Of a stretch of DNA of 64,000 bases, positions 1 through 64,000 are shown in pieces (the first letter of the stretch is position 1; each line of letters opens with the position of its first letter). A model generated the notes under the pieces. It saw only the letters and a list, made by a program, of their open reading frames with translations, did no database searches and was not told the origin of the DNA. A program made the translations under genes and the position numbers. The stretch lies in the sequence record SRR20825019_97. One strand, 5' to 3'.

Positions 1-729
<729 letters not shown>

Positions 730-789
730 TCAGTTCCGGCTGCCTTGAAAGTTGCCCCGGAGTCCCGGTGCGCCGCCTGTTTACTGGCT

Positions 790-817
790 ATATTGGCGCT
801 TTAATCTGCTTTTCAAG
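790..817 (-). promoter_or_regulatory. Putative sigma32 promoter for dnaK
   Basis: Minus strand CTTGAAA-N13-GCCAATAT versus RpoH consensus CTTGAA-N13-17-CCCCATNT; the -35 overlaps the grpE stop codon. Confidence 0.55.
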
Positions 818-1418
818 CCTGCTCGTCGATTTTTGGCGCGTCTTCAGCCTTGGCGACCACCACCATCGCGGGACGAACAAGGCGATCGTTCAGGGTGTAG
901 CCCTTCTGGACCACAGCCACCACACTGTTGGGCTCGGCATCAGGTGCCGGCACCATGGACATGGCCTCGTGCTGCTGGGGATCAAACGGCTCACCCACGG
1001 GGTTAAGCTGAACCACATTGAACTTGCCTAGACTCCCCATGAACAGATTAAGAGTCATCTCGACCCCTTCACGAATAGAGGCCACCAGTTCGCCGGCACT
1101 TTCATGCCCCTCTGTGCTTTCAACCGCCTTTTCCAGACTGTCAGCGACCGGCAGAAGCTCCTTCACAAACTTCTCCAGCGCGAATTTGTGGGCTTTCTCC
1201 ACATCGATCTCAGCGCGACGGCGAACATTCTGCATCTCCGCCTGGGAACGCAACATCTGCTCCTGAAACTCCTGCGCCTGGGCCTTCAGGGCCTCAACTT
1301 CGCTTTCCGGAGCGGCTTCGGCACTGTCTTCCGTCGCCGTTTCTTCCTCGGGAGCGGCTTCCGCAGTGTCTTTCAACTCTTCTTCCACCTGTTCGTTACG
1401 ATTCTCGTCAGCGCTCAT
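813..1418 (-). CDS. grpE: Nucleotide exchange factor GrpE
   Basis: Acidic N-terminus; [28 protein letters not shown] and [18 protein letters not shown] motifs. Confidence 0.98.
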
Positions 1419-1513
1419 GACTACTCCTGCTTGATCGTCGGCGGCCAGACGACCGGCCGGTTAACGTTTGGTTTCCGACCGCCATGGGCCGAAAAAAACA
1501 TGTTTGCGAACGG

Positions 1514-1540
1514 ATATGGGGCCCGTATCGGATGTTTCAA
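1514..1540 (-). promoter_or_regulatory. sigma32 (RpoH) promoter of grpE-dnaK
   Basis: Minus strand TTGAAA-catccgatacggg-CCCCATAT, a near-perfect RpoH consensus. Confidence 0.85.
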
Positions 1541-1600
1541 CCGTTGCGCACCTCATTCATTCACAAATTCGCCAGCCGATGTTTGCAAACAGCAAAAACC

Positions 1601-1635
1601 CTGTATATATTCACAGTCACTGTATGTAATCACAG
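1601..1635. promoter_or_regulatory. Two tandem LexA (SOS) boxes upstream of recN
   Basis: CTGTATATATTCACAG (1601-1616) and CTGTATGTAATCACAG (1620-1635), both CTG-N10-CAG. Confidence 0.92.
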
Positions 1636-1664
1636 TATTCAGGAATTGAGCGGAGGACCTCTGC

Positions 1665-3344
1665 ATGCTCACACAGCTCACTGTTTCCAATTACGCCATT
1701 GCCGAGCGGGTCGAACTTCAGTTTGGAAAGGGTATGACGGCGCTGACCGGAGAGACCGGTGCCGGCAAATCCATTGTCCTGGACGCCCTCGGCCTTGCCA
1801 TGGGCGGGCGCGCCGACGCTGGCGCCGTACGCCATGGCGCCAAACGCGCCGATATTACCGCTACTTTCGACGTGTCCCGCATTGCCGAGGCCCGGCAATG
1901 GCTGGAAAACCATGAGCTCGACGATGACAACGAATGCATCCTGCGCCGAGTGATCAGCAAGGATGGCCGCTCTCGCGCCTACATCAACGGCCAGCCCTGC
2001 CCCCTTGCCCACCTGAAAGATCTGGGCAGCGCCTTGATGGACATCCACAGCCAGCACCAGCACCAGTCCCTGCTGCGCAAGGAGACCCACCGCAAACTGC
2101 TGGACGAGTTCGCTGGCGCAGAAGCGTTGGGAGAGCAAACCAGGGATGCATGGAAAGCCTGGCACAAAACCCGCCAGCGGCTGACCGAACGCCAGCAGAA
2201 TGCCGATGAGACAGAAGCCCGCCTGCAGCTACTGCGCTACCAGGTAGAAGAACTGGATCGCCTGGCGCTGGAAGACGGAGAGCAGGCAGAGCTGGAGAAA
2301 GAACAGGAACGGCTCAGCCATGCCGACACGGTGCTACACAACAGCCATCAGGCTACCCTGCTATGCACGGAAGATGAGAATAGCGCAGCGGATCTGGTGC
2401 GCCAGGCTTTACAGCAACTGGAGCAGTTGCCGGTGGAGGTACCGGCACTGACGGAAACCATCCAGATGCTGAATGAAGCCCAGATTCAGATCACCGAGGC
2501 TGGCGACAACCTGCGCCACTTTGTGGAAGATTACGACGCCGACCCAGCCCGACTGGCCGAAGTGGAAGAGCGTCTGAGTGCCATTTACCAGATGGCCCGC
2601 AAGCACCGCATCACACCGGAGACACTCCCGGAATTCCACCAGAGCCTGAGTGCCGAACTGGCATCGCTGGACGACGGCGAGGGCAGCGTTGAGAAGCTGG
2701 AGGCGGAACTGGAAGAACAGCGAAGCCACTTCAATACCCTGGCCACCGAGTTGTCGAACGCACGCCAACAGGCTGCTGCCAACCTCGATCAGCGCATCGC
2801 GGAGGAGCTCGCCCAACTGAGCATGCCAGCGGTCCAGTTCGTAACCCACCTGAGCCGCAACAAAGGCGACGAGCCTGCGCCCCACGGCCTGGAAGACATT
2901 GAATTCCTGGTCAGCGCCAACCCGGGCCAGCCCGCACGTCCGCTAGCCAAGGTAGCCTCGGGTGGCGAACTCTCACGCATCAGCCTGGCCATTCAGGTGG
3001 TGGTTGCGCAAACTTCCACCACACCAACACTGGTCTTTGACGAGGTGGATGTAGGCATTGGTGGCGGCACCGCCGAAGTGGTTGGTCGCTTGCTTCGCAG
3101 CCTGGGCAGTAATGGACAGGTGTTGTGCGTCACGCATCTTGCCCAGGTAGCGGCCCAGTGCCATCAGCACCTGTTCGTCAGCAAGTTTACGGAATCAGAC
3201 GCCACTTACTCGAAGATCGAGTCATTGGACGACAATGGCAGGGTCAGCGAAGTGGCAAGAATGCTCGGTGGTGTGGATATGACCGAACACACCATTGCCC
3301 ATGCCCACGAAATGTTCACGAAAGGCCAGGCTACGCATCACTGA
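1665..3344 (+). CDS. recN: DNA repair protein RecN
   Basis: Walker A TGETGAGKS, long coiled coil, signature ASGGELSRI, Walker B VFDEVDVGIGG. Confidence 0.98.
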   Translation: MLTQLTVSNYAIAERVELQFGKGMTALTGETGAGKSIVLDALGLAMGGRADAGAVRHGAKRADITATFDVSRIAEARQWLENHELDDDNECILRRVISKDGRSRAYINGQPCPLAHLKDLGSALMDIHSQHQHQSLLRKETHRKLLDEFAGAEALGEQTRDAWKAWHKTRQRLTERQQNADETEARLQLLRYQVEELDRLALEDGEQAELEKEQERLSHADTVLHNSHQATLLCTEDENSAADLVRQALQQLEQLPVEVPALTETIQMLNEAQIQITEAGDNLRHFVEDYDADPARLAEVEERLSAIYQMARKHRITPETLPEFHQSLSAELASLDDGEGSVEKLEAELEEQRSHFNTLATELSNARQQAAANLDQRIAEELAQLSMPAVQFVTHLSRNKGDEPAPHGLEDIEFLVSANPGQPARPLAKVASGGELSRISLAIQVVVAQTSTTPTLVFDEVDVGIGGGTAEVVGRLLRSLGSNGQVLCVTHLAQVAAQCHQHLFVSKFTESDATYSKIESLDDNGRVSEVARMLGGVDMTEHTIAHAHEMFTKGQATHH

Positions 3345-3391
3345 ACAGTTTGAAAGGTAAGCGTATTCCCCTCTCGATCCTGAGAGTTGTT

Positions 3392-3427
3392 GGGGCGGGC
3401 TAAAACCCCGCCCCCTTTTTTCTTTTT
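3392..3427 (+). terminator. Rho-independent terminator after recN
   Basis: GGGGCGGG...CCCGCCCC hairpin followed by a long T tract. Confidence 0.8.
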
Positions 3428-3447
3428 CCGGAACAAATCCTGAATGA

Positions 3448-3858
3448 TCAGGATTTGAGGGGTTTGACGTAAAGAATCAGGCTGTGATCGACAATCTCAT
3501 AGCCTCGTTCTTTGGCAATTTTTTGCTGCCGCTCTTCGATCACCTCATCGACGAACTCAATGACCTCGCCGGTCTGAGTGCAGACCATGTGATCATGATG
3601 ATCGTCGCCGGCCATCTCAAATACGGCGTGCCCACCTTCAAAGTTGTGGCGCAGAACCAGGCCAGCTGCCTCAAACTGAGTCAGCACCCGGTAGACGGTT
3701 GCCAGGCCCACGTCATCACCCTGTTCGAGGAGCTTTTTGTACACATCCTCGGCGCTGAGGTGATGCTCCTCGGAGTTCTCCAGAATATTGAAGATCTTCA
3801 CTCTTGGCAGAGTGACTTTAAGACCGACTTTTCGTAATTCGGTGTTTTCGGATGACAT
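3448..3858 (-). CDS. fur: Ferric uptake regulator Fur
   Basis: GLKVTLPR, HLSAEDVY, GLATVYRVLTQFE, HHDHMVC; start taken at the ATG at 3858 (MSSENTEL). Confidence 0.97.
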   Translation of the reverse strand: MSSENTELRKVGLKVTLPRVKIFNILENSEEHHLSAEDVYKKLLEQGDDVGLATVYRVLTQFEAAGLVLRHNFEGGHAVFEMAGDDHHDHMVCTQTGEVIEFVDEVIEERQQKIAKERGYEIVDHSLILYVKPLKS

Positions 3859-3980
3859 GTTACGATTCACTCTTTGGTGTGCCTCACGGCTTCCGGTATG
3901 ATGAAGCCGCATGTTAACGGTCAGACCGTGTCACACCTGCCCCTGGCAGGCGATTTCAAGATAGAGGATTTCCCCCGGCG

Positions 3981-4307
3981 ATGCAAAAGCTCACAGCTCT
4001 CATTCTAACTCTCATCATGGCTGGCTGTGTTTTCCCAGGCGTATACAAGATCAATGTACAACAGGGGAACATACTGACCGACGAAGAGCTGACATCACTG
4101 GCCGAGGGCATGTCCCGCAGCCAGGTCCACTCCTTGCTGGGCACCCCGCTGATGACCAACCCCGCCGATCCGTCCCGGGAGTACTATGTGTATACCTTCC
4201 AGCGCAGTGGTGGCGATATCAAGGAACAACGGGTCATCGTCTACTACGATAACGACCAGTATTCCCATTACGAAGCCCAGCTGCTGGAAGAAACGCCCGC
4301 CTACTGA
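3981..4307 (+). CDS. bamE: Outer membrane assembly lipoprotein BamE (OmlA/SmpA)
   Basis: Lipobox MAGC, YKINVQQGN, GMSRSQV..LLGTP; divergent from fur. Confidence 0.95.
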   Translation: MQKLTALILTLIMAGCVFPGVYKINVQQGNILTDEELTSLAEGMSRSQVHSLLGTPLMTNPADPSREYYVYTFQRSGGDIKEQRVIVYYDNDQYSHYEAQLLEETPAY

Positions 4308-4321
4308 GCCAGCCTCAAGCC

Positions 4322-4603
4322 TTAACCCTTCTTCTTTGCCCGGTTAAGCCGGGCCTGCTTGGGGTCGATCTGCAGCGGCCGGTAAACTTCAACCCGGTCG
4401 CCGTCCCGCAACTCGTGGGCGGACGGATTCTTGATCACCTTACCGAAGATCCCCATATCGCCATTTTCCGGATCGACCTCAGGAAATATGGCAACAATGC
4501 CGGAACGCTTCACAGCCTCCACAGCCGTGGTGCCCTCTTCGACACTCAAGCTAATGATTTCCTGCCTGTCTGGCCTGGCAAAGGCCACCTCAACTCGAAT
4601 CAT
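4322..4603 (-). CDS. ratB: RnfH/RatB family ubiquitin-like protein
   Basis: IRVEVAFA, GIFGK, GDRVEVYRPL..DPK; adjacent to ratA. Confidence 0.9.
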   Translation of the reverse strand: MIRVEVAFARPDRQEIISLSVEEGTTAVEAVKRSGIVAIFPEVDPENGDMGIFGKVIKNPSAHELRDGDRVEVYRPLQIDPKQARLNRAKKKG

Positions 4604-4605
4604 TG

Positions 4606-5046
4606 TTATCCCCCGAGATACACCTGGTCTGCGCGACGGCAGAACGCGTCCACCATGGTATTCGCAGCCTGATTGAAGACCGGCCCGAACGTCATCCTCG
4701 ACAAGGATCCGGAAAACTCAAATTCCAGCGTGAGAATCACCTTGCAGGCGTTATTCTGCAGGGGCTTAAACTGCCAACGACCGCTAAGGTTACGGAAAGG
4801 GCCATCCACCAGGCTCATTTCAATGGTATGCGGCAGGTACAGCTGGTTGCGCGTGGTCAGCCGGTGACGGATACCACCTTTGGCGATATCCATGGATGCC
4901 ATGATTTCGTGGTCTGTCTGCTCGTGCACCTGGCTGGCTGAACACCAGGGAAGAAAATCGGGGTAGCTGGCAACATCGTTGACCAGGTGGAACATGCGTT
5001 CCGCCGAGTGCATAACCAGCGCGGTCTTGTCGATCTGATGGGGCAT
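4606..5046 (-). CDS. ratA: RatA/PasT (Coq10-like START-domain) protein
   Basis: MFHLVNDVASYPDFLPWC, LVDGPFRNLSGRWQF, MVDAFCRRA. Confidence 0.93.
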   Translation of the reverse strand: MPHQIDKTALVMHSAERMFHLVNDVASYPDFLPWCSASQVHEQTDHEIMASMDIAKGGIRHRLTTRNQLYLPHTIEMSLVDGPFRNLSGRWQFKPLQNNACKVILTLEFEFSGSLSRMTFGPVFNQAANTMVDAFCRRADQVYLGG

Positions 5047-5127
5047 TGGAACCGGACGTCCTGCTTGCGAATACTCTTGAGTTGAAGACCCTGCAAAGGG
5101 GGAGCCCCTTTAATCGGGACGCCAATA

Positions 5128-6753
5128 TCAGACGCTATGATAAAGGATATCACCGTTGTTGGGGTCACTTTCCTGCCCAGCCGGGCCATTCTTACCGCTC
5201 TTCTCTCCTGGCTCGCCTGGCTCGCCCGGATTGATCTCTTGCTCGCCACCCCCACCGGCATCACCGGCTTCATTGTTGGAATCACCCGCATCGGGGGCAG
5301 CTGGCGTCATTGAGCTTGGCGCCAACTCTACGGTAGGTTCGCACCACAATCCGTTGCTACCGCTGTCGCACAACGCCACCAGCGACGTGGCGGTGTACTG
5401 CAGGCCGATATACGCCACCACCAGCGGCAAGATCAAGCGCATCACCCAGAACCATATACGGCCAATCAGGCGTGGTGCCTTTCCCAGTATGGTGAAGGTC
5501 AGATTTCGGGTCAGGTACCAGCCCGCGAAGACAGATATCAGGATACTCACCAGCGGAATCAGCAGGCCACCCGTGATCAGCTCAAGCCAGCGGAACAAGG
5601 TGCCCCCGGCGAAACGCTCGTCGGACCATAGATTGAAGGACAGCAACGACCCAAGCCCCGCCAGCCAGACTGAGCTGCCCATCAGAAAGGCGGACAAGCC
5701 CCTTGGTGCGCCTGTCCACTCCTGAAACCAACCGACCACCGGCTCAAGCAATGAAAGAGACGTCGTCCACACAATCATCACGATGACCAGGAACACGGCC
5801 GCCACCAGAAACTGACTGCCCGGCAGATCCGCCAGGGCCACCGGCAGCGACAGGAAAAGCAGCCCGAACCCGCGCTCACCTTCCATGGAATGGCCATCGG
5901 GCGCCAACGAATAAATCGCCAACCCGGCCCCGATGGCGATCAGGGTGTCCATCAACACCACAGCCAGCACGGAACGCTTAAGGCGAGTGTCCGCGGGTGT
6001 ATAGGCACCGAACAGGGTCCACACGCCCATTCCGAGCCCAAGAGTGAAAAACGCGTGAAACAACGCCGCCCGCAAACTGTCCAGGGTCACGTCGGCGGGG
6101 CGGAAATCCAGCAGGAAGTTTGACGCGCTGCGGAAATCCCCACTCCAGGCGGCCAGACCGCAGAGCGCCAGCAGAATCAGCATCATCGCCGGCGCCACCA
6201 CCCGTACTGCACGCTCGACACCGTCCACCACGCCCTGCATCGACACCCACACCACCAGCAACAGGAAGAATCCGTGCCAGCCCATGAACACGCGATAGTC
6301 CCGCGAGTCCGACACCAACGCGGAGAGGATACCTGCGGCTTCAGCCTCGCCGGCGCCAATAAACCGGCCCATGGCTCCGTAGAATACGTAGGCCAGAGCG
6401 ATGGCACCGAAAACAGCCGTAAAGGAAAGCACCAGAAAAGCCGCCAACACCCCCAGACGACCAGCCCACATCCACGCCCGGGACCGTCGCGCGCTGCGAA
6501 CGAAACCATCCATCGCCAGCACCAAGCCATGGCGGGCGTATCTTCCCATCGCGGATTCGGTGACCATCAACGGCAGCGTGACCAGCAACAGGCACGCCAG
6601 GTACAGCAATATGAACAACCCGCCGCCATGCTGGCCGGCCAGGTAGGGAAACTGCCACACGTTCGCGAGGCCAAAGGTTGCCCCGGTCGCGGCCCAGAAA
6701 AAAGTGGTTGGCCGGGTCCACGACCCGATTGGTGTTTCGTATGGAGTAGGCAT
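5128..6753 (-). CDS. Sodium-dependent transporter, SNF/NSS family
   Basis: GLANVWQFPY..GQHGGGLF motif, about 11-12 hydrophobic segments, AFFTLGLGMG; acidic low-complexity C-terminal tail. Start position uncertain. Confidence 0.88.
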   Translation of the reverse strand: MPTPYETPIGSWTRPTTFFWAATGATFGLANVWQFPYLAGQHGGGLFILLYLACLLLVTLPLMVTESAMGRYARHGLVLAMDGFVRSARRSRAWMWAGRLGVLAAFLVLSFTAVFGAIALAYVFYGAMGRFIGAGEAEAAGILSALVSDSRDYRVFMGWHGFFLLLVVWVSMQGVVDGVERAVRVVAPAMMLILLALCGLAAWSGDFRSASNFLLDFRPADVTLDSLRAALFHAFFTLGLGMGVWTLFGAYTPADTRLKRSVLAVVLMDTLIAIGAGLAIYSLAPDGHSMEGERGFGLLFLSLPVALADLPGSQFLVAAVFLVIVMIVWTTSLSLLEPVVGWFQEWTGAPRGLSAFLMGSSVWLAGLGSLLSFNLWSDERFAGGTLFRWLELITGGLLIPLVSILISVFAGWYLTRNLTFTILGKAPRLIGRIWFWVMRLILPLVVAYIGLQYTATSLVALCDSGSNGLWCEPTVELAPSSMTPAAPDAGDSNNEAGDAGGGGEQEINPGEPGEPGEKSGKNGPAGQESDPNNGDILYHSV

Positions 6754-6932
6754 TCCATTCCCTGACGACATCTCAGCGCACATTGTAGCGGAGGAATCAC
6801 AACCCATACGACCATCGACTCAGTCAATCGCGCCGATTTCGTGACCAGTCTGGTACTACTGGGCTACAATGCGCGCTTTTCCGGCACGATTACGCACGGT
6901 AAATTTTCTGTCCGACTCCGGATCAACGATTC

Positions 6933-7412
6933 ATGAGCAAGAAGAAACCCGGCGCACCGAGCGCCACCATTGCCTTGAACAAAAAGGCAAAACACGAGTA
7001 CCACATCGAGGAACGCTTTGAGGCGGGCCTGGCCCTGCTCGGATGGGAAGTAAAATCCATCCGTGCCGGCAAAGCGCAGCTCACCGATGCCTACGTGCTG
7101 CTTAAGGACGGAGAGGCCTGGCTGCTGGGATCCCACATCATCCCGCTCACCGCCGCCTCAACCCACGTTATCGCGGACCCGACCCGGACCCGCAAACTGC
7201 TGCTGCACGCCAAGGAAATTGCCAAGATCGTCGGCAAGGTTAACCAGGCAGGCCATACCTGCATTCCGCTGGCCATGTACTGGAAGAAGAACAAGGTGAA
7301 ATGCGAAATTGCCCTGGTGAAAGGCAAGAAGCTCTTCGACAAGCGTGCCACCGAGAAAGAACGGGACTGGAACCGCCAGAAACAACGCATCCTCCGCGAA
7401 ACCAACGTCTGA
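6933..7412 (+). CDS. smpB: SsrA-binding protein SmpB
   Basis: [38 protein letters not shown]. Confidence 0.98.
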
Positions 7413-7575
7413 TCCGCTGGCCGGGCCCCAGGCCCGGCGTCTTCTCCCCGCATTTTATGTCGCATCTGCATCCTCTTTTAGCCCCTCTCTGATCAGCCTA
7501 TACTCGATCCCTTACCCCAATCCGCATACGGACAGCGGCCACCCAGGGACAGACGGGAACCAAAGGGAGCAAGTG

Positions 7576-8994
7576 ATGACACGCCGACAAACACCCATGT
7601 CTGCAGTAGATCGCTCGTGGCTACGCATGGAATGCCCCGAGAACCCGATGATGATTTCAGCGGTGCTGGTGTTTGATCAGCCCATTGCCCTCAAGCGCCT
7701 CAAGCGCACGCTCGACGAACGCTTTCTCACCTTCCGGCGTTTTCGACAGCGCGTCGTCACCGAAGGCGACCGCACGTACTGGCAGGACGACCCACTCTTT
7801 CATATCGACAACCATATTCACGTTCTTGCCCTTCCCGGCGATGGCGGCAAACAGGAGCTGCAAACACTGACCAGCGACCTGACCAGCACCTCGCTGGATT
7901 TCCGTCGCCCGCTCTGGCAAATCCACTATATCGAGAACTATCAGGGTGGCTGTGCCCTGCTGGTTCGCATCCATCACTGCATTGCTGACGGCATTTCACT
8001 GGTGCGTGTGCTGCTTTCGCTGACCGACAACTCCCCGGAACCGAGACTCAGCCGGGTATCGACATCCAGCCAATCCAAGACCCATGCACCTCAAGGTCTA
8101 CGACAGCTCGCCAGCCGGGCTTTGCATAATGGACAAACCGCCATCGACCAGGCAGGCCTGTTTCTGAAGTCCATCCGCAACGAGCCGGGCTACCCGTTCA
8201 AACTGGCCACTACCGCGGGCAACATCGCCGTCGACCTGCTCAAGCTGGGCCTCTCCCCGGCGGAACCAGACACCTGCCTGAAAACACCCCTGAGCGGTCG
8301 CAAGCATGTCGCCTGGGCCGACCCGCTGAGTCTCGCCGAAGTGAAGGTGTGCGCCAGAGCCCTGCGCGGCACCGCCAACGATGTGCTGCTGTGTGCCGCC
8401 GCCGGCGCGTTGCAACGGCATTTTTTAGCCACCGGCGAGGCCACGCCGGAATGCGGCGTTCGCGTTGCCGTACCGTTTAACCTGCGCCCGATGCGACAGC
8501 CGATCGAAACCCTGGGCAACCAGTTCGGGCTGGTGCTGGTCACCCTGCCCGTGGAGGAGACCGATCCGATCATGCGGTTCCGCCAGGTTCAGGAAAACAT
8601 GAACCGCCTCAAACGCTCCTACCAGGCTCAGGTAACCTACAGCCTGCTGGACCTGTTCGGGCGCGGCCCGGATGTTCTTGAGCGGCGGGCGCTCTCCATG
8701 CTCAGCAATAAGGCCTCTGCGGTACTCACTAACGTGCCGGGCCCAAAAGAACCTGTATATTTGGCGGGAGCAAAGCTCACCCAACCTATGTTCTGGGTGC
8801 CCCAAAGCGGCAATATCGGCATCGGTTTGAGCATATTCAGCTACGCCGGCACGGTGCAATTCGGCATCACCATCGACAAGAACATCAAGGCCGACCCGGC
8901 TAGTGTGATGGGGCATTTCCGCGACAGCTTTGCCGAACTCCTGGACGCCGCGCTGCACAACTGCGAACAGAACACCGCCCGGGCCGCCAGTTGA
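7576..8994 (+). CDS. Wax ester synthase / diacylglycerol acyltransferase (WS/DGAT)
   Basis: Catalytic HHCIADG (HHxxxDG), PLWQIH, NDVLL, TNVPGP; start at ATG 7576 after a GGAG SD. Confidence 0.93.
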   Translation: MTRRQTPMSAVDRSWLRMECPENPMMISAVLVFDQPIALKRLKRTLDERFLTFRRFRQRVVTEGDRTYWQDDPLFHIDNHIHVLALPGDGGKQELQTLTSDLTSTSLDFRRPLWQIHYIENYQGGCALLVRIHHCIADGISLVRVLLSLTDNSPEPRLSRVSTSSQSKTHAPQGLRQLASRALHNGQTAIDQAGLFLKSIRNEPGYPFKLATTAGNIAVDLLKLGLSPAEPDTCLKTPLSGRKHVAWADPLSLAEVKVCARALRGTANDVLLCAAAGALQRHFLATGEATPECGVRVAVPFNLRPMRQPIETLGNQFGLVLVTLPVEETDPIMRFRQVQENMNRLKRSYQAQVTYSLLDLFGRGPDVLERRALSMLSNKASAVLTNVPGPKEPVYLAGAKLTQPMFWVPQSGNIGIGLSIFSYAGTVQFGITIDKNIKADPASVMGHFRDSFAELLDAALHNCEQNTARAAS

Positions 8995-9079
8995 TAGGTA
9001 CAACTGACCACCCGACACCACAAAACAAAACCAGGAAAACCTTGAAGTTGGCGGAAGCAGCCACATATACTGTCGGTAA

Positions 9080-9444
9080 GGGGACGACATGGCTTCGACG
9101 CCGGTGGCGAACCCTTGGGTGCATGTCGAGATGGCAGCCAATCTCGTTAATCCAAAGCTGCAACGCAATAGTCGCAAACGACGAAAACTACGCACTAGCA
9201 GCGTAAGCTGCTAGTCGTCCTGACCGGGTCGCCCGTAGCCCGGAAGCAACATCTCAGGACGTCATCGCTTACGGGATGCTCCGTTTTCCAGAGTTCACTG
9301 GCTAACGGCTAAGATCTAAAGAACTCGGTTCTTGCACCCTGGCTCTCGGGTCGCTTGAACTTAAATCAATAGAGAGACGCTAAACATGTAGACCTCAAGG
9401 CTGAGTACTGGCGGACGCGGGTTCAATTCCCGCCGTCTCCACCA
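9080..9444 (+). ncRNA. ssrA: tmRNA (SsrA)
   Basis: 5' GGGGACG pairs with 3' CGTCTCC-ACCA; T-arm GGTTCAATTCC; tag frame ANDENYALAA* at 9174-9206. Confidence 0.98.
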
Positions 9445-9452
9445 ACCAACCG

Positions 9453-9482
9453 AAAAAAGCCCCTGATTTCAGGGGCTTTTTT
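9453..9482. terminator. Bidirectional terminator between ssrA and the MgtC-family gene
   Basis: AAAAAAGCCCCTGA-tt-TCAGGGGCTTTTTT. Confidence 0.88.
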
Positions 9483-9978
9483 CGTTATCAGACTCCCGAA
9501 CTTCCACAGGCTTGGTTGTCTGCCCATCTTCAACCACAGGCTCACCGGTCACCGACCGCACCAGCCTTCCCATGTAGCGCAGCGTGAAGAAGTTCAGGGC
9601 GCTCAGGGCTATGGCAATCTCAAGGTGATGGTACGCAACAGCCACACCGATCGCGCCACAGTTCCAGATACTCGCGGCGGTGGCGGTGCCGATTACGCGG
9701 CTGTCGTCCTTGAGGATGGCGCCGCCGCCAATGAAACCGATGCCGGTGACAATGCCTTGCAGTACGCGGCCCTGTTCGCCCGGGGAGTCGATGACGGCTC
9801 GACCAACGAGCATGAAGCCACATGAAACCACGGCCACCAGCGGGAAGGTTCTCAGGCCGATCCTGGGCCCCTGCTCTTCCCGGTCGAAACCGATGGGGAA
9901 CGCCAGCAGGTAGGCAATGGCCATCAACAGCAGGTGGTTGAGGGTGAGCATCCAGTCAACGTTGAGCAAGTCTGCCAT
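9469..9978 (-). CDS. MgtC/SapB family membrane protein
   Basis: IGFDRE, GLRTFPLV, GIVTGIGFIGGGAIL, TATAASIW. Confidence 0.92.
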   Translation of the reverse strand: MADLLNVDWMLTLNHLLLMAIAYLLAFPIGFDREEQGPRIGLRTFPLVAVVSCGFMLVGRAVIDSPGEQGRVLQGIVTGIGFIGGGAILKDDSRVIGTATAASIWNCGAIGVAVAYHHLEIAIALSALNFFTLRYMGRLVRSVTGEPVVEDGQTTKPVEVRESDNEKSP

Positions 9979-10159
9979 GGGGATTTCCGGGTTTTGAAGT
10001 TTTTGTTATCGCTGGATCGAGATTAGTCCTGGTCTGCAAAGGCTTCAATTGTTTCCGCTTCTGTTCGGCCACAATCGCTGTTTTCCGATTATCGGGAATG
10101 GTAGGTTTTAAAGGCCGGATTTGGCAGACGTTACCCTGATTCGAGGAAGAGCCCTATCT

Positions 10160-10756
10160 ATGCGCAATAATGGCGACCCTACCAACATGCAACAACTGCT
10201 GGAGCAGATTCGCGAGTCGGCGGCCGGGGCCGGGCGAGTGTCGGTGAACGATATCCTGAATGGCGTGGGGGAACGTTCGTTCGGGCCCGTGGTGCTCGTA
10301 GCAGGGCTGATCACCCTGGCGCCGTTGATCGGTGACATTCCCGGCGTTCCAACCATTCTGGGGCTGGTGGTTCTGCTGACGCTGGGGCAACTGTTGTTCC
10401 ACAGACACACCATCTGGATGCCGTCCTGGATTTCCCAGCGCTCTGTGCCCCAAGACAAGCTCTTGAAGGGACTGGACTGGCTGCAAAAACCGGCTCGTTT
10501 TCTGGATCGCTGGACGGGGCCGCGCCTGGTGTTTCTGGCGGACGGGCCAGGGCTCTACGTGATGGCCATTATCTGCATGTTGGTGGCTCTGGCCATGCCG
10601 GCGATGGAGGTGGTGCCCTTCAGCGCCAATGGTGGCGGCGCTGCGTTGACGGCCTTCGGGCTGGCAATCGTAGCGAGGGACGGGTTGTTGGCGATAGTCG
10701 CAACGTCGCTCACCCTGGTGACCGGCTGGTTTGTGGTTACCGGGCTGGCGGGGTAA
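10160..10756 (+). CDS. ExoD family membrane protein
   Basis: GERSFG, IPGVPTILG, IWMPSW, VPFS...FGLAIVARDG. Confidence 0.88.
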   Translation: MRNNGDPTNMQQLLEQIRESAAGAGRVSVNDILNGVGERSFGPVVLVAGLITLAPLIGDIPGVPTILGLVVLLTLGQLLFHRHTIWMPSWISQRSVPQDKLLKGLDWLQKPARFLDRWTGPRLVFLADGPGLYVMAIICMLVALAMPAMEVVPFSANGGGAALTAFGLAIVARDGLLAIVATSLTLVTGWFVVTGLAG

Positions 10757-10768
10757 TGCTGGATGCGT

Positions 10769-10881
10769 AAAAAGGAGCCGTCCGTTGGCCCAAAGATGCA
10801 GTGGAGCAGGAGCTCCTTTAGTCGCTTTCAGGGACTAACACATCTTCAGTACACCAGATCAATATGACAGTTCTATGACGC
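10769..10881 (-). ncRNA. Candidate structured small RNA preceded by a Pho-box-like direct repeat
   Basis: Lies between two convergent genes; GCGTCAT-agaa-CTGTCAT at 10864-10881 (minus), three complementary helices at 10793-10846, and a U-tract at 10769-10773. Confidence 0.35.
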
Positions 10882-10888
10882 CGGGTTA

Positions 10889-11758
10889 TCACCCACGCCC
10901 ATGAAGCTCTTCAAAAAATACGCGGGTACGCTCAGTGATTTCGTCCAGTTTGGCGTCCCACGTGCGCTTGTAGCTCTTGAAAGTATCGTCACTCAGGCGC
11001 GAGATACGCGCTCCCGCCTCAGCTAACGCACGAGAACTGTCGGCAAAGGCGTCGAAATCCGGCTCATCCAGCCTGTCGCTGCTTCGATTGAGGTCCGCCG
11101 CGGTTCGCTGTAAGACACTTCGATCTCTCTCAGGCGCCCGCTGGTTGTCTTCCAACGCCTCTTCGATGGATTCCTCCAACTCTTCCATCAGCCCCTGCAG
11201 GGCTTGGCCGTACTCTTCCATGGCCTGCTCTGCCCGGCGCTGGGCCTGATCGGAATACGCCTCGAATTCGCGGGCAATGGCGTCCATCTGGCGAGAGAGA
11301 TCGTCGGAGGACTGTCCGAAACTGGCCGTCAAGCGCTCGCCCAGCCGGTTCATTTCTCCGATCAAACCTGCAAACGGAGACGGATTCATGATCGCCTCGC
11401 CGGTGCGGTCGTAATCCACCAGCCAGTCGCCACTCTGTTCCACAAGGTAGGTATTCACTTCCCGGCGCTCGCCGGGGACGCCGTTTTCAGCGGGCAGGCG
11501 GGTTACGATCGTAGCTTCGCGATCGTCGATGACCACCCGACCGAAATCAGGCACGGTGCCAGACCAGTCCCGGGCGTAGCCATCGAAGGCAGAGGGGGCG
11601 GCAAGCGTCGATAGATCTGCAACGGTATCCGCGTCTTTCTCGGACAGGGCCTGCCAGAATTCAGCGGCCACTTCCTGGGGCGTTTCCGGCTTGCTGCATC
11701 CAGCGACCACCACGGCCGCCAGCGCTAGTGCCACCACTCTGAACCACGAGTAACTCAT
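10889..11758 (-). CDS. Hypothetical lipoprotein with a long charged helical C-terminal region
   Basis: Signal peptide with lipobox VAGC; E/Q/A/R-rich helical second half. Confidence 0.75.
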   Translation of the reverse strand: MSYSWFRVVALALAAVVVAGCSKPETPQEVAAEFWQALSEKDADTVADLSTLAAPSAFDGYARDWSGTVPDFGRVVIDDREATIVTRLPAENGVPGERREVNTYLVEQSGDWLVDYDRTGEAIMNPSPFAGLIGEMNRLGERLTASFGQSSDDLSRQMDAIAREFEAYSDQAQRRAEQAMEEYGQALQGLMEELEESIEEALEDNQRAPERDRSVLQRTAADLNRSSDRLDEPDFDAFADSSRALAEAGARISRLSDDTFKSYKRTWDAKLDEITERTRVFFEELHGRG

Positions 11759-11808
11759 TCGCCCATCCTCAATCAATGTTCAATACTGGTCGAATAATAC
11801 TACAGGCA

Positions 11809-13482
11809 CTAGAGGTTACAGGTCAGATTTACCAATTCTTCATCAAACACACGGCGGTTTTCGCTGTAGTCCACGGGCACATCGATCAGGTGCACACCCC
11901 CCGAGGTCAGTGCGTTTTTCAGCGTCGGCCGCAGGTCTTCGGTACGGGTGATTCTATGGCCAGTGGCACCATAGGCATCGGCGTATTTGACGAAGTCCGG
12001 GTTGTTGTAATCCAGCCCGAAGTTCTGAAAGCCTTCCTGGGCCTGCTTCCATTTGATCATGCCGTAGGCATTGTCGTTGATGATCAGTATCACCAGATTC
12101 AGCTTCAGCCGCACAGCGGTTTCCAGCTCCTGGCTATTCATCATGAAGCCACCGTCGCCGCACACCGCCATCACCTTGAGGTGTGGATAGAGCATGGCCG
12201 CCATCATGGCACTGGGCAGGCCGGCGCCCATGGAAGCCAGGGCATTGTCGAGCAGCACAGTGTTGTTGTCGTAGGCCGGATAATTGCGGGCAAACCAGAG
12301 TTTGTACATGCCATTGTCCAGCGCGATGATGCCGTCGTCGGGCATGACCTGGCGTACGTCGTTGACGATTCGTTGGGGAATAACCGGGAAACGGCCATCG
12401 TCCGCCTTGTCGGCCATATGGCTGTCCACGGAAGCTTTCACTTCCATAAACCGGCTGAAGTCGTGCGAAGAGCACTGGCCGCATTTCTCGGCCAGGTACT
12501 CCACGCTGTTGGCAATGTCGCCCACCACCTCGTGCTGGGGGAAGTAAACCGGGTCTACGTCAGCAGCGCTGAAGTTCACATGGATAACCTGTTTGCCGCC
12601 GGGATGCATGAAAAACGGCGGTTTCTCAACCACATCGTGCCCGACGTTGATCACCAGGTCAGCGTGATCAATGGCGCAGTGCACAAAATCGCCGGCCGAG
12701 AGCGCCGCATTACCCAGGTAACGGGGGTGGCGCTCATCCACCACGCCCTTGCCCATCTGGGTGGTGAAGAAGGGAATGCCAGTCACGTTCACCAGGTGGA
12801 TCAGGGCCTGGGAAACCCGTTTGCGATTAGCACCGGCGCCAATCATGATCAGCGGATACCTGGCTTTGCTGATCATGTCGCAGGCAGTGTCCAGGCTCTT
12901 GGTACTGGCAGTGGGCCGACGGGCATCACTGGGCTGGAAGATATGGGTATCGCTCTCTGCCACCTCGGAGGCGATGTCTTCCGGTAATTCGAGATGAACC
13001 GCACCGGGGCGCTCTTCCGAAGCCAACCGGAAGGCTTCCCTCACCTTGGCGGGGATGGTGTTGGCGTTGCTGATCTGGCGGGTGTACTTGGTAAGTGGCC
13101 GCATCAGGTCCACCACATCCAGGATCTGGAACAGCCCCTGTTTGGACGATTTAATGGGCTTCTGCCCGGAAATCATCATCATTGGCATGCCGCCGAGCTG
13201 GGCATAGGCAGCGGCGGTTACCAGGTTGGTGGCCCCAGGGCCCAGGGTCGACAGGCAAACGCCCACACGGCCTGTCAGGCGCCCGTAGGTCGCGGCCATA
13301 AAGCCGGCTGCCTGCTCGTGACGATTGAGCACCAGCTCAATGCTGGATTCGCGCAGGGCCTCAAGGAGATCCAGGTTTTCTTCACCCGGTACCGCGAAGA
13401 TGTACCGAACACCTTCGTTTTCCAGGGCACGAACAAACAGCTCGGCGCCGTTGCGGCGGGTAGTGGCCTCAGCGGTCATCAT
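11809..13482 (-). CDS. Acetolactate synthase large subunit-like TPP enzyme
   Basis: PGEENL, RHEQAAGFMA, TLGPGATN, TPP motif GDGGFMMN...NDN; no small subunit nearby. Confidence 0.92.
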   Translation of the reverse strand: MMTAEATTRRNGAELFVRALENEGVRYIFAVPGEENLDLLEALRESSIELVLNRHEQAAGFMAATYGRLTGRVGVCLSTLGPGATNLVTAAAYAQLGGMPMMMISGQKPIKSSKQGLFQILDVVDLMRPLTKYTRQISNANTIPAKVREAFRLASEERPGAVHLELPEDIASEVAESDTHIFQPSDARRPTASTKSLDTACDMISKARYPLIMIGAGANRKRVSQALIHLVNVTGIPFFTTQMGKGVVDERHPRYLGNAALSAGDFVHCAIDHADLVINVGHDVVEKPPFFMHPGGKQVIHVNFSAADVDPVYFPQHEVVGDIANSVEYLAEKCGQCSSHDFSRFMEVKASVDSHMADKADDGRFPVIPQRIVNDVRQVMPDDGIIALDNGMYKLWFARNYPAYDNNTVLLDNALASMGAGLPSAMMAAMLYPHLKVMAVCGDGGFMMNSQELETAVRLKLNLVILIINDNAYGMIKWKQAQEGFQNFGLDYNNPDFVKYADAYGATGHRITRTEDLRPTLKNALTSGGVHLIDVPVDYSENRRVFDEELVNLTCNL

Positions 13483-13507
13483 CTCTCCCGTTCTGGCTTG
13501 GTTGGGT

Positions 13508-15532
13508 CTACTTTTCCTGCGGAGGTTCGGCCTGCAATGCCTCAGCCGGCAACCGGTCTCGGCCCCAACTGCGGTGAACGCGGCTGATCACCCGCTCCAA
13601 TTCCTCCTCGCCCACGTCTGCGGGTTCACCGCGTTCAAGGGGGTCGAAGTGAAAAATGTACAGCCGCGAGGCGAACTGTTCAAAGGGCAAGGATGCCTCA
13701 CCGAACCGCTCCCCTTTCCTGGAGGTACTGACCACCACATCGTCGCCCCAATTCTGACCACTGTCGTTGTTGGGGTTGAAGAAATACACCCGCATGACCT
13801 CTTCCGGGTCCAGAGTCACACGGAGGATGGTAATCGCGTGCCAGCCGATGAATCTTGCGGCACTGTCGGTAACCGCTACGCCAGCCGGTTGCGGATGGAT
13901 CAGCGGCTGGTTGCCATTATAGTAAGGGTGGTAGCTGGCATAGAAATGTCGCAGGAAGGTGTCCAGGTCTTCCAGGTGACCGGTTGCAACATCCACGTTT
14001 ATGCGGAATCCACGGCCGGCGGACCAACCATGGAACTCGGGGTTAACCCACTGGTGGGGGTCGCCCTGGCGGTCCGTACACAGGCGCCCCATTTCCGCAT
14101 AAATCCGGTCAAGGTGCGGTACTACCACCAGCGAAACCGGATCCAGGTCGAGCGTTACTTCGGAGGCCACGCCACCCTGGCTGCCGGAGGAAGATACCGG
14201 GCGACCCTCGAAATGCATGATGATTTCGTTGTCGCGGGCGGCCCAGGCCACCATCTGCAACAGATAGTCCGGATCGTTGTAGGCCCACATGGACAGCGCC
14301 CGTGCAGATTGGCAGGTAGGGTTGTTTCCCTGCCCCACGCCAAGGGGCTGGCCCAGCATGTTGAGCACACCCTGCAACAGCCATGCCTTCGGCTGTGGCT
14401 GGTAACCATATGCCAATCGGATACGCTCCCGGGCGTGCGGGCAGATGGAGAGCCTGGCCTGGCGCCACAGCGCGGGTGCAAGTGGCGGTTGATAGAGAAT
14501 GCCTCGCTCCAGCATCAACGCAAGGCCATAAAGACCTTGGGCTGTTTCCGGATAGACGCCTTCATTGATCAACTCATGCACCAGATCCTTGTAGCAGAGC
14601 AGGCAATCGCGGCCGGTACTGGACAGGCCCAGGGCTTCAGTTAATAGCGCATCCTGACTCTCCAGGATGTGGCGGACAAACGTGGCGTGATACGGCGACA
14701 CCAATCCGGTGTCGTGCATGGAACGGGCAAAACCGGTCGCCTCACTTTGCAGGGCCACGGCGTCCATGGACTGCAGCCGTTCCTGGTAAACAGGAATGCC
14801 AGGATCTTCGCGGCACGCCTGTGTTGGCCCGTAAAGGCTCGAAATCAGACGCTCCGCACCCTGACCCGCACCACCGAGATCCACATTGGGATCAATGCGG
14901 CACAGTGCAATCTGGGTAATCATCTGCCGTACGCTGCTGACCTGGATCGGTCGTTGCTGCAATATGCGCCAGATCTCTTCAATCAGTTGATCGATGACAT
15001 GCTCATAGCCGATCTGGGTGGCAACATGCTGTACCACCGCGCGGCTGACCAGTGCCAGCTTGCCCTGCTCCCGCTCGGCTTCGCCTGCTTCACCAAACAG
15101 CATGTTCAGGTTGATGGCCAATACCTGGGTCAGGTAGTGATGCGCCTGTTCCGCCGACATCGACTCATGCAGGTATTCACCGCGCGCGACCGCCAGCAAA
15201 CGCAGTTCGCTGAGCCCTTCGATGATGACCGTATCGGCCTGTGGGCTTTGCAAGGAAAAGGTGGTCAACGATGGCAATAGAATGGAGGGGTCTGCCCAGT
15301 CTGTTCCCAGGAACACGCCGGCTTTCTCAAGCCGTTCGGCTCGCTGTTCAATTGCAAGGCAGCCCTCCGGCTGCAGAAGCACCCGTCGCACGATGTCGAA
15401 CAACCGGGGTAACTTGCCAAGTTTGGCAAAATCGCGGCTCTCATCGAGAGCCGCGATGGCATCGTCCAGTCGCTGAACCAGCTTATCGAAATTGACGACA
15501 GGTGCCGGGGTTCCAGCGTCGGAGTTGCTCAA
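13508..15532 (-). CDS. Hypothetical 674-aa protein with a C-terminal papain/calpain-like Cys-His-Asn motif set
   Basis: Long ORF with GAGG SD and TTG start; QGNNPTC (C407), WHAITI (H565), FFNP (N586). Confidence 0.7.
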   Translation of the reverse strand: MSNSDAGTPAPVVNFDKLVQRLDDAIAALDESRDFAKLGKLPRLFDIVRRVLLQPEGCLAIEQRAERLEKAGVFLGTDWADPSILLPSLTTFSLQSPQADTVIIEGLSELRLLAVARGEYLHESMSAEQAHHYLTQVLAINLNMLFGEAGEAEREQGKLALVSRAVVQHVATQIGYEHVIDQLIEEIWRILQQRPIQVSSVRQMITQIALCRIDPNVDLGGAGQGAERLISSLYGPTQACREDPGIPVYQERLQSMDAVALQSEATGFARSMHDTGLVSPYHATFVRHILESQDALLTEALGLSSTGRDCLLCYKDLVHELINEGVYPETAQGLYGLALMLERGILYQPPLAPALWRQARLSICPHARERIRLAYGYQPQPKAWLLQGVLNMLGQPLGVGQGNNPTCQSARALSMWAYNDPDYLLQMVAWAARDNEIIMHFEGRPVSSSGSQGGVASEVTLDLDPVSLVVVPHLDRIYAEMGRLCTDRQGDPHQWVNPEFHGWSAGRGFRINVDVATGHLEDLDTFLRHFYASYHPYYNGNQPLIHPQPAGVAVTDSAARFIGWHAITILRVTLDPEEVMRVYFFNPNNDSGQNWGDDVVVSTSRKGERFGEASLPFEQFASRLYIFHFDPLERGEPADVGEEELERVISRVHRSWGRDRLPAEALQAEPPQEK

Positions 15533-15585
15533 ACTGTGTTCCTCAGAGTCTGAATCAGACCCATTGTTGTTAATTCCTTACGGAA

Positions 15586-16818
15586 TTATACATAGAAATC
15601 CAGTTCTTCCTGATGTTTCAGTAAATCCCGCATTACATAAGGGTCTTCACCGAAGAAGTAAACCAGGCCCCAATGTGTGCCAAAGGCAGTACGCTTGGTA
15701 ACTGTTTCTTCCAACGGCGGCGTGAGCTCGTGGGACTCGAAGTAATCGTGGTTCTCGGTCTCTTCCGGCATTTCCAATTGGCTGACCACCCGGCGGCGCG
15801 GATAAACGCCGAAACAGCCGGCATAGCCCTTGGCATCCACCACCTCTTTGGGGAAGAACGCCTTTACCTCTTCTGCCGTGGTTTTCGGGTCAAAGGTCAT
15901 GATCAGTGCCTGATAGGCGTTAAAGCCGTAGGCACGCTCAAGCAGCTCGAACACCTTGAAGCCTGGCGGCCGATACGCCACCTCTCCGAAGTACATGGTA
16001 CTGTCGCTGGTCACGAAGTACTCTGGGTGAATAAACCCGAACTCGATATCGAACGTTTTGATCAGCTTTTCGATCTCGCGGGTGATCTGTTCCCGGTACT
16101 TCTCCAGGTCCGGCGTGGCCGGCACAAACACCGAGTAACCCAGGGTCACATACTCCGAGATGTTCAGGAATGCGATCTTGCCGTTGTGAATCCAGGCTTC
16201 GACGGCAAATTCCCAACCGTCCAGATGGGATTCCATCAGCACCGGGAATTCTTCCTCGGGAATGGTGTCTACTTCATCCGGGGTACGAATCACCCGGTGG
16301 CCCAGACAACCGGCTTTGTCGAATGCTTTGAGGTGAATCGGATCGTTGGGGTCACCGTCCAGCTTCAAGAGGGTCTGGTTAACGCGCTTGAGGAAACGGA
16401 TAACGTCGTCCCGGTCATGAGCTTCCTCGAAGATCCCAACGCGAATGCCGCCCAGCTGCGCACGGCGCTTCATCAGGGCTTTGTCCCGTAACAACATGGA
16501 CTGGCCGAACAGCTTTGGCTGATCCATCAGAACCGAGTTGATAGCGCCGGCCCATTCCACGGTTTCCTCAAACAATGGGATAGCCACATTAACGCCCATT
16601 TCTTTAAGTGTCTGAGCAATCTCAACCGACCGGTCGTTCAGGCGCTCGAAGTTCCAAGGTACATAGGGAATATCATGTTCCTTGCAGTAAGCCTCCGCCC
16701 AATCCGGCGCAACCACCACATATCGTCGATCAAATTTATCGGCAGCTTCCACCGCGTTCAGGCTCCATCCCAGGAGTGCGATATAGCCTTTATTCGGATC
16801 GAATTCTTGCTCGCTCAT
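15586..16818 (-). CDS. ATP-grasp carboxylate-amine ligase
   Basis: RDKALMK...GI, LKAFDKAG, MESHLDGWEFAVE, HPEY...GEVAYRPPG; start at MSEQEF. Confidence 0.85.
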   Translation of the reverse strand: MSEQEFDPNKGYIALLGWSLNAVEAADKFDRRYVVVAPDWAEAYCKEHDIPYVPWNFERLNDRSVEIAQTLKEMGVNVAIPLFEETVEWAGAINSVLMDQPKLFGQSMLLRDKALMKRRAQLGGIRVGIFEEAHDRDDVIRFLKRVNQTLLKLDGDPNDPIHLKAFDKAGCLGHRVIRTPDEVDTIPEEEFPVLMESHLDGWEFAVEAWIHNGKIAFLNISEYVTLGYSVFVPATPDLEKYREQITREIEKLIKTFDIEFGFIHPEYFVTSDSTMYFGEVAYRPPGFKVFELLERAYGFNAYQALIMTFDPKTTAEEVKAFFPKEVVDAKGYAGCFGVYPRRRVVSQLEMPEETENHDYFESHELTPPLEETVTKRTAFGTHWGLVYFFGEDPYVMRDLLKHQEELDFYV

Positions 16819-16898
16819 GTTCGTTCTCCTTGGTGGTGTTTCCTTATAACCTAACGTTTCAGGCGCAAATCGCAACCGGGCCCGGCGCCCAGAAAACA

Positions 16899-16944
16899 AA
16901 AAGCGCCGGCAGCCCCAGCTTTTAAGCCAGGACTACCAGCGCTT
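16899..16944 (-). terminator. Probable terminator after mqo
   Basis: Minus strand AAGCGCTGGTAGTCC...GGGCTGCCGGCGCTTTT, a long hairpin with G-U pairs plus a U tract. Confidence 0.6.
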
Positions 16945-16971
16945 CCGCCAGTGTTAGATCGTTTGGGAATA

Positions 16972-18453
16972 TCAGCTCAATTTCAGGGTTGAGAGCGTTC
17001 GTTCCCGCACTCTATTGAGTAATTGCTCATCGTCTACCAGCGACTGACCGTAGGAAGGCACCATCACTTTCATGCGTTCCTGCCATTCCGAAGACTCCAT
17101 ACGTTCCGGGAAACAACGTTGGATCACATCGATCATGGCCTGGACAGCCGTCGAAGCCCCCGGCGATGCACCCAGCAAAGCGGCCAGGGTGCCGTCCTTC
17201 GCCGCCACAATTTCGGTACCGAATTCCAGCTTACCGCCACCTTCCGGCGACTTCTTGATGATCTGCACGCGCTGGCCGGCGTCCTGCAGGCGCCAGTCCT
17301 CTTCGCGGGCATCCGGGAAGTAATTGCGCAGGGAAGCCACACGGTCGCTGTGAGACTGGAATACCTCACCAATCAGGTAGCGGGTCAGGTCCATGTTGGT
17401 GCGGCTCACCGACAACATGGGACGAAGATTCGCTGAGCGGACCGATCCGAACAGATCGAATACCGAACCCTGCTTGAGAAACCGTGTGGTGAAGCCAGCA
17501 AACGGGCCGAATAGAAGCGCGGGTTCACCGTTGATAATACGGGTATCCAGATGCGGAACCGACATCGGCGGTGCGCCGATTGGCGCCTTTCCGTACACCT
17601 TGGAGTGATGTTGCTGGACGATTTCCGGCTTCTGGCAAACCAGCCACTGACCGCTGACCGGGAAACCACCGTAGCCTTTGGATTCGTCGATGTTGGACTT
17701 CTGCAGCATCGGCAAGGCGCCGCCACCGGCGCCCAGGAAGACAAACCCAGCCTCAAGCTTCGTCAGCTCTCCGGTTTTCTGGTTCTTCACCCGTACCTTC
17801 CAGCGGCCATTGTCGCGCTTGGCCAGGTAATGCACGGGGCTGCTTAACATCAGTTCAAAGTTCGGCGTGGTTTCCAGGAACTCCACCATGCTGCGGGTGA
17901 GAGAGCCAAAGTCCACGTCTGAACCGTGCTTGATACGCGTGGCGGCCACTCTCTGCATCGGGTCGCGGTTGTTCACCACCAGCGGCATCCACTCTTCCAG
18001 ATCCCGCGGGGATTCGGTGTACTCCATTTCCCGGAACAAATGGTGGGCGCTGAGCTTTTCGTGGCGACGCTTGAGGAACTTCACACCATCCTCGCCCCAT
18101 ACAAAGCTCTGGTGAGGAGTTCGGTTGATGAAACTTTTGGGTTCCGGCAGCATCCCCTGCTCAACCAGATGAGACCAGAACTGCAACGATACTTCGAACG
18201 AGGCATTGATCTTCAACGCCCGCTCGATAGCAACATCGCCATCGTCGGTTTCGGGGGTGTAATTGAGTTCGCAGTAGCCGGCATGCCCGGTCCCTGCATT
18301 GTTCCATCCATCGGTGCTTTCATGGGCGACGTGATCAAGACGTTCAACCATGACGATGTCCAGGGAAGGATCAAGCTGCCTGAGCATCATGCCGAGGGTG
18401 GCGCTCATGACGCCCCCGCCGACCAGCACCACATCTGCCTGTCTAACGGCCAT
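16972..18453 (-). CDS. mqo: Malate:quinone oxidoreductase
   Basis: GGGVMSATLG, WNNAGTGH, ELNYTP, PPMSVPHLDTR, LLGASPGASTA. Confidence 0.97.
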   Translation of the reverse strand: MAVRQADVVLVGGGVMSATLGMMLRQLDPSLDIVMVERLDHVAHESTDGWNNAGTGHAGYCELNYTPETDDGDVAIERALKINASFEVSLQFWSHLVEQGMLPEPKSFINRTPHQSFVWGEDGVKFLKRRHEKLSAHHLFREMEYTESPRDLEEWMPLVVNNRDPMQRVAATRIKHGSDVDFGSLTRSMVEFLETTPNFELMLSSPVHYLAKRDNGRWKVRVKNQKTGELTKLEAGFVFLGAGGGALPMLQKSNIDESKGYGGFPVSGQWLVCQKPEIVQQHHSKVYGKAPIGAPPMSVPHLDTRIINGEPALLFGPFAGFTTRFLKQGSVFDLFGSVRSANLRPMLSVSRTNMDLTRYLIGEVFQSHSDRVASLRNYFPDAREEDWRLQDAGQRVQIIKKSPEGGGKLEFGTEIVAAKDGTLAALLGASPGASTAVQAMIDVIQRCFPERMESSEWQERMKVMVPSYGQSLVDDEQLLNRVRERTLSTLKLS

Positions 18454-18783
18454 TGGTTATCACCCTAGCTAGTTTAAAGCCTGTTGCCCGCCCACGATCA
18501 GCAGAGGGGCTTGGAAATTGTGGCGCGATTATCCCGTTTTTTGATCGGATAATAAATTGCGAATATCAACTGACTCGTGGTCGGGCCAGCCTGGGGCTGG
18601 TTGCGCCAACATATCTGACAAGGGCCAACGTCCTGATTTATTTACCAACGGTGGCCGTGTGTAGGTCAAACGTTTAAAATGCGCTCGCCGGGCGCTCTTT
18701 GTTACATTCTCGCGTCTGTGCTCAACGATATCACCGCCACTTTAGTCTCATACCGTGCGGCTTACACCAACAGGGCATCCTTT

Positions 18784-19755
18784 ATGCTATTGGCAATCGC
18801 AGCAATCATCGCTGGCCTGGTTTTACTGGTCTGGAGCGCAGACCGCTTCATTGAAGGCGCGGCAGCCACCGCCAAACACCTCGGTATGCCATCGCTGCTG
18901 ATTGGTATGGTGATTATCGGATTCGGCACCTCTGCGCCTGAACTGGCAGTGTCAGCCATGGCCGCACTCGATGGCAATCCCGGGTTGGCCCTGGGCAACG
19001 CCTACGGTTCGAACATCACCAACATCGCCGTGATCGTTGGTGTGACTGCGGTGATTGCACCAATTGCCGTGCACTCCCAGGTAATACGCAAGGAACTCCC
19101 GCTACTACTGGTACTGACGGCCATCGCCGGTTACCAGTTGATTGATGGCAACCTGACCCGGCTCGATGGCTGGGTACTGCTTGGTGTGTTCGCAGCCGTC
19201 ATGGGCTGGTCCATCTACCAAGGCATCCAGGGCAAGGGGGACTCACTGATCGGCGAGACCGACTCCGAGCTGGTTGCCCACCCGATGCCGCTGAAAATAG
19301 CCGTGATGTGGCTGGTTGTAGGCTTGGTGCTTTTGCTGGTGAGCTCGCGCATGCTGGTCTGGGGCGCGGTGTTTATTGCCCAGAGCCTCGGCGTCAGTGA
19401 CCTGATCATCGGGCTGACAATCGTTGCCATCGGCACATCTCTGCCGGAACTGGCTTCTGCGTTGGCGGCCGTCAAGAAAAACGAACACGACCTGATACTC
19501 GGTAACATTGTGGGGTCTGGTATTTTCAACACTCTGGCCGTGGTTGGCCTGGCTGCGACCATTGAGCCCCTGGCCGTGGATATGGAAGTGCTTTACCGCG
19601 ACTGGACCCTGATGACAGCCCTCACCATCGGGCTTCTGCTGATGAGCTTTGGGCTGACGGGTAAGTCCCGGACCATCGGGCGACCGGACGGCGTGCTGTT
19701 ATTGCTGGTGTACGTTTGCTACACCAGCTATCTGGTGTCGACAGTCATCCGCTAA
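18784..19755 (+). CDS. Calcium/sodium antiporter (YrbG-like, CaCA family)
   Basis: Two alpha repeats, GTSAPE...GSNITN and GTSLPE...GNIVGS. Confidence 0.93.
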   Translation: MLLAIAAIIAGLVLLVWSADRFIEGAAATAKHLGMPSLLIGMVIIGFGTSAPELAVSAMAALDGNPGLALGNAYGSNITNIAVIVGVTAVIAPIAVHSQVIRKELPLLLVLTAIAGYQLIDGNLTRLDGWVLLGVFAAVMGWSIYQGIQGKGDSLIGETDSELVAHPMPLKIAVMWLVVGLVLLLVSSRMLVWGAVFIAQSLGVSDLIIGLTIVAIGTSLPELASALAAVKKNEHDLILGNIVGSGIFNTLAVVGLAATIEPLAVDMEVLYRDWTLMTALTIGLLLMSFGLTGKSRTIGRPDGVLLLLVYVCYTSYLVSTVIR

Positions 19756-19764
19756 CCAGGCCGG

Positions 19765-20193
19765 TCAGGCCTGGTTCTCCCTGAACACCATCGCCACTGA
19801 ATTCAGGCAGTAACGCTGGCCGGTTGGCGGCGGGCCATCCGGAAACACGTGCCCAAGGTGGCTGTCACAACGCGGGCAACGGATCTCCGTGCGAGCCATG
19901 CCCATGCTGTTGTCTTCAATGTAACGGATGTGGTCGGTGTCAAAAGGCTGGAAAAAGCTCGGCCAACCGGTACCGGAATCGAACTTGGAATCGGAACTGA
20001 ACAGCGGCAACTCGCACAACCGGCAGTAATAGGCACCTGCGTTCTTGTTGTCCAGCAAGGTGCCGCAAAATGGCCGCTCGGTGCCATGATCCAGCAACAC
20101 GCGGCGCTCCTCGTCCGTCAGGCCCGCGGCCTTTTCGTCCACTTGTTGTGGTGTCAGCGGGGTCAGGTCATAACCTGCAGCAGAAACGCTCAT
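19765..20193 (-). CDS. msrB: Peptide-methionine (R)-S-oxide reductase
   Basis: [33 protein letters not shown]. Confidence 0.97.
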
Positions 20194-20203
20194 AGCAGCC
20201 TCC

Positions 20204-20851
20204 TCAGGCAATGTTGTTGTCGGTGTAACCGGGCTTGAGCTGGTCACCGAACGTGTCCACAAGCTTTTCAATCTTTGGTGCCGCAACAGCCGTGATGTAG
20301 GGCTGGTATGGATTCCGTGCGGCAAAATTCTGGTGATAGTCTTCCGCCGGATAAAAAGCCTCCAACGGCTCCAGGGTTGTCACCAGAGGATTATCATAAA
20401 CACCCGCCGAGTTCAGTTGGCGAATGTAGGCTTCCGCCACCTGTTTCTGTTCGTCATTCTCGTAAAAAACGGCGGAACGGTACTGTGTACCACGGTCGTT
20501 TCCCTGCCGGTTAAGCTGGGTTGGGTCGTGGGCCACCGAGAAAAACACCTTCAGGATATCCCCGAAACTGACGGTCTGCGGGTCGTAATGAACATCGACC
20601 ACTTCGGCGTGGCCGGTCTGGCCGCCGCACACCGCCTCATAGTTGGCGGTTTCCGCTGTGCCCCCGGCATAGCCGGATTCCACCCGGCTGACACCGTTCA
20701 CCGCCAGAAAAACGGCTTCCACACACCAGAAACAGCCACCGCCAAGCACAACCCTTTGCTCGCGGTTATCGCCGGTTGGCAAATCGCTTTCAGGCTCCGG
20801 AAAGCGGCTTTTCGGTACGTTCAAGCCCGGAATCGTGCAGGATGTGGACAT
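20204..20851 (-). CDS. msrA: Peptide-methionine (S)-S-oxide reductase
   Basis: [39 protein letters not shown]. Confidence 0.97.
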
Positions 20852-20949
20852 AATCAGCCTCTGCTTCTGGATTATTACCGTTCATTTAGTTTCCCAATGT
20901 CCAAGTGTGGCCTCCCTGGTTGGTTTTAGCTACCCCCACTTTGGGGGCA

Positions 20950-22143
20950 TCAGAAAACCAGCAAGCCCACCAGCGCACTGCCGGGTGCCAGTATCCAGAC
21001 CGGTACTTTCCATATCGACAGGGAAACCCAGGCCAACAGGACAAACGCAACGCTCCCTGCATTGTGTACGGCAGAGGTCCACACCGGATCATACAGCGCC
21101 GCCAGCAGAAGCCCGACAACGCCGGCATTCACCCCAGCCAGGGCCGCCCGTGCAACCGAATGGCTGCGAATGTATGACCACAGGGGTAGACCGGCAAATA
21201 CCAGCAGGGTTCCCGGCAGAAAAACAGCGACCACAGCCACGGCAGCACCGGTCCAGCCGCCCTCAATGGCTCCCAGAAACGCTGAGAAGGTAAACAGCGG
21301 GCCTGGCATGGCCTGAGCCAGGCCATAACCGGCCAGAAACGTATCCGCCGACAGGTGCCCTGGCACCACAAAGCTCCCCTGAAGCCAGGGCAGCACCACA
21401 TGCCCACCTCCGAACACCAACGCCCCCGCGCGATAGAGTTCAGACCCGATCCAGCCCAGGGAGCCTTCGGCCAACGGTAAAAAAGCCAACAGCAGTAACG
21501 CGGAAAATACCACCAGAAACACCATCGGGCGACGGGGCTGAACCGGTATGGTTAATGCCTCCTCCACGCGCTTTTGCGGCAGGTGCATCGCAGCACCGGC
21601 CGCGCCGGCTGCAAGCAGGACAAGTATCTGCATCCAGGCTTCGCCCGCCATCAGCAGAACAACCGCGACCACCACGGCAATCGACAGGCGCGGAGCATCC
21701 GGGCACAGGGTTTTGCCCATCTGCCAGACCGCCTGGGCAACCACGGCGACCACAAATAGCTTAAGGCCGGTTATCCAGCCACCCTGCCCGGCATCCGGCC
21801 AGAGGCCAAGGCCGAGTGCAAACAGCGTCATCAACAATGCCGACGGCAGGGTAAAGCCAAGCCAGGCCGCTGCTGCGCCTCGATAGCCGCGCTGAAGGAA
21901 CCCCAGGGTCAATCCCACCTGGCTGGAAGCAGGGCCGGGTAACAGCTGGCACAGTGCCACCACCTCGCCATAGGCCGCGTCCGACAACCAACGCCTGCGC
22001 TTTACGAATTCGTCATGGAAGAATCCCAGATGGGCCGCCGGACCACCGAAAGACGTCAGGCCCAAACGCAGAAATAATAGAAAAATGTGCCAGGCTGGCA
22101 GGGCCCCGGCATACGTCTCCCTGGTGAAGCTATCCTTGGTCAT
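20950..22143 (-). CDS. chrA: Chromate efflux transporter ChrA family
   Basis: LGLTSFGGP, QLLPGPASSQ, VFGGGHVV, AQAMPGP (duplicated CHR domains). Confidence 0.92.
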   Translation of the reverse strand: MTKDSFTRETYAGALPAWHIFLLFLRLGLTSFGGPAAHLGFFHDEFVKRRRWLSDAAYGEVVALCQLLPGPASSQVGLTLGFLQRGYRGAAAAWLGFTLPSALLMTLFALGLGLWPDAGQGGWITGLKLFVVAVVAQAVWQMGKTLCPDAPRLSIAVVVAVVLLMAGEAWMQILVLLAAGAAGAAMHLPQKRVEEALTIPVQPRRPMVFLVVFSALLLLAFLPLAEGSLGWIGSELYRAGALVFGGGHVVLPWLQGSFVVPGHLSADTFLAGYGLAQAMPGPLFTFSAFLGAIEGGWTGAAVAVVAVFLPGTLLVFAGLPLWSYIRSHSVARAALAGVNAGVVGLLLAALYDPVWTSAVHNAGSVAFVLLAWVSLSIWKVPVWILAPGSALVGLLVF

Positions 22144-22288
22144 GGAACACTCTGATCGTGGCAACGTGTGTTAAGAAAGATGAACATTATGACGCTTCGG
22201 TTGCATCACTCCCAGTCCAGACCATAATGAAGGGACGGGTTGACCGGATCGTGACAGGTAACGTTTCCAACAACCAACAGGACCAGCA

Positions 22289-23263
22289 ATGACCGCCCGG
22301 GCCCATACACCAGACAATCAGGATGACCTCCTGGAGTATCGCCTGAGCCTCCGCCTTGGCCCGGTACACGCGCGCCAGCGCCTGGGCATTGAGCGGGAAG
22401 CGGAAGCTCGTGTATTCGGCCCGGACCGCCATTCGTTCCACCTGGAAAACATCACCTCCGCTCCACGCTTCATCAGTGTTTGCCTGAAACTGGCCGGTTT
22501 GTTCCGGCGGGGACAGCACAACAGCCGCCGGCTGGACACCGCCCACAACCAGTTCCACATCCCTGGCCTGCCCCAGGCCTTCGAAGGCTTCCGCATACTG
22601 CACCTTACCGACCTTCACGTGGATATGGATGAAGCCAACCTGCAGGCCGTCATCCGTCAAATCGAGCCCCTCGAGTACGATGTGTGTGTGCTCACCGGGG
22701 ACTACCGGCGCCTCACCTGGGGCCCGATTGATGGTGCCATGGATGGCATGGCCAGGCTGCGGGACGCTATTCGCGGCAAAGCCTACGCTGTACTGGGCAA
22801 TCACGACAGCGTACGCATGGTTCCTGGACTTGAGGACATGGGCTATCACCTGCTGATGAATGAACATGCCGTACTGCAGCGTGGCGAGGACAAACTCTAT
22901 GTGGCAGGTGTGGACGATGCCCATTTCTACAAGGTACACAACCTACACCGAGCAGGAGACGAGATCCCCCCGGGTGGCATCAGCGTATTACTGAGCCACA
23001 CACCGGAGATCTGGCGCGAGGCTGCCCATGCGGGCTACGACATCTTCCTGTGCGGCCATACCCACGGTGGCCAGATCTGCCTGCCCGGTGGCATCCCCGT
23101 GACCCTGGATTCCGATTGCCCCAGAGAACTCGGCCGCGGCTACTGGCGCCGCAACGGCATGCAGGGGTATACCTCACCAGGCGCGGGCACATCGGTGGTC
23201 AACGTGCGGCTGAATTGCCCACCAGAGGTAACGATACACACCCTGACACGGGGCCCCGGCTAA
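22289..23263 (+). CDS. Calcineurin-like metallophosphoesterase (YkuE-like)
   Basis: TDLH, TGDY, GNHD, LSHTP, GHTHGGQ. Confidence 0.92.
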   Translation: MTARAHTPDNQDDLLEYRLSLRLGPVHARQRLGIEREAEARVFGPDRHSFHLENITSAPRFISVCLKLAGLFRRGQHNSRRLDTAHNQFHIPGLPQAFEGFRILHLTDLHVDMDEANLQAVIRQIEPLEYDVCVLTGDYRRLTWGPIDGAMDGMARLRDAIRGKAYAVLGNHDSVRMVPGLEDMGYHLLMNEHAVLQRGEDKLYVAGVDDAHFYKVHNLHRAGDEIPPGGISVLLSHTPEIWREAAHAGYDIFLCGHTHGGQICLPGGIPVTLDSDCPRELGRGYWRRNGMQGYTSPGAGTSVVNVRLNCPPEVTIHTLTRGPG

Positions 23264-23272
23264 AGCTTGAGC

Positions 23273-23755
23273 TCAGTGCGGCTGATGGCGTATACCCAGG
23301 CGGTACAGTAAGGGCGACAGCAGGATATTCGACAGCGTAAATAGCACCACGACAACCGCCACAATAAACCAGCCCAGGTCCAGCCAAAGCCATGCCAGAA
23401 GCATCGGCAGCAAGGCTTCGGGGATCTGGTCGAGCCCTGAGGCCCGGGCACTGGAGGCGAGCCCGGCACGACGCTTGATGAAACTGCTGATGATATCGCC
23501 AGCCAACCCCAGTAACCCGAACGCCAGGCCGAATACGACACCTATCCCGGTGATCCACGCAAACAGGCAACACGCCAGCGCACCGGATACGATACCGCGC
23601 CAAGTTTTGCTGCGCCCCAACACCGGCCGCCCGTCCCGCCATAGCCTGTCACCATCTACAGGGGCCGACCAGCGCCGGCCAAACAGCCGGGCGGCCAGAA
23701 CCGGTACGCCATTTGCCAGCACCAGCATCACGAAGAGCTCGATAGAAATCAGCAA
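23273..23755 (-). CDS. CDP-archaeol synthase (CarS/DUF46)-like membrane protein
   Basis: ANGVPV, PVDG...DGRPVLGRSKTWRG, GDIISSFIKRR, LDQ. Confidence 0.8.
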   Translation of the reverse strand: MLISIELFVMLVLANGVPVLAARLFGRRWSAPVDGDRLWRDGRPVLGRSKTWRGIVSGALACCLFAWITGIGVVFGLAFGLLGLAGDIISSFIKRRAGLASSARASGLDQIPEALLPMLLAWLWLDLGWFIVAVVVVLFTLSNILLSPLLYRLGIRHQPH

Positions 23756-23801
23756 TCGGCTCAGTCTCCGTCAGGGCCGCCCTTTCGGCGGTTACTTACT
23801 A

Positions 23802-25178
23802 TCAGGCAAGCCCGCCTTTGGTCAGCTTCAGCGGGTCCATCAGTTCCTCCAGCCGGTTGCGATCCAGGCCACTGCGCTCTTCCGCCACGTCAATCACCGG
23901 TCGTCCGGTCTGGTAGGCTTCCTTGGCAATATCAGACGCCAGGCTATAACCAATTTCGGGGTTGAGTGCGGTAACCAGTACCGGGTTCTTGCCGACTGCG
24001 GCGTCCAGATGATCGGTATTCACCGTGAAATCCCGAATCGCCTTATCTCCGAGCATGGTTGAGGCGTTGGTCAGCAGTTCGATCATGTCCAATAGATTGG
24101 CACCAACCAGCGGTAACATCACATTCAACTGGAAGTTACCCGACTGCCCTGCTATGGCAACGGTGCTGTCCAGCCCCATGACCTGGGCCCCGACAATGGC
24201 CACCGACTCGGGAATCACCGGGTTGACCTTACCTGGCATGATGCTGCTGCCAGGCTGCAACGCCGGCAGGCTGATTTCCGCCAGACCGTGAATCGGCCCA
24301 CTGTTCATCCAGCGCAGGTCGTTGGCGATCTTGGTCAGTACGATGGCCAGCCCCCGCAACTGGGACGACAGAGCTACGGGCGCATCGATAGCACTCTGCC
24401 CCACGAATTTATGCTCCAGGGAGCGGAAGTGGTAACCCGTATTGGAGGTGAGGAACTTAACGAACTGCCCAGGAAACTCTTCCAGCGCATTCACCCCGGT
24501 TCCCACGGCCGTGCCACCCTGGGGCACCGCCAGCAGATCATCGGCGGCCGCCTCAAGCCGTCTTTCCGCGGCGAGCAATTGCTCCCGCCAGGTTCTCAGC
24601 TCCTGGCCCAGGGTGACCGGCATGGCGTCCATCAGGTGAGTACGGCCGGTCTTGACCTGATTCGCGAACAACGCCTCACGCTCATAGATCACCCCACACA
24701 GGTGGGTCAACGCGGGAATCAGACGCTCGTATATACCCGCCACGGCACTGACATGGATAGCGGTCGGGATCACGTCGTTGGAGCTCTGGCTCATGTTGAC
24801 GTGATCGTTGGGGTGAATCTCAACATCCTCCTGCGCCGCCAGGGCGGCGATGACCTCGTTCACATTCATGTTAGTGCTGGTGCCAGACCCGGTCTGATAA
24901 CGATCAATGGGGAACTGGTCAGCGAATTCACCGTTTACCAGGCGGTCACCGGCCGCAACAATCGCGTCCCGCAGATCGTTATCCAGTAAACCGAGGCTGG
25001 CGTTGGCATCGGCGGCGGCCTGCTTCACTCTTACCACTGCCGCAATGAACGCCGGCGGCATTGGCTGGCCGCTTACCGGAAAATTTTCGATAGCCCTCTG
25101 GGTCTGTGCGCCCCAAAGAGCCTCTTCAGGAACGCGTACTTCGCCCAGGCTGTCTTTTTCAGTCCTGAAATTCGTCAT
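23802..25178 (-). CDS. fumC: Class II fumarate hydratase
   Basis: QTGSGTSTNMN, HPNDHVNMSQSSND, GRTHLMDA, GSSIMPGKVNP. Confidence 0.96.
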   Translation of the reverse strand: MTNFRTEKDSLGEVRVPEEALWGAQTQRAIENFPVSGQPMPPAFIAAVVRVKQAAADANASLGLLDNDLRDAIVAAGDRLVNGEFADQFPIDRYQTGSGTSTNMNVNEVIAALAAQEDVEIHPNDHVNMSQSSNDVIPTAIHVSAVAGIYERLIPALTHLCGVIYEREALFANQVKTGRTHLMDAMPVTLGQELRTWREQLLAAERRLEAAADDLLAVPQGGTAVGTGVNALEEFPGQFVKFLTSNTGYHFRSLEHKFVGQSAIDAPVALSSQLRGLAIVLTKIANDLRWMNSGPIHGLAEISLPALQPGSSIMPGKVNPVIPESVAIVGAQVMGLDSTVAIAGQSGNFQLNVMLPLVGANLLDMIELLTNASTMLGDKAIRDFTVNTDHLDAAVGKNPVLVTALNPEIGYSLASDIAKEAYQTGRPVIDVAEERSGLDRNRLEELMDPLKLTKGGLA

Positions 25179-25209
25179 GACATCCTCCTCTGTTCACAGG
25201 CATTGGGGC

Positions 25210-25494
25210 TCACCCGTTTGGCGGTGACTTCAGTCTGACATGGTCGCAAATGCCGGTAACCTGATCAAAATTCAGGATCAGGGTATGAACCGTGTTGGTG
25301 TAGGTGTCGTGAAGGTGAAACTTGAAGCGGCGCTGCTTCTCCCCTTGCAGAAAACCATCATACTCCCGCACCAGTTCCCTTACGTCACCGCCTTCGTCCT
25401 TCGACCAGGTGGCGTTGAAGGGTCCCAGGACGGCACCGCCAGACAGGCATACAGTTACTTCGTGGTTCGTGAGGGCGTTCTCGGGAACGGACAT
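25210..25494 (-). CDS. Small hypothetical protein
   Basis: ORF with AGGAG SD before the ATG at 25494; fills the gap between ercS and fumC. Confidence 0.6.
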   Translation of the reverse strand: MSVPENALTNHEVTVCLSGGAVLGPFNATWSKDEGGDVRELVREYDGFLQGEKQRRFKFHLHDTYTNTVHTLILNFDQVTGICDHVRLKSPPNG

Positions 25495-25543
25495 GTCACA
25501 CTCTCCTGACAAAACAATGATTGACAGAATAAAGTGTAGACCG

Positions 25544-27295
25544 TCATTGCGACTCTGAGTTCAGGGATGCGGCAAGACTGGAGACAAGAGCCCGAAGACG
25601 GTTAGGCTTTACTGGCTTGTTCAGAATGGGCAGATACTGTGTACTGATTAGCCTTCGCGTTTCATCGCTGCGGTCCGCAGTAATGATGGCCGCCGGGATG
25701 TCACGACCGAAGTGTCTGCGTACGGCATACACCGCCTGACAGCCGGTCAGGTTCTCATCCAGGTGAAAGTCCGCGAGGATGATGTCTGCGCCGCCGCAAT
25801 GCGCCACAGCCTCAACCGCACTACCCGCCGTGGTGACCACGCAACCCCAACGCTCCAGCAGGGCCTGCATGCTTTCCTGTACCGGCTCTTCATTGTCGAT
25901 CACCAGAACACGAAGCCCATCGAAGGACACAGGTGCAATTGGTGGCGGCTCCGCATTTTGACTACTGGCAGTCGCCTCAGTGAACCGGGCCAGAGGAACA
26001 AGAATACTGAAACAGGAGCCTTTGCCGTGATGTGAACCCACGTGGATTTCGCAGGCCAGTATCCTTGCCATGCGTTCGACAATTGCCAGCCCCAGGCCCA
26101 CACCCTGGCGACCGCCACCCTTGGGCAGTATCTGGTGAAATTCCCGGAAGATGTCCTCGAGCTTTTCCTGCTCAATGCCCACACCGGTGTCCCACACCCC
26201 AATTTCCAGATTGGGACCACGCTTGCGGGCCGCAAACAGCACACCGCCTTCACGGGTATAGCGAAACGCGTTGCTCAACAGGTTGCGGAGTATCCGGGTT
26301 AGCATTCGCGGGTCAGTGCTTACGTAGCCTGTCCCCAAGCGCACCCGAAAGTGCAGCTTTGCGTTCTCAGCCACCGGTTCAAATTCCTGCGCCAGCCCTC
26401 TCATCAGTTCGCCAATATCAGTATTGACGATATCTGGCCGCATGGCTTTCTGATCCAGCTTGGATATATCCAGGAGATCCGCCAACAGGTCCTCAGCGCT
26501 CTCCAGGGACCTCCACACACGCTGGACAAGTCGGTTTTCATCCGCTGGCAGATCACTGTCTATCAGGGCGGACACCAGTAACCTGGCCGCATTCAGGGGT
26601 TGCAGCAAATCATGACTGGCCGCCGCAAGGTATTTGTCCTTACTCTCATTGGCTTCCTTGGCCGCCTCTACAGCCACAACCAGCTCCCGCTCCACTCTTT
26701 CACGCTGCTCGATCTGGTATCTCAGCACGACGTTGGCGTTCTGCAGCTCTTCAGTGCGCTCCTCCACACGGCGTTCCAGATCCGCATTAAGCTGGCGAAG
26801 TTTTTCCCGCGCCTGGTGTCGCTCGGTGATGTCCGCCACAAAAGCTTCAACCACTTCGGGGCCCAAATCGGGACGCCGCAACAGGGTTATCGCAACTTGC
26901 ACCGGCGTATTATCCGCCCGTCTGAGCCGGGTTTCCCTTGCACTGAGACTGCCGTTATCCAGTAACTCCTGGCGGATGGCGTCAAACTCACCAGAACTGC
27001 AAAACAGCTGCTCACGAAGGCGGATAACCCCCGTGATCAGGGCTTCAGAGCTTTCATAGCCGCAGATCCGGGCCATGGCCGGGTTGGCGGCCACAAAGCC
27101 GCCCCGGAGGTTAGCCTGAAAGATGCCGTGAAGGGCATTCTCGAACAGCCACTTGTAGCGATTACGCTCCTTCTCCAGTTCGTCGATCCGCTCCTGCAGC
27201 GCCGGGTAGTAGTTCTTTCTTACCGACTGGCTGCCAAGGCCAAGCAGGTCACCGATGTCGTAGTCGGCGTTGCTGGAGTCAGAGGGCTTCTTCAT
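25544..27295 (-). CDS. ercS: PAS-domain hybrid sensor kinase/response regulator (ErcS/NahK family)
   Basis: LLGLG..SVRKNYYP N-terminus, PAS, H-box AASHDLLQPL, HATPase, C-terminal receiver; overlaps the ercA stop. Confidence 0.85.
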   Translation of the reverse strand: MKKPSDSSNADYDIGDLLGLGSQSVRKNYYPALQERIDELEKERNRYKWLFENALHGIFQANLRGGFVAANPAMARICGYESSEALITGVIRLREQLFCSSGEFDAIRQELLDNGSLSARETRLRRADNTPVQVAITLLRRPDLGPEVVEAFVADITERHQAREKLRQLNADLERRVEERTEELQNANVVLRYQIEQRERVERELVVAVEAAKEANESKDKYLAAASHDLLQPLNAARLLVSALIDSDLPADENRLVQRVWRSLESAEDLLADLLDISKLDQKAMRPDIVNTDIGELMRGLAQEFEPVAENAKLHFRVRLGTGYVSTDPRMLTRILRNLLSNAFRYTREGGVLFAARKRGPNLEIGVWDTGVGIEQEKLEDIFREFHQILPKGGGRQGVGLGLAIVERMARILACEIHVGSHHGKGSCFSILVPLARFTEATASSQNAEPPPIAPVSFDGLRVLVIDNEEPVQESMQALLERWGCVVTTAGSAVEAVAHCGGADIILADFHLDENLTGCQAVYAVRRHFGRDIPAAIITADRSDETRRLISTQYLPILNKPVKPNRLRALVSSLAASLNSESQ

Positions 27296-28442
27296 AAACC
27301 ACTTCGACGTCACGGCGGGAAGACTTGCGAGGATTGGTCAGGATGCATGGATCCTGCAATGCAAAGCCGGACAGGTAGGGTATGTCAGACGTGGTCACAC
27401 CCAGTTTGCCAAGCTTGGCCTCCAACCCTACAGCTTGTTTCAACGTGATAATTCGCGCCATCAGGCGCTGTTTGATGACCGGTTTTGACATACCGCGGGT
27501 GTCGATATCCATGGCCTCCGCCACGCGCCGGAACCGGTCCTCTGCCGACGTGTAGTTGTACGCTACAACGTGTTCCAGCAGCAGGGCGTTGCAAAGGCCA
27601 TGGGGCAAATCAAGGTAGCCACCGAGACTATGGGACATGGCGTGCACCGCCCCCAGGATGGCATTGGAAAACGCCAGGCCGGCCTGCATGGACGCCAGCA
27701 TGATCTGCTCCCGAAGGTGCACATTGGCGGTGTTCAGCACCAGCGGCTCCAGATGGCGGTTGATCAGCCGGATGGCTTCCAGGGCGTTGGTGTCCGTCAG
27801 CGGCCCGCTACCAGTGGAGACATAGGCTTCAATGGCGTGCACCATGGCGTCCACCCCGGTACAGGCCGTCAGGTAGGCGTCCATGGTTTCCGTCACTTCC
27901 GGGTCGATCAGCGACACATCCGGCACCACCGCCTTGCTAATGATGGAGAACTTGAAGCGCCGGCTGGGGTCGGAAATGATCGCGAACTGGGAGACATCGG
28001 CGGATGTCCCCGCCGTGGTGGGAATCAGGATCATCGGGGGCGAGGGCGAAGCAATGGTGTCCACACCCTCAAAATCAAGAATGTTCCGGCCATGGGCACT
28101 GACAATGCCGATACCCTTGGCGCAGTCCATGGGGCTGCCGCCGCCGATGGCGACAATCACGTCACATTGGCTGGACTTATACAATTCAGCCCCGGCCATG
28201 ACTTCGTCCACTTTCGGATTGGCTGAGACGCCGGTAAATACCGTGACACGGAGACCCGCCGCCACCAGGATATCCATGATTTCCGCAACCCAGCCGGCTT
28301 TCTCCACGCCAGGGTCAGATACCAGGAACACATGTCGAGCACCAAAGTTACTGGCGAAGTTGGCTACTGCCTTGCGTGAGCCGGCACCAAAGATGATCTC
28401 GGGGGACACAAACTTGCGCAGGGAGGAAATGTCGTAGCTCAT
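27279..28442 (-). CDS. ercA: Iron-containing alcohol dehydrogenase-like regulator ErcA
   Basis: LRKFVSPEIIFG, GGGSPMD, PTTAGT, HAMSH...HG; directly upstream of ercS in a PQQ-ADH cluster. Confidence 0.88.
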   Translation of the reverse strand: MSYDISSLRKFVSPEIIFGAGSRKAVANFASNFGARHVFLVSDPGVEKAGWVAEIMDILVAAGLRVTVFTGVSANPKVDEVMAGAELYKSSQCDVIVAIGGGSPMDCAKGIGIVSAHGRNILDFEGVDTIASPSPPMILIPTTAGTSADVSQFAIISDPSRRFKFSIISKAVVPDVSLIDPEVTETMDAYLTACTGVDAMVHAIEAYVSTGSGPLTDTNALEAIRLINRHLEPLVLNTANVHLREQIMLASMQAGLAFSNAILGAVHAMSHSLGGYLDLPHGLCNALLLEHVVAYNYTSAEDRFRRVAEAMDIDTRGMSKPVIKQRLMARIITLKQAVGLEAKLGKLGVTTSDIPYLSGFALQDPCILTNPRKSSRRDVEVVYEEAL

Positions 28443-28563
28443 GTAAGGTCTCGCCATTATGTCGTTGTTATTATGTCTCACCCGGAGTTTAACCCAACCC
28501 GGGTGCCTTCTCATCTGGTTCCTCATCCTGAGACCTGTGCCGGGATTTTCGGCACCCAAACAG

Positions 28564-28580
28564 CGTAGGATGTTCCTACA
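28564..28580. promoter_or_regulatory. Palindromic regulator site upstream of the two-component operon
   Basis: CGTAGGA-tgt-TCCTACA, resembling the palindrome at 36413-36429; TATTAT -10 candidate at 28602-28607. Confidence 0.55.
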
Positions 28581-28642
28581 TTCGGGTCGATACCCGATTG
28601 ATATTATCGCTCGGCCAACCTGTCTCCAAGGATCCAGCTCAC

Positions 28643-30076
28643 ATGTCCGCTGATCAACCACATCGGGTACTTCTCAGGTACGACCGAGAAGACGATCGGG
28701 ATGCTTTTCTCCAGGATTTTGCCGGGGCATTTTCAATTGACAGCTACTCCTCTGACCAAGAGGCCCTGGCCGCCATTGCACGGGGCCGATCCCTGCCCGA
28801 CGCGCTCGTATTCATCACCACCGACACCGATCAGTTGCTGACGTCTTCTCTACTTCAGCAGGTCAGCGATGGTGGCTGCTGCTTGCGAATCGTCATTGGC
28901 GGCCAGTTTTCCCTCGATCAGATCATTCACTTGCTGGAGAATAGGGTTGTCGACCGCTGCTACGCCAAGCCTTGGGACATCAACCTCGTACGCACCGACC
29001 TGTTTGCAGCCACCATGTCGGTACAGGATAACGCCGGGCCCACTCCCGTCGAGAGCGGACACCCCAAGCCGCTGGTACTGATCGTTGACGACGAACAATC
29101 GGCGACCAAGTACCTGAGCAAACAGCTGATGCGGATGCAGGACCGCTTCGAAACCCGCTGCGCCGCCAGCGCTCAGCAGGCTTTGGAGACTCTCCATCAG
29201 GAAGGTCACCGGACTGCAGTCCTGATGACAGATCAGCGCATGCCAGGCATGAAAGGACTGCAGTTGATCAACGAGATGCGACAGTCCTATCCCCATATTA
29301 CTCGCATCCTCACATCGGCCTACGGGGAACTGGACGTTGCGCTGGGCGCGGTTAACCAGGGGCGAATCTTCCGTTATCAGAAGAAGCCGTGGCATGCCGC
29401 ATCCCTGCTCCCGGTGCTGGACGACGCTATTGCTCAGCACCACGCATCGCGCCAGAAATCGGAGCAGTGGCAATTTGCACTTGCTGAGCGTTTCGAGGGC
29501 GTTCGCGAACGGCGAAAAGCCGCTCTTCTCAGGGCTCTGACCGAATCGCCATCAGTTCCCTGGGCGTCACGGGACGTGATACAGAATTTCCTGAGGGATA
29601 TGGACGCCATCAGCACCTTGCCTCCCGGCGCCTCCCACTTTCGTGACCATAGCCCTGAGGCTCTGGATAACGCTCTGGTCCGCGGGCTACGCGCCGAACT
29701 GACTCGGTATTTGGAGATACCGTTAACCGACGCCGTTCCCAGCAACGGTACCCTGCCCGACGCCATTCAGTCAGCGCTGGATGTGCTGTTGAGCGCGTCC
29801 GGAATGAGCCGTGACCACCTCATAAGTGAGCAGGATGAGGACGTCACGACCCTTCGGCTGGAAGCCGGAAAGAACCTCCACCTATACAGTCATGTCCTTT
29901 CGCCAATGGCGCGTGTTTCCAGCCAATTACTGAAGCAACAGGGCGCCTTGCTTGCGCTCTACATCATGGCCCAACAACAGGGCGGCCAAGTTCTCCTTCA
30001 GGGAGGCCAACAACGCTTCACCCTTGAGCTGTCGTTGCCTCTGCGCGCGCCCTCGGGCGGGAGCCGGCAGCCGTGA
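28643..30076 (+). CDS. Response regulator-like protein: degenerate receiver, intact receiver, unknown C-terminal domain
   Basis: Second receiver VLIVDDE...MTDQRMPG...ILTSAY...KKPW; the first domain keeps only a YAKPW-like remnant. Confidence 0.8.
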   Translation: MSADQPHRVLLRYDREDDRDAFLQDFAGAFSIDSYSSDQEALAAIARGRSLPDALVFITTDTDQLLTSSLLQQVSDGGCCLRIVIGGQFSLDQIIHLLENRVVDRCYAKPWDINLVRTDLFAATMSVQDNAGPTPVESGHPKPLVLIVDDEQSATKYLSKQLMRMQDRFETRCAASAQQALETLHQEGHRTAVLMTDQRMPGMKGLQLINEMRQSYPHITRILTSAYGELDVALGAVNQGRIFRYQKKPWHAASLLPVLDDAIAQHHASRQKSEQWQFALAERFEGVRERRKAALLRALTESPSVPWASRDVIQNFLRDMDAISTLPPGASHFRDHSPEALDNALVRGLRAELTRYLEIPLTDAVPSNGTLPDAIQSALDVLLSASGMSRDHLISEQDEDVTTLRLEAGKNLHLYSHVLSPMARVSSQLLKQQGALLALYIMAQQQGGQVLLQGGQQRFTLELSLPLRAPSGGSRQP

Positions 30077-30720
30077 CAAAAGATGATATCCGGCTGTACG
30101 TCACCATCGACAAGCGCCTGTACCGGGACGCCATCCTCTATCAGCTGCTTCTCGAAGAGAACATTGATCTGGTGGGCGAGTCCGCAACCGGTGTCGATAC
30201 ATTGGAGCAGTTGCCGACCGTCAGGCCTACCGTGCTGATCATTGAGGAAGCCCTGCAGGACAACGATGGCCTGACCATCGCCGAAGTGGCCCTTTCCAAT
30301 CACCCCGCGCTGTCTGTGCTACTGCTGGTCGAGCGACCGGTCTCTCCAGCCCGCCTGGCGATCTATCTGGAGTCAGGCATCAAAACGGTTGTGGCCAAGA
30401 CTCAGTCAGTACAGGAACTCATTCGATCCCTGCACTACATTCGCAACGGGCAAGTGTATGTGGACGCGGACTCGTGCCAGGCACCCGCTACCACAACATC
30501 ACCAGATCTGGAGGCGTTTCACGCGCTATCTGCCCGTGAACGGGAAGTGGCACGCCTCATGGCGGATCGGGTCGCGTTCAAGACCATTGCGGATCGACTC
30601 GGGGTTTCCTATAAAACAGTGCACTCCTACAAGGACCGAATATTCATCAAGATGGGCTTTGAACGGCAACCGGATCTGATGCTGTTCATGAAACGCTTCA
30701 GGAACAATCTCGACTCATGA
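30073..30720 (+). CDS. NarL/LuxR-family regulator with atypical receiver
   Basis: HTH LSAREREV...IADRLGVSYKTVHSYK; receiver reads VLIIEE where the phospho-Asp is expected; GTG start overlaps the upstream stop. Confidence 0.85.
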   Translation: MTKDDIRLYVTIDKRLYRDAILYQLLLEENIDLVGESATGVDTLEQLPTVRPTVLIIEEALQDNDGLTIAEVALSNHPALSVLLLVERPVSPARLAIYLESGIKTVVAKTQSVQELIRSLHYIRNGQVYVDADSCQAPATTTSPDLEAFHALSAREREVARLMADRVAFKTIADRLGVSYKTVHSYKDRIFIKMGFERQPDLMLFMKRFRNNLDS

Positions 30721-32093
30721 AAATACTCGACGGCCTGAAACAGGTTCAGCAACTTACTCCGCGCAAGCAACGACAGTTCGAGCGTTTCTACAGCGCCCAA
30801 TCCCGGTTCCGTTTCCTGCCGGTCTTTGCGGACGTCTCGCTGCTAATCACACTGATCGGAACCCTTGCGCACATGATGACGCTGGCCACACAGCTTGGCC
30901 CTGCCAACGTTCCGAGCGGACTGTTTGTCTACACCACGATTCTCTCCTGTCTCATTGTGGCCCACCGATTCAAGGCCGTGCGTTTTCGCACGCCACTGAT
31001 CATGTATCTGGTTTTCCTGAACATGGCCCTGTTCAGCTATCTTGCCTTTATCAAAACCGGTGGAGATCTCACACCGACGATCGGGCTCTACTTCTTCATC
31101 AGCTTCCTCGGCATCGTGACACTGTCGCCACGGCATACCCTGATCATGATCGCCATCAATCTGGCGTTTCTCTACGCCGCTACCTGGGCCGCGGTACCCG
31201 CAGCGGATGTGGCAACCAAGCTACAGGAAGTGTTGTTGAACTGGCTGGTTCTGATGTGCCTGGTCATTTCACCGTTGTTAGCCGTTTTTTTTCGTCGCTT
31301 CGTGCGAAACATCCTGGCGCTGCAGTTCCTGTTGCGCGACAGAAACCGGATGTTGAGCCGCACTCTGCGAACGCTTCAGGTGACTGAGGAAAACCTGATC
31401 CAGCAACAGAAGCATCAGGCCCTCAGTCACATGGCCAAGGGCCTGCTCCATGAAATCATGAATCCGGTCAACTGCTCCGTGCAGGCGCTGCAGTACGCAA
31501 AGGATATCAACGAAGACCCCGAACTGGGCGAAGCGATCGACGATGCCGCGGCGCATCAGAAACGCATTGCCGACATCGTCTCGGACCTTATCGATTTCTC
31601 TGTCCCTCATCCGGAGCACGCCAAAGAACTGGCAAACCTCACGGGGCTTATCAATGCCGCCACGCGCTTCACCAAACACAAACTGCGCGGCATTGACCTG
31701 GAGATCGACGTACCGGAAACCCTAACAGTACCTTGCTACCCTTCGGCGCTGACTCAGGTGTTCGTGAATCTGTTTCTCAATGCTGCCTCGGCGCTTCAGA
31801 GCCAACTGGATCGTCAGCCCGCCATCATTCATGTGTCGACGACTCGCGATGCCCGGACCCTTGATATCACACTGGCCGATAATGGCTGCGGCATTCCCGA
31901 GGAGGAGATACGTCGCCTGACGGATCCTTTCTATTCGACCAGTGACACACCGGAAAACCTCGGGCTGGGCCTTAGCATTTGCCAGACCATCCTGCGCCAC
32001 CACGGTGGGACACTGTCGATTAGCAGTGCGCTGGGGCAATGGACGCGGGTGACACTGGCGCTGCCCCTGGAGGCCGATCGCGTCAGAACCTGA
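30717..32093 (+). CDS. Membrane sensor histidine kinase
   Basis: About 6 TM segments, H-box LLHEIMNP, QVFVNLFLNA, DNGCGI, PFYST, GLGLSI. Confidence 0.92.
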   Translation: MKILDGLKQVQQLTPRKQRQFERFYSAQSRFRFLPVFADVSLLITLIGTLAHMMTLATQLGPANVPSGLFVYTTILSCLIVAHRFKAVRFRTPLIMYLVFLNMALFSYLAFIKTGGDLTPTIGLYFFISFLGIVTLSPRHTLIMIAINLAFLYAATWAAVPAADVATKLQEVLLNWLVLMCLVISPLLAVFFRRFVRNILALQFLLRDRNRMLSRTLRTLQVTEENLIQQQKHQALSHMAKGLLHEIMNPVNCSVQALQYAKDINEDPELGEAIDDAAAHQKRIADIVSDLIDFSVPHPEHAKELANLTGLINAATRFTKHKLRGIDLEIDVPETLTVPCYPSALTQVFVNLFLNAASALQSQLDRQPAIIHVSTTRDARTLDITLADNGCGIPEEEIRRLTDPFYSTSDTPENLGLGLSICQTILRHHGGTLSISSALGQWTRVTLALPLEADRVRT

Positions 32094-33204
32094 GCTGGGC
32101 ACGCACGGTGACCGCATCCCCATCGGGGTTTGCCATCAAAGCATTGCCGCTGATGGTCGGAATCAGGTAATTCACCCTCAGCAGAACCGATTTACGCCAA
32201 TAATAGTTGATCCCCAGCATCGCTATGGAGGCTTCGGCGCCCACATCCCGCTGCCTGAGATCCACCCCGCTCCAGCGCGCCACCAGTTCGACGGCACCCA
32301 GATGGCTGAGCGGGTCAATGCGGTCAAACTCGCCTCGGCTATACCCCCGGTGTTCGCCCGTGAGCAGGTAGCCCAGCTGGGCATAACCGCCAGTGAATTG
32401 CCATTCGTCGCCCCCAACCTGCCTGACACGCTGGGTCATCGCCTCCGATGTGACGGTGACTGAATCGCGACTCCAGGCAAACTCGCCACCCAACAGTGCC
32501 AGGTCATCCGCGTCAAAACGCGGGCTTCGGATCACATTGTCGGCGCTGTAGACCTCCCCATGATCGCGTATCTGGAACCGTTCGCCGCGCATGTCACGCC
32601 AGGATCCGGCCAGGCCCAGATGGATTGTCTGATGTTCAGTGTGAAGCGGGGCAAAGGTCACGCGGCCCGTTACCGCCCTGGGAGCCTGGGAATCGCCACT
32701 TTCCCGAAATACGCCCAGTGCCCAGGTGGCCTTTTTACCGGCCCGGTTTACCATCACGCCTTCGGAGCGCCCCGGCGCAAAGGCGCTGGTCGCCAGGGAG
32801 CGTTCGTTGGTCATCAGGCTGGAATAGCCACTGGTACGTTCAAAACCAAAAGGCTCTTTCATCCGACCCACCTGGACGCCACCCCAGCCAAAGCCATCGT
32901 ATCGCAACCAGACGTCATCGAATTCCAGTACCTGCTCATCACCGTCGTACTGATAGTCACCATCAAGCTCGAAGGACCAGTGTTTGCCATAGGCAAGTTC
33001 AAGTCCGAGCCTGAATTTCCGCAGTACCGTGTTCGTGGTCGAGTCAACGCCATCTTCGTCATGGAAAGCGCCATAATGGTCCACACCGCCCACCACGTAG
33101 CCGCCGATGTCGGCCTCAAAATCAGTGGTGTCTGCATGCACCTGCAGGGAAAAGCAGGCCGTCAGCCACATCACCAGCATTGCCCAGCGCAGATCGCCCA
33201 TCAT
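32083..33204 (-). CDS. OprO/OprP-family phosphate-selective porin
   Basis: Signal peptide, GRMKEPFGFE...ERSL, GGYAQLGYLLTGEHR.Y, GAVELVARW, GINYY, C-terminal Phe. Confidence 0.85.
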   Translation of the reverse strand: MMGDLRWAMLVMWLTACFSLQVHADTTDFEADIGGYVVGGVDHYGAFHDEDGVDSTTNTVLRKFRLGLELAYGKHWSFELDGDYQYDGDEQVLEFDDVWLRYDGFGWGGVQVGRMKEPFGFERTSGYSSLMTNERSLATSAFAPGRSEGVMVNRAGKKATWALGVFRESGDSQAPRAVTGRVTFAPLHTEHQTIHLGLAGSWRDMRGERFQIRDHGEVYSADNVIRSPRFDADDLALLGGEFAWSRDSVTVTSEAMTQRVRQVGGDEWQFTGGYAQLGYLLTGEHRGYSRGEFDRIDPLSHLGAVELVARWSGVDLRQRDVGAEASIAMLGINYYWRKSVLLRVNYLIPTISGNALMANPDGDAVTVRAQLRF

Positions 33205-33779
33205 GATCCCTGCTCCATGCGGTAATGCATCCTTAGCTGCGCTGTATCCCGCAGAAAGCTTACGGAAACCACATCCACCCGATTCACATCCAGGCCAGTC
33301 CGAGATCGCAGGTCGGCAATCAGTTCGTCCTGACGGTCGGTGTGAATCAGGTCAATTTTTTCGTACTCGATGTCCTTCTCGCCGCACAATGGCAACATCA
33401 TCCGGGTTTCCAGCAACAAGGCGATGGCGATCACCAGGCCATTCAGGCACGCCAACACCCAATGCTCCACGTTCCCGACGGCCGCCAACAGCGCCATGGC
33501 GATCACCAGAAACAGATAGGTCATTTCCTTGATACCCAATGCTTCGGTGCGGTATCGCAACATCGAGAACACCGCGAACAACCCAAAGGCGAAACCCATG
33601 GACACGGTCACCGAATTCAGTAACGCCGTGACCAGGAACACACCCACGCCAAACAGGATGAACGAGGCGGCGTTTTCACGATGGTGGGAAAATGCGTAGT
33701 AACAACGGATCAGGATGAAAACCGAGATCAGGTTAATGATCAGGCGGATAAAGAAATGGACATCAACTGCAGATTCCAT
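33201..33779 (-). CDS. DUF4956 membrane protein
   Basis: SMGFAFGLFAVFSMLRYRTE...KEMTYLF, ADLRSRTGL. Confidence 0.88.
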   Translation of the reverse strand: MESAVDVHFFIRLIINLISVFILIRCYYAFSHHRENAASFILFGVGVFLVTALLNSVTVSMGFAFGLFAVFSMLRYRTEALGIKEMTYLFLVIAMALLAAVGNVEHWVLACLNGLVIAIALLLETRMMLPLCGEKDIEYEKIDLIHTDRQDELIADLRSRTGLDVNRVDVVSVSFLRDTAQLRMHYRMEQGS

Positions 33780-34561
33780 GATGACTCCTTGAAGTAGCGG
33801 TATTCTCTCGGGGCCCTGAGCGCATCAAGCTTCGACAACACTGGCTTGAAGCGGTTGGCCTTGATCCGGCCCCGGCACAGCAGCGCCGTTCCGATGCAGT
33901 ATTTGCTGAAGCTGACGGGCCTGTGGCCCATCCTTTTCAGGATGTCCAGAACGGGTGAACGCCGCTGATGGCGCAACGATTTGACCTCCACCAACACAAC
34001 GCCCGGCAACCCGATCCGCCGGTGTTCCCCGCTATGCTCGAAGCAGATATCCGTATCCACGGTAACCCGCTCGTGACCGGTTCTGCTGAGCAGCGTGATG
34101 CGATGGTAGTGAACAAAAAGAGCCGGCAGCATCCGTGTCGCCGGCAGGCCCAGTTGCTCTTGAAGGAAGTGGTGCAGGGTTCGTGCGTCTGGCTCCGCCC
34201 CGGTCAATACCATTCTCTGTTTGGAGGTGCGCAGTTTGTTGGTCTTGACCTTGACCTCCAGAAAACGCTCACCGGTGGCCCGGTAGTGGCGAGTGCGGAC
34301 CTTTACGCGGTTCAGTTTGCCATTGTGGTGATCGAGGTAGAGCTGCCGGCCGGGCGTATCGAAATAGAGCGTGTCGTATGCCATTCCCCGACACCCGTTC
34401 ATCTCCAGCACCGTGTACTCTGCCGTCAGCTCTGCCAGACACTGGTTCAGTTCGGCAGCGTCGATCAGATACTTGGTATCCACCCGATCCATCAACGCTG
34501 ACGAGCTCTGATCCGCCAGTGAGTGGGATTCAAATGCGTTCAGGCTGAAACAACTGGCCAT
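33740..34561 (-). CDS. VTC-domain (polyphosphate polymerase / TTM fold) protein
   Basis: RVDTKY, TLYFDT, KVRTRHY, FLEVK, YHRITL, ERVTVD, LVEVK, FSKY; TAATG coupling to the CotH gene. Confidence 0.9.
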   Translation of the reverse strand: MASCFSLNAFESHSLADQSSSALMDRVDTKYLIDAAELNQCLAELTAEYTVLEMNGCRGMAYDTLYFDTPGRQLYLDHHNGKLNRVKVRTRHYRATGERFLEVKVKTNKLRTSKQRMVLTGAEPDARTLHHFLQEQLGLPATRMLPALFVHYHRITLLSRTGHERVTVDTDICFEHSGEHRRIGLPGVVLVEVKSLRHQRRSPVLDILKRMGHRPVSFSKYCIGTALLCRGRIKANRFKPVLSKLDALRAPREYRYFKESSWNLQLMSISLSA

Positions 34562-36333
34562 TATTCAGTACCCGGCAGGTATTCCATGGTCATGTCGATG
34601 TCCATATCCACATCGCCGGCGTTTGCGCCGCTGCCTACGCTGTTGAGGGTGATGGTGCCGGTCGCCCCCAGCGCCAGTGACACCACGTCGCCAGGTACGG
34701 ATTCATCCACTTCAAAGAGCAACGCATTGGTGGCAAAGCCATGGAGCTTATGGGTTCCGGGTATGTAATCGGTGTCTTCGATAAATACCTGCAACACATA
34801 AGGCTTGAAGCCCTGGGCGGCGTCGACACCAATCAGCAGCAAACTGTGCACGGCGGGAGCCAGCTCGGTGTCAACGGAGTACACCAGGCTGTCTACTTCA
34901 AAGGCAGCGAACGTCAGGCTCGCGCTGACCTGTCGACCATCCGGCAAGGTGAAACTGAATACTCCGGAGTCTGTGCCGGATACCGCTGAAACACTGGCGG
35001 TCAGATTGGTGGTGGCTGGCTCGGAGCAGTCCGGCTGGGTATCCTCCAGCAAGGTCACCGCCTCTTCCGGCTCGTTTCCGGCGATGGCGCTGAGCAACAC
35101 CTCCCGTTGCGATCGCTCATACCCGTCGTCTCCGGGCATGCCGGTGCCAAGCAGGAAGCTTTCAACACTTTCAACGTCGGCCTCCGTGGTCCCAGTCAAC
35201 GCCATCACCCGCTCGATCTCCAGCTGCATCGCTTCTTCGTCCCAGTGGTTGGCCAACAGGTCTTCCAGCGCGTCCAGGTATTGCTGGCGGTATTCCGGCA
35301 TCCCATAAAGCCGCTCCGCCAGACGGAAGTTACGGTACAGAGGCGCGGAGCCAGGCTTCAGGGGATGGGTTCCACGAAAGGCGGTATCGGCACCCCAGGG
35401 GATGAAGTGGAACAGCCCATCGTCCGGAGAATGGTAGAGGTAAAAGTTATTGGCGTTGCCGCTCGCCGAATCCCACGCTCCCAGCAAGGTTTCCATGGCC
35501 CAGAAACGGATGAACTCATCCACATCCAGCAATTGGGGCAACACGTCCATCATCGCCTCATCATCCAGCGCCATGGCGTCCGCAACGGCTTGCAGATCAG
35601 AGCGGTTGTTGGCGTCTTCGTTGGTCTTGGTCTCGAACCGGCGGATCAGATAGTTGCCGAAATCGGCCTGCTGCGCCTCATACAGATTGCCCGAGTCATC
35701 GCCAAACGTGCGCCGCAAAAAGGGCTTCCGTATAGGTTCAACATGGGCAAAAACCCCCAAATCCTCGCCATTGACGGTCACCTGGGCGTAGTTGCATAAC
35801 GGCGCTGCGATACCGATATCCCGGAACCGGTCGTAAGCCAGGCATTGACGAACATTGGAGGGATCCTGACGATTGTTGTTCAGGGTCATACGGGACACGT
35901 TCTGGTAAGTACGCCCTTCCTGCAGGTCGTTAAAATCCAGTTTCAGGGAAGGCAGGTCCGGGCTGAGTGAACCGATAAAGCCTTTTTTCCGCACGTTCAC
36001 GTTGCCCATGGTATCGCCGTCGATGGTGACGGTGGCGGGCAACTCGGTGTACTCGAACTCGGGCAGGCATTCGCGGGAGGTTTCAGCCAACGTTCGCGCC
36101 TCGGCTTTCAATGTTCTCCAGTTGCTGGCGGACATGGTGATTTCCACGTCGAGCAGGCGCTCCGGGTCAAAAATATCGCCATCACCGCCAATGTTGACCG
36201 GCTCTACCGGTGCGTCAAAATCCGAAGGGCTGGATTCGCTGCTGCTCCCGCCGCCACCGCAGCCGGTCAATACCGCCAGAGCGCCCAGCAGAACGATTGC
36301 CTTTCCCGAAAATCCATCAGTCCTTATTTTCAT
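34561..36333 (-). CDS. CotH-family atypical kinase, lipoprotein
   Basis: Lipobox LTGC plus G/S linker; RKKG...S, SLKLDF, LNN..QDPS, VNGEDLGVF..VE, WDS...NNFYLY, FIPWGAD. Confidence 0.85.
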   Translation of the reverse strand: MKIRTDGFSGKAIVLLGALAVLTGCGGGGSSSESSPSDFDAPVEPVNIGGDGDIFDPERLLDVEITMSASNWRTLKAEARTLAETSRECLPEFEYTELPATVTIDGDTMGNVNVRKKGFIGSLSPDLPSLKLDFNDLQEGRTYQNVSRMTLNNNRQDPSNVRQCLAYDRFRDIGIAAPLCNYAQVTVNGEDLGVFAHVEPIRKPFLRRTFGDDSGNLYEAQQADFGNYLIRRFETKTNEDANNRSDLQAVADAMALDDEAMMDVLPQLLDVDEFIRFWAMETLLGAWDSASGNANNFYLYHSPDDGLFHFIPWGADTAFRGTHPLKPGSAPLYRNFRLAERLYGMPEYRQQYLDALEDLLANHWDEEAMQLEIERVMALTGTTEADVESVESFLLGTGMPGDDGYERSQREVLLSAIAGNEPEEAVTLLEDTQPDCSEPATTNLTASVSAVSGTDSGVFSFTLPDGRQVSASLTFAAFEVDSLVYSVDTELAPAVHSLLLIGVDAAQGFKPYVLQVFIEDTDYIPGTHKLHGFATNALLFEVDESVPGDVVSLALGATGTITLNSVGSGANAGDVDMDIDMTMEYLPGTE

Positions 36334-36412
36334 TGTTTTGTCCCCACATCAGGCCGAATTGGCCGGTTTCTTGTCTGATGGAAGAGTATTGTCGGGGGGA
36401 CTGAAAACTGTA

Positions 36413-36429
36413 TGTAAGACTGTCTTACA
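36413..36429. promoter_or_regulatory. Perfect palindrome upstream of the CotH-VTC operon
   Basis: TGTAAGAC-T-GTCTTACA about 80 bp before the CotH start. Confidence 0.65.
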
Positions 36430-36458
36430 GCGAAACGGGAAAGCGGACAGGCGTCACA

Positions 36459-38249
36459 TTACTGATCGGTCGACTGCCTGCGATAGAACCGAAGCAATCG
36501 TTCCAGCATATCGGCAACGTTGCTCTGCTTGCGAAATCCGTGACCCTCGTCAGGGTACACATACACCTCCGGAGAGCCACCATTGCGACGCAGCGCATTG
36601 ACGATGGCAGTGGTCTGCTGCGGGACCACCACCCGATCCTGCGCACCCTGGAAAAAGATCATCGGTCGACAGAGGCGATCTGCCTGAGCCAGTGGCGACC
36701 TCTGCTGCCAGTTGTCGGGACAGTCGTCGGGAGATCCCAACAACCAGTCCAGATAACCGGATTCAAATCGATGCGTCATCGCTCTCAGCCGCCGGGGATC
36801 ACTGACACCGAACTGGCTGGCGCCCGCCGCAAACACGTCGGTTTGGACCATGGCCAGCAATGCGGTATAACCGCCCGAACTGCGGCCCTGGATGAAAAGC
36901 CTGGCGGGATCAACGGCTTTGTTGTCGACCAGCCAGCGAGCAGCACGTTCCATATCCGCCACGTCCACACGTCCCCAGTTCCCCGCCAACGCCATGCGAA
37001 AGGCCCGGCCGAAGCCAGAACTGCCGCGGTAGTTCACGTCAGCCACGGCAAACCCCTGACGGCACCAGAACTGGGTCTGGAGGTTGAGCACCGGATAGGT
37101 CGTGGAGGTCGGGCCGCCATGGGCAATCAGGATGATTGGTACCGACTTACCATCAGACGCGGATGGCACTGGCGGGTAGAAAAAACCGCTGATGGCATCG
37201 ACACCACCGGCTGATGGCGGAACGCTGAAGAGTTCCGGCTGAGACAATGTCATTCCAGGGAAAGGCTCTTCGCCACCGGAGAGTGGCTCGGCATGTCCGG
37301 TGCCCCAATCGACCGACAACACCGTGTCGAGCCGGGTGGACGAGCGGGCAATACACAGCACCCTCTGGCCTTGCACAACCAGGCATCGAAAGTCGACGTA
37401 CTCCCTTGCGATCCGCACGCCTGTTTCTTCATTCTCTGAACATAACCACAACTGCCCGACTCCGGCCTGGTACCGCACACGTACCCAGCCACCGTCGGGA
37501 AGGCATTGGTGGTGACGCTCGCCCAGTTGCCAGGGGGCGCTGGCATGATCCTCCCGCGTGCCATCCAGCAAGTGCCATTGCCCACTGGACGCCAGTCGCC
37601 ACGGTTGCCACCACCCCTCATGATCCGACAACACAATCACGTCGTCGCCATCAAATATCGGCTGCTGCACACTGCCTTTTGAAGGCGAGGGCCAGCGTCG
37701 CGCCTGGGTCAGTGAGCCGTCCTGCTGAATCGATGCTGTCCAGAGTACGGAGGCAACCCACGGCATATCCGGTAACGACCAGCTCACCCAGGCCAGGTGC
37801 CGCCCGTCGGCCGATACCGCCGGGGCGCTGTAAAAGTCTTCCGACTCGTGGAGTATGCAGTTCGCTGATTCACTGTCCGTTAGGGCAATACCCATCAGTT
37901 GCTGGCGGCCGTTCGCCTCACGCACTGCCAACACCCGGTGATGCGCCGCGTCCCAGGAGAGTCCGCCATAGCAGGCATCGTCGTCAGTGAGTGGAGAGCA
38001 CGCCCCTGTGGCCGTATCAATGTGATAAACCTGCTGCCCGGACGCCTCGACGGCGAATACGCTTTCGGGCCCGGCACACAGCGCACCACCTCCATAACCG
38101 TTAACCTGGCTGCGAGCGCTGAAGCTGCGAGAGAGCAAAGGAATCCCGACACCCGCCTCCAAGGTCATTATCACATTGCCACCACTGACCGGGTCGGACT
38201 CCAGCCAGAATACACCGGTCGCAGATGCCGCTAGCTCTGTACGCTGCAA
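36459..38249 (-). CDS. S9 family serine peptidase downstream of pqqE (PqqH/PqqG-like)
   Basis: HGGPT, NYRGSSGFG, nucleophile GRSSGG, QDRVV, EGHGF; start uncertain. Confidence 0.88.
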   Translation of the reverse strand: MQRTELAASATGVFWLESDPVSGGNVIMTLEAGVGIPLLSRSFSARSQVNGYGGGALCAGPESVFAVEASGQQVYHIDTATGACSPLTDDDACYGGLSWDAAHHRVLAVREANGRQQLMGIALTDSESANCILHESEDFYSAPAVSADGRHLAWVSWSLPDMPWVASVLWTASIQQDGSLTQARRWPSPSKGSVQQPIFDGDDVIVLSDHEGWWQPWRLASSGQWHLLDGTREDHASAPWQLGERHHQCLPDGGWVRVRYQAGVGQLWLCSENEETGVRIAREYVDFRCLVVQGQRVLCIARSSTRLDTVLSVDWGTGHAEPLSGGEEPFPGMTLSQPELFSVPPSAGGVDAISGFFYPPVPSASDGKSVPIILIAHGGPTSTTYPVLNLQTQFWCRQGFAVADVNYRGSSGFGRAFRMALAGNWGRVDVADMERAARWLVDNKAVDPARLFIQGRSSGGYTALLAMVQTDVFAAGASQFGVSDPRRLRAMTHRFESGYLDWLLGSPDDCPDNWQQRSPLAQADRLCRPMIFFQGAQDRVVVPQQTTAIVNALRRNGGSPEVYVYPDEGHGFRKQSNVADMLERLLRFYRRQSTDQ

Positions 38250-38310
38250 AAGCGCCGACGATGCCTGTTCTGACGTCAGCTTTGTCGTTGCATCTGGCTC
38301 ACGGGGCGCA

Positions 38311-39465
38311 TCAGCCCCTGAAGAACAACCGGGAGTTGTTGGCGTTGCGATAGGTCAGCTCCTCCAGCCCGGCGGTGGCATGGTCCGCCGCTTGGCGGGC
38401 GGCGAGGATGCGGTCATGATGGGGTGATTTACTGCAAACCGGGTCGGCGTTGTCGGCATTACCGGTCAGCAGGTAGGCCTGGCATCGGCAGCCGCCGAAA
38501 TCCTTTCCTTTTTCGTCGCAGGACCGGCACGGCTCCGGCATCCAGCTGTCACCCCGGTAATGGTTGAAACCCGGGCTGTCATACCAGATGGAGTGTAGCG
38601 AGGAATCCCGTACATTGGGAAACTCAATGGGTAACAGGCGGGCGCTGTGGCAGGGCAAGGCGGTGCCGTCCGGCGCCACGGTGAGGAACAGGCTGCCCCA
38701 CCCGTTCATGCAGGCCTTTGGCCGCTCCTCGTAATAGTCCGGGGTGACAAAGATCAACCTCATCGCCGAGCCGTCATCTGCCAGACGTTTGCGATAGATG
38801 TTTACTTCGGCCTCAGCCTTTTCCAGCTGTGCCTTGGAGGGCATCAACCCCTCACGGTTTTCGAACGCCCAGCCGTAGTATTGGCAGGTGGCCAACTCCA
38901 CGTAATCCGCACCCAATCGCTCACACAAGCTGATGATATCGTTCATTTGGTGGATATTGTGCCGATGGATCACAAAGTTGAGCACCATGGGGTAACCCGC
39001 TTCTTTTACCGCACGGGCCATCGCCAGCTTCTGCTCGAAAGCCTTGCGTGAGCCGGCCACGGCGTTGTTCAGTTCCGGGTCTGAGGCCTGGAAACTGACC
39101 TGGATATGGTCCAGCCCGGCGTCGCGGAAGGCGTTCACCTTGGCCTCGGTGAGCCCCAGGCCGGAGGTTATCAAATTGGTGTAATAGCCCAGCTGCCTGG
39201 CTTCTGCAATCAGCTCCGGAAGGTCCTGACGCACCAGCGGTTCGCCGCCGGAAAAGCCCAGTTGGGCTGCTCCCATCTCACGGCCCTGGCGCAGCACCCT
39301 GACCCACTCTTCGGTGCTTAATTCCTGCTGGGTCTGCGCGAAATCCAGTGGGTTGGAACAGTAAGGGCACTGCAGTGGACAGCGGTAGGTCAATTCCGCC
39401 AGCAGCCATAGGGGCGGACCAATACCAGGGCGATCGCCCGCCGGCATGGTGTCGTGCTGACTCAT
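38311..39465 (-). CDS. pqqE: PQQ biosynthesis radical SAM protein PqqE
   Basis: [31 protein letters not shown] cysteines ([15 protein letters not shown]). Confidence 0.97.
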
Positions 39466-39737
39466 GGAAACAGTATCCAATGCTGCTGTTCGGCGTCCTT
39501 GAGGAAATCACTGACATCGTTTGCCAGGGATCCCGCATCGGGGAACTGCTGTTCCAGGATAGCGACAATATCGGCCACCGTGCGCTGGCCATCCACTTCC
39601 TTCAGCACCGCCCCGGCGCTGTCGTTCAACCGCACCATACCTTCGGGATACAACAGCACATGGGCGTTCTGGGCCGGCTCCCACTGGAAGCGGAAACCCG
39701 GGCGAAGTCGCGGTGTGCGCTCCATGGGCGTGGCCAC
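39462..39737 (-). CDS. pqqD: PQQ peptide chaperone PqqD
   Basis: FRFQWE...[19 protein letters not shown] start overlapping the pqqC stop (alternative ATG at 39725). Confidence 0.95.
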
Positions 39738-40492
39738 TACACCCCCCGGTGCCAGACTGGCTGGTTGGTTACGGTGTGGTACGGCGGCGTGCGGTGCTGA
39801 TAAGCCATAGTCAGGGCATCCAACATAGACCATAAGATATCCAGTTTGAATTGAAGGATTTCCAGGGCACGGGCCTGCTGTGCCGCGGTGGTAAAGTGAT
39901 CCAGGGTAATCGTCAAACCATGCTCCACGTCACGGCGCGCTTCCGACAGCCGCTTGCGAAAATAGGCATAACCATCGGTCTGGATCCAGGGATAATGCAG
40001 GGGCCAGCTATCGAGCCGGGACTGGTGAATCTCGGGTGCAAACAGCTCCGTCAGGGAGGAACAGGCCGCTTCCTGCCAGGTCGCCCGTCGGGCAAAGTTC
40101 AGGTACGCGTCTACCGCAAACCGCACACCCGGCAGCACGTGGCGCTGGTCGAGGACCTCGTCCCGGGTTAGCCCTACGGCTTCCGCCAGGCTCAGCCAGG
40201 CCTCGATACCGCCTTCGTCGTCACTGTGCCCATCATGATCCAGTACTCTTTGGAGCCACAACCGGCGCACTGAGGCATCCGGGCAGTTGGCCATGATCGC
40301 TGCGTCCTTGCGGGGAATGTTGATCTGATAGTAGTACCGGTTAGCGACCCAGCCACGAATCTGCTCAGGAGTACAATCACCGCCATACATGGCTTTGTGG
40401 TACGGATGGTGGATGTGGTAGTACTGGCCCTTTGCCCGCAGGGCCTGCTCGAAATCCCCGCGATTCATGACAGGTGTAGCGAGTGCGTTCAC
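39737..40492 (-). CDS. pqqC: Pyrroloquinoline-quinone synthase PqqC
   Basis: [36 protein letters not shown]. Confidence 0.97.
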
Positions 40493-41418
40493 GAGGGCAC
40501 CTCCATATCCAGATGCATGCCGTCAAACGACACCTCAATGCCGTGCCTGGCCAGCACGGCCCGTTCCGGAGAGTCTTCGTTGAGAATGGGGTTGGTGTTA
40601 TTGATATGAATAAGGATTTTCCGGCGTGCTGGCATGGTATCCAGCACATCGATCATGCCCCCGGGGCCGCTCTGGGCAAGATGCCCCATTTCCTGACCGG
40701 TACGGGTACCCACCTCGCAGCGCAACATTTCATCGTCGTGCCAAACGGTACCATCCACCAGCAGCGTGTCGGCTTTGCGCATCCACTGCAGAATCTGCTC
40801 ATCGGGCTGCCCGAGCCCCGGGGCGTACATGACGGTTTCACCACTGCGGGTGTCTTCTATGAAAAGCCCAATGTTGTCTCCCGGGTGGGGATTATTCCTG
40901 CGCGGCGAATACGGCGGCGCATTACTGAGTAACGGAATGGCCGTCAACCGCAACGCCGGGGCGCAGGGAATGGAAAAAGACTGTTGATCGGTACAGGGTA
41001 CTTCATGCCACTGGGGGCCACCGCTCCAGTGGGTGAGCATGCGAAACAGTGGAAAGCCGCTGCTCAGATCTTCATGCACCTGGGCGGTACACCACACGTC
41101 CAGGGGCAACCCCTCGCGCAACATCAGCAAACCGGTGGTGTGATCCACCTGGCTGTCGCACAGCAACACCGCGTTAATTCCGGTATCCCGAAGCGCACGC
41201 GCCGGCTGCATGGCATCAAAGCTTGCCAGTTGAGCACGAATGTCAGGAGAGGCGTTGCAGAGAATCCAGTGCACGCCGTCTTCGCTGATGGCAATGGAGG
41301 ACTGGGTACGTGCGCTGGCGTTCAGGGTCCCTTTGCGGAATCCATCACAGTTGGCGCAATTGCAGTTCCATTGGGGAAACCCTCCGCCGGCGGCGGAACC
41401 GAGGATACGAATCTGCAT
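40489..41418 (-). CDS. pqqB: PQQ biosynthesis protein PqqB
   Basis: [32 protein letters not shown]. Confidence 0.97.
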
Positions 41419-41436
41419 AACGAAAACTCCAGAAGC

Positions 41437-41464
41437 AAAATGGCCAGCGCACGAGGCTGGCCAT
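41437..41464 (-). terminator. Hairpin / leaky terminator between pqqA and pqqB
   Basis: ATGGCCAGC-ctcgtgc-GCTGGCCAT followed by a short T run. Confidence 0.6.
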
Positions 41465-41470
41465 CACTTC

Positions 41471-41542
41471 TCAGCGGTTGGCGAAGTACATGGTGACTTC
41501 GAAGCCGATCCGCAGGTCTTCATAGGCTGGCTTGGTCCACAT
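41471..41542 (-). CDS. pqqA: PQQ precursor peptide PqqA (23 aa; absent from the ORF track)
   Basis: Translates [23 protein letters not shown], with the E-x3-Y core; GAGG SD upstream. Confidence 0.98.
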
Positions 41543-41906
41543 AACGCTTACCTCTTGTGATGATTGTTGTGGCATTGAGGATCCGTTAACCGGTTATCCG
41601 GTAACTCACCTTCAATCCTACCCAGTCCACGAAAAGGCAAATATGGTACTTTGGCACTGATTTCCAGCCGATCCGGGCCCTGAAATTCATCCTTTCGACC
41701 CATTCCGGTGAACGACGGCGCAGACACAAAAAAAGGCCCTGGGAAGGACCTAAAAATGGCAGGAAGACCCATCCACCCCCACCAGTCAACTACAACCCGG
41801 TAGAGATGCACCCCGGCCAGACACCGGGGAGGAATGTGCACATCCATGTGCTGACTCGCCACCGGGCCTGTGTGGGAGGGCCCGGGCACAACAGTCATTG
41901 GCGGAC

Positions 41907-43427
41907 TTAGAAGAAGCCCAGCGGGTTGATGTCGTAACTGACCAGCAGGTTCTTGGTCTGCTGGTAATGGTCCAGCGCCATCTTGTGGTTCTCGCGGCCA
42001 ACGCCGGACTTCTTGTAACCACCGAAGGCAGCGTGCGCCGGGTACTGGTGGTAACAATTGGTCCATACGCGGCCCGCCTGGATGGCGCGGCCCATGCGAT
42101 AGGCACGGTTGATGTCGCGGGTCCAGAGACCGGCACCCAGACCGAACTCGGTATCGTTGGCGATGGCCAGGGCTTCTTCCTCGTCCTTGAAGGTGGTTAC
42201 GCCCACCACCGGGCCGAAGATTTCCTCCTGGAACACACGCATGTTGTTCTTGCCTTTGAACAGCGTGGGCTGAACATAGAAGCCATTGTTGTAGGCATCA
42301 TCCATTTCCTCACGGCCACCGCCGGTCAGCACTTCCGCGCCTTCCTGCTTGCCGATGTCGAGGTAGGACATGATCTTGTCGAACTGCTCCTTGCTGGCCT
42401 GAGCGCCGACCTGCACATCGGTATCGAGCGGGTTGCCACGCTTGATGGACTTCGTGCGTTCAACAACCTTGGCCATGAACTCCTCGTACATGTCTTCCTG
42501 TACCAGCGCACGGGACGGACAGGTACAGACCTCACCCTGGTTGAAGAACGCCAGCACCAGGCCTTCCACACACTTGTCGATAAACTCCGGCTCAGCCTGC
42601 ATTACGTCTGAGAAGTAGATGTTCGGAGACTTGCCGCCCAACTCTACAGTAGAGGGGATGATGTTCTCGGCCGCGCATTTGAGAATGTGGGAGCCCACCG
42701 GTGTGGAGCCGGTGAAGGCAATCTTGGCAATACGCTTGCTGGTGGCCAGGGCCTGGCCCGCTTCAATGCCGTAGCCGTTGACGATGTTAACCACGCCTGG
42801 GGGTAACAGATCGCCAATCAGGTCCATCAGGATCAGGATGCTGGCTGGCGTCTGCTCGGCTGGCTTCATCACCGTACAGTTGCCGGCTGCCAGACAAGGC
42901 GCCAGTTTCCACACAGCCATCAGCAGTGGGAAATTCCAGGGAATGATCTGGCCAACCACACCCAGTGGCTCATGGTAATGATAGGCCACAGTGTTGTTGT
43001 CGATGGCGCTGGACGTGTCTTCCTGGGCGCGGATACAACCGGCAAAGTAACGGAAGTGGTCAACCGCCAAAGGAATGTCGGCGTTCAGTGTCTCGCGAAC
43101 GGCTTTGCCGTTATCCCAGGTTTCGGCGACCGACAGCATTTCAACATTCTGCTCGATACGGTCGGCAATTCTCAGCAGGATATTGGAACGCTCAGTGGTC
43201 GAAGTTTTTCCCCACGCTGGCGCGGCCTTGTGGGCGGCATCCAGAGCCAGGTCAATATCTTCGGCCGAGGAGCGGGGGATCTCACAGATGACATCGCCGG
43301 TCACCGGCGTGATGTTTTCAAAGTACTGACCCTTGACCGGGGCGACCCACTCGCCGCCGATGTAGTTCTCGTAACGGGGTTTGAAGGAGACGACGGAGCC
43401 TTCCTTACCAGGTTGTGCGTAGATCAT
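41907..43427 (-). CDS. exaC: NAD-dependent acetaldehyde dehydrogenase (ExaC/AldB/PedI type)
   Basis: [46 protein letters not shown]. Confidence 0.93.
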
Positions 43428-43538
43428 GGTCTCGACCTCTTGTTGTGTTTGTCGCAGGACAACGCGGTCTTGCGCGTTTACCTATTCAATGTAGACCCCG
43501 GCACTGGATAGTTGAATGATTCGATGGAGGTGAAAAAC

Positions 43539-44195
43539 TCATCCCTTGGTAGTAAACGCCAGGGCATGGAGGTGGGAAATTACCACCTGTTCGGCAGTGT
43601 CCACGACGTCAGGAGGGAATTCGCCCTCTATCCCAAGCCTGCGTAGTAATGGGAAGCGGCCTACAAGGAAAAAGACAATCTGACCCATGACGGTATGGGC
43701 CTCGATGATGACCCGGCGCTCGTCGGGTGACCGGTCCATCACGACCGCAATCAGGCGGGTCAAGTGCACATGGACACGTTCGAAGGTTTCCTCGTAGAGG
43801 ATATCAAACGCCTCAGTGGGACTGGCCTGTTCGCGCATCACCAACATGAGCCAGCGGCGAGCCTCCGGGGCCTGGGCGAACTGGCGAACCATGCGTTTCA
43901 CGATGAGTTCGAGTTGGGCCAGGGCCTGATCGCAATCACTGGCGCTTGCAGCCGATTGCTCGCCAGTAAAACCGAAAACTTCTCTCATGCGCCGGGCAAT
44001 ATGCCGGGCAATGGCGTGGTACAAGCCAGTCTTATTATCGAAGTAATAGGCAATGGAGCCGATATTAGAATCGGCGGCTTCGGCAATCATGCGGGTCGTG
44101 GTGCCTTTGAAACCATATTGACCAAACAACTCCATGCCCGCCAGGATCAGTTTTTGGGCGGTTTCGTCTTCGGCTTTGCCCGGCTCGTTTGCCAC
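43539..44195 (-). CDS. TetR-family regulator (CecR-like)
   Basis: LFGQYGFKGTTTRMIA...IAYYF HTH; MREQASPTEAFDILY C-terminal domain; GTG start after GGAG. Confidence 0.88.
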   Translation of the reverse strand: MANEPGKAEDETAQKLILAGMELFGQYGFKGTTTRMIAEAADSNIGSIAYYFDNKTGLYHAIARHIARRMREVFGFTGEQSAASASDCDQALAQLELIVKRMVRQFAQAPEARRWLMLVMREQASPTEAFDILYEETFERVHVHLTRLIAVVMDRSPDERRVIIEAHTVMGQIVFFLVGRFPLLRRLGIEGEFPPDVVDTAEQVVISHLHALAFTTKG

Positions 44196-44214
44196 TGCTT
44201 TCTCTCCAAATGCA

Positions 44215-47200
44215 CTATGTTGTCTCGGTTGCATGAGGCATCTTCCCTGATTCGCGGGCAAAAAAGTAGGTGTACAGCACCGGCACCACGCCCAGACTCA
44301 TCAGGGTTCCCAGGCCCAAACCAAAGGCCATGGCGCTGGCCATGGCATAGAATAGCGGATCTTTACCCACAATCAGCGGCAACAGTCCGAGGATGGTCGT
44401 GGCAGCCGACATGACAATGGGCCTGAGCCGTCGAACGGAGGCGCGGACAACGGCCTCCTGCAGCGAATGCCCCTCGTCACGACGTTCCCGGTCGATTCGT
44501 TCGATCAGCACGATGGCATTATTGATGATAATGCCGGCCAGGCTGTAGATCCCCAAAAGTACCATGAACCCGAAATCCGCCCGCAATGCCAATAGGCCTA
44601 TTGATACGCCCAGTATCACCAGGGGAATGGTGACCACGATCAACAGCGGGCGCTTGTAGGAATTGAACTGGGCTACCAGCAGGATCAGGATCAACCCCAG
44701 GCACAATGGCAGGTTGGCTTGCATCGAGGCCTGCCCTTCGGCGGACTGCACCACCACGCCGTCAAACTCAACCCAATGGCCCGGCGGCAAAGAGGCCTCC
44801 AGGGATCTCAGTGTTGGGGTAATGCGAGGCATCATGTCCTCGGCAGTCAAAGCATCGTTTCGTCCTTCGATGGTAATGGCGCGAACCAGATTGTGCCGGT
44901 CGATCCGGTAGTAGCCATCGTCCAGCCCGATTGTCGCCACCTGGTTCAGGGGAACACCCTCACCAGGGTCGTTCAGCGGGTAGACCACTAGCGATTTCAG
45001 GCGCTCCAATCGGGACCTCACTTCAGGCGGGTAACGCAACACAATGGGCACCAGGGTGTCGCCCTGGCGTAACTGGCTCAGTTGATAACCATCAATGGCT
45101 CCTTTCAGCGAGCTGGCAATATCGGCAGAGGTGACACCGGCGCGATCCGCCTGTGCCTGGTTAACCTCGATACGCAATGACGGTATGCGTGCTTCCCAGC
45201 TCTGACGCACGTCCCTGCCCCCCGGCATAGCGCGGAGTTCTGCCTCCACCTTTGCCGCAGTATCGTAGAGCACCTCTCGGTCTGGCCCCTTGACCAGAAT
45301 CTCCAGCAGGTTGGAATCTGAAGGCCCGAGGAACATCCGGGTGACCTGGGAGGACAGTTGCGGAAACTCCTTAGCCAGCAGTTGCCGCGCCGCTGTCATC
45401 ACCGATGCCATCTGGTCCCTCTTTGCCACGTTCAACACCAGGAAGCCTCTATTCGGCGCCGGATCGATGGGGGTGAGTGACAACACGAACCTGGGACCAC
45501 CAAATCCGGCGTAGGCCGCCACACCCGTCAGTTTGTCGCCCAGAGATTCGGTGAGTGACCGGCTGACCGCCTGAACCTGCTGGTCCGTTGCAGAGGGCGC
45601 ACTGTCAGATGGCAGATCCAGGTAGACCAATACCTGATGCCGGTCTGAATCGGGAAAGAACTTCTTGGGCACCACCTGCATCAATCCAATACCCAGCAAC
45701 AGCAAAGCCACCACCGCTATCAGGAATAACGGCCGATGCCGCAGGCAGCGTCTGAGCACTACCTCATACCCACTGGACATAGCCCGGAACAGGCGCTCGG
45801 ATAATGCCGCCGGCCCGGTTTGTTGCTGAGGTGCACTGCTATCGGAATCATCAGCGGGGCGTTGCATGAAGCGATGACACCATATCGGCACCACTGTCAT
45901 CGACAGCAGCCAGGACGTCAGCAACGACAGGGCAATCACTATTGATATCGACCGGGTATATTCGCCCGAGACATGTTCCGCCAACATCAGTGGCAGGAAG
46001 ACCAGAATGGTGGTCAGCGTGGACGACAGAAGGGGCATGGCCAGTTCACCCCCAGTCTGTTTCAGCGCCAAGTCACGAGACGTACCCTCCGCCAGGCGGA
46101 CTTTGAAGTCCTCCGCAACGACGATCGCGTTGTCCACCAACAGCCCCAGGGCAATGACGAGGGTTGCGAGGCTCATGCGCTGCAACGTCATGTCGAAGAG
46201 CCCCATCAATGCCAGGGTTACGAGCATGACTGCTGGTACCGTTGAGCCGACTATCAGGCCGGTGCGAATGCCCAGAAACAGAACCACAACCGCCAGAACA
46301 ATAGCCAGGGTCTGTATCACACTGAGGCTGACGCCATAGACCGCATTGGCCACCTGGTCCGCCTGGAACGTCATGATGTCCAGATTATAGCCCGCCGGCA
46401 GGCTGGCCCCGATGTTGTCCAGGCGAGCCCTTACGGCTTCGCCGTAATCAAGGACGCTATAGCCATCAGCCATGGAGATGGCAAATACAATTGCACGCTT
46501 GCCATTGTGGTAAGCGGTGTTAGCGGGAGGATCCAGGTATCCCCGATTGACCGCTCCAAGGTCCGCCAGGCGAAGGGAGCCACCATCGGGCAACCGAATG
46601 TCCGATGCCCGCAGGGCTTCCAAGTCCGGAAACGCACCCGACACCTGCAGTGCCAGCCGCTGCTCTCCGGATTCCATAACTCCCGCCGGTGAGATAACGT
46701 TTCGATCACTAAGCTGTGAGGCCAACTGAACCGGCGTCAGCCCAAGATTGGCAAGGCGGGATTCACTGACATCGATGTAGATGCGTTCCGGCTGCACACC
46801 ATGCAACTCCACCTTACGGGTTCCCTCCACACCATACAGACGGGCGCGCACATGTTCGGCAATCTGCAGTTGTTCAGCCTGGCTGAACTGATCTGAGGTG
46901 AGCGCAGCAGTGACCACGGCCACATTACCGAAATCGTCATTGACGACTGGCGCCTCAGTCCCCTCCGGTAATTGACTGCGGGCACTCTCCACCTTCTGGC
47001 GCACGTCATCCCAGATCTGAGCCAGATCGAAGTAGCGATCCTGAATCTCAACATGAATCAGTGACTGCCCCCGCATCGAGGTGGACCGGATATGCTCCAC
47101 CTCGGCAACCTGTCGAATCCGGGTTTCCAGCGGCTTGGTGATCCATTCCTCGACCTGCTCGGCGGGTAAGCCAGCAAAACGGGTACTGACCACCGCCTCG

Positions 47201-47328
47201 CGGACGGTAATACTGGGATCTTCCCTGGTGGGAAGCGAGAGGTAGCTGAACGCGCCAAAGAACATGGCGGCCACGGTGGCCAACAGGACAACCGGACGGA
47301 AACGGAACGCGAGCTGGGAGAGGTTCAT
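44215..47328 (-). CDS. RND efflux transporter permease (AcrB family)
   Basis: REDP.IT, VNDDFG, GLLVDNAIVV, GIIINNAIVL, RLRPIVM; about 1037 aa. Confidence 0.95.
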   Translation of the reverse strand: MNLSQLAFRFRPVVLLATVAAMFFGAFSYLSLPTREDPSITVREAVVSTRFAGLPAEQVEEWITKPLETRIRQVAEVEHIRSTSMRGQSLIHVEIQDRYFDLAQIWDDVRQKVESARSQLPEGTEAPVVNDDFGNVAVVTAALTSDQFSQAEQLQIAEHVRARLYGVEGTRKVELHGVQPERIYIDVSESRLANLGLTPVQLASQLSDRNVISPAGVMESGEQRLALQVSGAFPDLEALRASDIRLPDGGSLRLADLGAVNRGYLDPPANTAYHNGKRAIVFAISMADGYSVLDYGEAVRARLDNIGASLPAGYNLDIMTFQADQVANAVYGVSLSVIQTLAIVLAVVVLFLGIRTGLIVGSTVPAVMLVTLALMGLFDMTLQRMSLATLVIALGLLVDNAIVVAEDFKVRLAEGTSRDLALKQTGGELAMPLLSSTLTTILVFLPLMLAEHVSGEYTRSISIVIALSLLTSWLLSMTVVPIWCHRFMQRPADDSDSSAPQQQTGPAALSERLFRAMSSGYEVVLRRCLRHRPLFLIAVVALLLLGIGLMQVVPKKFFPDSDRHQVLVYLDLPSDSAPSATDQQVQAVSRSLTESLGDKLTGVAAYAGFGGPRFVLSLTPIDPAPNRGFLVLNVAKRDQMASVMTAARQLLAKEFPQLSSQVTRMFLGPSDSNLLEILVKGPDREVLYDTAAKVEAELRAMPGGRDVRQSWEARIPSLRIEVNQAQADRAGVTSADIASSLKGAIDGYQLSQLRQGDTLVPIVLRYPPEVRSRLERLKSLVVYPLNDPGEGVPLNQVATIGLDDGYYRIDRHNLVRAITIEGRNDALTAEDMMPRITPTLRSLEASLPPGHWVEFDGVVVQSAEGQASMQANLPLCLGLILILLVAQFNSYKRPLLIVVTIPLVILGVSIGLLALRADFGFMVLLGIYSLAGIIINNAIVLIERIDRERRDEGHSLQEAVVRASVRRLRPIVMSAATTILGLLPLIVGKDPLFYAMASAMAFGLGLGTLMSLGVVPVLYTYFFARESGKMPHATETT

Positions 47329-47335
47329 GACCACC

Positions 47336-48436
47336 TCAATGGAACTGTTGTGGGCCCTGGCCCAGAATGCTGACGCGGTCACCTATCGAGACAAACTCGA
47401 CACCGCGCGCGACAACTTTCTGCCCCACTTGCAGGCCCCCGGTGACCACCACCTCGCCGTCTGCTACCGAGAGTACTTTCACCGGCACGGAGACCAGTTG
47501 GTTAGCGTCATCAAGCCGCAGAACCCGGGGCTCACCCAGGACTGGGTATAACAGGGAAGTCAGTGGCACACGAAATGAGTCAACCGACGTGGTCATGCTA
47601 TCGGCCGCTATCTTGAACGAAACTTCAGCGGTCATACCAGAGCGAAGCCCCGCCATGGACCCAGTCATACGGAGGATAACCGGGTAATCATTCCCGTCAG
47701 CGGCGTGACTGCCAATGTGTGTTACCCGCGCAGTCGTCTGTGCGCCGTCCAGTGCGGGCACTGACACTGACTGGAGGCTTTCTTCCTGAACCTGCCCGAT
47801 GACGTTCTCCGGCACCCGGGTCAACACGTCAAAACCGTCGCCACTTGAAACAAGGTTGAAGATGACCTCGTTGGCCGCCACTCGTTGCCCGGGTTCAGCG
47901 CGCCTGCGTGCCACAGTGCCATCGAACGGTGCCTGCAGGCTTGTCTGTTCCAAATCCCGCGCTGCCAGTTTCCGGGACGCGACGGCGGAGTCCACCCTGG
48001 CCCTGGCGCCAGCCACGGCTGCCTCTGCGTTTTCCAGGGTAGCTTCACTGGTATGCCCGCCCTGGCGCAGCCTTGTCAGCCGCCGTAGCTCGCGCTGAAC
48101 GTCAGCAAGGCCTGTCCTGGCCTCCACCTCTGCCGCCTGACTGCGTTCATACGTCAGTTGGTAGCGCTCGCCATTCAACCTTGCGAGGGTATCGCCACGC
48201 TGAAAGGCATCGCCAACATCCAGGGCCAGATACTCCACCTGGCCAGTTACTTCAAAGCTCAGCGTGGTTCTTCGGCTTGATTCCACCCGGCCCGGCAAGG
48301 TCATCCAGGACATCGATTCAGCCGGCTCAACATTTGCCACGTCCACTAGCCGTGGCGAAGACGAGGTATCCAGTGGTTCAGAAGCCGGCGAGCAGCCGGC
48401 CAGTATCAGCACCGCAAGAATGATTACCAGCACCAC
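47336..48436 (-). CDS. RND periplasmic adaptor (MFP), lipoprotein
   Basis: LAGC lipobox, LSFEVTG, helical hairpin, LQAPFDG, LRSGMT. Confidence 0.9.
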   Translation of the reverse strand: MVLVIILAVLILAGCSPASEPLDTSSSPRLVDVANVEPAESMSWMTLPGRVESSRRTTLSFEVTGQVEYLALDVGDAFQRGDTLARLNGERYQLTYERSQAAEVEARTGLADVQRELRRLTRLRQGGHTSEATLENAEAAVAGARARVDSAVASRKLAARDLEQTSLQAPFDGTVARRRAEPGQRVAANEVIFNLVSSGDGFDVLTRVPENVIGQVQEESLQSVSVPALDGAQTTARVTHIGSHAADGNDYPVILRMTGSMAGLRSGMTAEVSFKIAADSMTTSVDSFRVPLTSLLYPVLGEPRVLRLDDANQLVSVPVKVLSVADGEVVVTGGLQVGQKVVARGVEFVSIGDRVSILGQGPQQFH

Positions 48437-48449
48437 AAGCCACCCCTAT

Positions 48450-48489
48450 TTAATCATCTGATTAAGGCATCGTATAATCATTTGATTAA
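48450..48489. promoter_or_regulatory. Tandem palindromic operators (likely for the TetR regulator)
   Basis: TTAATCA-tc-TGATTAA (48450-48465) and ATAATCA-tt-TGATTAA (48474-48489). Confidence 0.8.
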
Positions 48490-48508
48490 AACTGAAAGGA
48501 TGTACCAT

Positions 48509-48535
48509 AAAAAAAGGGCTGCCTTTCGGCAGCCC
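48509..48535 (-). terminator. Terminator after pedH
   Basis: Minus strand GGGCTGCC-gaaa-GGCAGCCC-TTTTTTT. Confidence 0.88.
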
Positions 48536-48572
48536 CTTCTAGACCCGATACCGAGTCGGTAAACTCCAGGGA

Positions 48573-50348
48573 TCAGTTGCTCGCAACACGATCCTTCGGC
48601 AGCTTGAACGTCCAGACCATACCGCCCTGGTTGAAGTCCTTTACCACCTTGGCCACTTCACCGCCCCAGAGCGGAACCGCCCCACCCCAGCCAGAGGCCA
48701 CAGAGACATACTGCTCGCCGTCCATGGTCCAGGTGACAGGCGTACCCACAACGCCGGAACCGGTGTTGAACTTATACAGCTCTTCGCCGGTCTTGGCGTC
48801 AAAAGCCTTCAGATAGCCTTCGGGCGTACCAGTGAAGACAAGGTTGCCAGCGGTTGTCATCACACCACCCCACAGCGGAGCGGTGTTTTCATAACGCCAG
48901 ACTTCCTTGCCGGTCTTTGGGTCTATGGCACGGAGCACGCCGATGTAATCGTCATTAGCTGGCTTGATGGTAAAGCCCGCACCCAGGAAAGCCGCGCCTT
49001 TCTTGTAGGAAACTGGCTCGTTCCAGATATCCATGGACCATTCATTGGACGGCACATAAAAAAGCCCGGTGTCCTGGCTATACGCCATGGGCATCCAGTT
49101 CTTGCCGCCAAGGAACGCCGGCTGGGCAACAACCACCTCACCTTTACTTCCCTCCATGGCGGAAGGATCGCCCGGGCGGCCACCGTCCTTGAAGATCGGA
49201 CGACCGGTCTTCGGATCAAGGCCTTCAGCCCAGGTGATCTTGTCCACGAATGGGAAGCCGCGAATAAAGTCGCCGTTCTCACGGTTCAGAACGTAGAAGA
49301 AGCCGTTACGGTCAGCGGTTGCCGCCGCTTTCACGGTTTTGCCCTTTTCTTTGTAATCGAACGAAATCAGCTCGTTGACACCATCGTAGTCCCAGCCATC
49401 ATGAGGCGTGGTCTGGAAGTGCCATTTGATACTGCCATCGTCCGGATCGATTGCCACCCGCGAGGATGAGAACAGGTTATCGCCAGGGCGCAGGTGTGAG
49501 TTCCAGGGTGCCGGGTTACCGGTTCCGAAGAACAGGGAGTCGGTGTCCTGATCATAGGTGCCACCCAACCAGGTCGCAGCACCGCCGTTCTTCCACATAT
49601 CACCCGGCCAGGTCTGTCCGGCTTTGCCGCCGGAAATGCCGTTTTCAACCGCCTTGCCATCTTTGTAGACATAGCCCATATGGCCTTCAACGGTCGGGCG
49701 CATCCACACCAGCTCACCGGTATTGGCGTCGTAGGCTTCCACCTTGCCGACAATACCGAACTCACCACCGGAAACGCCGGTAATCACTTTGCCTTTGACA
49801 ACGATAGGTGCGGCAGTAATGGCATAACCCGCCTGGTAGTCGGCAACCTTCTTGATCCACATGGGCTTGCCGGTATCTTTGTTCAAAGCGACGAGTTTGG
49901 CATCGAGAGTACCGAAGATAACCTTGTCGTCGTACAGGGCAACGCCACGGTTAACCACATCACAACAGGGCATGATGCCGTCGGGCAAACGCGCGTCGTA
50001 CTGCCAGATCTCCTCGCCGGTTCTGGCATCAATAGCGTAAACACGGGAATAGGAGGCGGTCACATACATCACGCCATCCTTGATCAATGGCTGCGACTCC
50101 TGGCCGCGCATTTTCTCGCTGCCAAACGAGAACGCCCAGGCTGGCTGGAGGTATTGAATGTTGCTGGTGTTAAGGTCTTCCAGGATACTGAAGCGCTGAC
50201 CCTGGGTACCCATGCCGTAACTGACAATATCGCCCGGCGTTTTATGATCGTTCATGATGTCTTCGTCGGTGACCGCTTGGGCCCCATACGATACCGCCAG
50301 CGCCAGGGCACTGGCCGCAATGCGAATCCCGAACTTGTTCGATGTCAT
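48573..50348 (-). CDS. pedH: PQQ-dependent alcohol dehydrogenase, lanthanide-type (PedH-like)
   Basis: Signal peptide, PCCDVVNRG, active site WDYDG with the extra Asp, PAFLGGKNW. Confidence 0.88.
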
Positions 50349-50569
50349 GGTTGCGCTCTCCAAGTCTCTTGTTTTCGGTGCGATCGTTTTTGTTTCAGGA
50401 TGAACCGGGAACTTTTCCCGCCTCTGAAGTGATTCTTCGCTTTGGGACGAAAACCAACAATTACCCCCCGGCACTGGTTTTCTCATCACTTGGTATTACT
50501 ACCTCCAAAAACAAAGCCCGCGAGGGCGTCGCGATCTTGATGTGTCGCTCTGAGTGAAACGGGTTTTCA

Positions 50570-51526
50570 TCAACGCTGACCTTCGGCCTTAGTCAACGCT
50601 TCCTCGCTGAGAAATTCCCGATAATATTGGGGAACGCTATATCGCAGCCCGAGCTCCGCAAACAGTGCTTGCATGTCGCCGGATTTCACCAGGTCACCGA
50701 TAATGGCTTCGATCGCATAACCGAGCTGGCGATGGGTATGCTTGATGGCCATGCCCACGTCCCAGACCTGCTTGCCGATACCCGGGAAGCCGTTCCCTGC
50801 CAGCTGAAATTCGGTATTTCCAGGGCGCCCAAGCTCATGATCGATCTCGGCGCGCATGCCCATAACGGCACTTACCGTGCCATCGCGCATCGCGTTGAAA
50901 GACTCGCGAACATTAGGGTAATGCCTGACCTGCTCACGCATGCGACCCTGCAAGCCGGAGCTCAGATAGAAGTCCGGAAGGGTGTCGATCTCTACGCCGA
51001 TCGGGTGATACTGGAACTTGGCGACGGTGTCGACGCCTTCGATCTTTTCGGGGTTGAAGGCAATTTGCCAGGTTTCCTGCTGGTAGGGGCCGAACAGCAC
51101 CACCTGTTCGTTGATGTATTCCCCGGTGGAATCCTGCATGTAGGCATATTGCTTGTCATAAGGCACCCGCATCATCACGTCTGCCAGCCGGCGCTTGGCG
51201 AGGTAGTGCCCTTTCCAGACATTGTTTCTGAGGTCATCCCCCAGGTTTTCATCAGGCACAATCCAGTGCACCCGGAATTCAACGCCCATGGCCTCGGCAA
51301 TCTGCTTGCCCACTTCCACGTCAATGCCACGGGGTTCTCCGTTCACCTCGTAGGAGTACGGCGGGAAGTTTTCATAAACACCGACTTTCAGATAACCGGA
51401 TTCGAGAATGATGTCGTAGGTTCGGTCCGCAGGCCTGTTCAGCAACGGATCGCCGTCGTCCACTTCCTGCGCCGGGACCACCTGGAAAAACAGCATCAGT
51501 ACGATAATACGGGACAGTGTTTTCAT
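50570..51526 (-). CDS. Periplasmic substrate-binding-type protein associated with quinoprotein ADH (PedG-like)
   Basis: Signal peptide; VGVYENFPPYS, GIDVE, DDLRN; lies between cytochrome c550 and pedH. Confidence 0.75.
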   Translation of the reverse strand: MKTLSRIIVLMLFFQVVPAQEVDDGDPLLNRPADRTYDIILESGYLKVGVYENFPPYSYEVNGEPRGIDVEVGKQIAEAMGVEFRVHWIVPDENLGDDLRNNVWKGHYLAKRRLADVMMRVPYDKQYAYMQDSTGEYINEQVVLFGPYQQETWQIAFNPEKIEGVDTVAKFQYHPIGVEIDTLPDFYLSSGLQGRMREQVRHYPNVRESFNAMRDGTVSAVMGMRAEIDHELGRPGNTEFQLAGNGFPGIGKQVWDVGMAIKHTHRQLGYAIEAIIGDLVKSGDMQALFAELGLRYSVPQYYREFLSEEALTKAEGQR

Positions 51527-51602
51527 TGTTTTCTCCCCAACGACGTCAGGCCGGCACAGGGCCGGCCTGAGTACAGGCTTTGTGTGAACATCCGTGAGGC
51601 GA

Positions 51603-52031
51603 TCATTCCGGCTTCGGCAGAGACTCCACATAAGTCCGAATGGCCCATATGGCGTTCTGGTCCAGTGTCTTCTTCCAGGCGGGCATGCCCCTGTCAGTGC
51701 CGTTGAGCACTCGGGTAACGTAATACTCGTCATCCCACTCGGTCAGCTCACGCAAGTCGGGCGTCAGGCCGCCGGACATAGCGCGGATACCGTGGCAGCC
51801 TGCGCAGTTGCCGGCGTACGCACTCTCTCCCACGGTCACGGCCTGGGCATTGTGCTTGCCATACTCATTGCCTTCCCGAAACGGGTTCTGCGATCGCACT
51901 TCGTCACCGAGTTCAGGCAGGTCACCAGTGTCCACCTCCTGTGGAGTCACGTTGCCGTGAGCCATTACCAGACCAGCAGCTCCCAAAAGAGCGGCTGCCA
52001 GCAGCGTGTGAAGTGAAAAGGACGTGGTCAT
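51603..52031 (-). CDS. pedF: Cytochrome c550 (PedF/ExaB)
   Basis: HGNVTPQ, NPFR, heme motif CAGCHG, PDLR, GMPAW. Confidence 0.92.
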   Translation of the reverse strand: MTTSFSLHTLLAAALLGAAGLVMAHGNVTPQEVDTGDLPELGDEVRSQNPFREGNEYGKHNAQAVTVGESAYAGNCAGCHGIRAMSGGLTPDLRELTEWDDEYYVTRVLNGTDRGMPAWKKTLDQNAIWAIRTYVESLPKPE

Positions 52032-52397
52032 TGTTGCTACCTCTGCTATTTGATTCCTCATCCATTGGCTGTTGGTTTTGTCAGGCGCCAATGTGCTTGC
52101 TCCCAGTCTAGGAATCGCACCGCTCAATCCGAATGCCACTTTGGAGGTTTTGGTGTAGTTCCTTGGTAGTAGACGCAGAGAGCGAAGGCCAAAGCATGAG
52201 ATGGAAAGGCAGTGTCTAAAAACTGCCCGTTTCTCAGCTACAAGCGCGCATATCGGGATATTTTCCCGGGTTTTTCTGGTTTTTTCCCGGATCCAGCATG
52301 GGAATTTCCGTCGCCTGGCGTTGGCTACGCAGCTAATACTCAGTGCGTCGACGTCGAAGCAGGGCGTTAGTCACAACAAAAACCAAGGGGAACATGT

Positions 52398-54251
52398 ATG
52401 AAAACCACCAAAGAAAAGCATCCGCTTATACGCGGGATCAGCCTGGCACTGATGCTGGGTTCATCAGCCGCTCTGTCACTTCAGGTGCACGCCAAAGACG
52501 TGACGTGGGACGACATCGCCAACGATGCACAAACCACGGAAAACGTACTTGGCTACGGCATCGGCCCCAAGGCACAACGTTACAGCCCGATGACCACTGT
52601 TAATCGCGAGAACGTTGAGCGCCTGGTTCCGGCCTGGTCTTTCTCATTCGGCGACGAGAAGCAGCGGGGGCAGGAATCGCAGGCGCTGATTCACGACGGC
52701 GTTATCTATATCACCGGTTCCTATTCCAGAATCTACGCCCTGGACGCCAAAACCGGAGACAAACTCTGGGAATACAATCACCGCCTGCCCGAGGGCATCC
52801 GCCCGTGCTGCGACGTTGTGAACCGGGGCGCAGCCATCTTCGGTGACAAGGTCTTCTTTGGCACCCTTGACGCCGGCATCGTTGCCCTAAACAAGGACAC
52901 TGGCAAGGTAGCCTGGCGGGAAAAGTTCGCCGACCACGAAGCAGGCTACACCATGACCGGGGCTCCAACCCTGGTGAAAGACCAGAAGTCCGGCAAGGTA
53001 CTGCTGATTCACGGGTCGTCCGGGGATGAGTTCGGCGTTGTGGGCAAACTGTTTGCGCGTGACCCTGATACCGGCGAAGAAATCTGGATGCGCCCATTCG
53101 TGGAGGGGCATTATGGTCGCCTGAATGGCGAGAAAAGCACACCGACCGGCGATCCTCGTGCACCGAGCTGGCCTGACGATCCCAACACCGAAACTGGAAA
53201 GGTCGAGGCCTGGAGCCACGGTGGCGGTGCCCCCTGGCAGAGCGCGAGCTTCGATGCCGACACCAATACCATCATCATCGGCGCCGGCAACCCCGCCCCA
53301 TGGAACACCTGGAAGCGCACATCACCCGGTGGCGACCCCGCCGACTACGACAACCTGTACACGTCCGGGCAGGTCGGCGTAGACCCGTCCACTGGCGAAG
53401 TGAAATGGTTCTACCAGCACACACCCAACGATGCCTGGGACTTCTCGGGCAACAACGAACTGGTGCTTTTTGAATACGATGAGGACGGGGAGACCGTAAA
53501 AGCGACAGCGCACGCCGATCGCAATGGGTTCTTCTACGTTGTTGACCGTACCAACGGCGATTTCAAAAAAGGTTTCCCGTTCGTAGACAATATTACCTGG
53601 GCTGAAGGGATTGGCGAGGACGGTCGTCCAATCGAAGCCGAAGGCCAGCGCCCGCCACCCGTAGCTGAAGGCGAAACCCGCGGCAAATCCATCGAAGTTT
53701 CCCCGCCCTTCCTCGGTGGCAAAAACTGGAACCCTATGGCCTACAGCCAGGATACCGGTCTGTTCTACGTGCCAGCCAACCACTGGAAAGAGGATTACTG
53801 GACCGAGGAGGTCACTTACAAAGAAGGCGCGGCCTACCTGGGTCAGGGGTTCCGCATCAAGCGCATGTATGACGACCATGTGGGTATCCTCCGTGCCATG
53901 AACCCCATCACCGGCGACATTGAATGGGAGCATAAGGAAAATATGCCCCTGTGGGCAGGTGTTCTAACCACCAAGGGCGGCCTGGTATTCACAGGCACGG
54001 GAGACGGGTTCCTCAAGGCCTTTGATGCCGAAACCGGCGAAGAACTCTGGAAGTTCCAGACCGGCTCCGGAATCATTTCGTCTCCGATCACCTGGGAGAT
54101 GGACGGTGAGCAGTATATCGGCATTGCCTCTGGCTACGGCGGTGCAGTGCCACTGTGGGGCGGCGACATGGCTGAGCTGACCAAGCCCATTTCTCAAGGC
54201 GGGTCATTCTGGGTGTTCAAGATGCCCTCCTGGGCACAGGCTTCCCGCTAA
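52398..54251 (+). CDS. exaA: PQQ-dependent ethanol dehydrogenase, Ca2+-type (PedE/ExaA)
   Basis: [19 protein letters not shown], active site WDFSGNNE (Ser in place of the lanthanide-binding Asp). Confidence 0.92.
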
Positions 54252-54265
54252 CCAACCTCCGACCT

Positions 54266-54296
54266 GGGTCTGGCTTCACGCCAGGCCCCTTTTTTC
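54266..54296 (+). terminator. Terminator after exaA/pedE
   Basis: GGGTCTGGC-ttcac-GCCAGGCCC followed by a T tract. Confidence 0.8.
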
Positions 54297-54320
54297 AGCA
54301 TCTGTTCGGGAGTGACCACC

Positions 54321-54974
54321 ATGAAACTCGCTATTACGGTGTCCATGATTACGTTGTGCTCACAGGCAATTGCCGATGATTACTTGGCGGGCCAAAACCA
54401 GGCCCCCACGATCAATGGCTGCGTTCTTGAGCGGCAGGCCCAGTGTCCTGGAGCGGATCTTCAGGGCGCCGATCTGTCCAACATGGACTTACGTTCCGCT
54501 GATTTCAAAGGCGCCAACCTGTCAGGAGCCAACCTGAGCCATACAAGCCTCAGAGGTGCCAATCTGGATGGAGCAAGTCTGGACAACGTCGTTGGCTACC
54601 GTTTGCAGGCCTACCGAGCAAGCATGCGGGGAGCATCGCTGAAAAATGCAGATCTTCAGGGCATGCAGGGGCAATACCTTTTTGCCCAGGGGGCTGACTT
54701 TAGCGGCTCGAATCTAACGGGGGCCAATTTCGATTTCTCGAGGTTCTCAGGCGCTTCATTGCAGAACGCCAATCTCGCCTTCAGTAGTTTTGAAATCTCC
54801 TGGCTGCCAAAAGCCGACCTGAAAGGTGCCAATCTTCAGGGAGCCAACCTTCAGGAGGCCAAGCTCGGCCTGGCCAACCTGTCTGACGCCAATCTCACCG
54901 GAACCCGGATACATTACGCGACGTTCGAGGGCACCTACATGGAAGGCTGCACGGCCTGCCCTTTCGATTGGTAA
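54321..54974 (+). CDS. Secreted pentapeptide-repeat protein (PedD-like)
   Basis: Signal peptide, INGC...QCPGADL, many A(N/D)Lxx repeats, terminal GCTACPFDW. Confidence 0.92.
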   Translation: MKLAITVSMITLCSQAIADDYLAGQNQAPTINGCVLERQAQCPGADLQGADLSNMDLRSADFKGANLSGANLSHTSLRGANLDGASLDNVVGYRLQAYRASMRGASLKNADLQGMQGQYLFAQGADFSGSNLTGANFDFSRFSGASLQNANLAFSSFEISWLPKADLKGANLQGANLQEAKLGLANLSDANLTGTRIHYATFEGTYMEGCTACPFDW

Positions 54975-54988
54975 TGGTGAGAGCGGGC

Positions 54989-55645
54989 TCACACCCGCTG
55001 GCCTTCTCCCAATTGACCGTACCGAATCAGACCGGCATCCACAGCCAGGTGAATCAACTCCACTGACGAGGCCACCTGCAGTTTGCTTTTCAATACCGCC
55101 AGATGGTTGGAAACCGTTTTATTGCTAACACACAGGCGCCCGGAAATCCCCGGAACACTCTCCCCCCGGGCATACATCAGCAAAACTTCCATCTCCCGCT
55201 GTGTGATATCGCGCAGACGGTGATCCACCGGTCTTTCCTGATTTATAGCCAGCCGGGTCGCAATCGGGTGCTCGATGTAGGGTTGGCCCGCCGCTACCCG
55301 TTTGACCGCTTCCGCCAATTCTTCGGGGGCGCAACTCTTGGATACAAACCCCAGCCCACCAACATCCAGGGCCTGGCGCACCATTGGTAGTTCATCGTGC
55401 ATGGTAAAGAACAGAATGGCGGCGCTGCGCCAGCGCTGACGAAGTCGGCGCCCCACTTCCAGGCCAGAGATATCCGGCAACCCCATATCCAGCAGCACGA
55501 CATTCGGCTGGTGGTCCGCGTAACGGGCAACCGCATCCTGTCCTGTTTCCACTTCGACAATGGCGACGGCGGGTATCATCGACCTCAGCAGGTTGGCAAT
55601 CCCCTGACGCACAACCTGATGGTCATCAACGATCATCAGTTTCAC
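54989..55645 (-). CDS. NarL/LuxR response regulator (PedR2/ExaE-like)
   Basis: VDDHQVVRQG, LLDMGLP, FTMH, VSKS, HTH TQREMEV...SNKTVSNH. Confidence 0.9.
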   Translation of the reverse strand: MKLMIVDDHQVVRQGIANLLRSMIPAVAIVEVETGQDAVARYADHQPNVVLLDMGLPDISGLEVGRRLRQRWRSAAILFFTMHDELPMVRQALDVGGLGFVSKSCAPEELAEAVKRVAAGQPYIEHPIATRLAINQERPVDHRLRDITQREMEVLLMYARGESVPGISGRLCVSNKTVSNHLAVLKSKLQVASSVELIHLAVDAGLIRYGQLGEGQRV

Positions 55646-56871
55646 ACGGCACCTCCTGGCGCTGTAATGGATTCAGACAAAGGCACCGCAAGGCGTATTC
55701 GTGTGCCTTCACCCACCTTGCTGGAAAATTGCACCTTTCCGCCGAGGCATCGCGCCCGCTCACGCATGGAGCGAATGCCCAGGCCCGCCTTCGCGGGAAA
55801 GTTCTCTGCACCGGCTCCGTCGTCCCGAATGTCAATCCGCAGTCCATCGGAATGTTGAGCAACCGCCAGTATTGCGCAGCGGGCTCTGGCGTGTCGGGAT
55901 ATGTTGTTCAGCGCCTCCTGAAGGAAACGATAGAGATGTGTCTGCTGCTCATCGGTGAGTTGCGGCAGTTGCGTATCCATATCAAGCCGACAGTCCAGCC
56001 CGCTCAACTGCTGCCACTGTTCCGCCAGGTGTCGAATGGCGCTGTCCAGGCCAAGTTGCTCCATCACCAATGGGTGCAGATCCTGCAACAAATGGCGGAA
56101 ATGCTGTTGCACGGTTTCACAGTGTCCCGCTAGATCTTTTGCCTGTTGCTTCTGTCGTTCGTTCAATTCGGGGTCGTACACCCAGCTTCGCGCCTGCGCA
56201 CGAATACCGGTGAGATACTGGCCAAGATCATCGTGCAAGACACGGGCAATATGTGATCGCTCCCGGTCCTGTAACTGCAGCAGTTCGTTCAGCAGGTGGC
56301 TGACGGTTTTCTGTTCCTTTTCCAGCGCGGTGGCCATTGCATTGAACCGACCGGCCAGAGTATCCAGTTCTCGGATACTCTGCCTTGGCAGCCTGGACGT
56401 CAGCTCCCCCCCGGCCACAGCCTCCAGAGCGCTTGCCAATGAAACCAGGGGCCGAAGCCCCTGCCTGACCATTCCGTAGAGTGCCATGAAGCACAAAACC
56501 ATACCCACTGCGTAGGAAAAGGAAACCAACAGGAACCCTTCCCAGATTTCCTCTACCTCATCAGCGGGGTCAATACTCCAGCCATTGACCGAAGGAAAAG
56601 ACATCTGTCCCGACACCATGGACGAAAACCAGGAAGGCACATGCCCATGGTCTCCTGTCTTTCCGGCCACTGGCTTTATGTGCCGCATATTCTCAACCAC
56701 AGTAGCCGGCAGACCTTGAGGATCGCCCAAACTTTTCGCCAGACCTGACACGCCGGTGAGCTCACGCTGAACGTCGTGCTGCGCCTGCCCAATGTACAAC
56801 GCAGCACCCAGCAGATACACGACAACAAATACCGCCAGCATGGTCAGGGAAATTTTCCGGTAAGCCGTCAT
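55642..56871 (-). CDS. HAMP / HisKA_3 sensor kinase (PedS2/ExaD-like)
   Basis: 2 TM segments, HAMP, ERSHIARVLHDDLGQYL, QEALNNISRHA, GLGIRSMRERA. Confidence 0.9.
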   Translation of the reverse strand: MTAYRKISLTMLAVFVVVYLLGAALYIGQAQHDVQRELTGVSGLAKSLGDPQGLPATVVENMRHIKPVAGKTGDHGHVPSWFSSMVSGQMSFPSVNGWSIDPADEVEEIWEGFLLVSFSYAVGMVLCFMALYGMVRQGLRPLVSLASALEAVAGGELTSRLPRQSIRELDTLAGRFNAMATALEKEQKTVSHLLNELLQLQDRERSHIARVLHDDLGQYLTGIRAQARSWVYDPELNERQKQQAKDLAGHCETVQQHFRHLLQDLHPLVMEQLGLDSAIRHLAEQWQQLSGLDCRLDMDTQLPQLTDEQQTHLYRFLQEALNNISRHARARCAILAVAQHSDGLRIDIRDDGAGAENFPAKAGLGIRSMRERARCLGGKVQFSSKVGEGTRIRLAVPLSESITAPGGAV

Positions 56872-57035
56872 TATTTTGGTCCAGTCAAAGGCTTTGGCAC
56901 CTATACCAATCATGCTAAACGCCCTATTTCTGACCGGAATAGTTCTTTAGTACCGGCACTTTCCTACTTTCTGAATATTTCCGGGACTTTTTCCCTTCTC
57001 TAAGCTGGAAGCACAACAATAAACCGGAGAACTTC

Positions 57036-58208
57036 ATGTCTCTTTTGTTCAGGACTGCAACCGCAATACTGGCAGCCATCCTCAGCACGGCCCCGCTGAA
57101 AGCAGACGGTCTTGAGGTACGTATCGGTTATGTGCAATGGCTTCCCGACCAGGGCCCGGTTTTGTCCAATGTCCTTCCCGAACCGGAAGACGCCGGCCTG
57201 AAAGGCGCGGAGCTGGGCATGCAGGACAACAGCACCACCGGGAAGTTTCTCGGGCAGACCTACACCCTGGAAAGCAGGGTTGCCGACTCGGAAGCCGAGG
57301 CGATGGCCGCCTTCGACCAACTCCGTGAGTCCGGTATCGAACTCGTCGTGGTGAACGCTCCGGCACAGACATTGAAGAGAATGACCGCAACGTCGGGCGC
57401 GGACACACTTCTGTTCAATGCCGGTTCAAAAGCGGACGAGCTTCGAACCATCGAATGCAACGCCAACCTGCTCCACACCATGCCCAGCTACGCCATGCTG
57501 ACGGACGCACTGGCACAGTGGCTGAACCAACGGCGCTGGAACGAGATTTTCTTGATTACCGGGCCCACTGACGACGACAAAGGCTGGGCCAATGCCTTTC
57601 GCAGATCTGCCAAGCGCTTCGGTTTGGAAGTTATTGAAGACAAACCATGGACCTTTGACGCCGACCTTCGCCGCACCGCCTCCAGGGAACTGCCGTTGTT
57701 TACCCAGGCCAGCGATTACGATGCCGTTGTGGTGGCCGATGTTCGAGGCGATTTTGGCGAGTACGTGCCTTTTAATACATGGCTGCCGCGACCTGTCGTC
57801 GGCACTCAGGGAATGTCTCCCGTCACCTGGCACCGGGTGGTAGAAAGCTGGGGCGCCGCTCAACTGCAAAGCCGCTTCCGTGATCTGGCTGGCCGCGACA
57901 TGAACGGCGAGGACTATGCCACTTGGGCAGCCATTCGCTCCATCGGTACAGCCGTCACTGACTTGGGTGACGCAAGCCCCAACGCAATCCGAAATTTCCT
58001 GTTCAGCGACAAATTCCAGCTTGCCGCCTTCAAGGGCCGCAAGCTGACTTATCGCGGTTGGAACGGCCAACTTCGACAGCCAATTCCCCTGATTCATCCA
58101 CGGGGACTGGTTGCCAGGGCACCGTTCGAGGGGTTTCTGCATCCCAACACGAACATGGACACGCTCGGTTTCGACGAACCCGAGAGCAACTGTCGCATAA
58201 ACGGCTGA
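57036..58208 (+). CDS. ABC transporter substrate-binding protein, PQQ-ADH associated (PedA1-like)
   Basis: Signal peptide, DNSTTGKFLGQ, PRPVVG, WHRVVESWGAAQLQSRF, DTLGFDEPES.C. Confidence 0.88.
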   Translation: MSLLFRTATAILAAILSTAPLKADGLEVRIGYVQWLPDQGPVLSNVLPEPEDAGLKGAELGMQDNSTTGKFLGQTYTLESRVADSEAEAMAAFDQLRESGIELVVVNAPAQTLKRMTATSGADTLLFNAGSKADELRTIECNANLLHTMPSYAMLTDALAQWLNQRRWNEIFLITGPTDDDKGWANAFRRSAKRFGLEVIEDKPWTFDADLRRTASRELPLFTQASDYDAVVVADVRGDFGEYVPFNTWLPRPVVGTQGMSPVTWHRVVESWGAAQLQSRFRDLAGRDMNGEDYATWAAIRSIGTAVTDLGDASPNAIRNFLFSDKFQLAAFKGRKLTYRGWNGQLRQPIPLIHPRGLVARAPFEGFLHPNTNMDTLGFDEPESNCRING

Positions 58209-58250
58209 CCGCTCTGGCGGAAGCTTTCCATAACAAGAAGGAGTTACATC

Positions 58251-59225
58251 ATGAAGTCTCTGCTCAAGCACACCGCTCTGGCCGCTATAGTCGGCCTGTC
58301 GACACCGGCCATGGCCAGCCTTGCCTACGTGTCCAACGAAAAAGACAACACCCTTTCCATCATCGACACCGAGACTCAGGAAGTTGTTGAGACCATTGAT
58401 GTGGGCCAGCGGCCACGGGGCATCCTGTTGTCCAAGGACCACACCAAGCTTTATATCTGCGCCAGTGACGACGATACTGTGCAGGTGCTGGATCTGGCGA
58501 CCCGCAAGATCGTCGACACCCTGCCCTCCGGTGAAGATCCCGAACAGTTCTCACTTCACCCGAACAACAAGCATCTGTACATCGCCAACGAGGACGACGC
58601 CATCGTGACCGTGGTGGATGTGGACACAAAAGACGTCCTGGCCCAGATTGACGTCGGTATAGAGCCGGAAGGCATGGCTGTAAGCCCGAACGGAAAATGG
58701 GCGGTCAACACCAGTGAAACCACCAGCATGCTGCACTGGATCAACACCGAGACTTTTGAGATTGAAAAGAACATCGTTGTCGGGCAACGCCCCCGCCACG
58801 TGGAATTCAGCAAAGACAGCAAGATTGCCTGGGCTTCGGCGGAAATCGGCGGCACCGTGCACATCATCGATGTGGACAATCTGGAGCAGATCCATGAGAT
58901 GTCGTTCAAGGTTCCTGGCGTGAATCAGGACCGCGTTCAGCCCGTCGGTATCGAGCTGACCTCCGATGGCAAATACGCCTTCGTAGCGCTCGGCCCATCA
59001 AATCATGTTGCAGTCGTCGATGCCCAGACTTATGAAGTGTTGGATTATCTACTGGTGGGCAGTCGGGTATGGCAACTGGATCTCGATAAGGATGAGAAAC
59101 ATCTCTATACCACCAACGGCGTTTCAGGAGACGTTTCGGTGATCGATGTCGAAGACCTGAAGGTGATCAAATCCATCAAGGTCGGCCGCTACCCCTGGGG
59201 TGTGGTCATTGATCCGTCCTCATAA
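58251..59225 (+). CDS. YVTN beta-propeller protein (PedA2-like)
   Basis: YVSNE / YIANE / YTTNG repeats; VGQRPRG, VGIEPEG, VGRYPWG. Confidence 0.9.
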   Translation: MKSLLKHTALAAIVGLSTPAMASLAYVSNEKDNTLSIIDTETQEVVETIDVGQRPRGILLSKDHTKLYICASDDDTVQVLDLATRKIVDTLPSGEDPEQFSLHPNNKHLYIANEDDAIVTVVDVDTKDVLAQIDVGIEPEGMAVSPNGKWAVNTSETTSMLHWINTETFEIEKNIVVGQRPRHVEFSKDSKIAWASAEIGGTVHIIDVDNLEQIHEMSFKVPGVNQDRVQPVGIELTSDGKYAFVALGPSNHVAVVDAQTYEVLDYLLVGSRVWQLDLDKDEKHLYTTNGVSGDVSVIDVEDLKVIKSIKVGRYPWGVVIDPSS

Positions 59226-59232
59226 CACCAGC

Positions 59233-59955
59233 ATGACCATTGAAGCCAGCCATATCAGCTTTCGCTACGGCGACAAGCCCGTGCTCAAAGAGGTCAGCTT
59301 CGCGCTGACCTCTGGCCGTTTCCACGCTCTTCTGGGCCCCAACGGCGCCGGCAAGTCCACACTGTTCGGTTTGTTAACCCGGCTTCTGGCGCTCCAACAA
59401 GGCGAACTCCTGCTGGCCGGTCAATCGTTGAAAAAACAGCCATCCGAGGCCATGCGCCAGATTGGTGTGGTGTTCCAGCAGAACGCTCTGGATCTTGATT
59501 TGACCGTGCGCCAGAACCTGCAGTATCACGCCGCGCTGCACGGATTATCTCGCAAAGACGCCCGAACGAGGGGTGATCGCGAGCTGGCTCGTTTTGAACT
59601 GCTGGAGCGCGCCAACGAACCCGTGCGCAAGCTCAATGGCGGCCACCGACGGCGTGTGGAAATTGCCCGGGCCTTGCTTCATGAGCCCTCTCTGTTGCTG
59701 CTTGATGAGCCCACTGTCGGCCTGGATGTGGCAAGTCGCAGAGCGCTCAACGAACATGTTCGCATTCTGTGCGACGAGGCCGGCCTGACCGCGCTGTGGG
59801 CGACGCACATGATCGAGGAGGTGCAACAGGATGACCGGGTGTTGATCCTGCACCAGGGGAAACTGCTGGCCGATGGCTCCGGCCAGGACATTTGCGAAGC
59901 CGAGGGCACCCGGAACCTGGCGGAAACGTTTCACTCGCTGACGGGGGCAGGATAA
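59233..59955 (+). CDS. ABC transporter ATP-binding protein (PedB-like)
   Basis: GPNGAGKST, LNGGHRRR signature variant, LLLDEPTVGLD. Confidence 0.93.
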   Translation: MTIEASHISFRYGDKPVLKEVSFALTSGRFHALLGPNGAGKSTLFGLLTRLLALQQGELLLAGQSLKKQPSEAMRQIGVVFQQNALDLDLTVRQNLQYHAALHGLSRKDARTRGDRELARFELLERANEPVRKLNGGHRRRVEIARALLHEPSLLLLDEPTVGLDVASRRALNEHVRILCDEAGLTALWATHMIEEVQQDDRVLILHQGKLLADGSGQDICEAEGTRNLAETFHSLTGAG

Positions 59956-59957
59956 TC

Positions 59958-60761
59958 ATGAAAGCGGCCCATTACTGGCACTGTTTTGTCGGCATCCAGA
60001 CGCGGGAGTGGTTGCGCTTCTGGCAACAACGCACTCGCTTCGCCAGCGCCCTGGTTCGGCCGCTTCTGTGGCTGGTGGTGTTTGCCGCCGGCTTCCGGGC
60101 GGTGCTGGGCATCTCCATTATTCCGCCCTACCAGACCTACATCACCTACGAGACCTACATCGCCCCCGGACTGTGCGGGATGATCATCCTGTTCAACAGC
60201 ATGCAGGGGGCTCTGTCCATGGTGTATGACCGGGAACTGGGCAGCATGCGGGTTCTATTGATGAGCCCGTTGCCCCGCCCCTTCCTGCTGGTAACCAAGT
60301 TGCTGGCGATGGGCGTAGTGTCGGTCGGGCAGGTGTATGTTTTTCTGCTTCTGGCCCTGCTGGTGGATGTGGAGCCACCATTGTGGGGCTATCTGGCCGT
60401 CTTGCCCGCCTTGATACTAACCAGCCTGATGCTGGGAGCACTGGGCCTGCTAATTGCCACCTGGATCAAGCAGCTGGAAAACTTTGCGGGGGTGATGAAC
60501 TTTGTCATTTTTCCGATGTTCTTCATGTCCTCGGCGCTTTACCCACTGTGGAAAATGAACGAAGCCAGCCCCTGGCTGTACTGGTTTTGCCAGTTCAATC
60601 CGTTCACCCACGCGGTGGAAGCGATCCGGTTCTCGTTGTATCTGGAGTGGAATCCCACCGCCTTCGGCATTACCGCCGGTGTAACGGTCGTGCTGGCACT
60701 TTTGGCAACGGCGGGGTTTCGTCCTCAGAGGACGAAGATACTGGGGACAAAGCCCGCCTGA
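59958..60761 (+). CDS. ABC-2 type permease (PedC-like)
   Basis: SALVRPLLW, MVYDRELGSMR, ENFAGVMNFVIFP, NPFTHAVE. Confidence 0.9.
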   Translation: MKAAHYWHCFVGIQTREWLRFWQQRTRFASALVRPLLWLVVFAAGFRAVLGISIIPPYQTYITYETYIAPGLCGMIILFNSMQGALSMVYDRELGSMRVLLMSPLPRPFLLVTKLLAMGVVSVGQVYVFLLLALLVDVEPPLWGYLAVLPALILTSLMLGALGLLIATWIKQLENFAGVMNFVIFPMFFMSSALYPLWKMNEASPWLYWFCQFNPFTHAVEAIRFSLYLEWNPTAFGITAGVTVVLALLATAGFRPQRTKILGTKPA

Positions 60762-60792
60762 CCGAGAGGCGTTCGGCAGGCAGGATACCGGC

Positions 60793-61395
60793 TTACCAAC
60801 CTTCCGTTGGTATGCCGTGTTCTTGGAGGTAGTCGCCGTGCCGTTTTAGATAGCCTTTCGTGCGTTCCGTGAAGTCGGAAGGATCACCGTAGCCCTCTGA
60901 AGCCTGCATACGCATCACTTCGATCTCGTTGCCGATCTGGTTCATGATCCAGACCACTACGGTGCCTCCAGGAGCTAAGCCTATGGCCATCGTATGACGA
61001 GGCCCCGACCGCACATCCACCTGGGTTTTGTAGCTCGCGGGCTCCCGCATACGATCTTGTAGGTCCGGCGGCACCTTGATCAATTTGGCGTAGTACTTCT
61101 GCTCAGCAAAGGAGAACCAGTGAATAAAGATCAGCTCGGGGAAGGGCTCAAGTCCGTGGTGCGAACCACTGGGGCCGTTCGGGCCTTTCCAACAACAGGT
61201 AGCATAGCCGACAGGTGCACGCCAACTCCGTTCCCCGGTCTTCTCAAGGAACATATTCACACCCCATATATCATAGTGTTCGGGAGCTACAACTTTTATA
61301 CTCCAAGGGATATCTTCTTCAGTCGAGGTAGCGCAGCCACTCGCCAGTAGTGCTACGACGGCAATACTCACTATCCATGCCATACGAATCATCAT
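60793..61395 (-). CDS. DUF2931-like lipoprotein, probable Tli1-type immunity protein
   Basis: Lipobox ASGC; P..IFIHWFSFAEQKYY, IGLAPGGTVVVW; 4-bp overlap with the effector stop. Confidence 0.75.
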   Translation of the reverse strand: MMIRMAWIVSIAVVALLASGCATSTEEDIPWSIKVVAPEHYDIWGVNMFLEKTGERSWRAPVGYATCCWKGPNGPSGSHHGLEPFPELIFIHWFSFAEQKYYAKLIKVPPDLQDRMREPASYKTQVDVRSGPRHTMAIGLAPGGTVVVWIMNQIGNEIEVMRMQASEGYGDPSDFTERTKGYLKRHGDYLQEHGIPTEGW

Positions 61396-63458
61396 TCTCC
61401 CTCCTTTTGGGGATACACAAGGCGCTCTCCAGAAGGTGCAGGTTCATGCGGAAAGATAACGCCCAGCTTCGCCGGAAATCCCGCTATCTGGGACTCAATG
61501 CTGTTGTAGTTTGCCGAATAATGGATGTAGCGCTGAAGCAATAACTCCAAGTCCCTTGACTCAAGTGAAGGTTCGTCTTTGCCCTGAACAACCTGCGCCA
61601 GAATTTGTTGCAGAACAGGTTCCAGTTCACCCGGCACCGATACAGTCTCGTCAGTGGGATCAATTTCACCTAGAGGTAACTCCTTCTCGACCGCCAAACG
61701 ATGCATCAAACGTAAAGCCACTCTCGAATACTCGCCGCGCACCTGACGCAACATCCGCAACACCAGTTCTAACCGACCATCCGGTGCCGGATGGTCGTAG
61801 CCTTGGGCGACAATTTCCAGACGAGCAGGTCCTTCTGAGCCCAGATTCTGCGGCCAAGCCTGCAATTGATCCGACTGACGTACCGGCAAACTATAGGAAC
61901 CAATCCAGCCTTGGGCTGCCACCTGATGCCGTTGAGCATCAAGGTTATCCCACTGTGCAGTCTTCTCCGGCCACTGCAGTCGGTTTTGGGGCACTTGCAG
62001 CATCGGACTCAGGAGAGCCTCTTCCCGCTGGCTGTCGCCATACCCACCTCCTATGTCGGAGTGGACACCCGGCAGGGTGATCTCCCGAAAGTTGGCTGGG
62101 AGGGAGCCGTCTCGGCTTCTTACACTGTTAAGCGCGAAGTTTTTACGATGCTCATGGGCCGCAGTTAGATGCACCACTTGGCCAACCTTGGCTGGCTCCA
62201 GATAGAGCTTCACGGGATAATTTCGGTCGTTGTAAGCCGACAGGTCACCAGACGCTGGGTTGACGATGGCGGCGACAGAGTCGAACAGTCCTACGAAGCG
62301 GATATCCACCTGCGCCGGCCAGAGGATACCATTCTCTACAAACAGCCTTGCCAGCAGGCCGTTTGTTCCCTGATTGATCTCGTGGACCGCGTGGCGGGCC
62401 GCCGCTGCTCCTCGGCTGAAGCCGAAAAGATCGAGGGTCAATCTGTCGATGGTTTGTCCTCTCAAGTCTTCTTTCACTCGCAACGCCAGTCTTGAAAAGG
62501 CGTAGTCGACTTGCTGAATGACTCCGGCTTCCCCCATACCTGTGGCGGCGCCGTACCATTTATCGTCATCCGCTGTCTTTGTGCCCGCGCCAGGGGCGTA
62601 GACCTGCCGCCGATAGATTATCTTTTGCTCGGACTCCACTTTACCTTCTAAATATAGATCTCGCAGTTTCGCCACATTGGTAACCGCATTGCCATAACTG
62701 CCACCCATCAACATCGACAGCCGCCACTCACACTCCTCCCGACTGATCTCATCGTTTTCATAGGGAATCAGACAATCCCGCTCCAGTTGCTCGGCAAACG
62801 AGCGGGCATTGGCAGCGTTGTTCATGGTGCCGTCGGTAAATATCCCAACTTCCAGATGTACTTTGGGCGGATCGGCTTTGGCGTCCTCGGCCGCCTTTGC
62901 CGCCGAAACATTCAGCGGTGCCACCAAAGCGGCTGCTCCCAGCGGCAGGCTTAATCGATGATCTTCCGCCCCGTCTTGCGACTCACGCTCAGATCTCCGC
63001 CATTGACGATAATTCGCCGAGAACAACCCTACACCCAACCCGCCTATACCCTGGGGGTGATACTGGCGCAGCTGTTCAGGAGTAATGTCGCAGGCATTCA
63101 GCTCTGCTACGCCTTTTTGAATGGCATAAGGTAAGTTCATTCCGCCACTGCGTAACCGCCAGCGTCCTCCCGCGGGCAGGCTGTCGTCTGGCAGCCAGCT
63201 CACGACGGGAGAAAGGGGCCGTCCGGACCCGGTATAGACAAGCATCAGCCTGTTATCGCTGACTGCCCGGCAGACGGTTTCGGTCAGATGACGGCCGCTG
63301 CGGGTTTGGGGCCCGAACGCCGATTCCATGCGCGCGCGGACACTGCCATCGTCCTGGATAAGACGCCTAGCCCTATTGGTCGCGATAAAGGGGGATTCAA
63401 TGCGGGGAAGGTGGTAGGCCTTCAGGTCCCATACCGGGACCAGGTCCATAAAGCCCAT
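61392..63458 (-). CDS. DUF2235 / Tle1-like phospholipase effector
   Basis: IFTDGTMNN, TNVAKL, GAGT, DLFGFSRGAAAAR (GxSxG), FVGLFDSV, PGVHSDIGGGY; ATG 63458 after AGGAG. Confidence 0.88.
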   Translation of the reverse strand: MGFMDLVPVWDLKAYHLPRIESPFIATNRARRLIQDDGSVRARMESAFGPQTRSGRHLTETVCRAVSDNRLMLVYTGSGRPLSPVVSWLPDDSLPAGGRWRLRSGGMNLPYAIQKGVAELNACDITPEQLRQYHPQGIGGLGVGLFSANYRQWRRSERESQDGAEDHRLSLPLGAAALVAPLNVSAAKAAEDAKADPPKVHLEVGIFTDGTMNNAANARSFAEQLERDCLIPYENDEISREECEWRLSMLMGGSYGNAVTNVAKLRDLYLEGKVESEQKIIYRRQVYAPGAGTKTADDDKWYGAATGMGEAGVIQQVDYAFSRLALRVKEDLRGQTIDRLTLDLFGFSRGAAAARHAVHEINQGTNGLLARLFVENGILWPAQVDIRFVGLFDSVAAIVNPASGDLSAYNDRNYPVKLYLEPAKVGQVVHLTAAHEHRKNFALNSVRSRDGSLPANFREITLPGVHSDIGGGYGDSQREEALLSPMLQVPQNRLQWPEKTAQWDNLDAQRHQVAAQGWIGSYSLPVRQSDQLQAWPQNLGSEGPARLEIVAQGYDHPAPDGRLELVLRMLRQVRGEYSRVALRLMHRLAVEKELPLGEIDPTDETVSVPGELEPVLQQILAQVVQGKDEPSLESRDLELLLQRYIHYSANYNSIESQIAGFPAKLGVIFPHEPAPSGERLVYPQKEGE

Positions 63459-63548
63459 CGTCAGCACTCCTTGTTGACGGTAAAAGACAAGCTGGCCATG
63501 TTAGCCGATGTTTCACGAAGGCAACAATTCGAGTGTCACGTTTTTTCA

Positions 63549-64000
63549 CTAAACCAGGTCCACGCCCTCCGAGTCTCGCAACTTCCCAAGAAGATCGCTG
63601 ATCAAACTGGGCTCGCCAATGGCATCGTCCCATTGCAGCTGCGCCGGACTACCATCCAGATACCATAGCCGGTTCGCCAGGATCTCAGCATCGCGCCCAT
63701 CATGGGTTACGCAAATCATGGCCATGCTGGCGTTGGCGTCCAGGATTCCGGCAATCAGTGTTTTCAGTTCACTCGCCATTACCGGATCAAGAGATGCGAA
63801 GGGTTCATCCAATAGCAACAGGTCCGGTTCAACCGCCAGGCAACGCGCGAGGGCGGCCCGCCGCGCCATGCCAAGGGAGAGCTGATCTGGCAGGTAATGC
63901 CCATATCCAGCGAGACCAACCTGGCCCAGGGCACTCTCAGCCTCCTCATCACTGGCACCGACAAGCTTGAGGTTGGCGTTCAGGGTTCGCCAGGGCAGCA
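63549..64000 (-). CDS. ABC transporter ATP-binding protein (NitT/TauT-like), 3' part; starts beyond the window
   Basis: LLPWRT...NL, QLSLGMARR, LLLLDEPFASLD, CVTHD. Confidence 0.88.
   Translation of the reverse strand, partial: LPWRTLNANLKLVGASDEEAESALGQVGLAGYGHYLPDQLSLGMARRAALARCLAVEPDLLLLDEPFASLDPVMASELKTLIAGILDANASMAMICVTHDGRDAEILANRLWYLDGSPAQLQWDDAIGEPSLISDLLGKLRDSEGVDLV

Follow-up and report, generated by a model that had tools for sequence, protein, structure and literature searches.

In SRR20825019_97 an Fe-alcohol-dehydrogenase (Fe-ADH) gene and an S9 peptidase gene are separated by an envelope module that carries its own regulation and was acquired horizontally. Its conserved core comprises a cytoplasmic VTC-like tunnel enzyme, the inner-membrane protein DUF4956 and a barrel of the outer membrane. 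Within the window, the whole 64,000-nt stretch of DNA that was analysed, ORFs and Pfam place its seven genes at 28643-36333 (Table 1), and these very probably constitute one system. The best explanation, to which we assign a probability of roughly 0.4, is an inducible system in which polyphosphate is made at the inner membrane and passed outward.

Table 1. Positions of the module's genes and candidate regulatory elements in the window.
Feature	Position	Strand	Remarks
Whole island	28457..36458		DNA between the Fe-alcohol-dehydrogenase and S9 peptidase genes
Operator-like palindrome GTAGGA-TGT-TCCTAC	28565..28579		upstream of regulator operon; kept in six orthologous loci, L022-L027
-10-like hexamer TATTAT (inferred)	28602..28607	+	22 nt after palindrome
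Receiver protein RR1, 477 aa	28643..30076	+	Pfam Response_reg 5e-16
NarL/LuxR-type DNA-binding regulator, atypical receiver	30073..30720	+	Pfam GerE 5.5e-11
Membrane histidine kinase	30717..32093	+	HATPase_c 2.9e-21; multi-pass N-terminal half, HisKA-like H-box
OprO/OprP-family outer-membrane porin with signal peptide	32083..33204	-	Pfam Porin_O_P 1.6e-40
DUF4956 inner-membrane protein	33201..33779	-	Pfam 1.2e-47; five predicted helices and C-terminal alpha/beta domain
Stand-alone VTC-domain protein, 273 aa, cytoplasmic	33740..34561	-	Pfam VTC 6.3e-29; triphosphate-tunnel fold, polyphosphate-polymerase-like
CotH-family kinase-like lipoprotein, 590 aa	34561..36333	-	Pfam CotH 2e-40
-10-like hexamer AATACT (inferred)	36385..36390	-	23 nt after palindrome; (A/G)ATACT in the same place in L021-L027
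Operator-like palindrome GTAAGA-CAG-TCTTAC	36414..36428		upstream of cotH; present in L021-L024, L026, L027

Gene coupling, insertion and distribution

On the minus strand cotH, the VTC-like gene, the DUF4956 gene and the OprO/P-type porin gene each overlap the next, through a TAATG junction, a 40-bp overlap and an ATGA junction, respectively. The plus-strand operon of receiver protein, LuxR regulator and histidine kinase, joined by GTGA and then ATGA, converges on it, and the 3' ends of the two operons overlap by 11 bp. ORFs, Pfam families and junctions are thus as described in an earlier, sequence-only reading, which had claimed a coupled minus-strand operon and, converging on it, a coupled plus-strand one. 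Elsewhere in the genus, the gene directly after S9 is the Fe-ADH homologue in 24 of 28 S9 loci; G001 and the window have the module between the two, as an 8-kb insertion between otherwise adjacent genes. The flanking genes are PQQ, alcohol-dehydrogenase and peptidase genes; pel genes are absent at the module and in the flanks examined, and DUF4832 was not found at the module.

The claim that the four minus-strand genes belong together, for which genome-wide co-occurrence had been proposed as a check, is borne out by their distribution. VTC is found in 6 of 61 related genomes, and DUF4956 and CotH are found in those six and no others, with the three genes adjacent each time. Three control genomes likewise have the complete set. 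A comparison across phyla places VTC immediately upstream of DUF4956, in the same orientation, in 74/80 loci. The seven-gene order is kept in seven loci of three genera, and the signalling trio is syntenic in seven loci. Since PPK1 is present in all five module genomes (5/5), the module is not the housekeeping polyphosphate route.

A shared candidate operator and its signalling trio

As had been proposed, both promoters carry a related palindrome, GTARGA-N3-TCYTAC, at 28565-28579 and 36414-36428. The two matches in the window compare with 0.09 expected, and two were reached in 0/100 shuffles; in five related whole genomes (5/5) the pattern matches at two sites and no others, which flank the module, and a reversed-pattern control gave 0 sites in five whole genomes. 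This restriction of the shared candidate operator to two sites per genome upholds the suggestion that the trio is dedicated to the four genes. The regulator-operon promoter is in view in L022-L027; in L025 one half-site of the cotH-side palindrome has diverged. Elements of the form TAATCT/TAGTAT are the equivalents in orthologous loci of the putative -10 hexamer TATTAT, at which a consensus sigma-70 scan gave no call.

The start of RR1 was corrected to the ATG at 28643. The protein consists of an N-terminal part without a family, an intact receiver domain, whose acidic pocket, acceptor Asp and Lys are kept in 8/8 orthologues, and a C-terminal domain of ~200 aa that matched no Pfam family. It had been described as a double-receiver protein, but Pfam detects a single receiver domain: the first 145 residues match no Pfam family, and BLAST finds nothing in them that resembles the true receiver. 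Judged by eye, these 145 residues are receiver-like in pattern. The LuxR regulator aligns over its full length to DevR (3c3w, E 1.5e-16), with Glu58 opposite Asp54 at the acceptor position for phosphorylation, and this Glu is kept in 8/8 orthologues. The HisKA score of the histidine kinase, 22.2 bits, lies under the Pfam cut-off of 26.9, and its sensor half matched no Pfam family.

The four minus-strand proteins

The VTC-like protein scores 101.6 bits against the 23-bit cut-off of Pfam VTC, and its AF2 model (pLDDT 87.8) matches Vtc4 best in Foldseek (3g3r_B, E 7.6e-14), with Vtc4 chains at 7.6e-14 to 1e-12, followed by Vtc2 and YgiF (4e-11 each) and by other tunnel enzymes (~1e-7). Sequence similarity to yeast VTC in these alignments is very low, at 18-20%. 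The earlier designation as a VTC polyphosphate polymerase therefore stands as regards the fold, which is closest to the yeast polyphosphate polymerase Vtc4; the triphosphatase YgiF fits almost equally well, and the polymerase activity is putative. A literature search returned no reported enzyme activity for any bacterial VTC-domain protein. Among 51 diverse homologues 27 residues are invariant, and in the model invariant Arg, Lys, Asp and Glu alternate along the strands. By sequence profile the one paralogue within reach is the inactive Vtc2, at weak E-values (0.002-0.01), and the catalytic residues of Vtc4 can therefore not be mapped onto the protein. The eukaryotic VTC complex (Vtc4/Vtc3 or Vtc2/Vtc1; PDB 3g3q, 3g3r, 7ytj, 8i6v) has the same tunnel-fold domain (Pfam VTC), and where in yeast the enzyme is part of a fusion with a small multi-pass membrane protein, in the module the enzyme and such a protein are linked genetically. 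However, the module enzyme stands alone, without SPX or a fused membrane domain, and its partner is DUF4956, not DUF202.

In the DUF4956 protein (AF2 model, pLDDT 87.4) R75 and R77 are invariant in 52/52 sequences, Arg/Asn residues of helix 1 are conserved, and the invariant Arg lies at the predicted cytoplasmic mouth. The notion that DUF4956 is a channel found no backing from structure or homology: the fold search gave nothing above the generic helical level and no channel-like match, and homology to DUF202, the VTC membrane/channel family, was undetectable (hhalign probability 0.45%). The C-terminal domain has only weak ACT-like matches, to TyrA and AcuB (E about 0.1-0.4). The search for VTC-DUF4956 fusions found none. 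In the fused protein P0313 DUF4956 is followed by a lipoprotein-type signal and then CotH, an order that fits a cytoplasmic C-terminus of DUF4956.

An outer-membrane barrel gene comes next after VTC-DUF4956 in 52 of the 75 loci with room for a next gene (DUF2490 in 41, Porin_O_P in 11; the DUF2490 calls held in 7/7 Pfam spot checks), and in Bacteroidota loci DUF2490 barrels fill the porin slot. The module porin shares full-length homology with OprP (2o4v, E 1.8e-15) and OprO (4rjw, E 6.3e-14) of Pseudomonas, but it lies in a VTC/DUF4956 operon under a dedicated regulator, a context not recognisably one of phosphate starvation. In G004, G035 and G037 no further Porin_O_P member was found, and G001 and G014 have paralogues elsewhere in the genome.

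CotH, which matches B. cereus CotH (5jd9, E 9.6e-21), has a signal of the lipoprotein type, in which Cys25 belongs to the lipobox L-T-G-C, in agreement with the lipid anchor claimed for it, although the Pfam LPAM_1 match is weak (E 0.14). CotH is exported wherever examined (lipobox in the window, type-IX secretion tail in L050), and of 31 linked CotH ORFs about 20 passed a crude test for a signal-like N-terminus. By contrast, the Bacillus spore-coat kinase of the same Pfam family (PDB 5jd9/5jda) acts in the mother cell. The module protein keeps the catalytic Asp (A-W-D) and the following Asn of N-x-Y-L-Y, and has an extra C-terminal region of ~200 aa, to which no family was assigned. Its motif W-G-A-D replaces W-D-x-D/N, and W-G-[AT]-D stands for W-D-x-[ND] in all nine gammaproteobacterial copies (L021-L029) as well as the window. 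Relative to residues D228 and D251 of B. subtilis CotH (PMC7821199), the Gly would occupy the position of the metal-binding Asp251. The Asp two residues further on is conserved and also present in the Bacillus W-D-Y-D. With 61-68% identity across genera, the CotH domain is clearly constrained. CotH is a frequent add-on and not obligatory: of the 53 loci that extend far enough in both directions, only 29 have it within 8 kb, and in another order it is found in 8/10 DUF4956-bearing genomes, missing in 2/10, and in 9/51 genomes without DUF4956. These genome counts, together with the Gly at the presumed Asp site, count against an obligatory link from polyphosphate to CotH.

Linkage in other bacteria, as stated in the sequence-only reading, is already in print: cotH/poly-phosphate polymerase/DUF4956 (/DUF4832) are accessory genes of Gram-positive pel loci (Whitfield et al., bioRxiv 10.1101/768473), with S. 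intermedius SIR_1594-1592 as an example (bioRxiv 10.1101/2024.04.20.589940). The predictions for these loci are a secreted CotH, a VTC-like protein in the cytoplasm and, for DUF4956, a multi-pass protein ending in an ACT-like tail. The linkage is published without a function, in keeping with the earlier remark that a functional description was lacking. The same three families are adjacent in the module, which, however, adds the porin, the three-gene signalling circuit and the operator, is without pel and DUF4832, and has a lipoprotein CotH with W-G-A-D. New are the 8-kb insertion, the VTC-DUF4956 adjacency across phyla with a barrel next, the non-obligatory CotH, the best fit of the VTC model to Vtc4, a DUF4956 without detectable kinship to the yeast VTC channel, and the CotH Gly and LuxR Glu at the presumed metal-binding and the phosphorylation sites.

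Possible polyphosphate export and competing readings

For the preferred reading we propose a mechanism in which a signal would lead the membrane histidine kinase to phosphorylate the intact receiver of RR1. RR1 would then control the LuxR-type regulator, itself not phosphorylatable in the usual way, which would bind GTARGA-N3-TCYTAC at both promoters, raise its own operon and turn on cotH-VTC-DUF4956-porin. The VTC-like enzyme would polymerise phosphate from ATP at the membrane, the growing chain would cross the inner membrane via DUF4956 and (poly)phosphate the outer membrane via the OprO/P-type porin, and envelope-anchored CotH may act on or with polyphosphate. Polyphosphate as the phosphoryl donor of CotH is speculative and rather unlikely.

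Porins are passive, and porins and channels work in both directions; the porin therefore gives no clue to the direction of flow. Phosphate and pyrophosphate are taken up through OprO and OprP. The module could accordingly scavenge algal or particulate polyphosphate, with external pyro-/polyphosphate admitted by the porin, carried inward by DUF4956 and degraded by the tunnel enzyme or used in reverse (polyP + ADP -> ATP). This is unlikely: the homology to uptake porins, the sole Porin_O_P in three genomes and the closeness of YgiF-type hydrolases to the VTC model are set against an operon with its own two-component circuit and operator, no recognised phosphate-starvation element among those looked at, an exported kinase-like lipoprotein without an obvious uptake role, and Gram-positive versions in exopolysaccharide (pel) loci, which point outward (10.1101/768473). 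Transport of a polymer might also be absent altogether, with the VTC-like protein a soluble tri-/polyphosphatase or nucleotide-acting tunnel enzyme, DUF4956 a membrane sensor or regulator working through its ACT-like domain, and CotH a kinase dependent on ATP, which it would use before it is exported or as ATP that leaks out. The tunnel superfamily consists mostly of hydrolases and cyclases, many matching at E about 1e-7, and the weak ACT-like and missing channel-like matches of DUF4956 agree with this; we nevertheless regard it as improbable, the conserved order and overlap of VTC and DUF4956 and the barrel beside them being hard to explain without envelope crossing, and the Pfam VTC score and the invariant Arg at the predicted mouth also speaking against it.

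Export could instead supply a matrix or cation-binding surface polyphosphate, with this CotH clade a non-catalytic binder or anchor, that is, a pseudokinase. Pel polysaccharide is cationic and would pair with an anionic polymer. The Gram-positive cassette beside Pel genes (10.1101/768473) fits such a role, as do the W-G-[AT]-D motif and the dispensability of CotH in some DUF4956 genomes, but the retained Asp of A-W-D and Asn of N-x-Y-L-Y, the Asp shared with Bacillus and the constraint on the domain make it quite improbable. That the seven genes are chance neighbours with unrelated jobs is scarcely credible: each family is also found alone, as with CotH lacking DUF4956 and the Porin_O_P paralogues elsewhere, but here the genes overlap at their start and stop codons, the three families recur together in the same six genomes out of 61, the seven-gene order persists in three genera, the shared operator is found only at the module, and the module was inserted as one block.

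An island of ~8 kb in a marine bacterium brings together a yeast-type polyphosphate enzyme, a membrane protein, an outer-membrane phosphate pore and an exported kinase-like lipoprotein. If polyphosphate is indeed made and passed outward, this suggests a candidate route for polyphosphate synthesis and delivery to the cell envelope.

Organization and borders of the island

The island consists of two convergent operons (see table). On the minus strand, the overlaps TAATG, 40 bp and ATGA proposed by the sequence-only reading are borne out, the plus-strand genes overlap by GTGA and ATGA, and 11 bp are common to the 3' ends of both operons. The original observation is thereby confirmed and extended, except that the first plus-strand protein, which had been taken for a double receiver, has one receiver domain by Pfam, its N-terminal 145 residues matching neither a family nor, by BLAST, the true receiver of the protein. 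The C-terminal ~200 residues of the same protein (window 29480-30073) are kept across genera and match no Pfam family; by eye only, the stretch that closes them (G-G-x-Q ... L-x-L-x-L-P) resembles how a histidine-kinase catalytic domain ends.

Genes of the island, in window coordinates
Protein	Length (aa)	Position	Strand	Remark
Receiver protein	477	28643 (start)	+	ATG at 28643 preferred over the TTG of the longest ORF
LuxR/GerE regulator	215	30073-30720	+	
Histidine kinase	458	30717-32093	+	
OprO/P-family porin	373	32083-33204	-	
DUF4956 membrane protein	192	33201-33779	-	
VTC-domain protein	273	33740-34561	-	
CotH-family protein	590	34561-36333	-	lipoprotein signal, ending in L-T-G-C

One flank (window 36459-41418) carries an S9 peptidase gene and PQQ-synthesis-like genes (radical SAM/SPASM, PqqC-like, metallo-beta-lactamase-like), the other (25544-28456) a gene for an Fe-alcohol dehydrogenase (Fe-ADH) and a PAS hybrid kinase, which together form an alcohol-oxidation neighbourhood unrelated to the module. 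The closest homologues of the window organism belong to the non-pathogenic marine genus Marinobacter, and statements on whole genomes refer to G001, the nearest to the window of the genomes compared, and its relatives. With the peptidase as a probe, an orthologue was found in 29/38 genomes of the genus, and outside G001 the Fe-ADH gene directly follows the peptidase gene in 24 of 28 loci (in the remaining four it is absent from the 1.5-kb flank viewed). After the peptidase gene comes cotH in G001 and the window, while in G014 and G037 the peptidase/Fe-ADH pair is adjacent and the module is located ~3.5 kb further along, indicating that the island occupies different junctions of the same neighbourhood. 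The module is present in only 5/37 genomes of the genus, and its proteins are about equally distant from the other Marinobacter copies and from the Hahella copy (61-68% identity for CotH). No terminal repeats were found at the ends of what is a clean 8-kb insertion, an island. In G001 the S9 peptidase (C1:3612331-3614117) and the module porin (3617511-3618490) are each matched in two frames, probably through indel errors in that single-contig assembly and not because the genes are truly broken; the window has intact copies of both.

Operator and signalling trio

A related palindrome had been noticed at both promoters, and this claim holds. The motif GTARGA-N3-TCYTAC matches twice in the 64-kb window (28565-28579 and 36414-36428), where 0.09 matches are expected and 0/100 shuffles gave two. 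The inverted repeat is found at both promoters in the orthologous loci of Marinobacter, Allohahella and Hahella, in which the surrounding DNA has diverged: among the closest orthologous loci it precedes cotH in L021-L024, L026 and L027 (in L025 one of the half-sites has diverged) and the receiver gene in L022-L027 (the L021 promoter is outside the view). Each of five module-bearing whole genomes (3.6-4.6 Mb) contains exactly two sites, flanking the module ~7.8 kb apart, and a reversed-pattern control gave 0 in the same genomes. With only two sites per genome, both at the module, the regulon appears to be the module itself. Judged by its sequence, the palindrome appears to be a real, dedicated operator, and it has been kept in the orthologues. 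A -10-like hexamer is placed 22-23 nt past the palindrome, a spacing that would suit an activator bound across the -35 region; a consensus sigma-70 scan detected no promoter at either operator.

The putative DNA-binding member of the trio, the LuxR-type protein, carries a GerE domain (42.4 bits by Pfam, cut-off 23.5) and matches DevR (E 1.5e-16), VraR, EvgA and RcsB over its full length, its receiver domain scoring 23 bits, under the Pfam cut-off of 30.2. Glu58 is opposite the phospho-acceptor Asp54 of DevR, and the acidic pair is I-D, not D-D; a Glu is found at the acceptor position in 8/8 orthologues. The conserved Glu58 together with the missing acidic pair suggests an atypical receiver that is probably phosphorylation-independent. 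The receiver protein has a fully canonical receiver, likewise in 8/8 orthologues. The histidine kinase would then signal to the receiver protein, which would control the LuxR-type DNA-binding protein by contact; alternatively, the LuxR-type protein would be permanently "on" and governed by its own level.

RNA contigs from four libraries (three studies) span the module. Those from libraries X15 and X16 are 8-23 kb long and run across the convergent operons, so that they do not represent single transcripts and may include DNA, and in the seawater metatranscriptome X17 the porin, DUF4956, VTC and cotH genes are covered by fragments of 250-460 nt at a depth of 3-11. The contigs are at most a weak hint that the module is expressed.

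The conserved core and its CotH partner

The VTC, DUF4956 and CotH families occur in the same 6/61 related genomes (G001, G004, G014, G035, G037 and G045) at adjacent coordinates, in agreement with the co-occurrence that the module reading had predicted; one further genome among the 61 contains a sub-threshold DUF4956 fragment. Among the control genomes, Bacteroides thetaiotaomicron, Corynebacterium glutamicum and Methanosarcina acetivorans have all three families and Bacillus subtilis has CotH alone. Of 61 genomes from another, unrelated order, chosen around one of Emticicia, 10 have DUF4956 and 17 have CotH, which is present in 8/10 with and 9/51 without DUF4956.

A DUF4956 profile scan of species genomes revealed 80 loci, most of them from Bacteroidota and the rest from Gammaproteobacteria and a few other groups. 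In 74/80 the direct upstream neighbour, in the same orientation, is a VTC gene; the other six have less than 140 bp upstream (L090, L093) or have room and show no profile match (L037, L073, L094, L098). The gene after DUF4956 encodes a DUF2490 barrel in 41/75 loci with at least 1.2 kb downstream, all 7/7 such calls checked by Pfam being right, and a Porin_O_P porin in 11/75, and no HlyD- or TolC-type genes were found in 10 ORFs from five loci without a barrel gene. A CotH kinase domain is present within 8 kb in 29/53 loci with 4 kb on both sides (31/80 overall), and a Shewanella genome with a CotH-less locus has one CotH gene elsewhere. Synteny and co-occurrence together thus define a core of VTC, DUF4956 and outer-membrane barrel, with which CotH is strongly associated, being neither necessary nor exclusive.

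Two observations concern the composition of individual loci. In Bacteroidota an ORF of ~158-160 aa is located directly upstream of VTC (L034:6637-7119, L039:6689-7165, L054:6671-7147, L055:6729-7208 and L076:6707-7186); the three that were scanned (L034, L039, L076) match no Pfam family, and the ORF may be a further component there. Locus L047, labelled Lachnospiraceae and hence Firmicute, has a clear DUF2490 barrel gene after DUF4956 (Pfam 2e-30), which points to a wrongly labelled bin or else to an outer membrane in this organism.

The window CotH scores 139.7 bits against PF08757 (cut-off 23.8) and matches the B. cereus CotH structure 5jd9 with an E-value of 9.6e-21. With a 3-residue gap shifted, its A-W-D and N-N-F-Y-L-Y-H are opposite N-F-D and H-N-Y-A-L-Y-H of 5jd9, and both the A-W-D aspartate and the following Asn are conserved in the family alignment. 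Changes at the catalytic Asp D228 and the metal-binding Asp D251 inactivate B. subtilis CotH (PMC7821199). Judged by their 23-residue spacing, the 5jd9 counterparts of these residues would be the N-F-D-G aspartate and, in P-W-D-Y-D, the first Asp. At the presumed D251 site the window protein reads P-W-G-A-D, with an Asp two residues after the Gly. This Gly is common to all nine gammaproteobacterial copies (W-G-[AT]-D in L021-L029), and in the remaining linked CotH copies that could be aligned an aromatic residue is followed by Asp, mostly as W-D-x-N. In the window CotH the nearby Asp may serve instead, metal or donor may be bound in another way, or activity may be lost. Its residues 1-25 end in the lipobox L-T-G-C, with a Pfam LPAM_1 match under the cut-off; by pattern match, similar Cys motifs are found in 5/7 closest orthologues, and L021 has A-I-Q-G-C. 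In the Bacteroidota locus L050 (1791-6773), CotH has both a lamin-tail domain and a tail for type-IX secretion, and the two proteins encoded before it, one arylsulfotransferase-like, are also type-IX-secreted.

The porin scores 139.9 bits against PF07396 (cut-off 20.9), matches OprP (2o4v, E 1.8e-15) and OprO (4rjw, E 6.3e-14), and is the only member of its family found in three of five module genomes. The most conserved module protein is DUF4956 (72-79% identity in L021-L027, 55% in L028 and L029); in L021-L029 the identity is 39-55% for VTC (43-55% in L021-L027) and 35-55% for the porin.

Polyphosphate as a possible export product

The VTC protein scores 101.6 bits against PF09359 (cut-off 23), covers profile positions 2-234 of 235, and has no signal and no membrane segment. 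The top Foldseek matches of its AF2 model (pLDDT 87.8) are chains of the yeast polymerase Vtc4 (3g3r_B, E 7.6e-14, TM 0.62), ahead of Vtc2 and YgiF of E. coli (4e-11) and of further tunnel enzymes (~1e-7). Sequence profiles reached Vtc2 alone, and weakly, and gave no residue-level alignment to Vtc4. An alignment of 51 homologues drawn from several phyla has 27 invariant residues, including R26, K30, R85, K87, R89, R91, K104, K114, R116, R154 and K194 as well as D28, D68, E102, E164, D169 and E192; Arg, Lys, Asp and Glu make up the majority and fall on every other position of the barrel strands, as would be expected for tunnel-lining residues. In the eukaryotic VTC complex the catalytic domain is fused to SPX and a three-helix DUF202 domain, whereas the 273-aa window protein is a VTC domain only. 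G001, G004 and G014 yielded no DUF202, and a search for longer or fused VTC relatives, itself weak evidence, returned none. No VTC fusion was seen among the 10 longest DUF4956 representatives scanned; these include fusions to DUF2490 (3) and CotH (1), which may be gene-calling merges because the second part always starts with a signal peptide of its own.

The DUF4956 model (pLDDT 87.4) consists of five helices and a small beta-alpha-beta-beta domain. By the positive-inside rule, basic residues 32-34 and 75-84 would orient the protein with its N-terminus outside and its C-terminal domain cytoplasmic; the database protein P0313, with DUF4956, lipoprotein signal and CotH in this order, agrees with the predicted topology. 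R75 and R77 are invariant in 52/52 sequences, and R12, N16 and R25 of helix 1 as well as N113 are kept in 62-75%, such that the conserved Arg and Asn residues could contribute the features expected of an anion path. Comparison by hhalign of DUF4956 (52 sequences) with DUF202, a thin profile of 4 sequences, gave a probability of 0.45%. With the DUF4956 model, Foldseek returned nothing at E <= 0.001, and VIA-align wide gave generic helical matches only (best Z 10.7, archaeal virus coat proteins), VTC chains being absent from the listed fold matches; the ESM Atlas gave no usable match. A DUF4956-VTC complex prediction run without alignments scored 0.00, which speaks neither for nor against an interaction. 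If DUF4956 acts like the VTC channel, it would do so by analogy.

That the module is one system, with one island, one operator and one conserved core, is strongly supported. As to what this system does, the VTC-like enzyme would polymerise phosphate from cytoplasmic ATP and thread the chain through DUF4956 and the outer-membrane barrel, and the polyphosphate would be used by, or for, the exported CotH. Outward polyphosphate delivery is given somewhat less than even odds. Its main rivals are uptake of external polyphosphate, in a module whose porin matches OprP and OprO, and a non-transport role for the tunnel enzyme, among whose structural matches is YgiF. Polyphosphate as the phosphoryl donor of CotH is an unlikely step. 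For the most far-reaching reading, a bacterial VTC-like machine analogous to the yeast complex with a non-homologous membrane part, encoded here on a mobile, signal-inducible island, which would carry phosphoanhydride energy to the ATP-free envelope, where exported CotH-type kinases would take polyphosphate instead of ATP, the probability is about 0.13. All five module genomes encode PPK1, indicating that the island comes on top of their ordinary polyphosphate metabolism.

The linkage itself is in print: cotH, a "poly-phosphate polymerase" and DUF4956 form an accessory set of Gram-positive pel loci (10.1101/768473), and for the S. intermedius set the authors guessed that polyphosphate stays cytoplasmic (10.1101/2024.04.20.589940). 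The passages on the set in these two papers contain no test of its function. As in the pel-associated set, cotH, the polymerase-domain gene and DUF4956 are contiguous in the window; unlike in that set, DUF4832 and Pel families are absent from 20 window proteins scanned, and the island borders are peptidase and alcohol-dehydrogenase genes. A literature search on DUF4956 and bacterial CotH/VTC found no functional study, as the sequence-only reading had supposed, other DUF4956 mentions being transcriptome tables, and no counterpart from Gram-negatives that includes a porin and a regulator of its own. A 2023 review treats VTC as eukaryotic and ascribes bacterial synthesis to PPK enzymes (PMC10657179).

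If the export reading is true, a bacterial VTC-type enzyme, a membrane protein and an outer-membrane pore would constitute a second, vectorial polyphosphate route and would suggest an answer to how exported kinases are powered where ATP is absent. Because the Gram-positive cassette is found in pel loci, the system would also be relevant to the biofilm matrix, and it would have a bearing on marine phosphorus cycling. The window is a good test bed owing to its Marinobacter affinity, the clean 8-kb insertion, and its own switch and single-purpose operator, which allow the island to be switched on or transferred as a whole.
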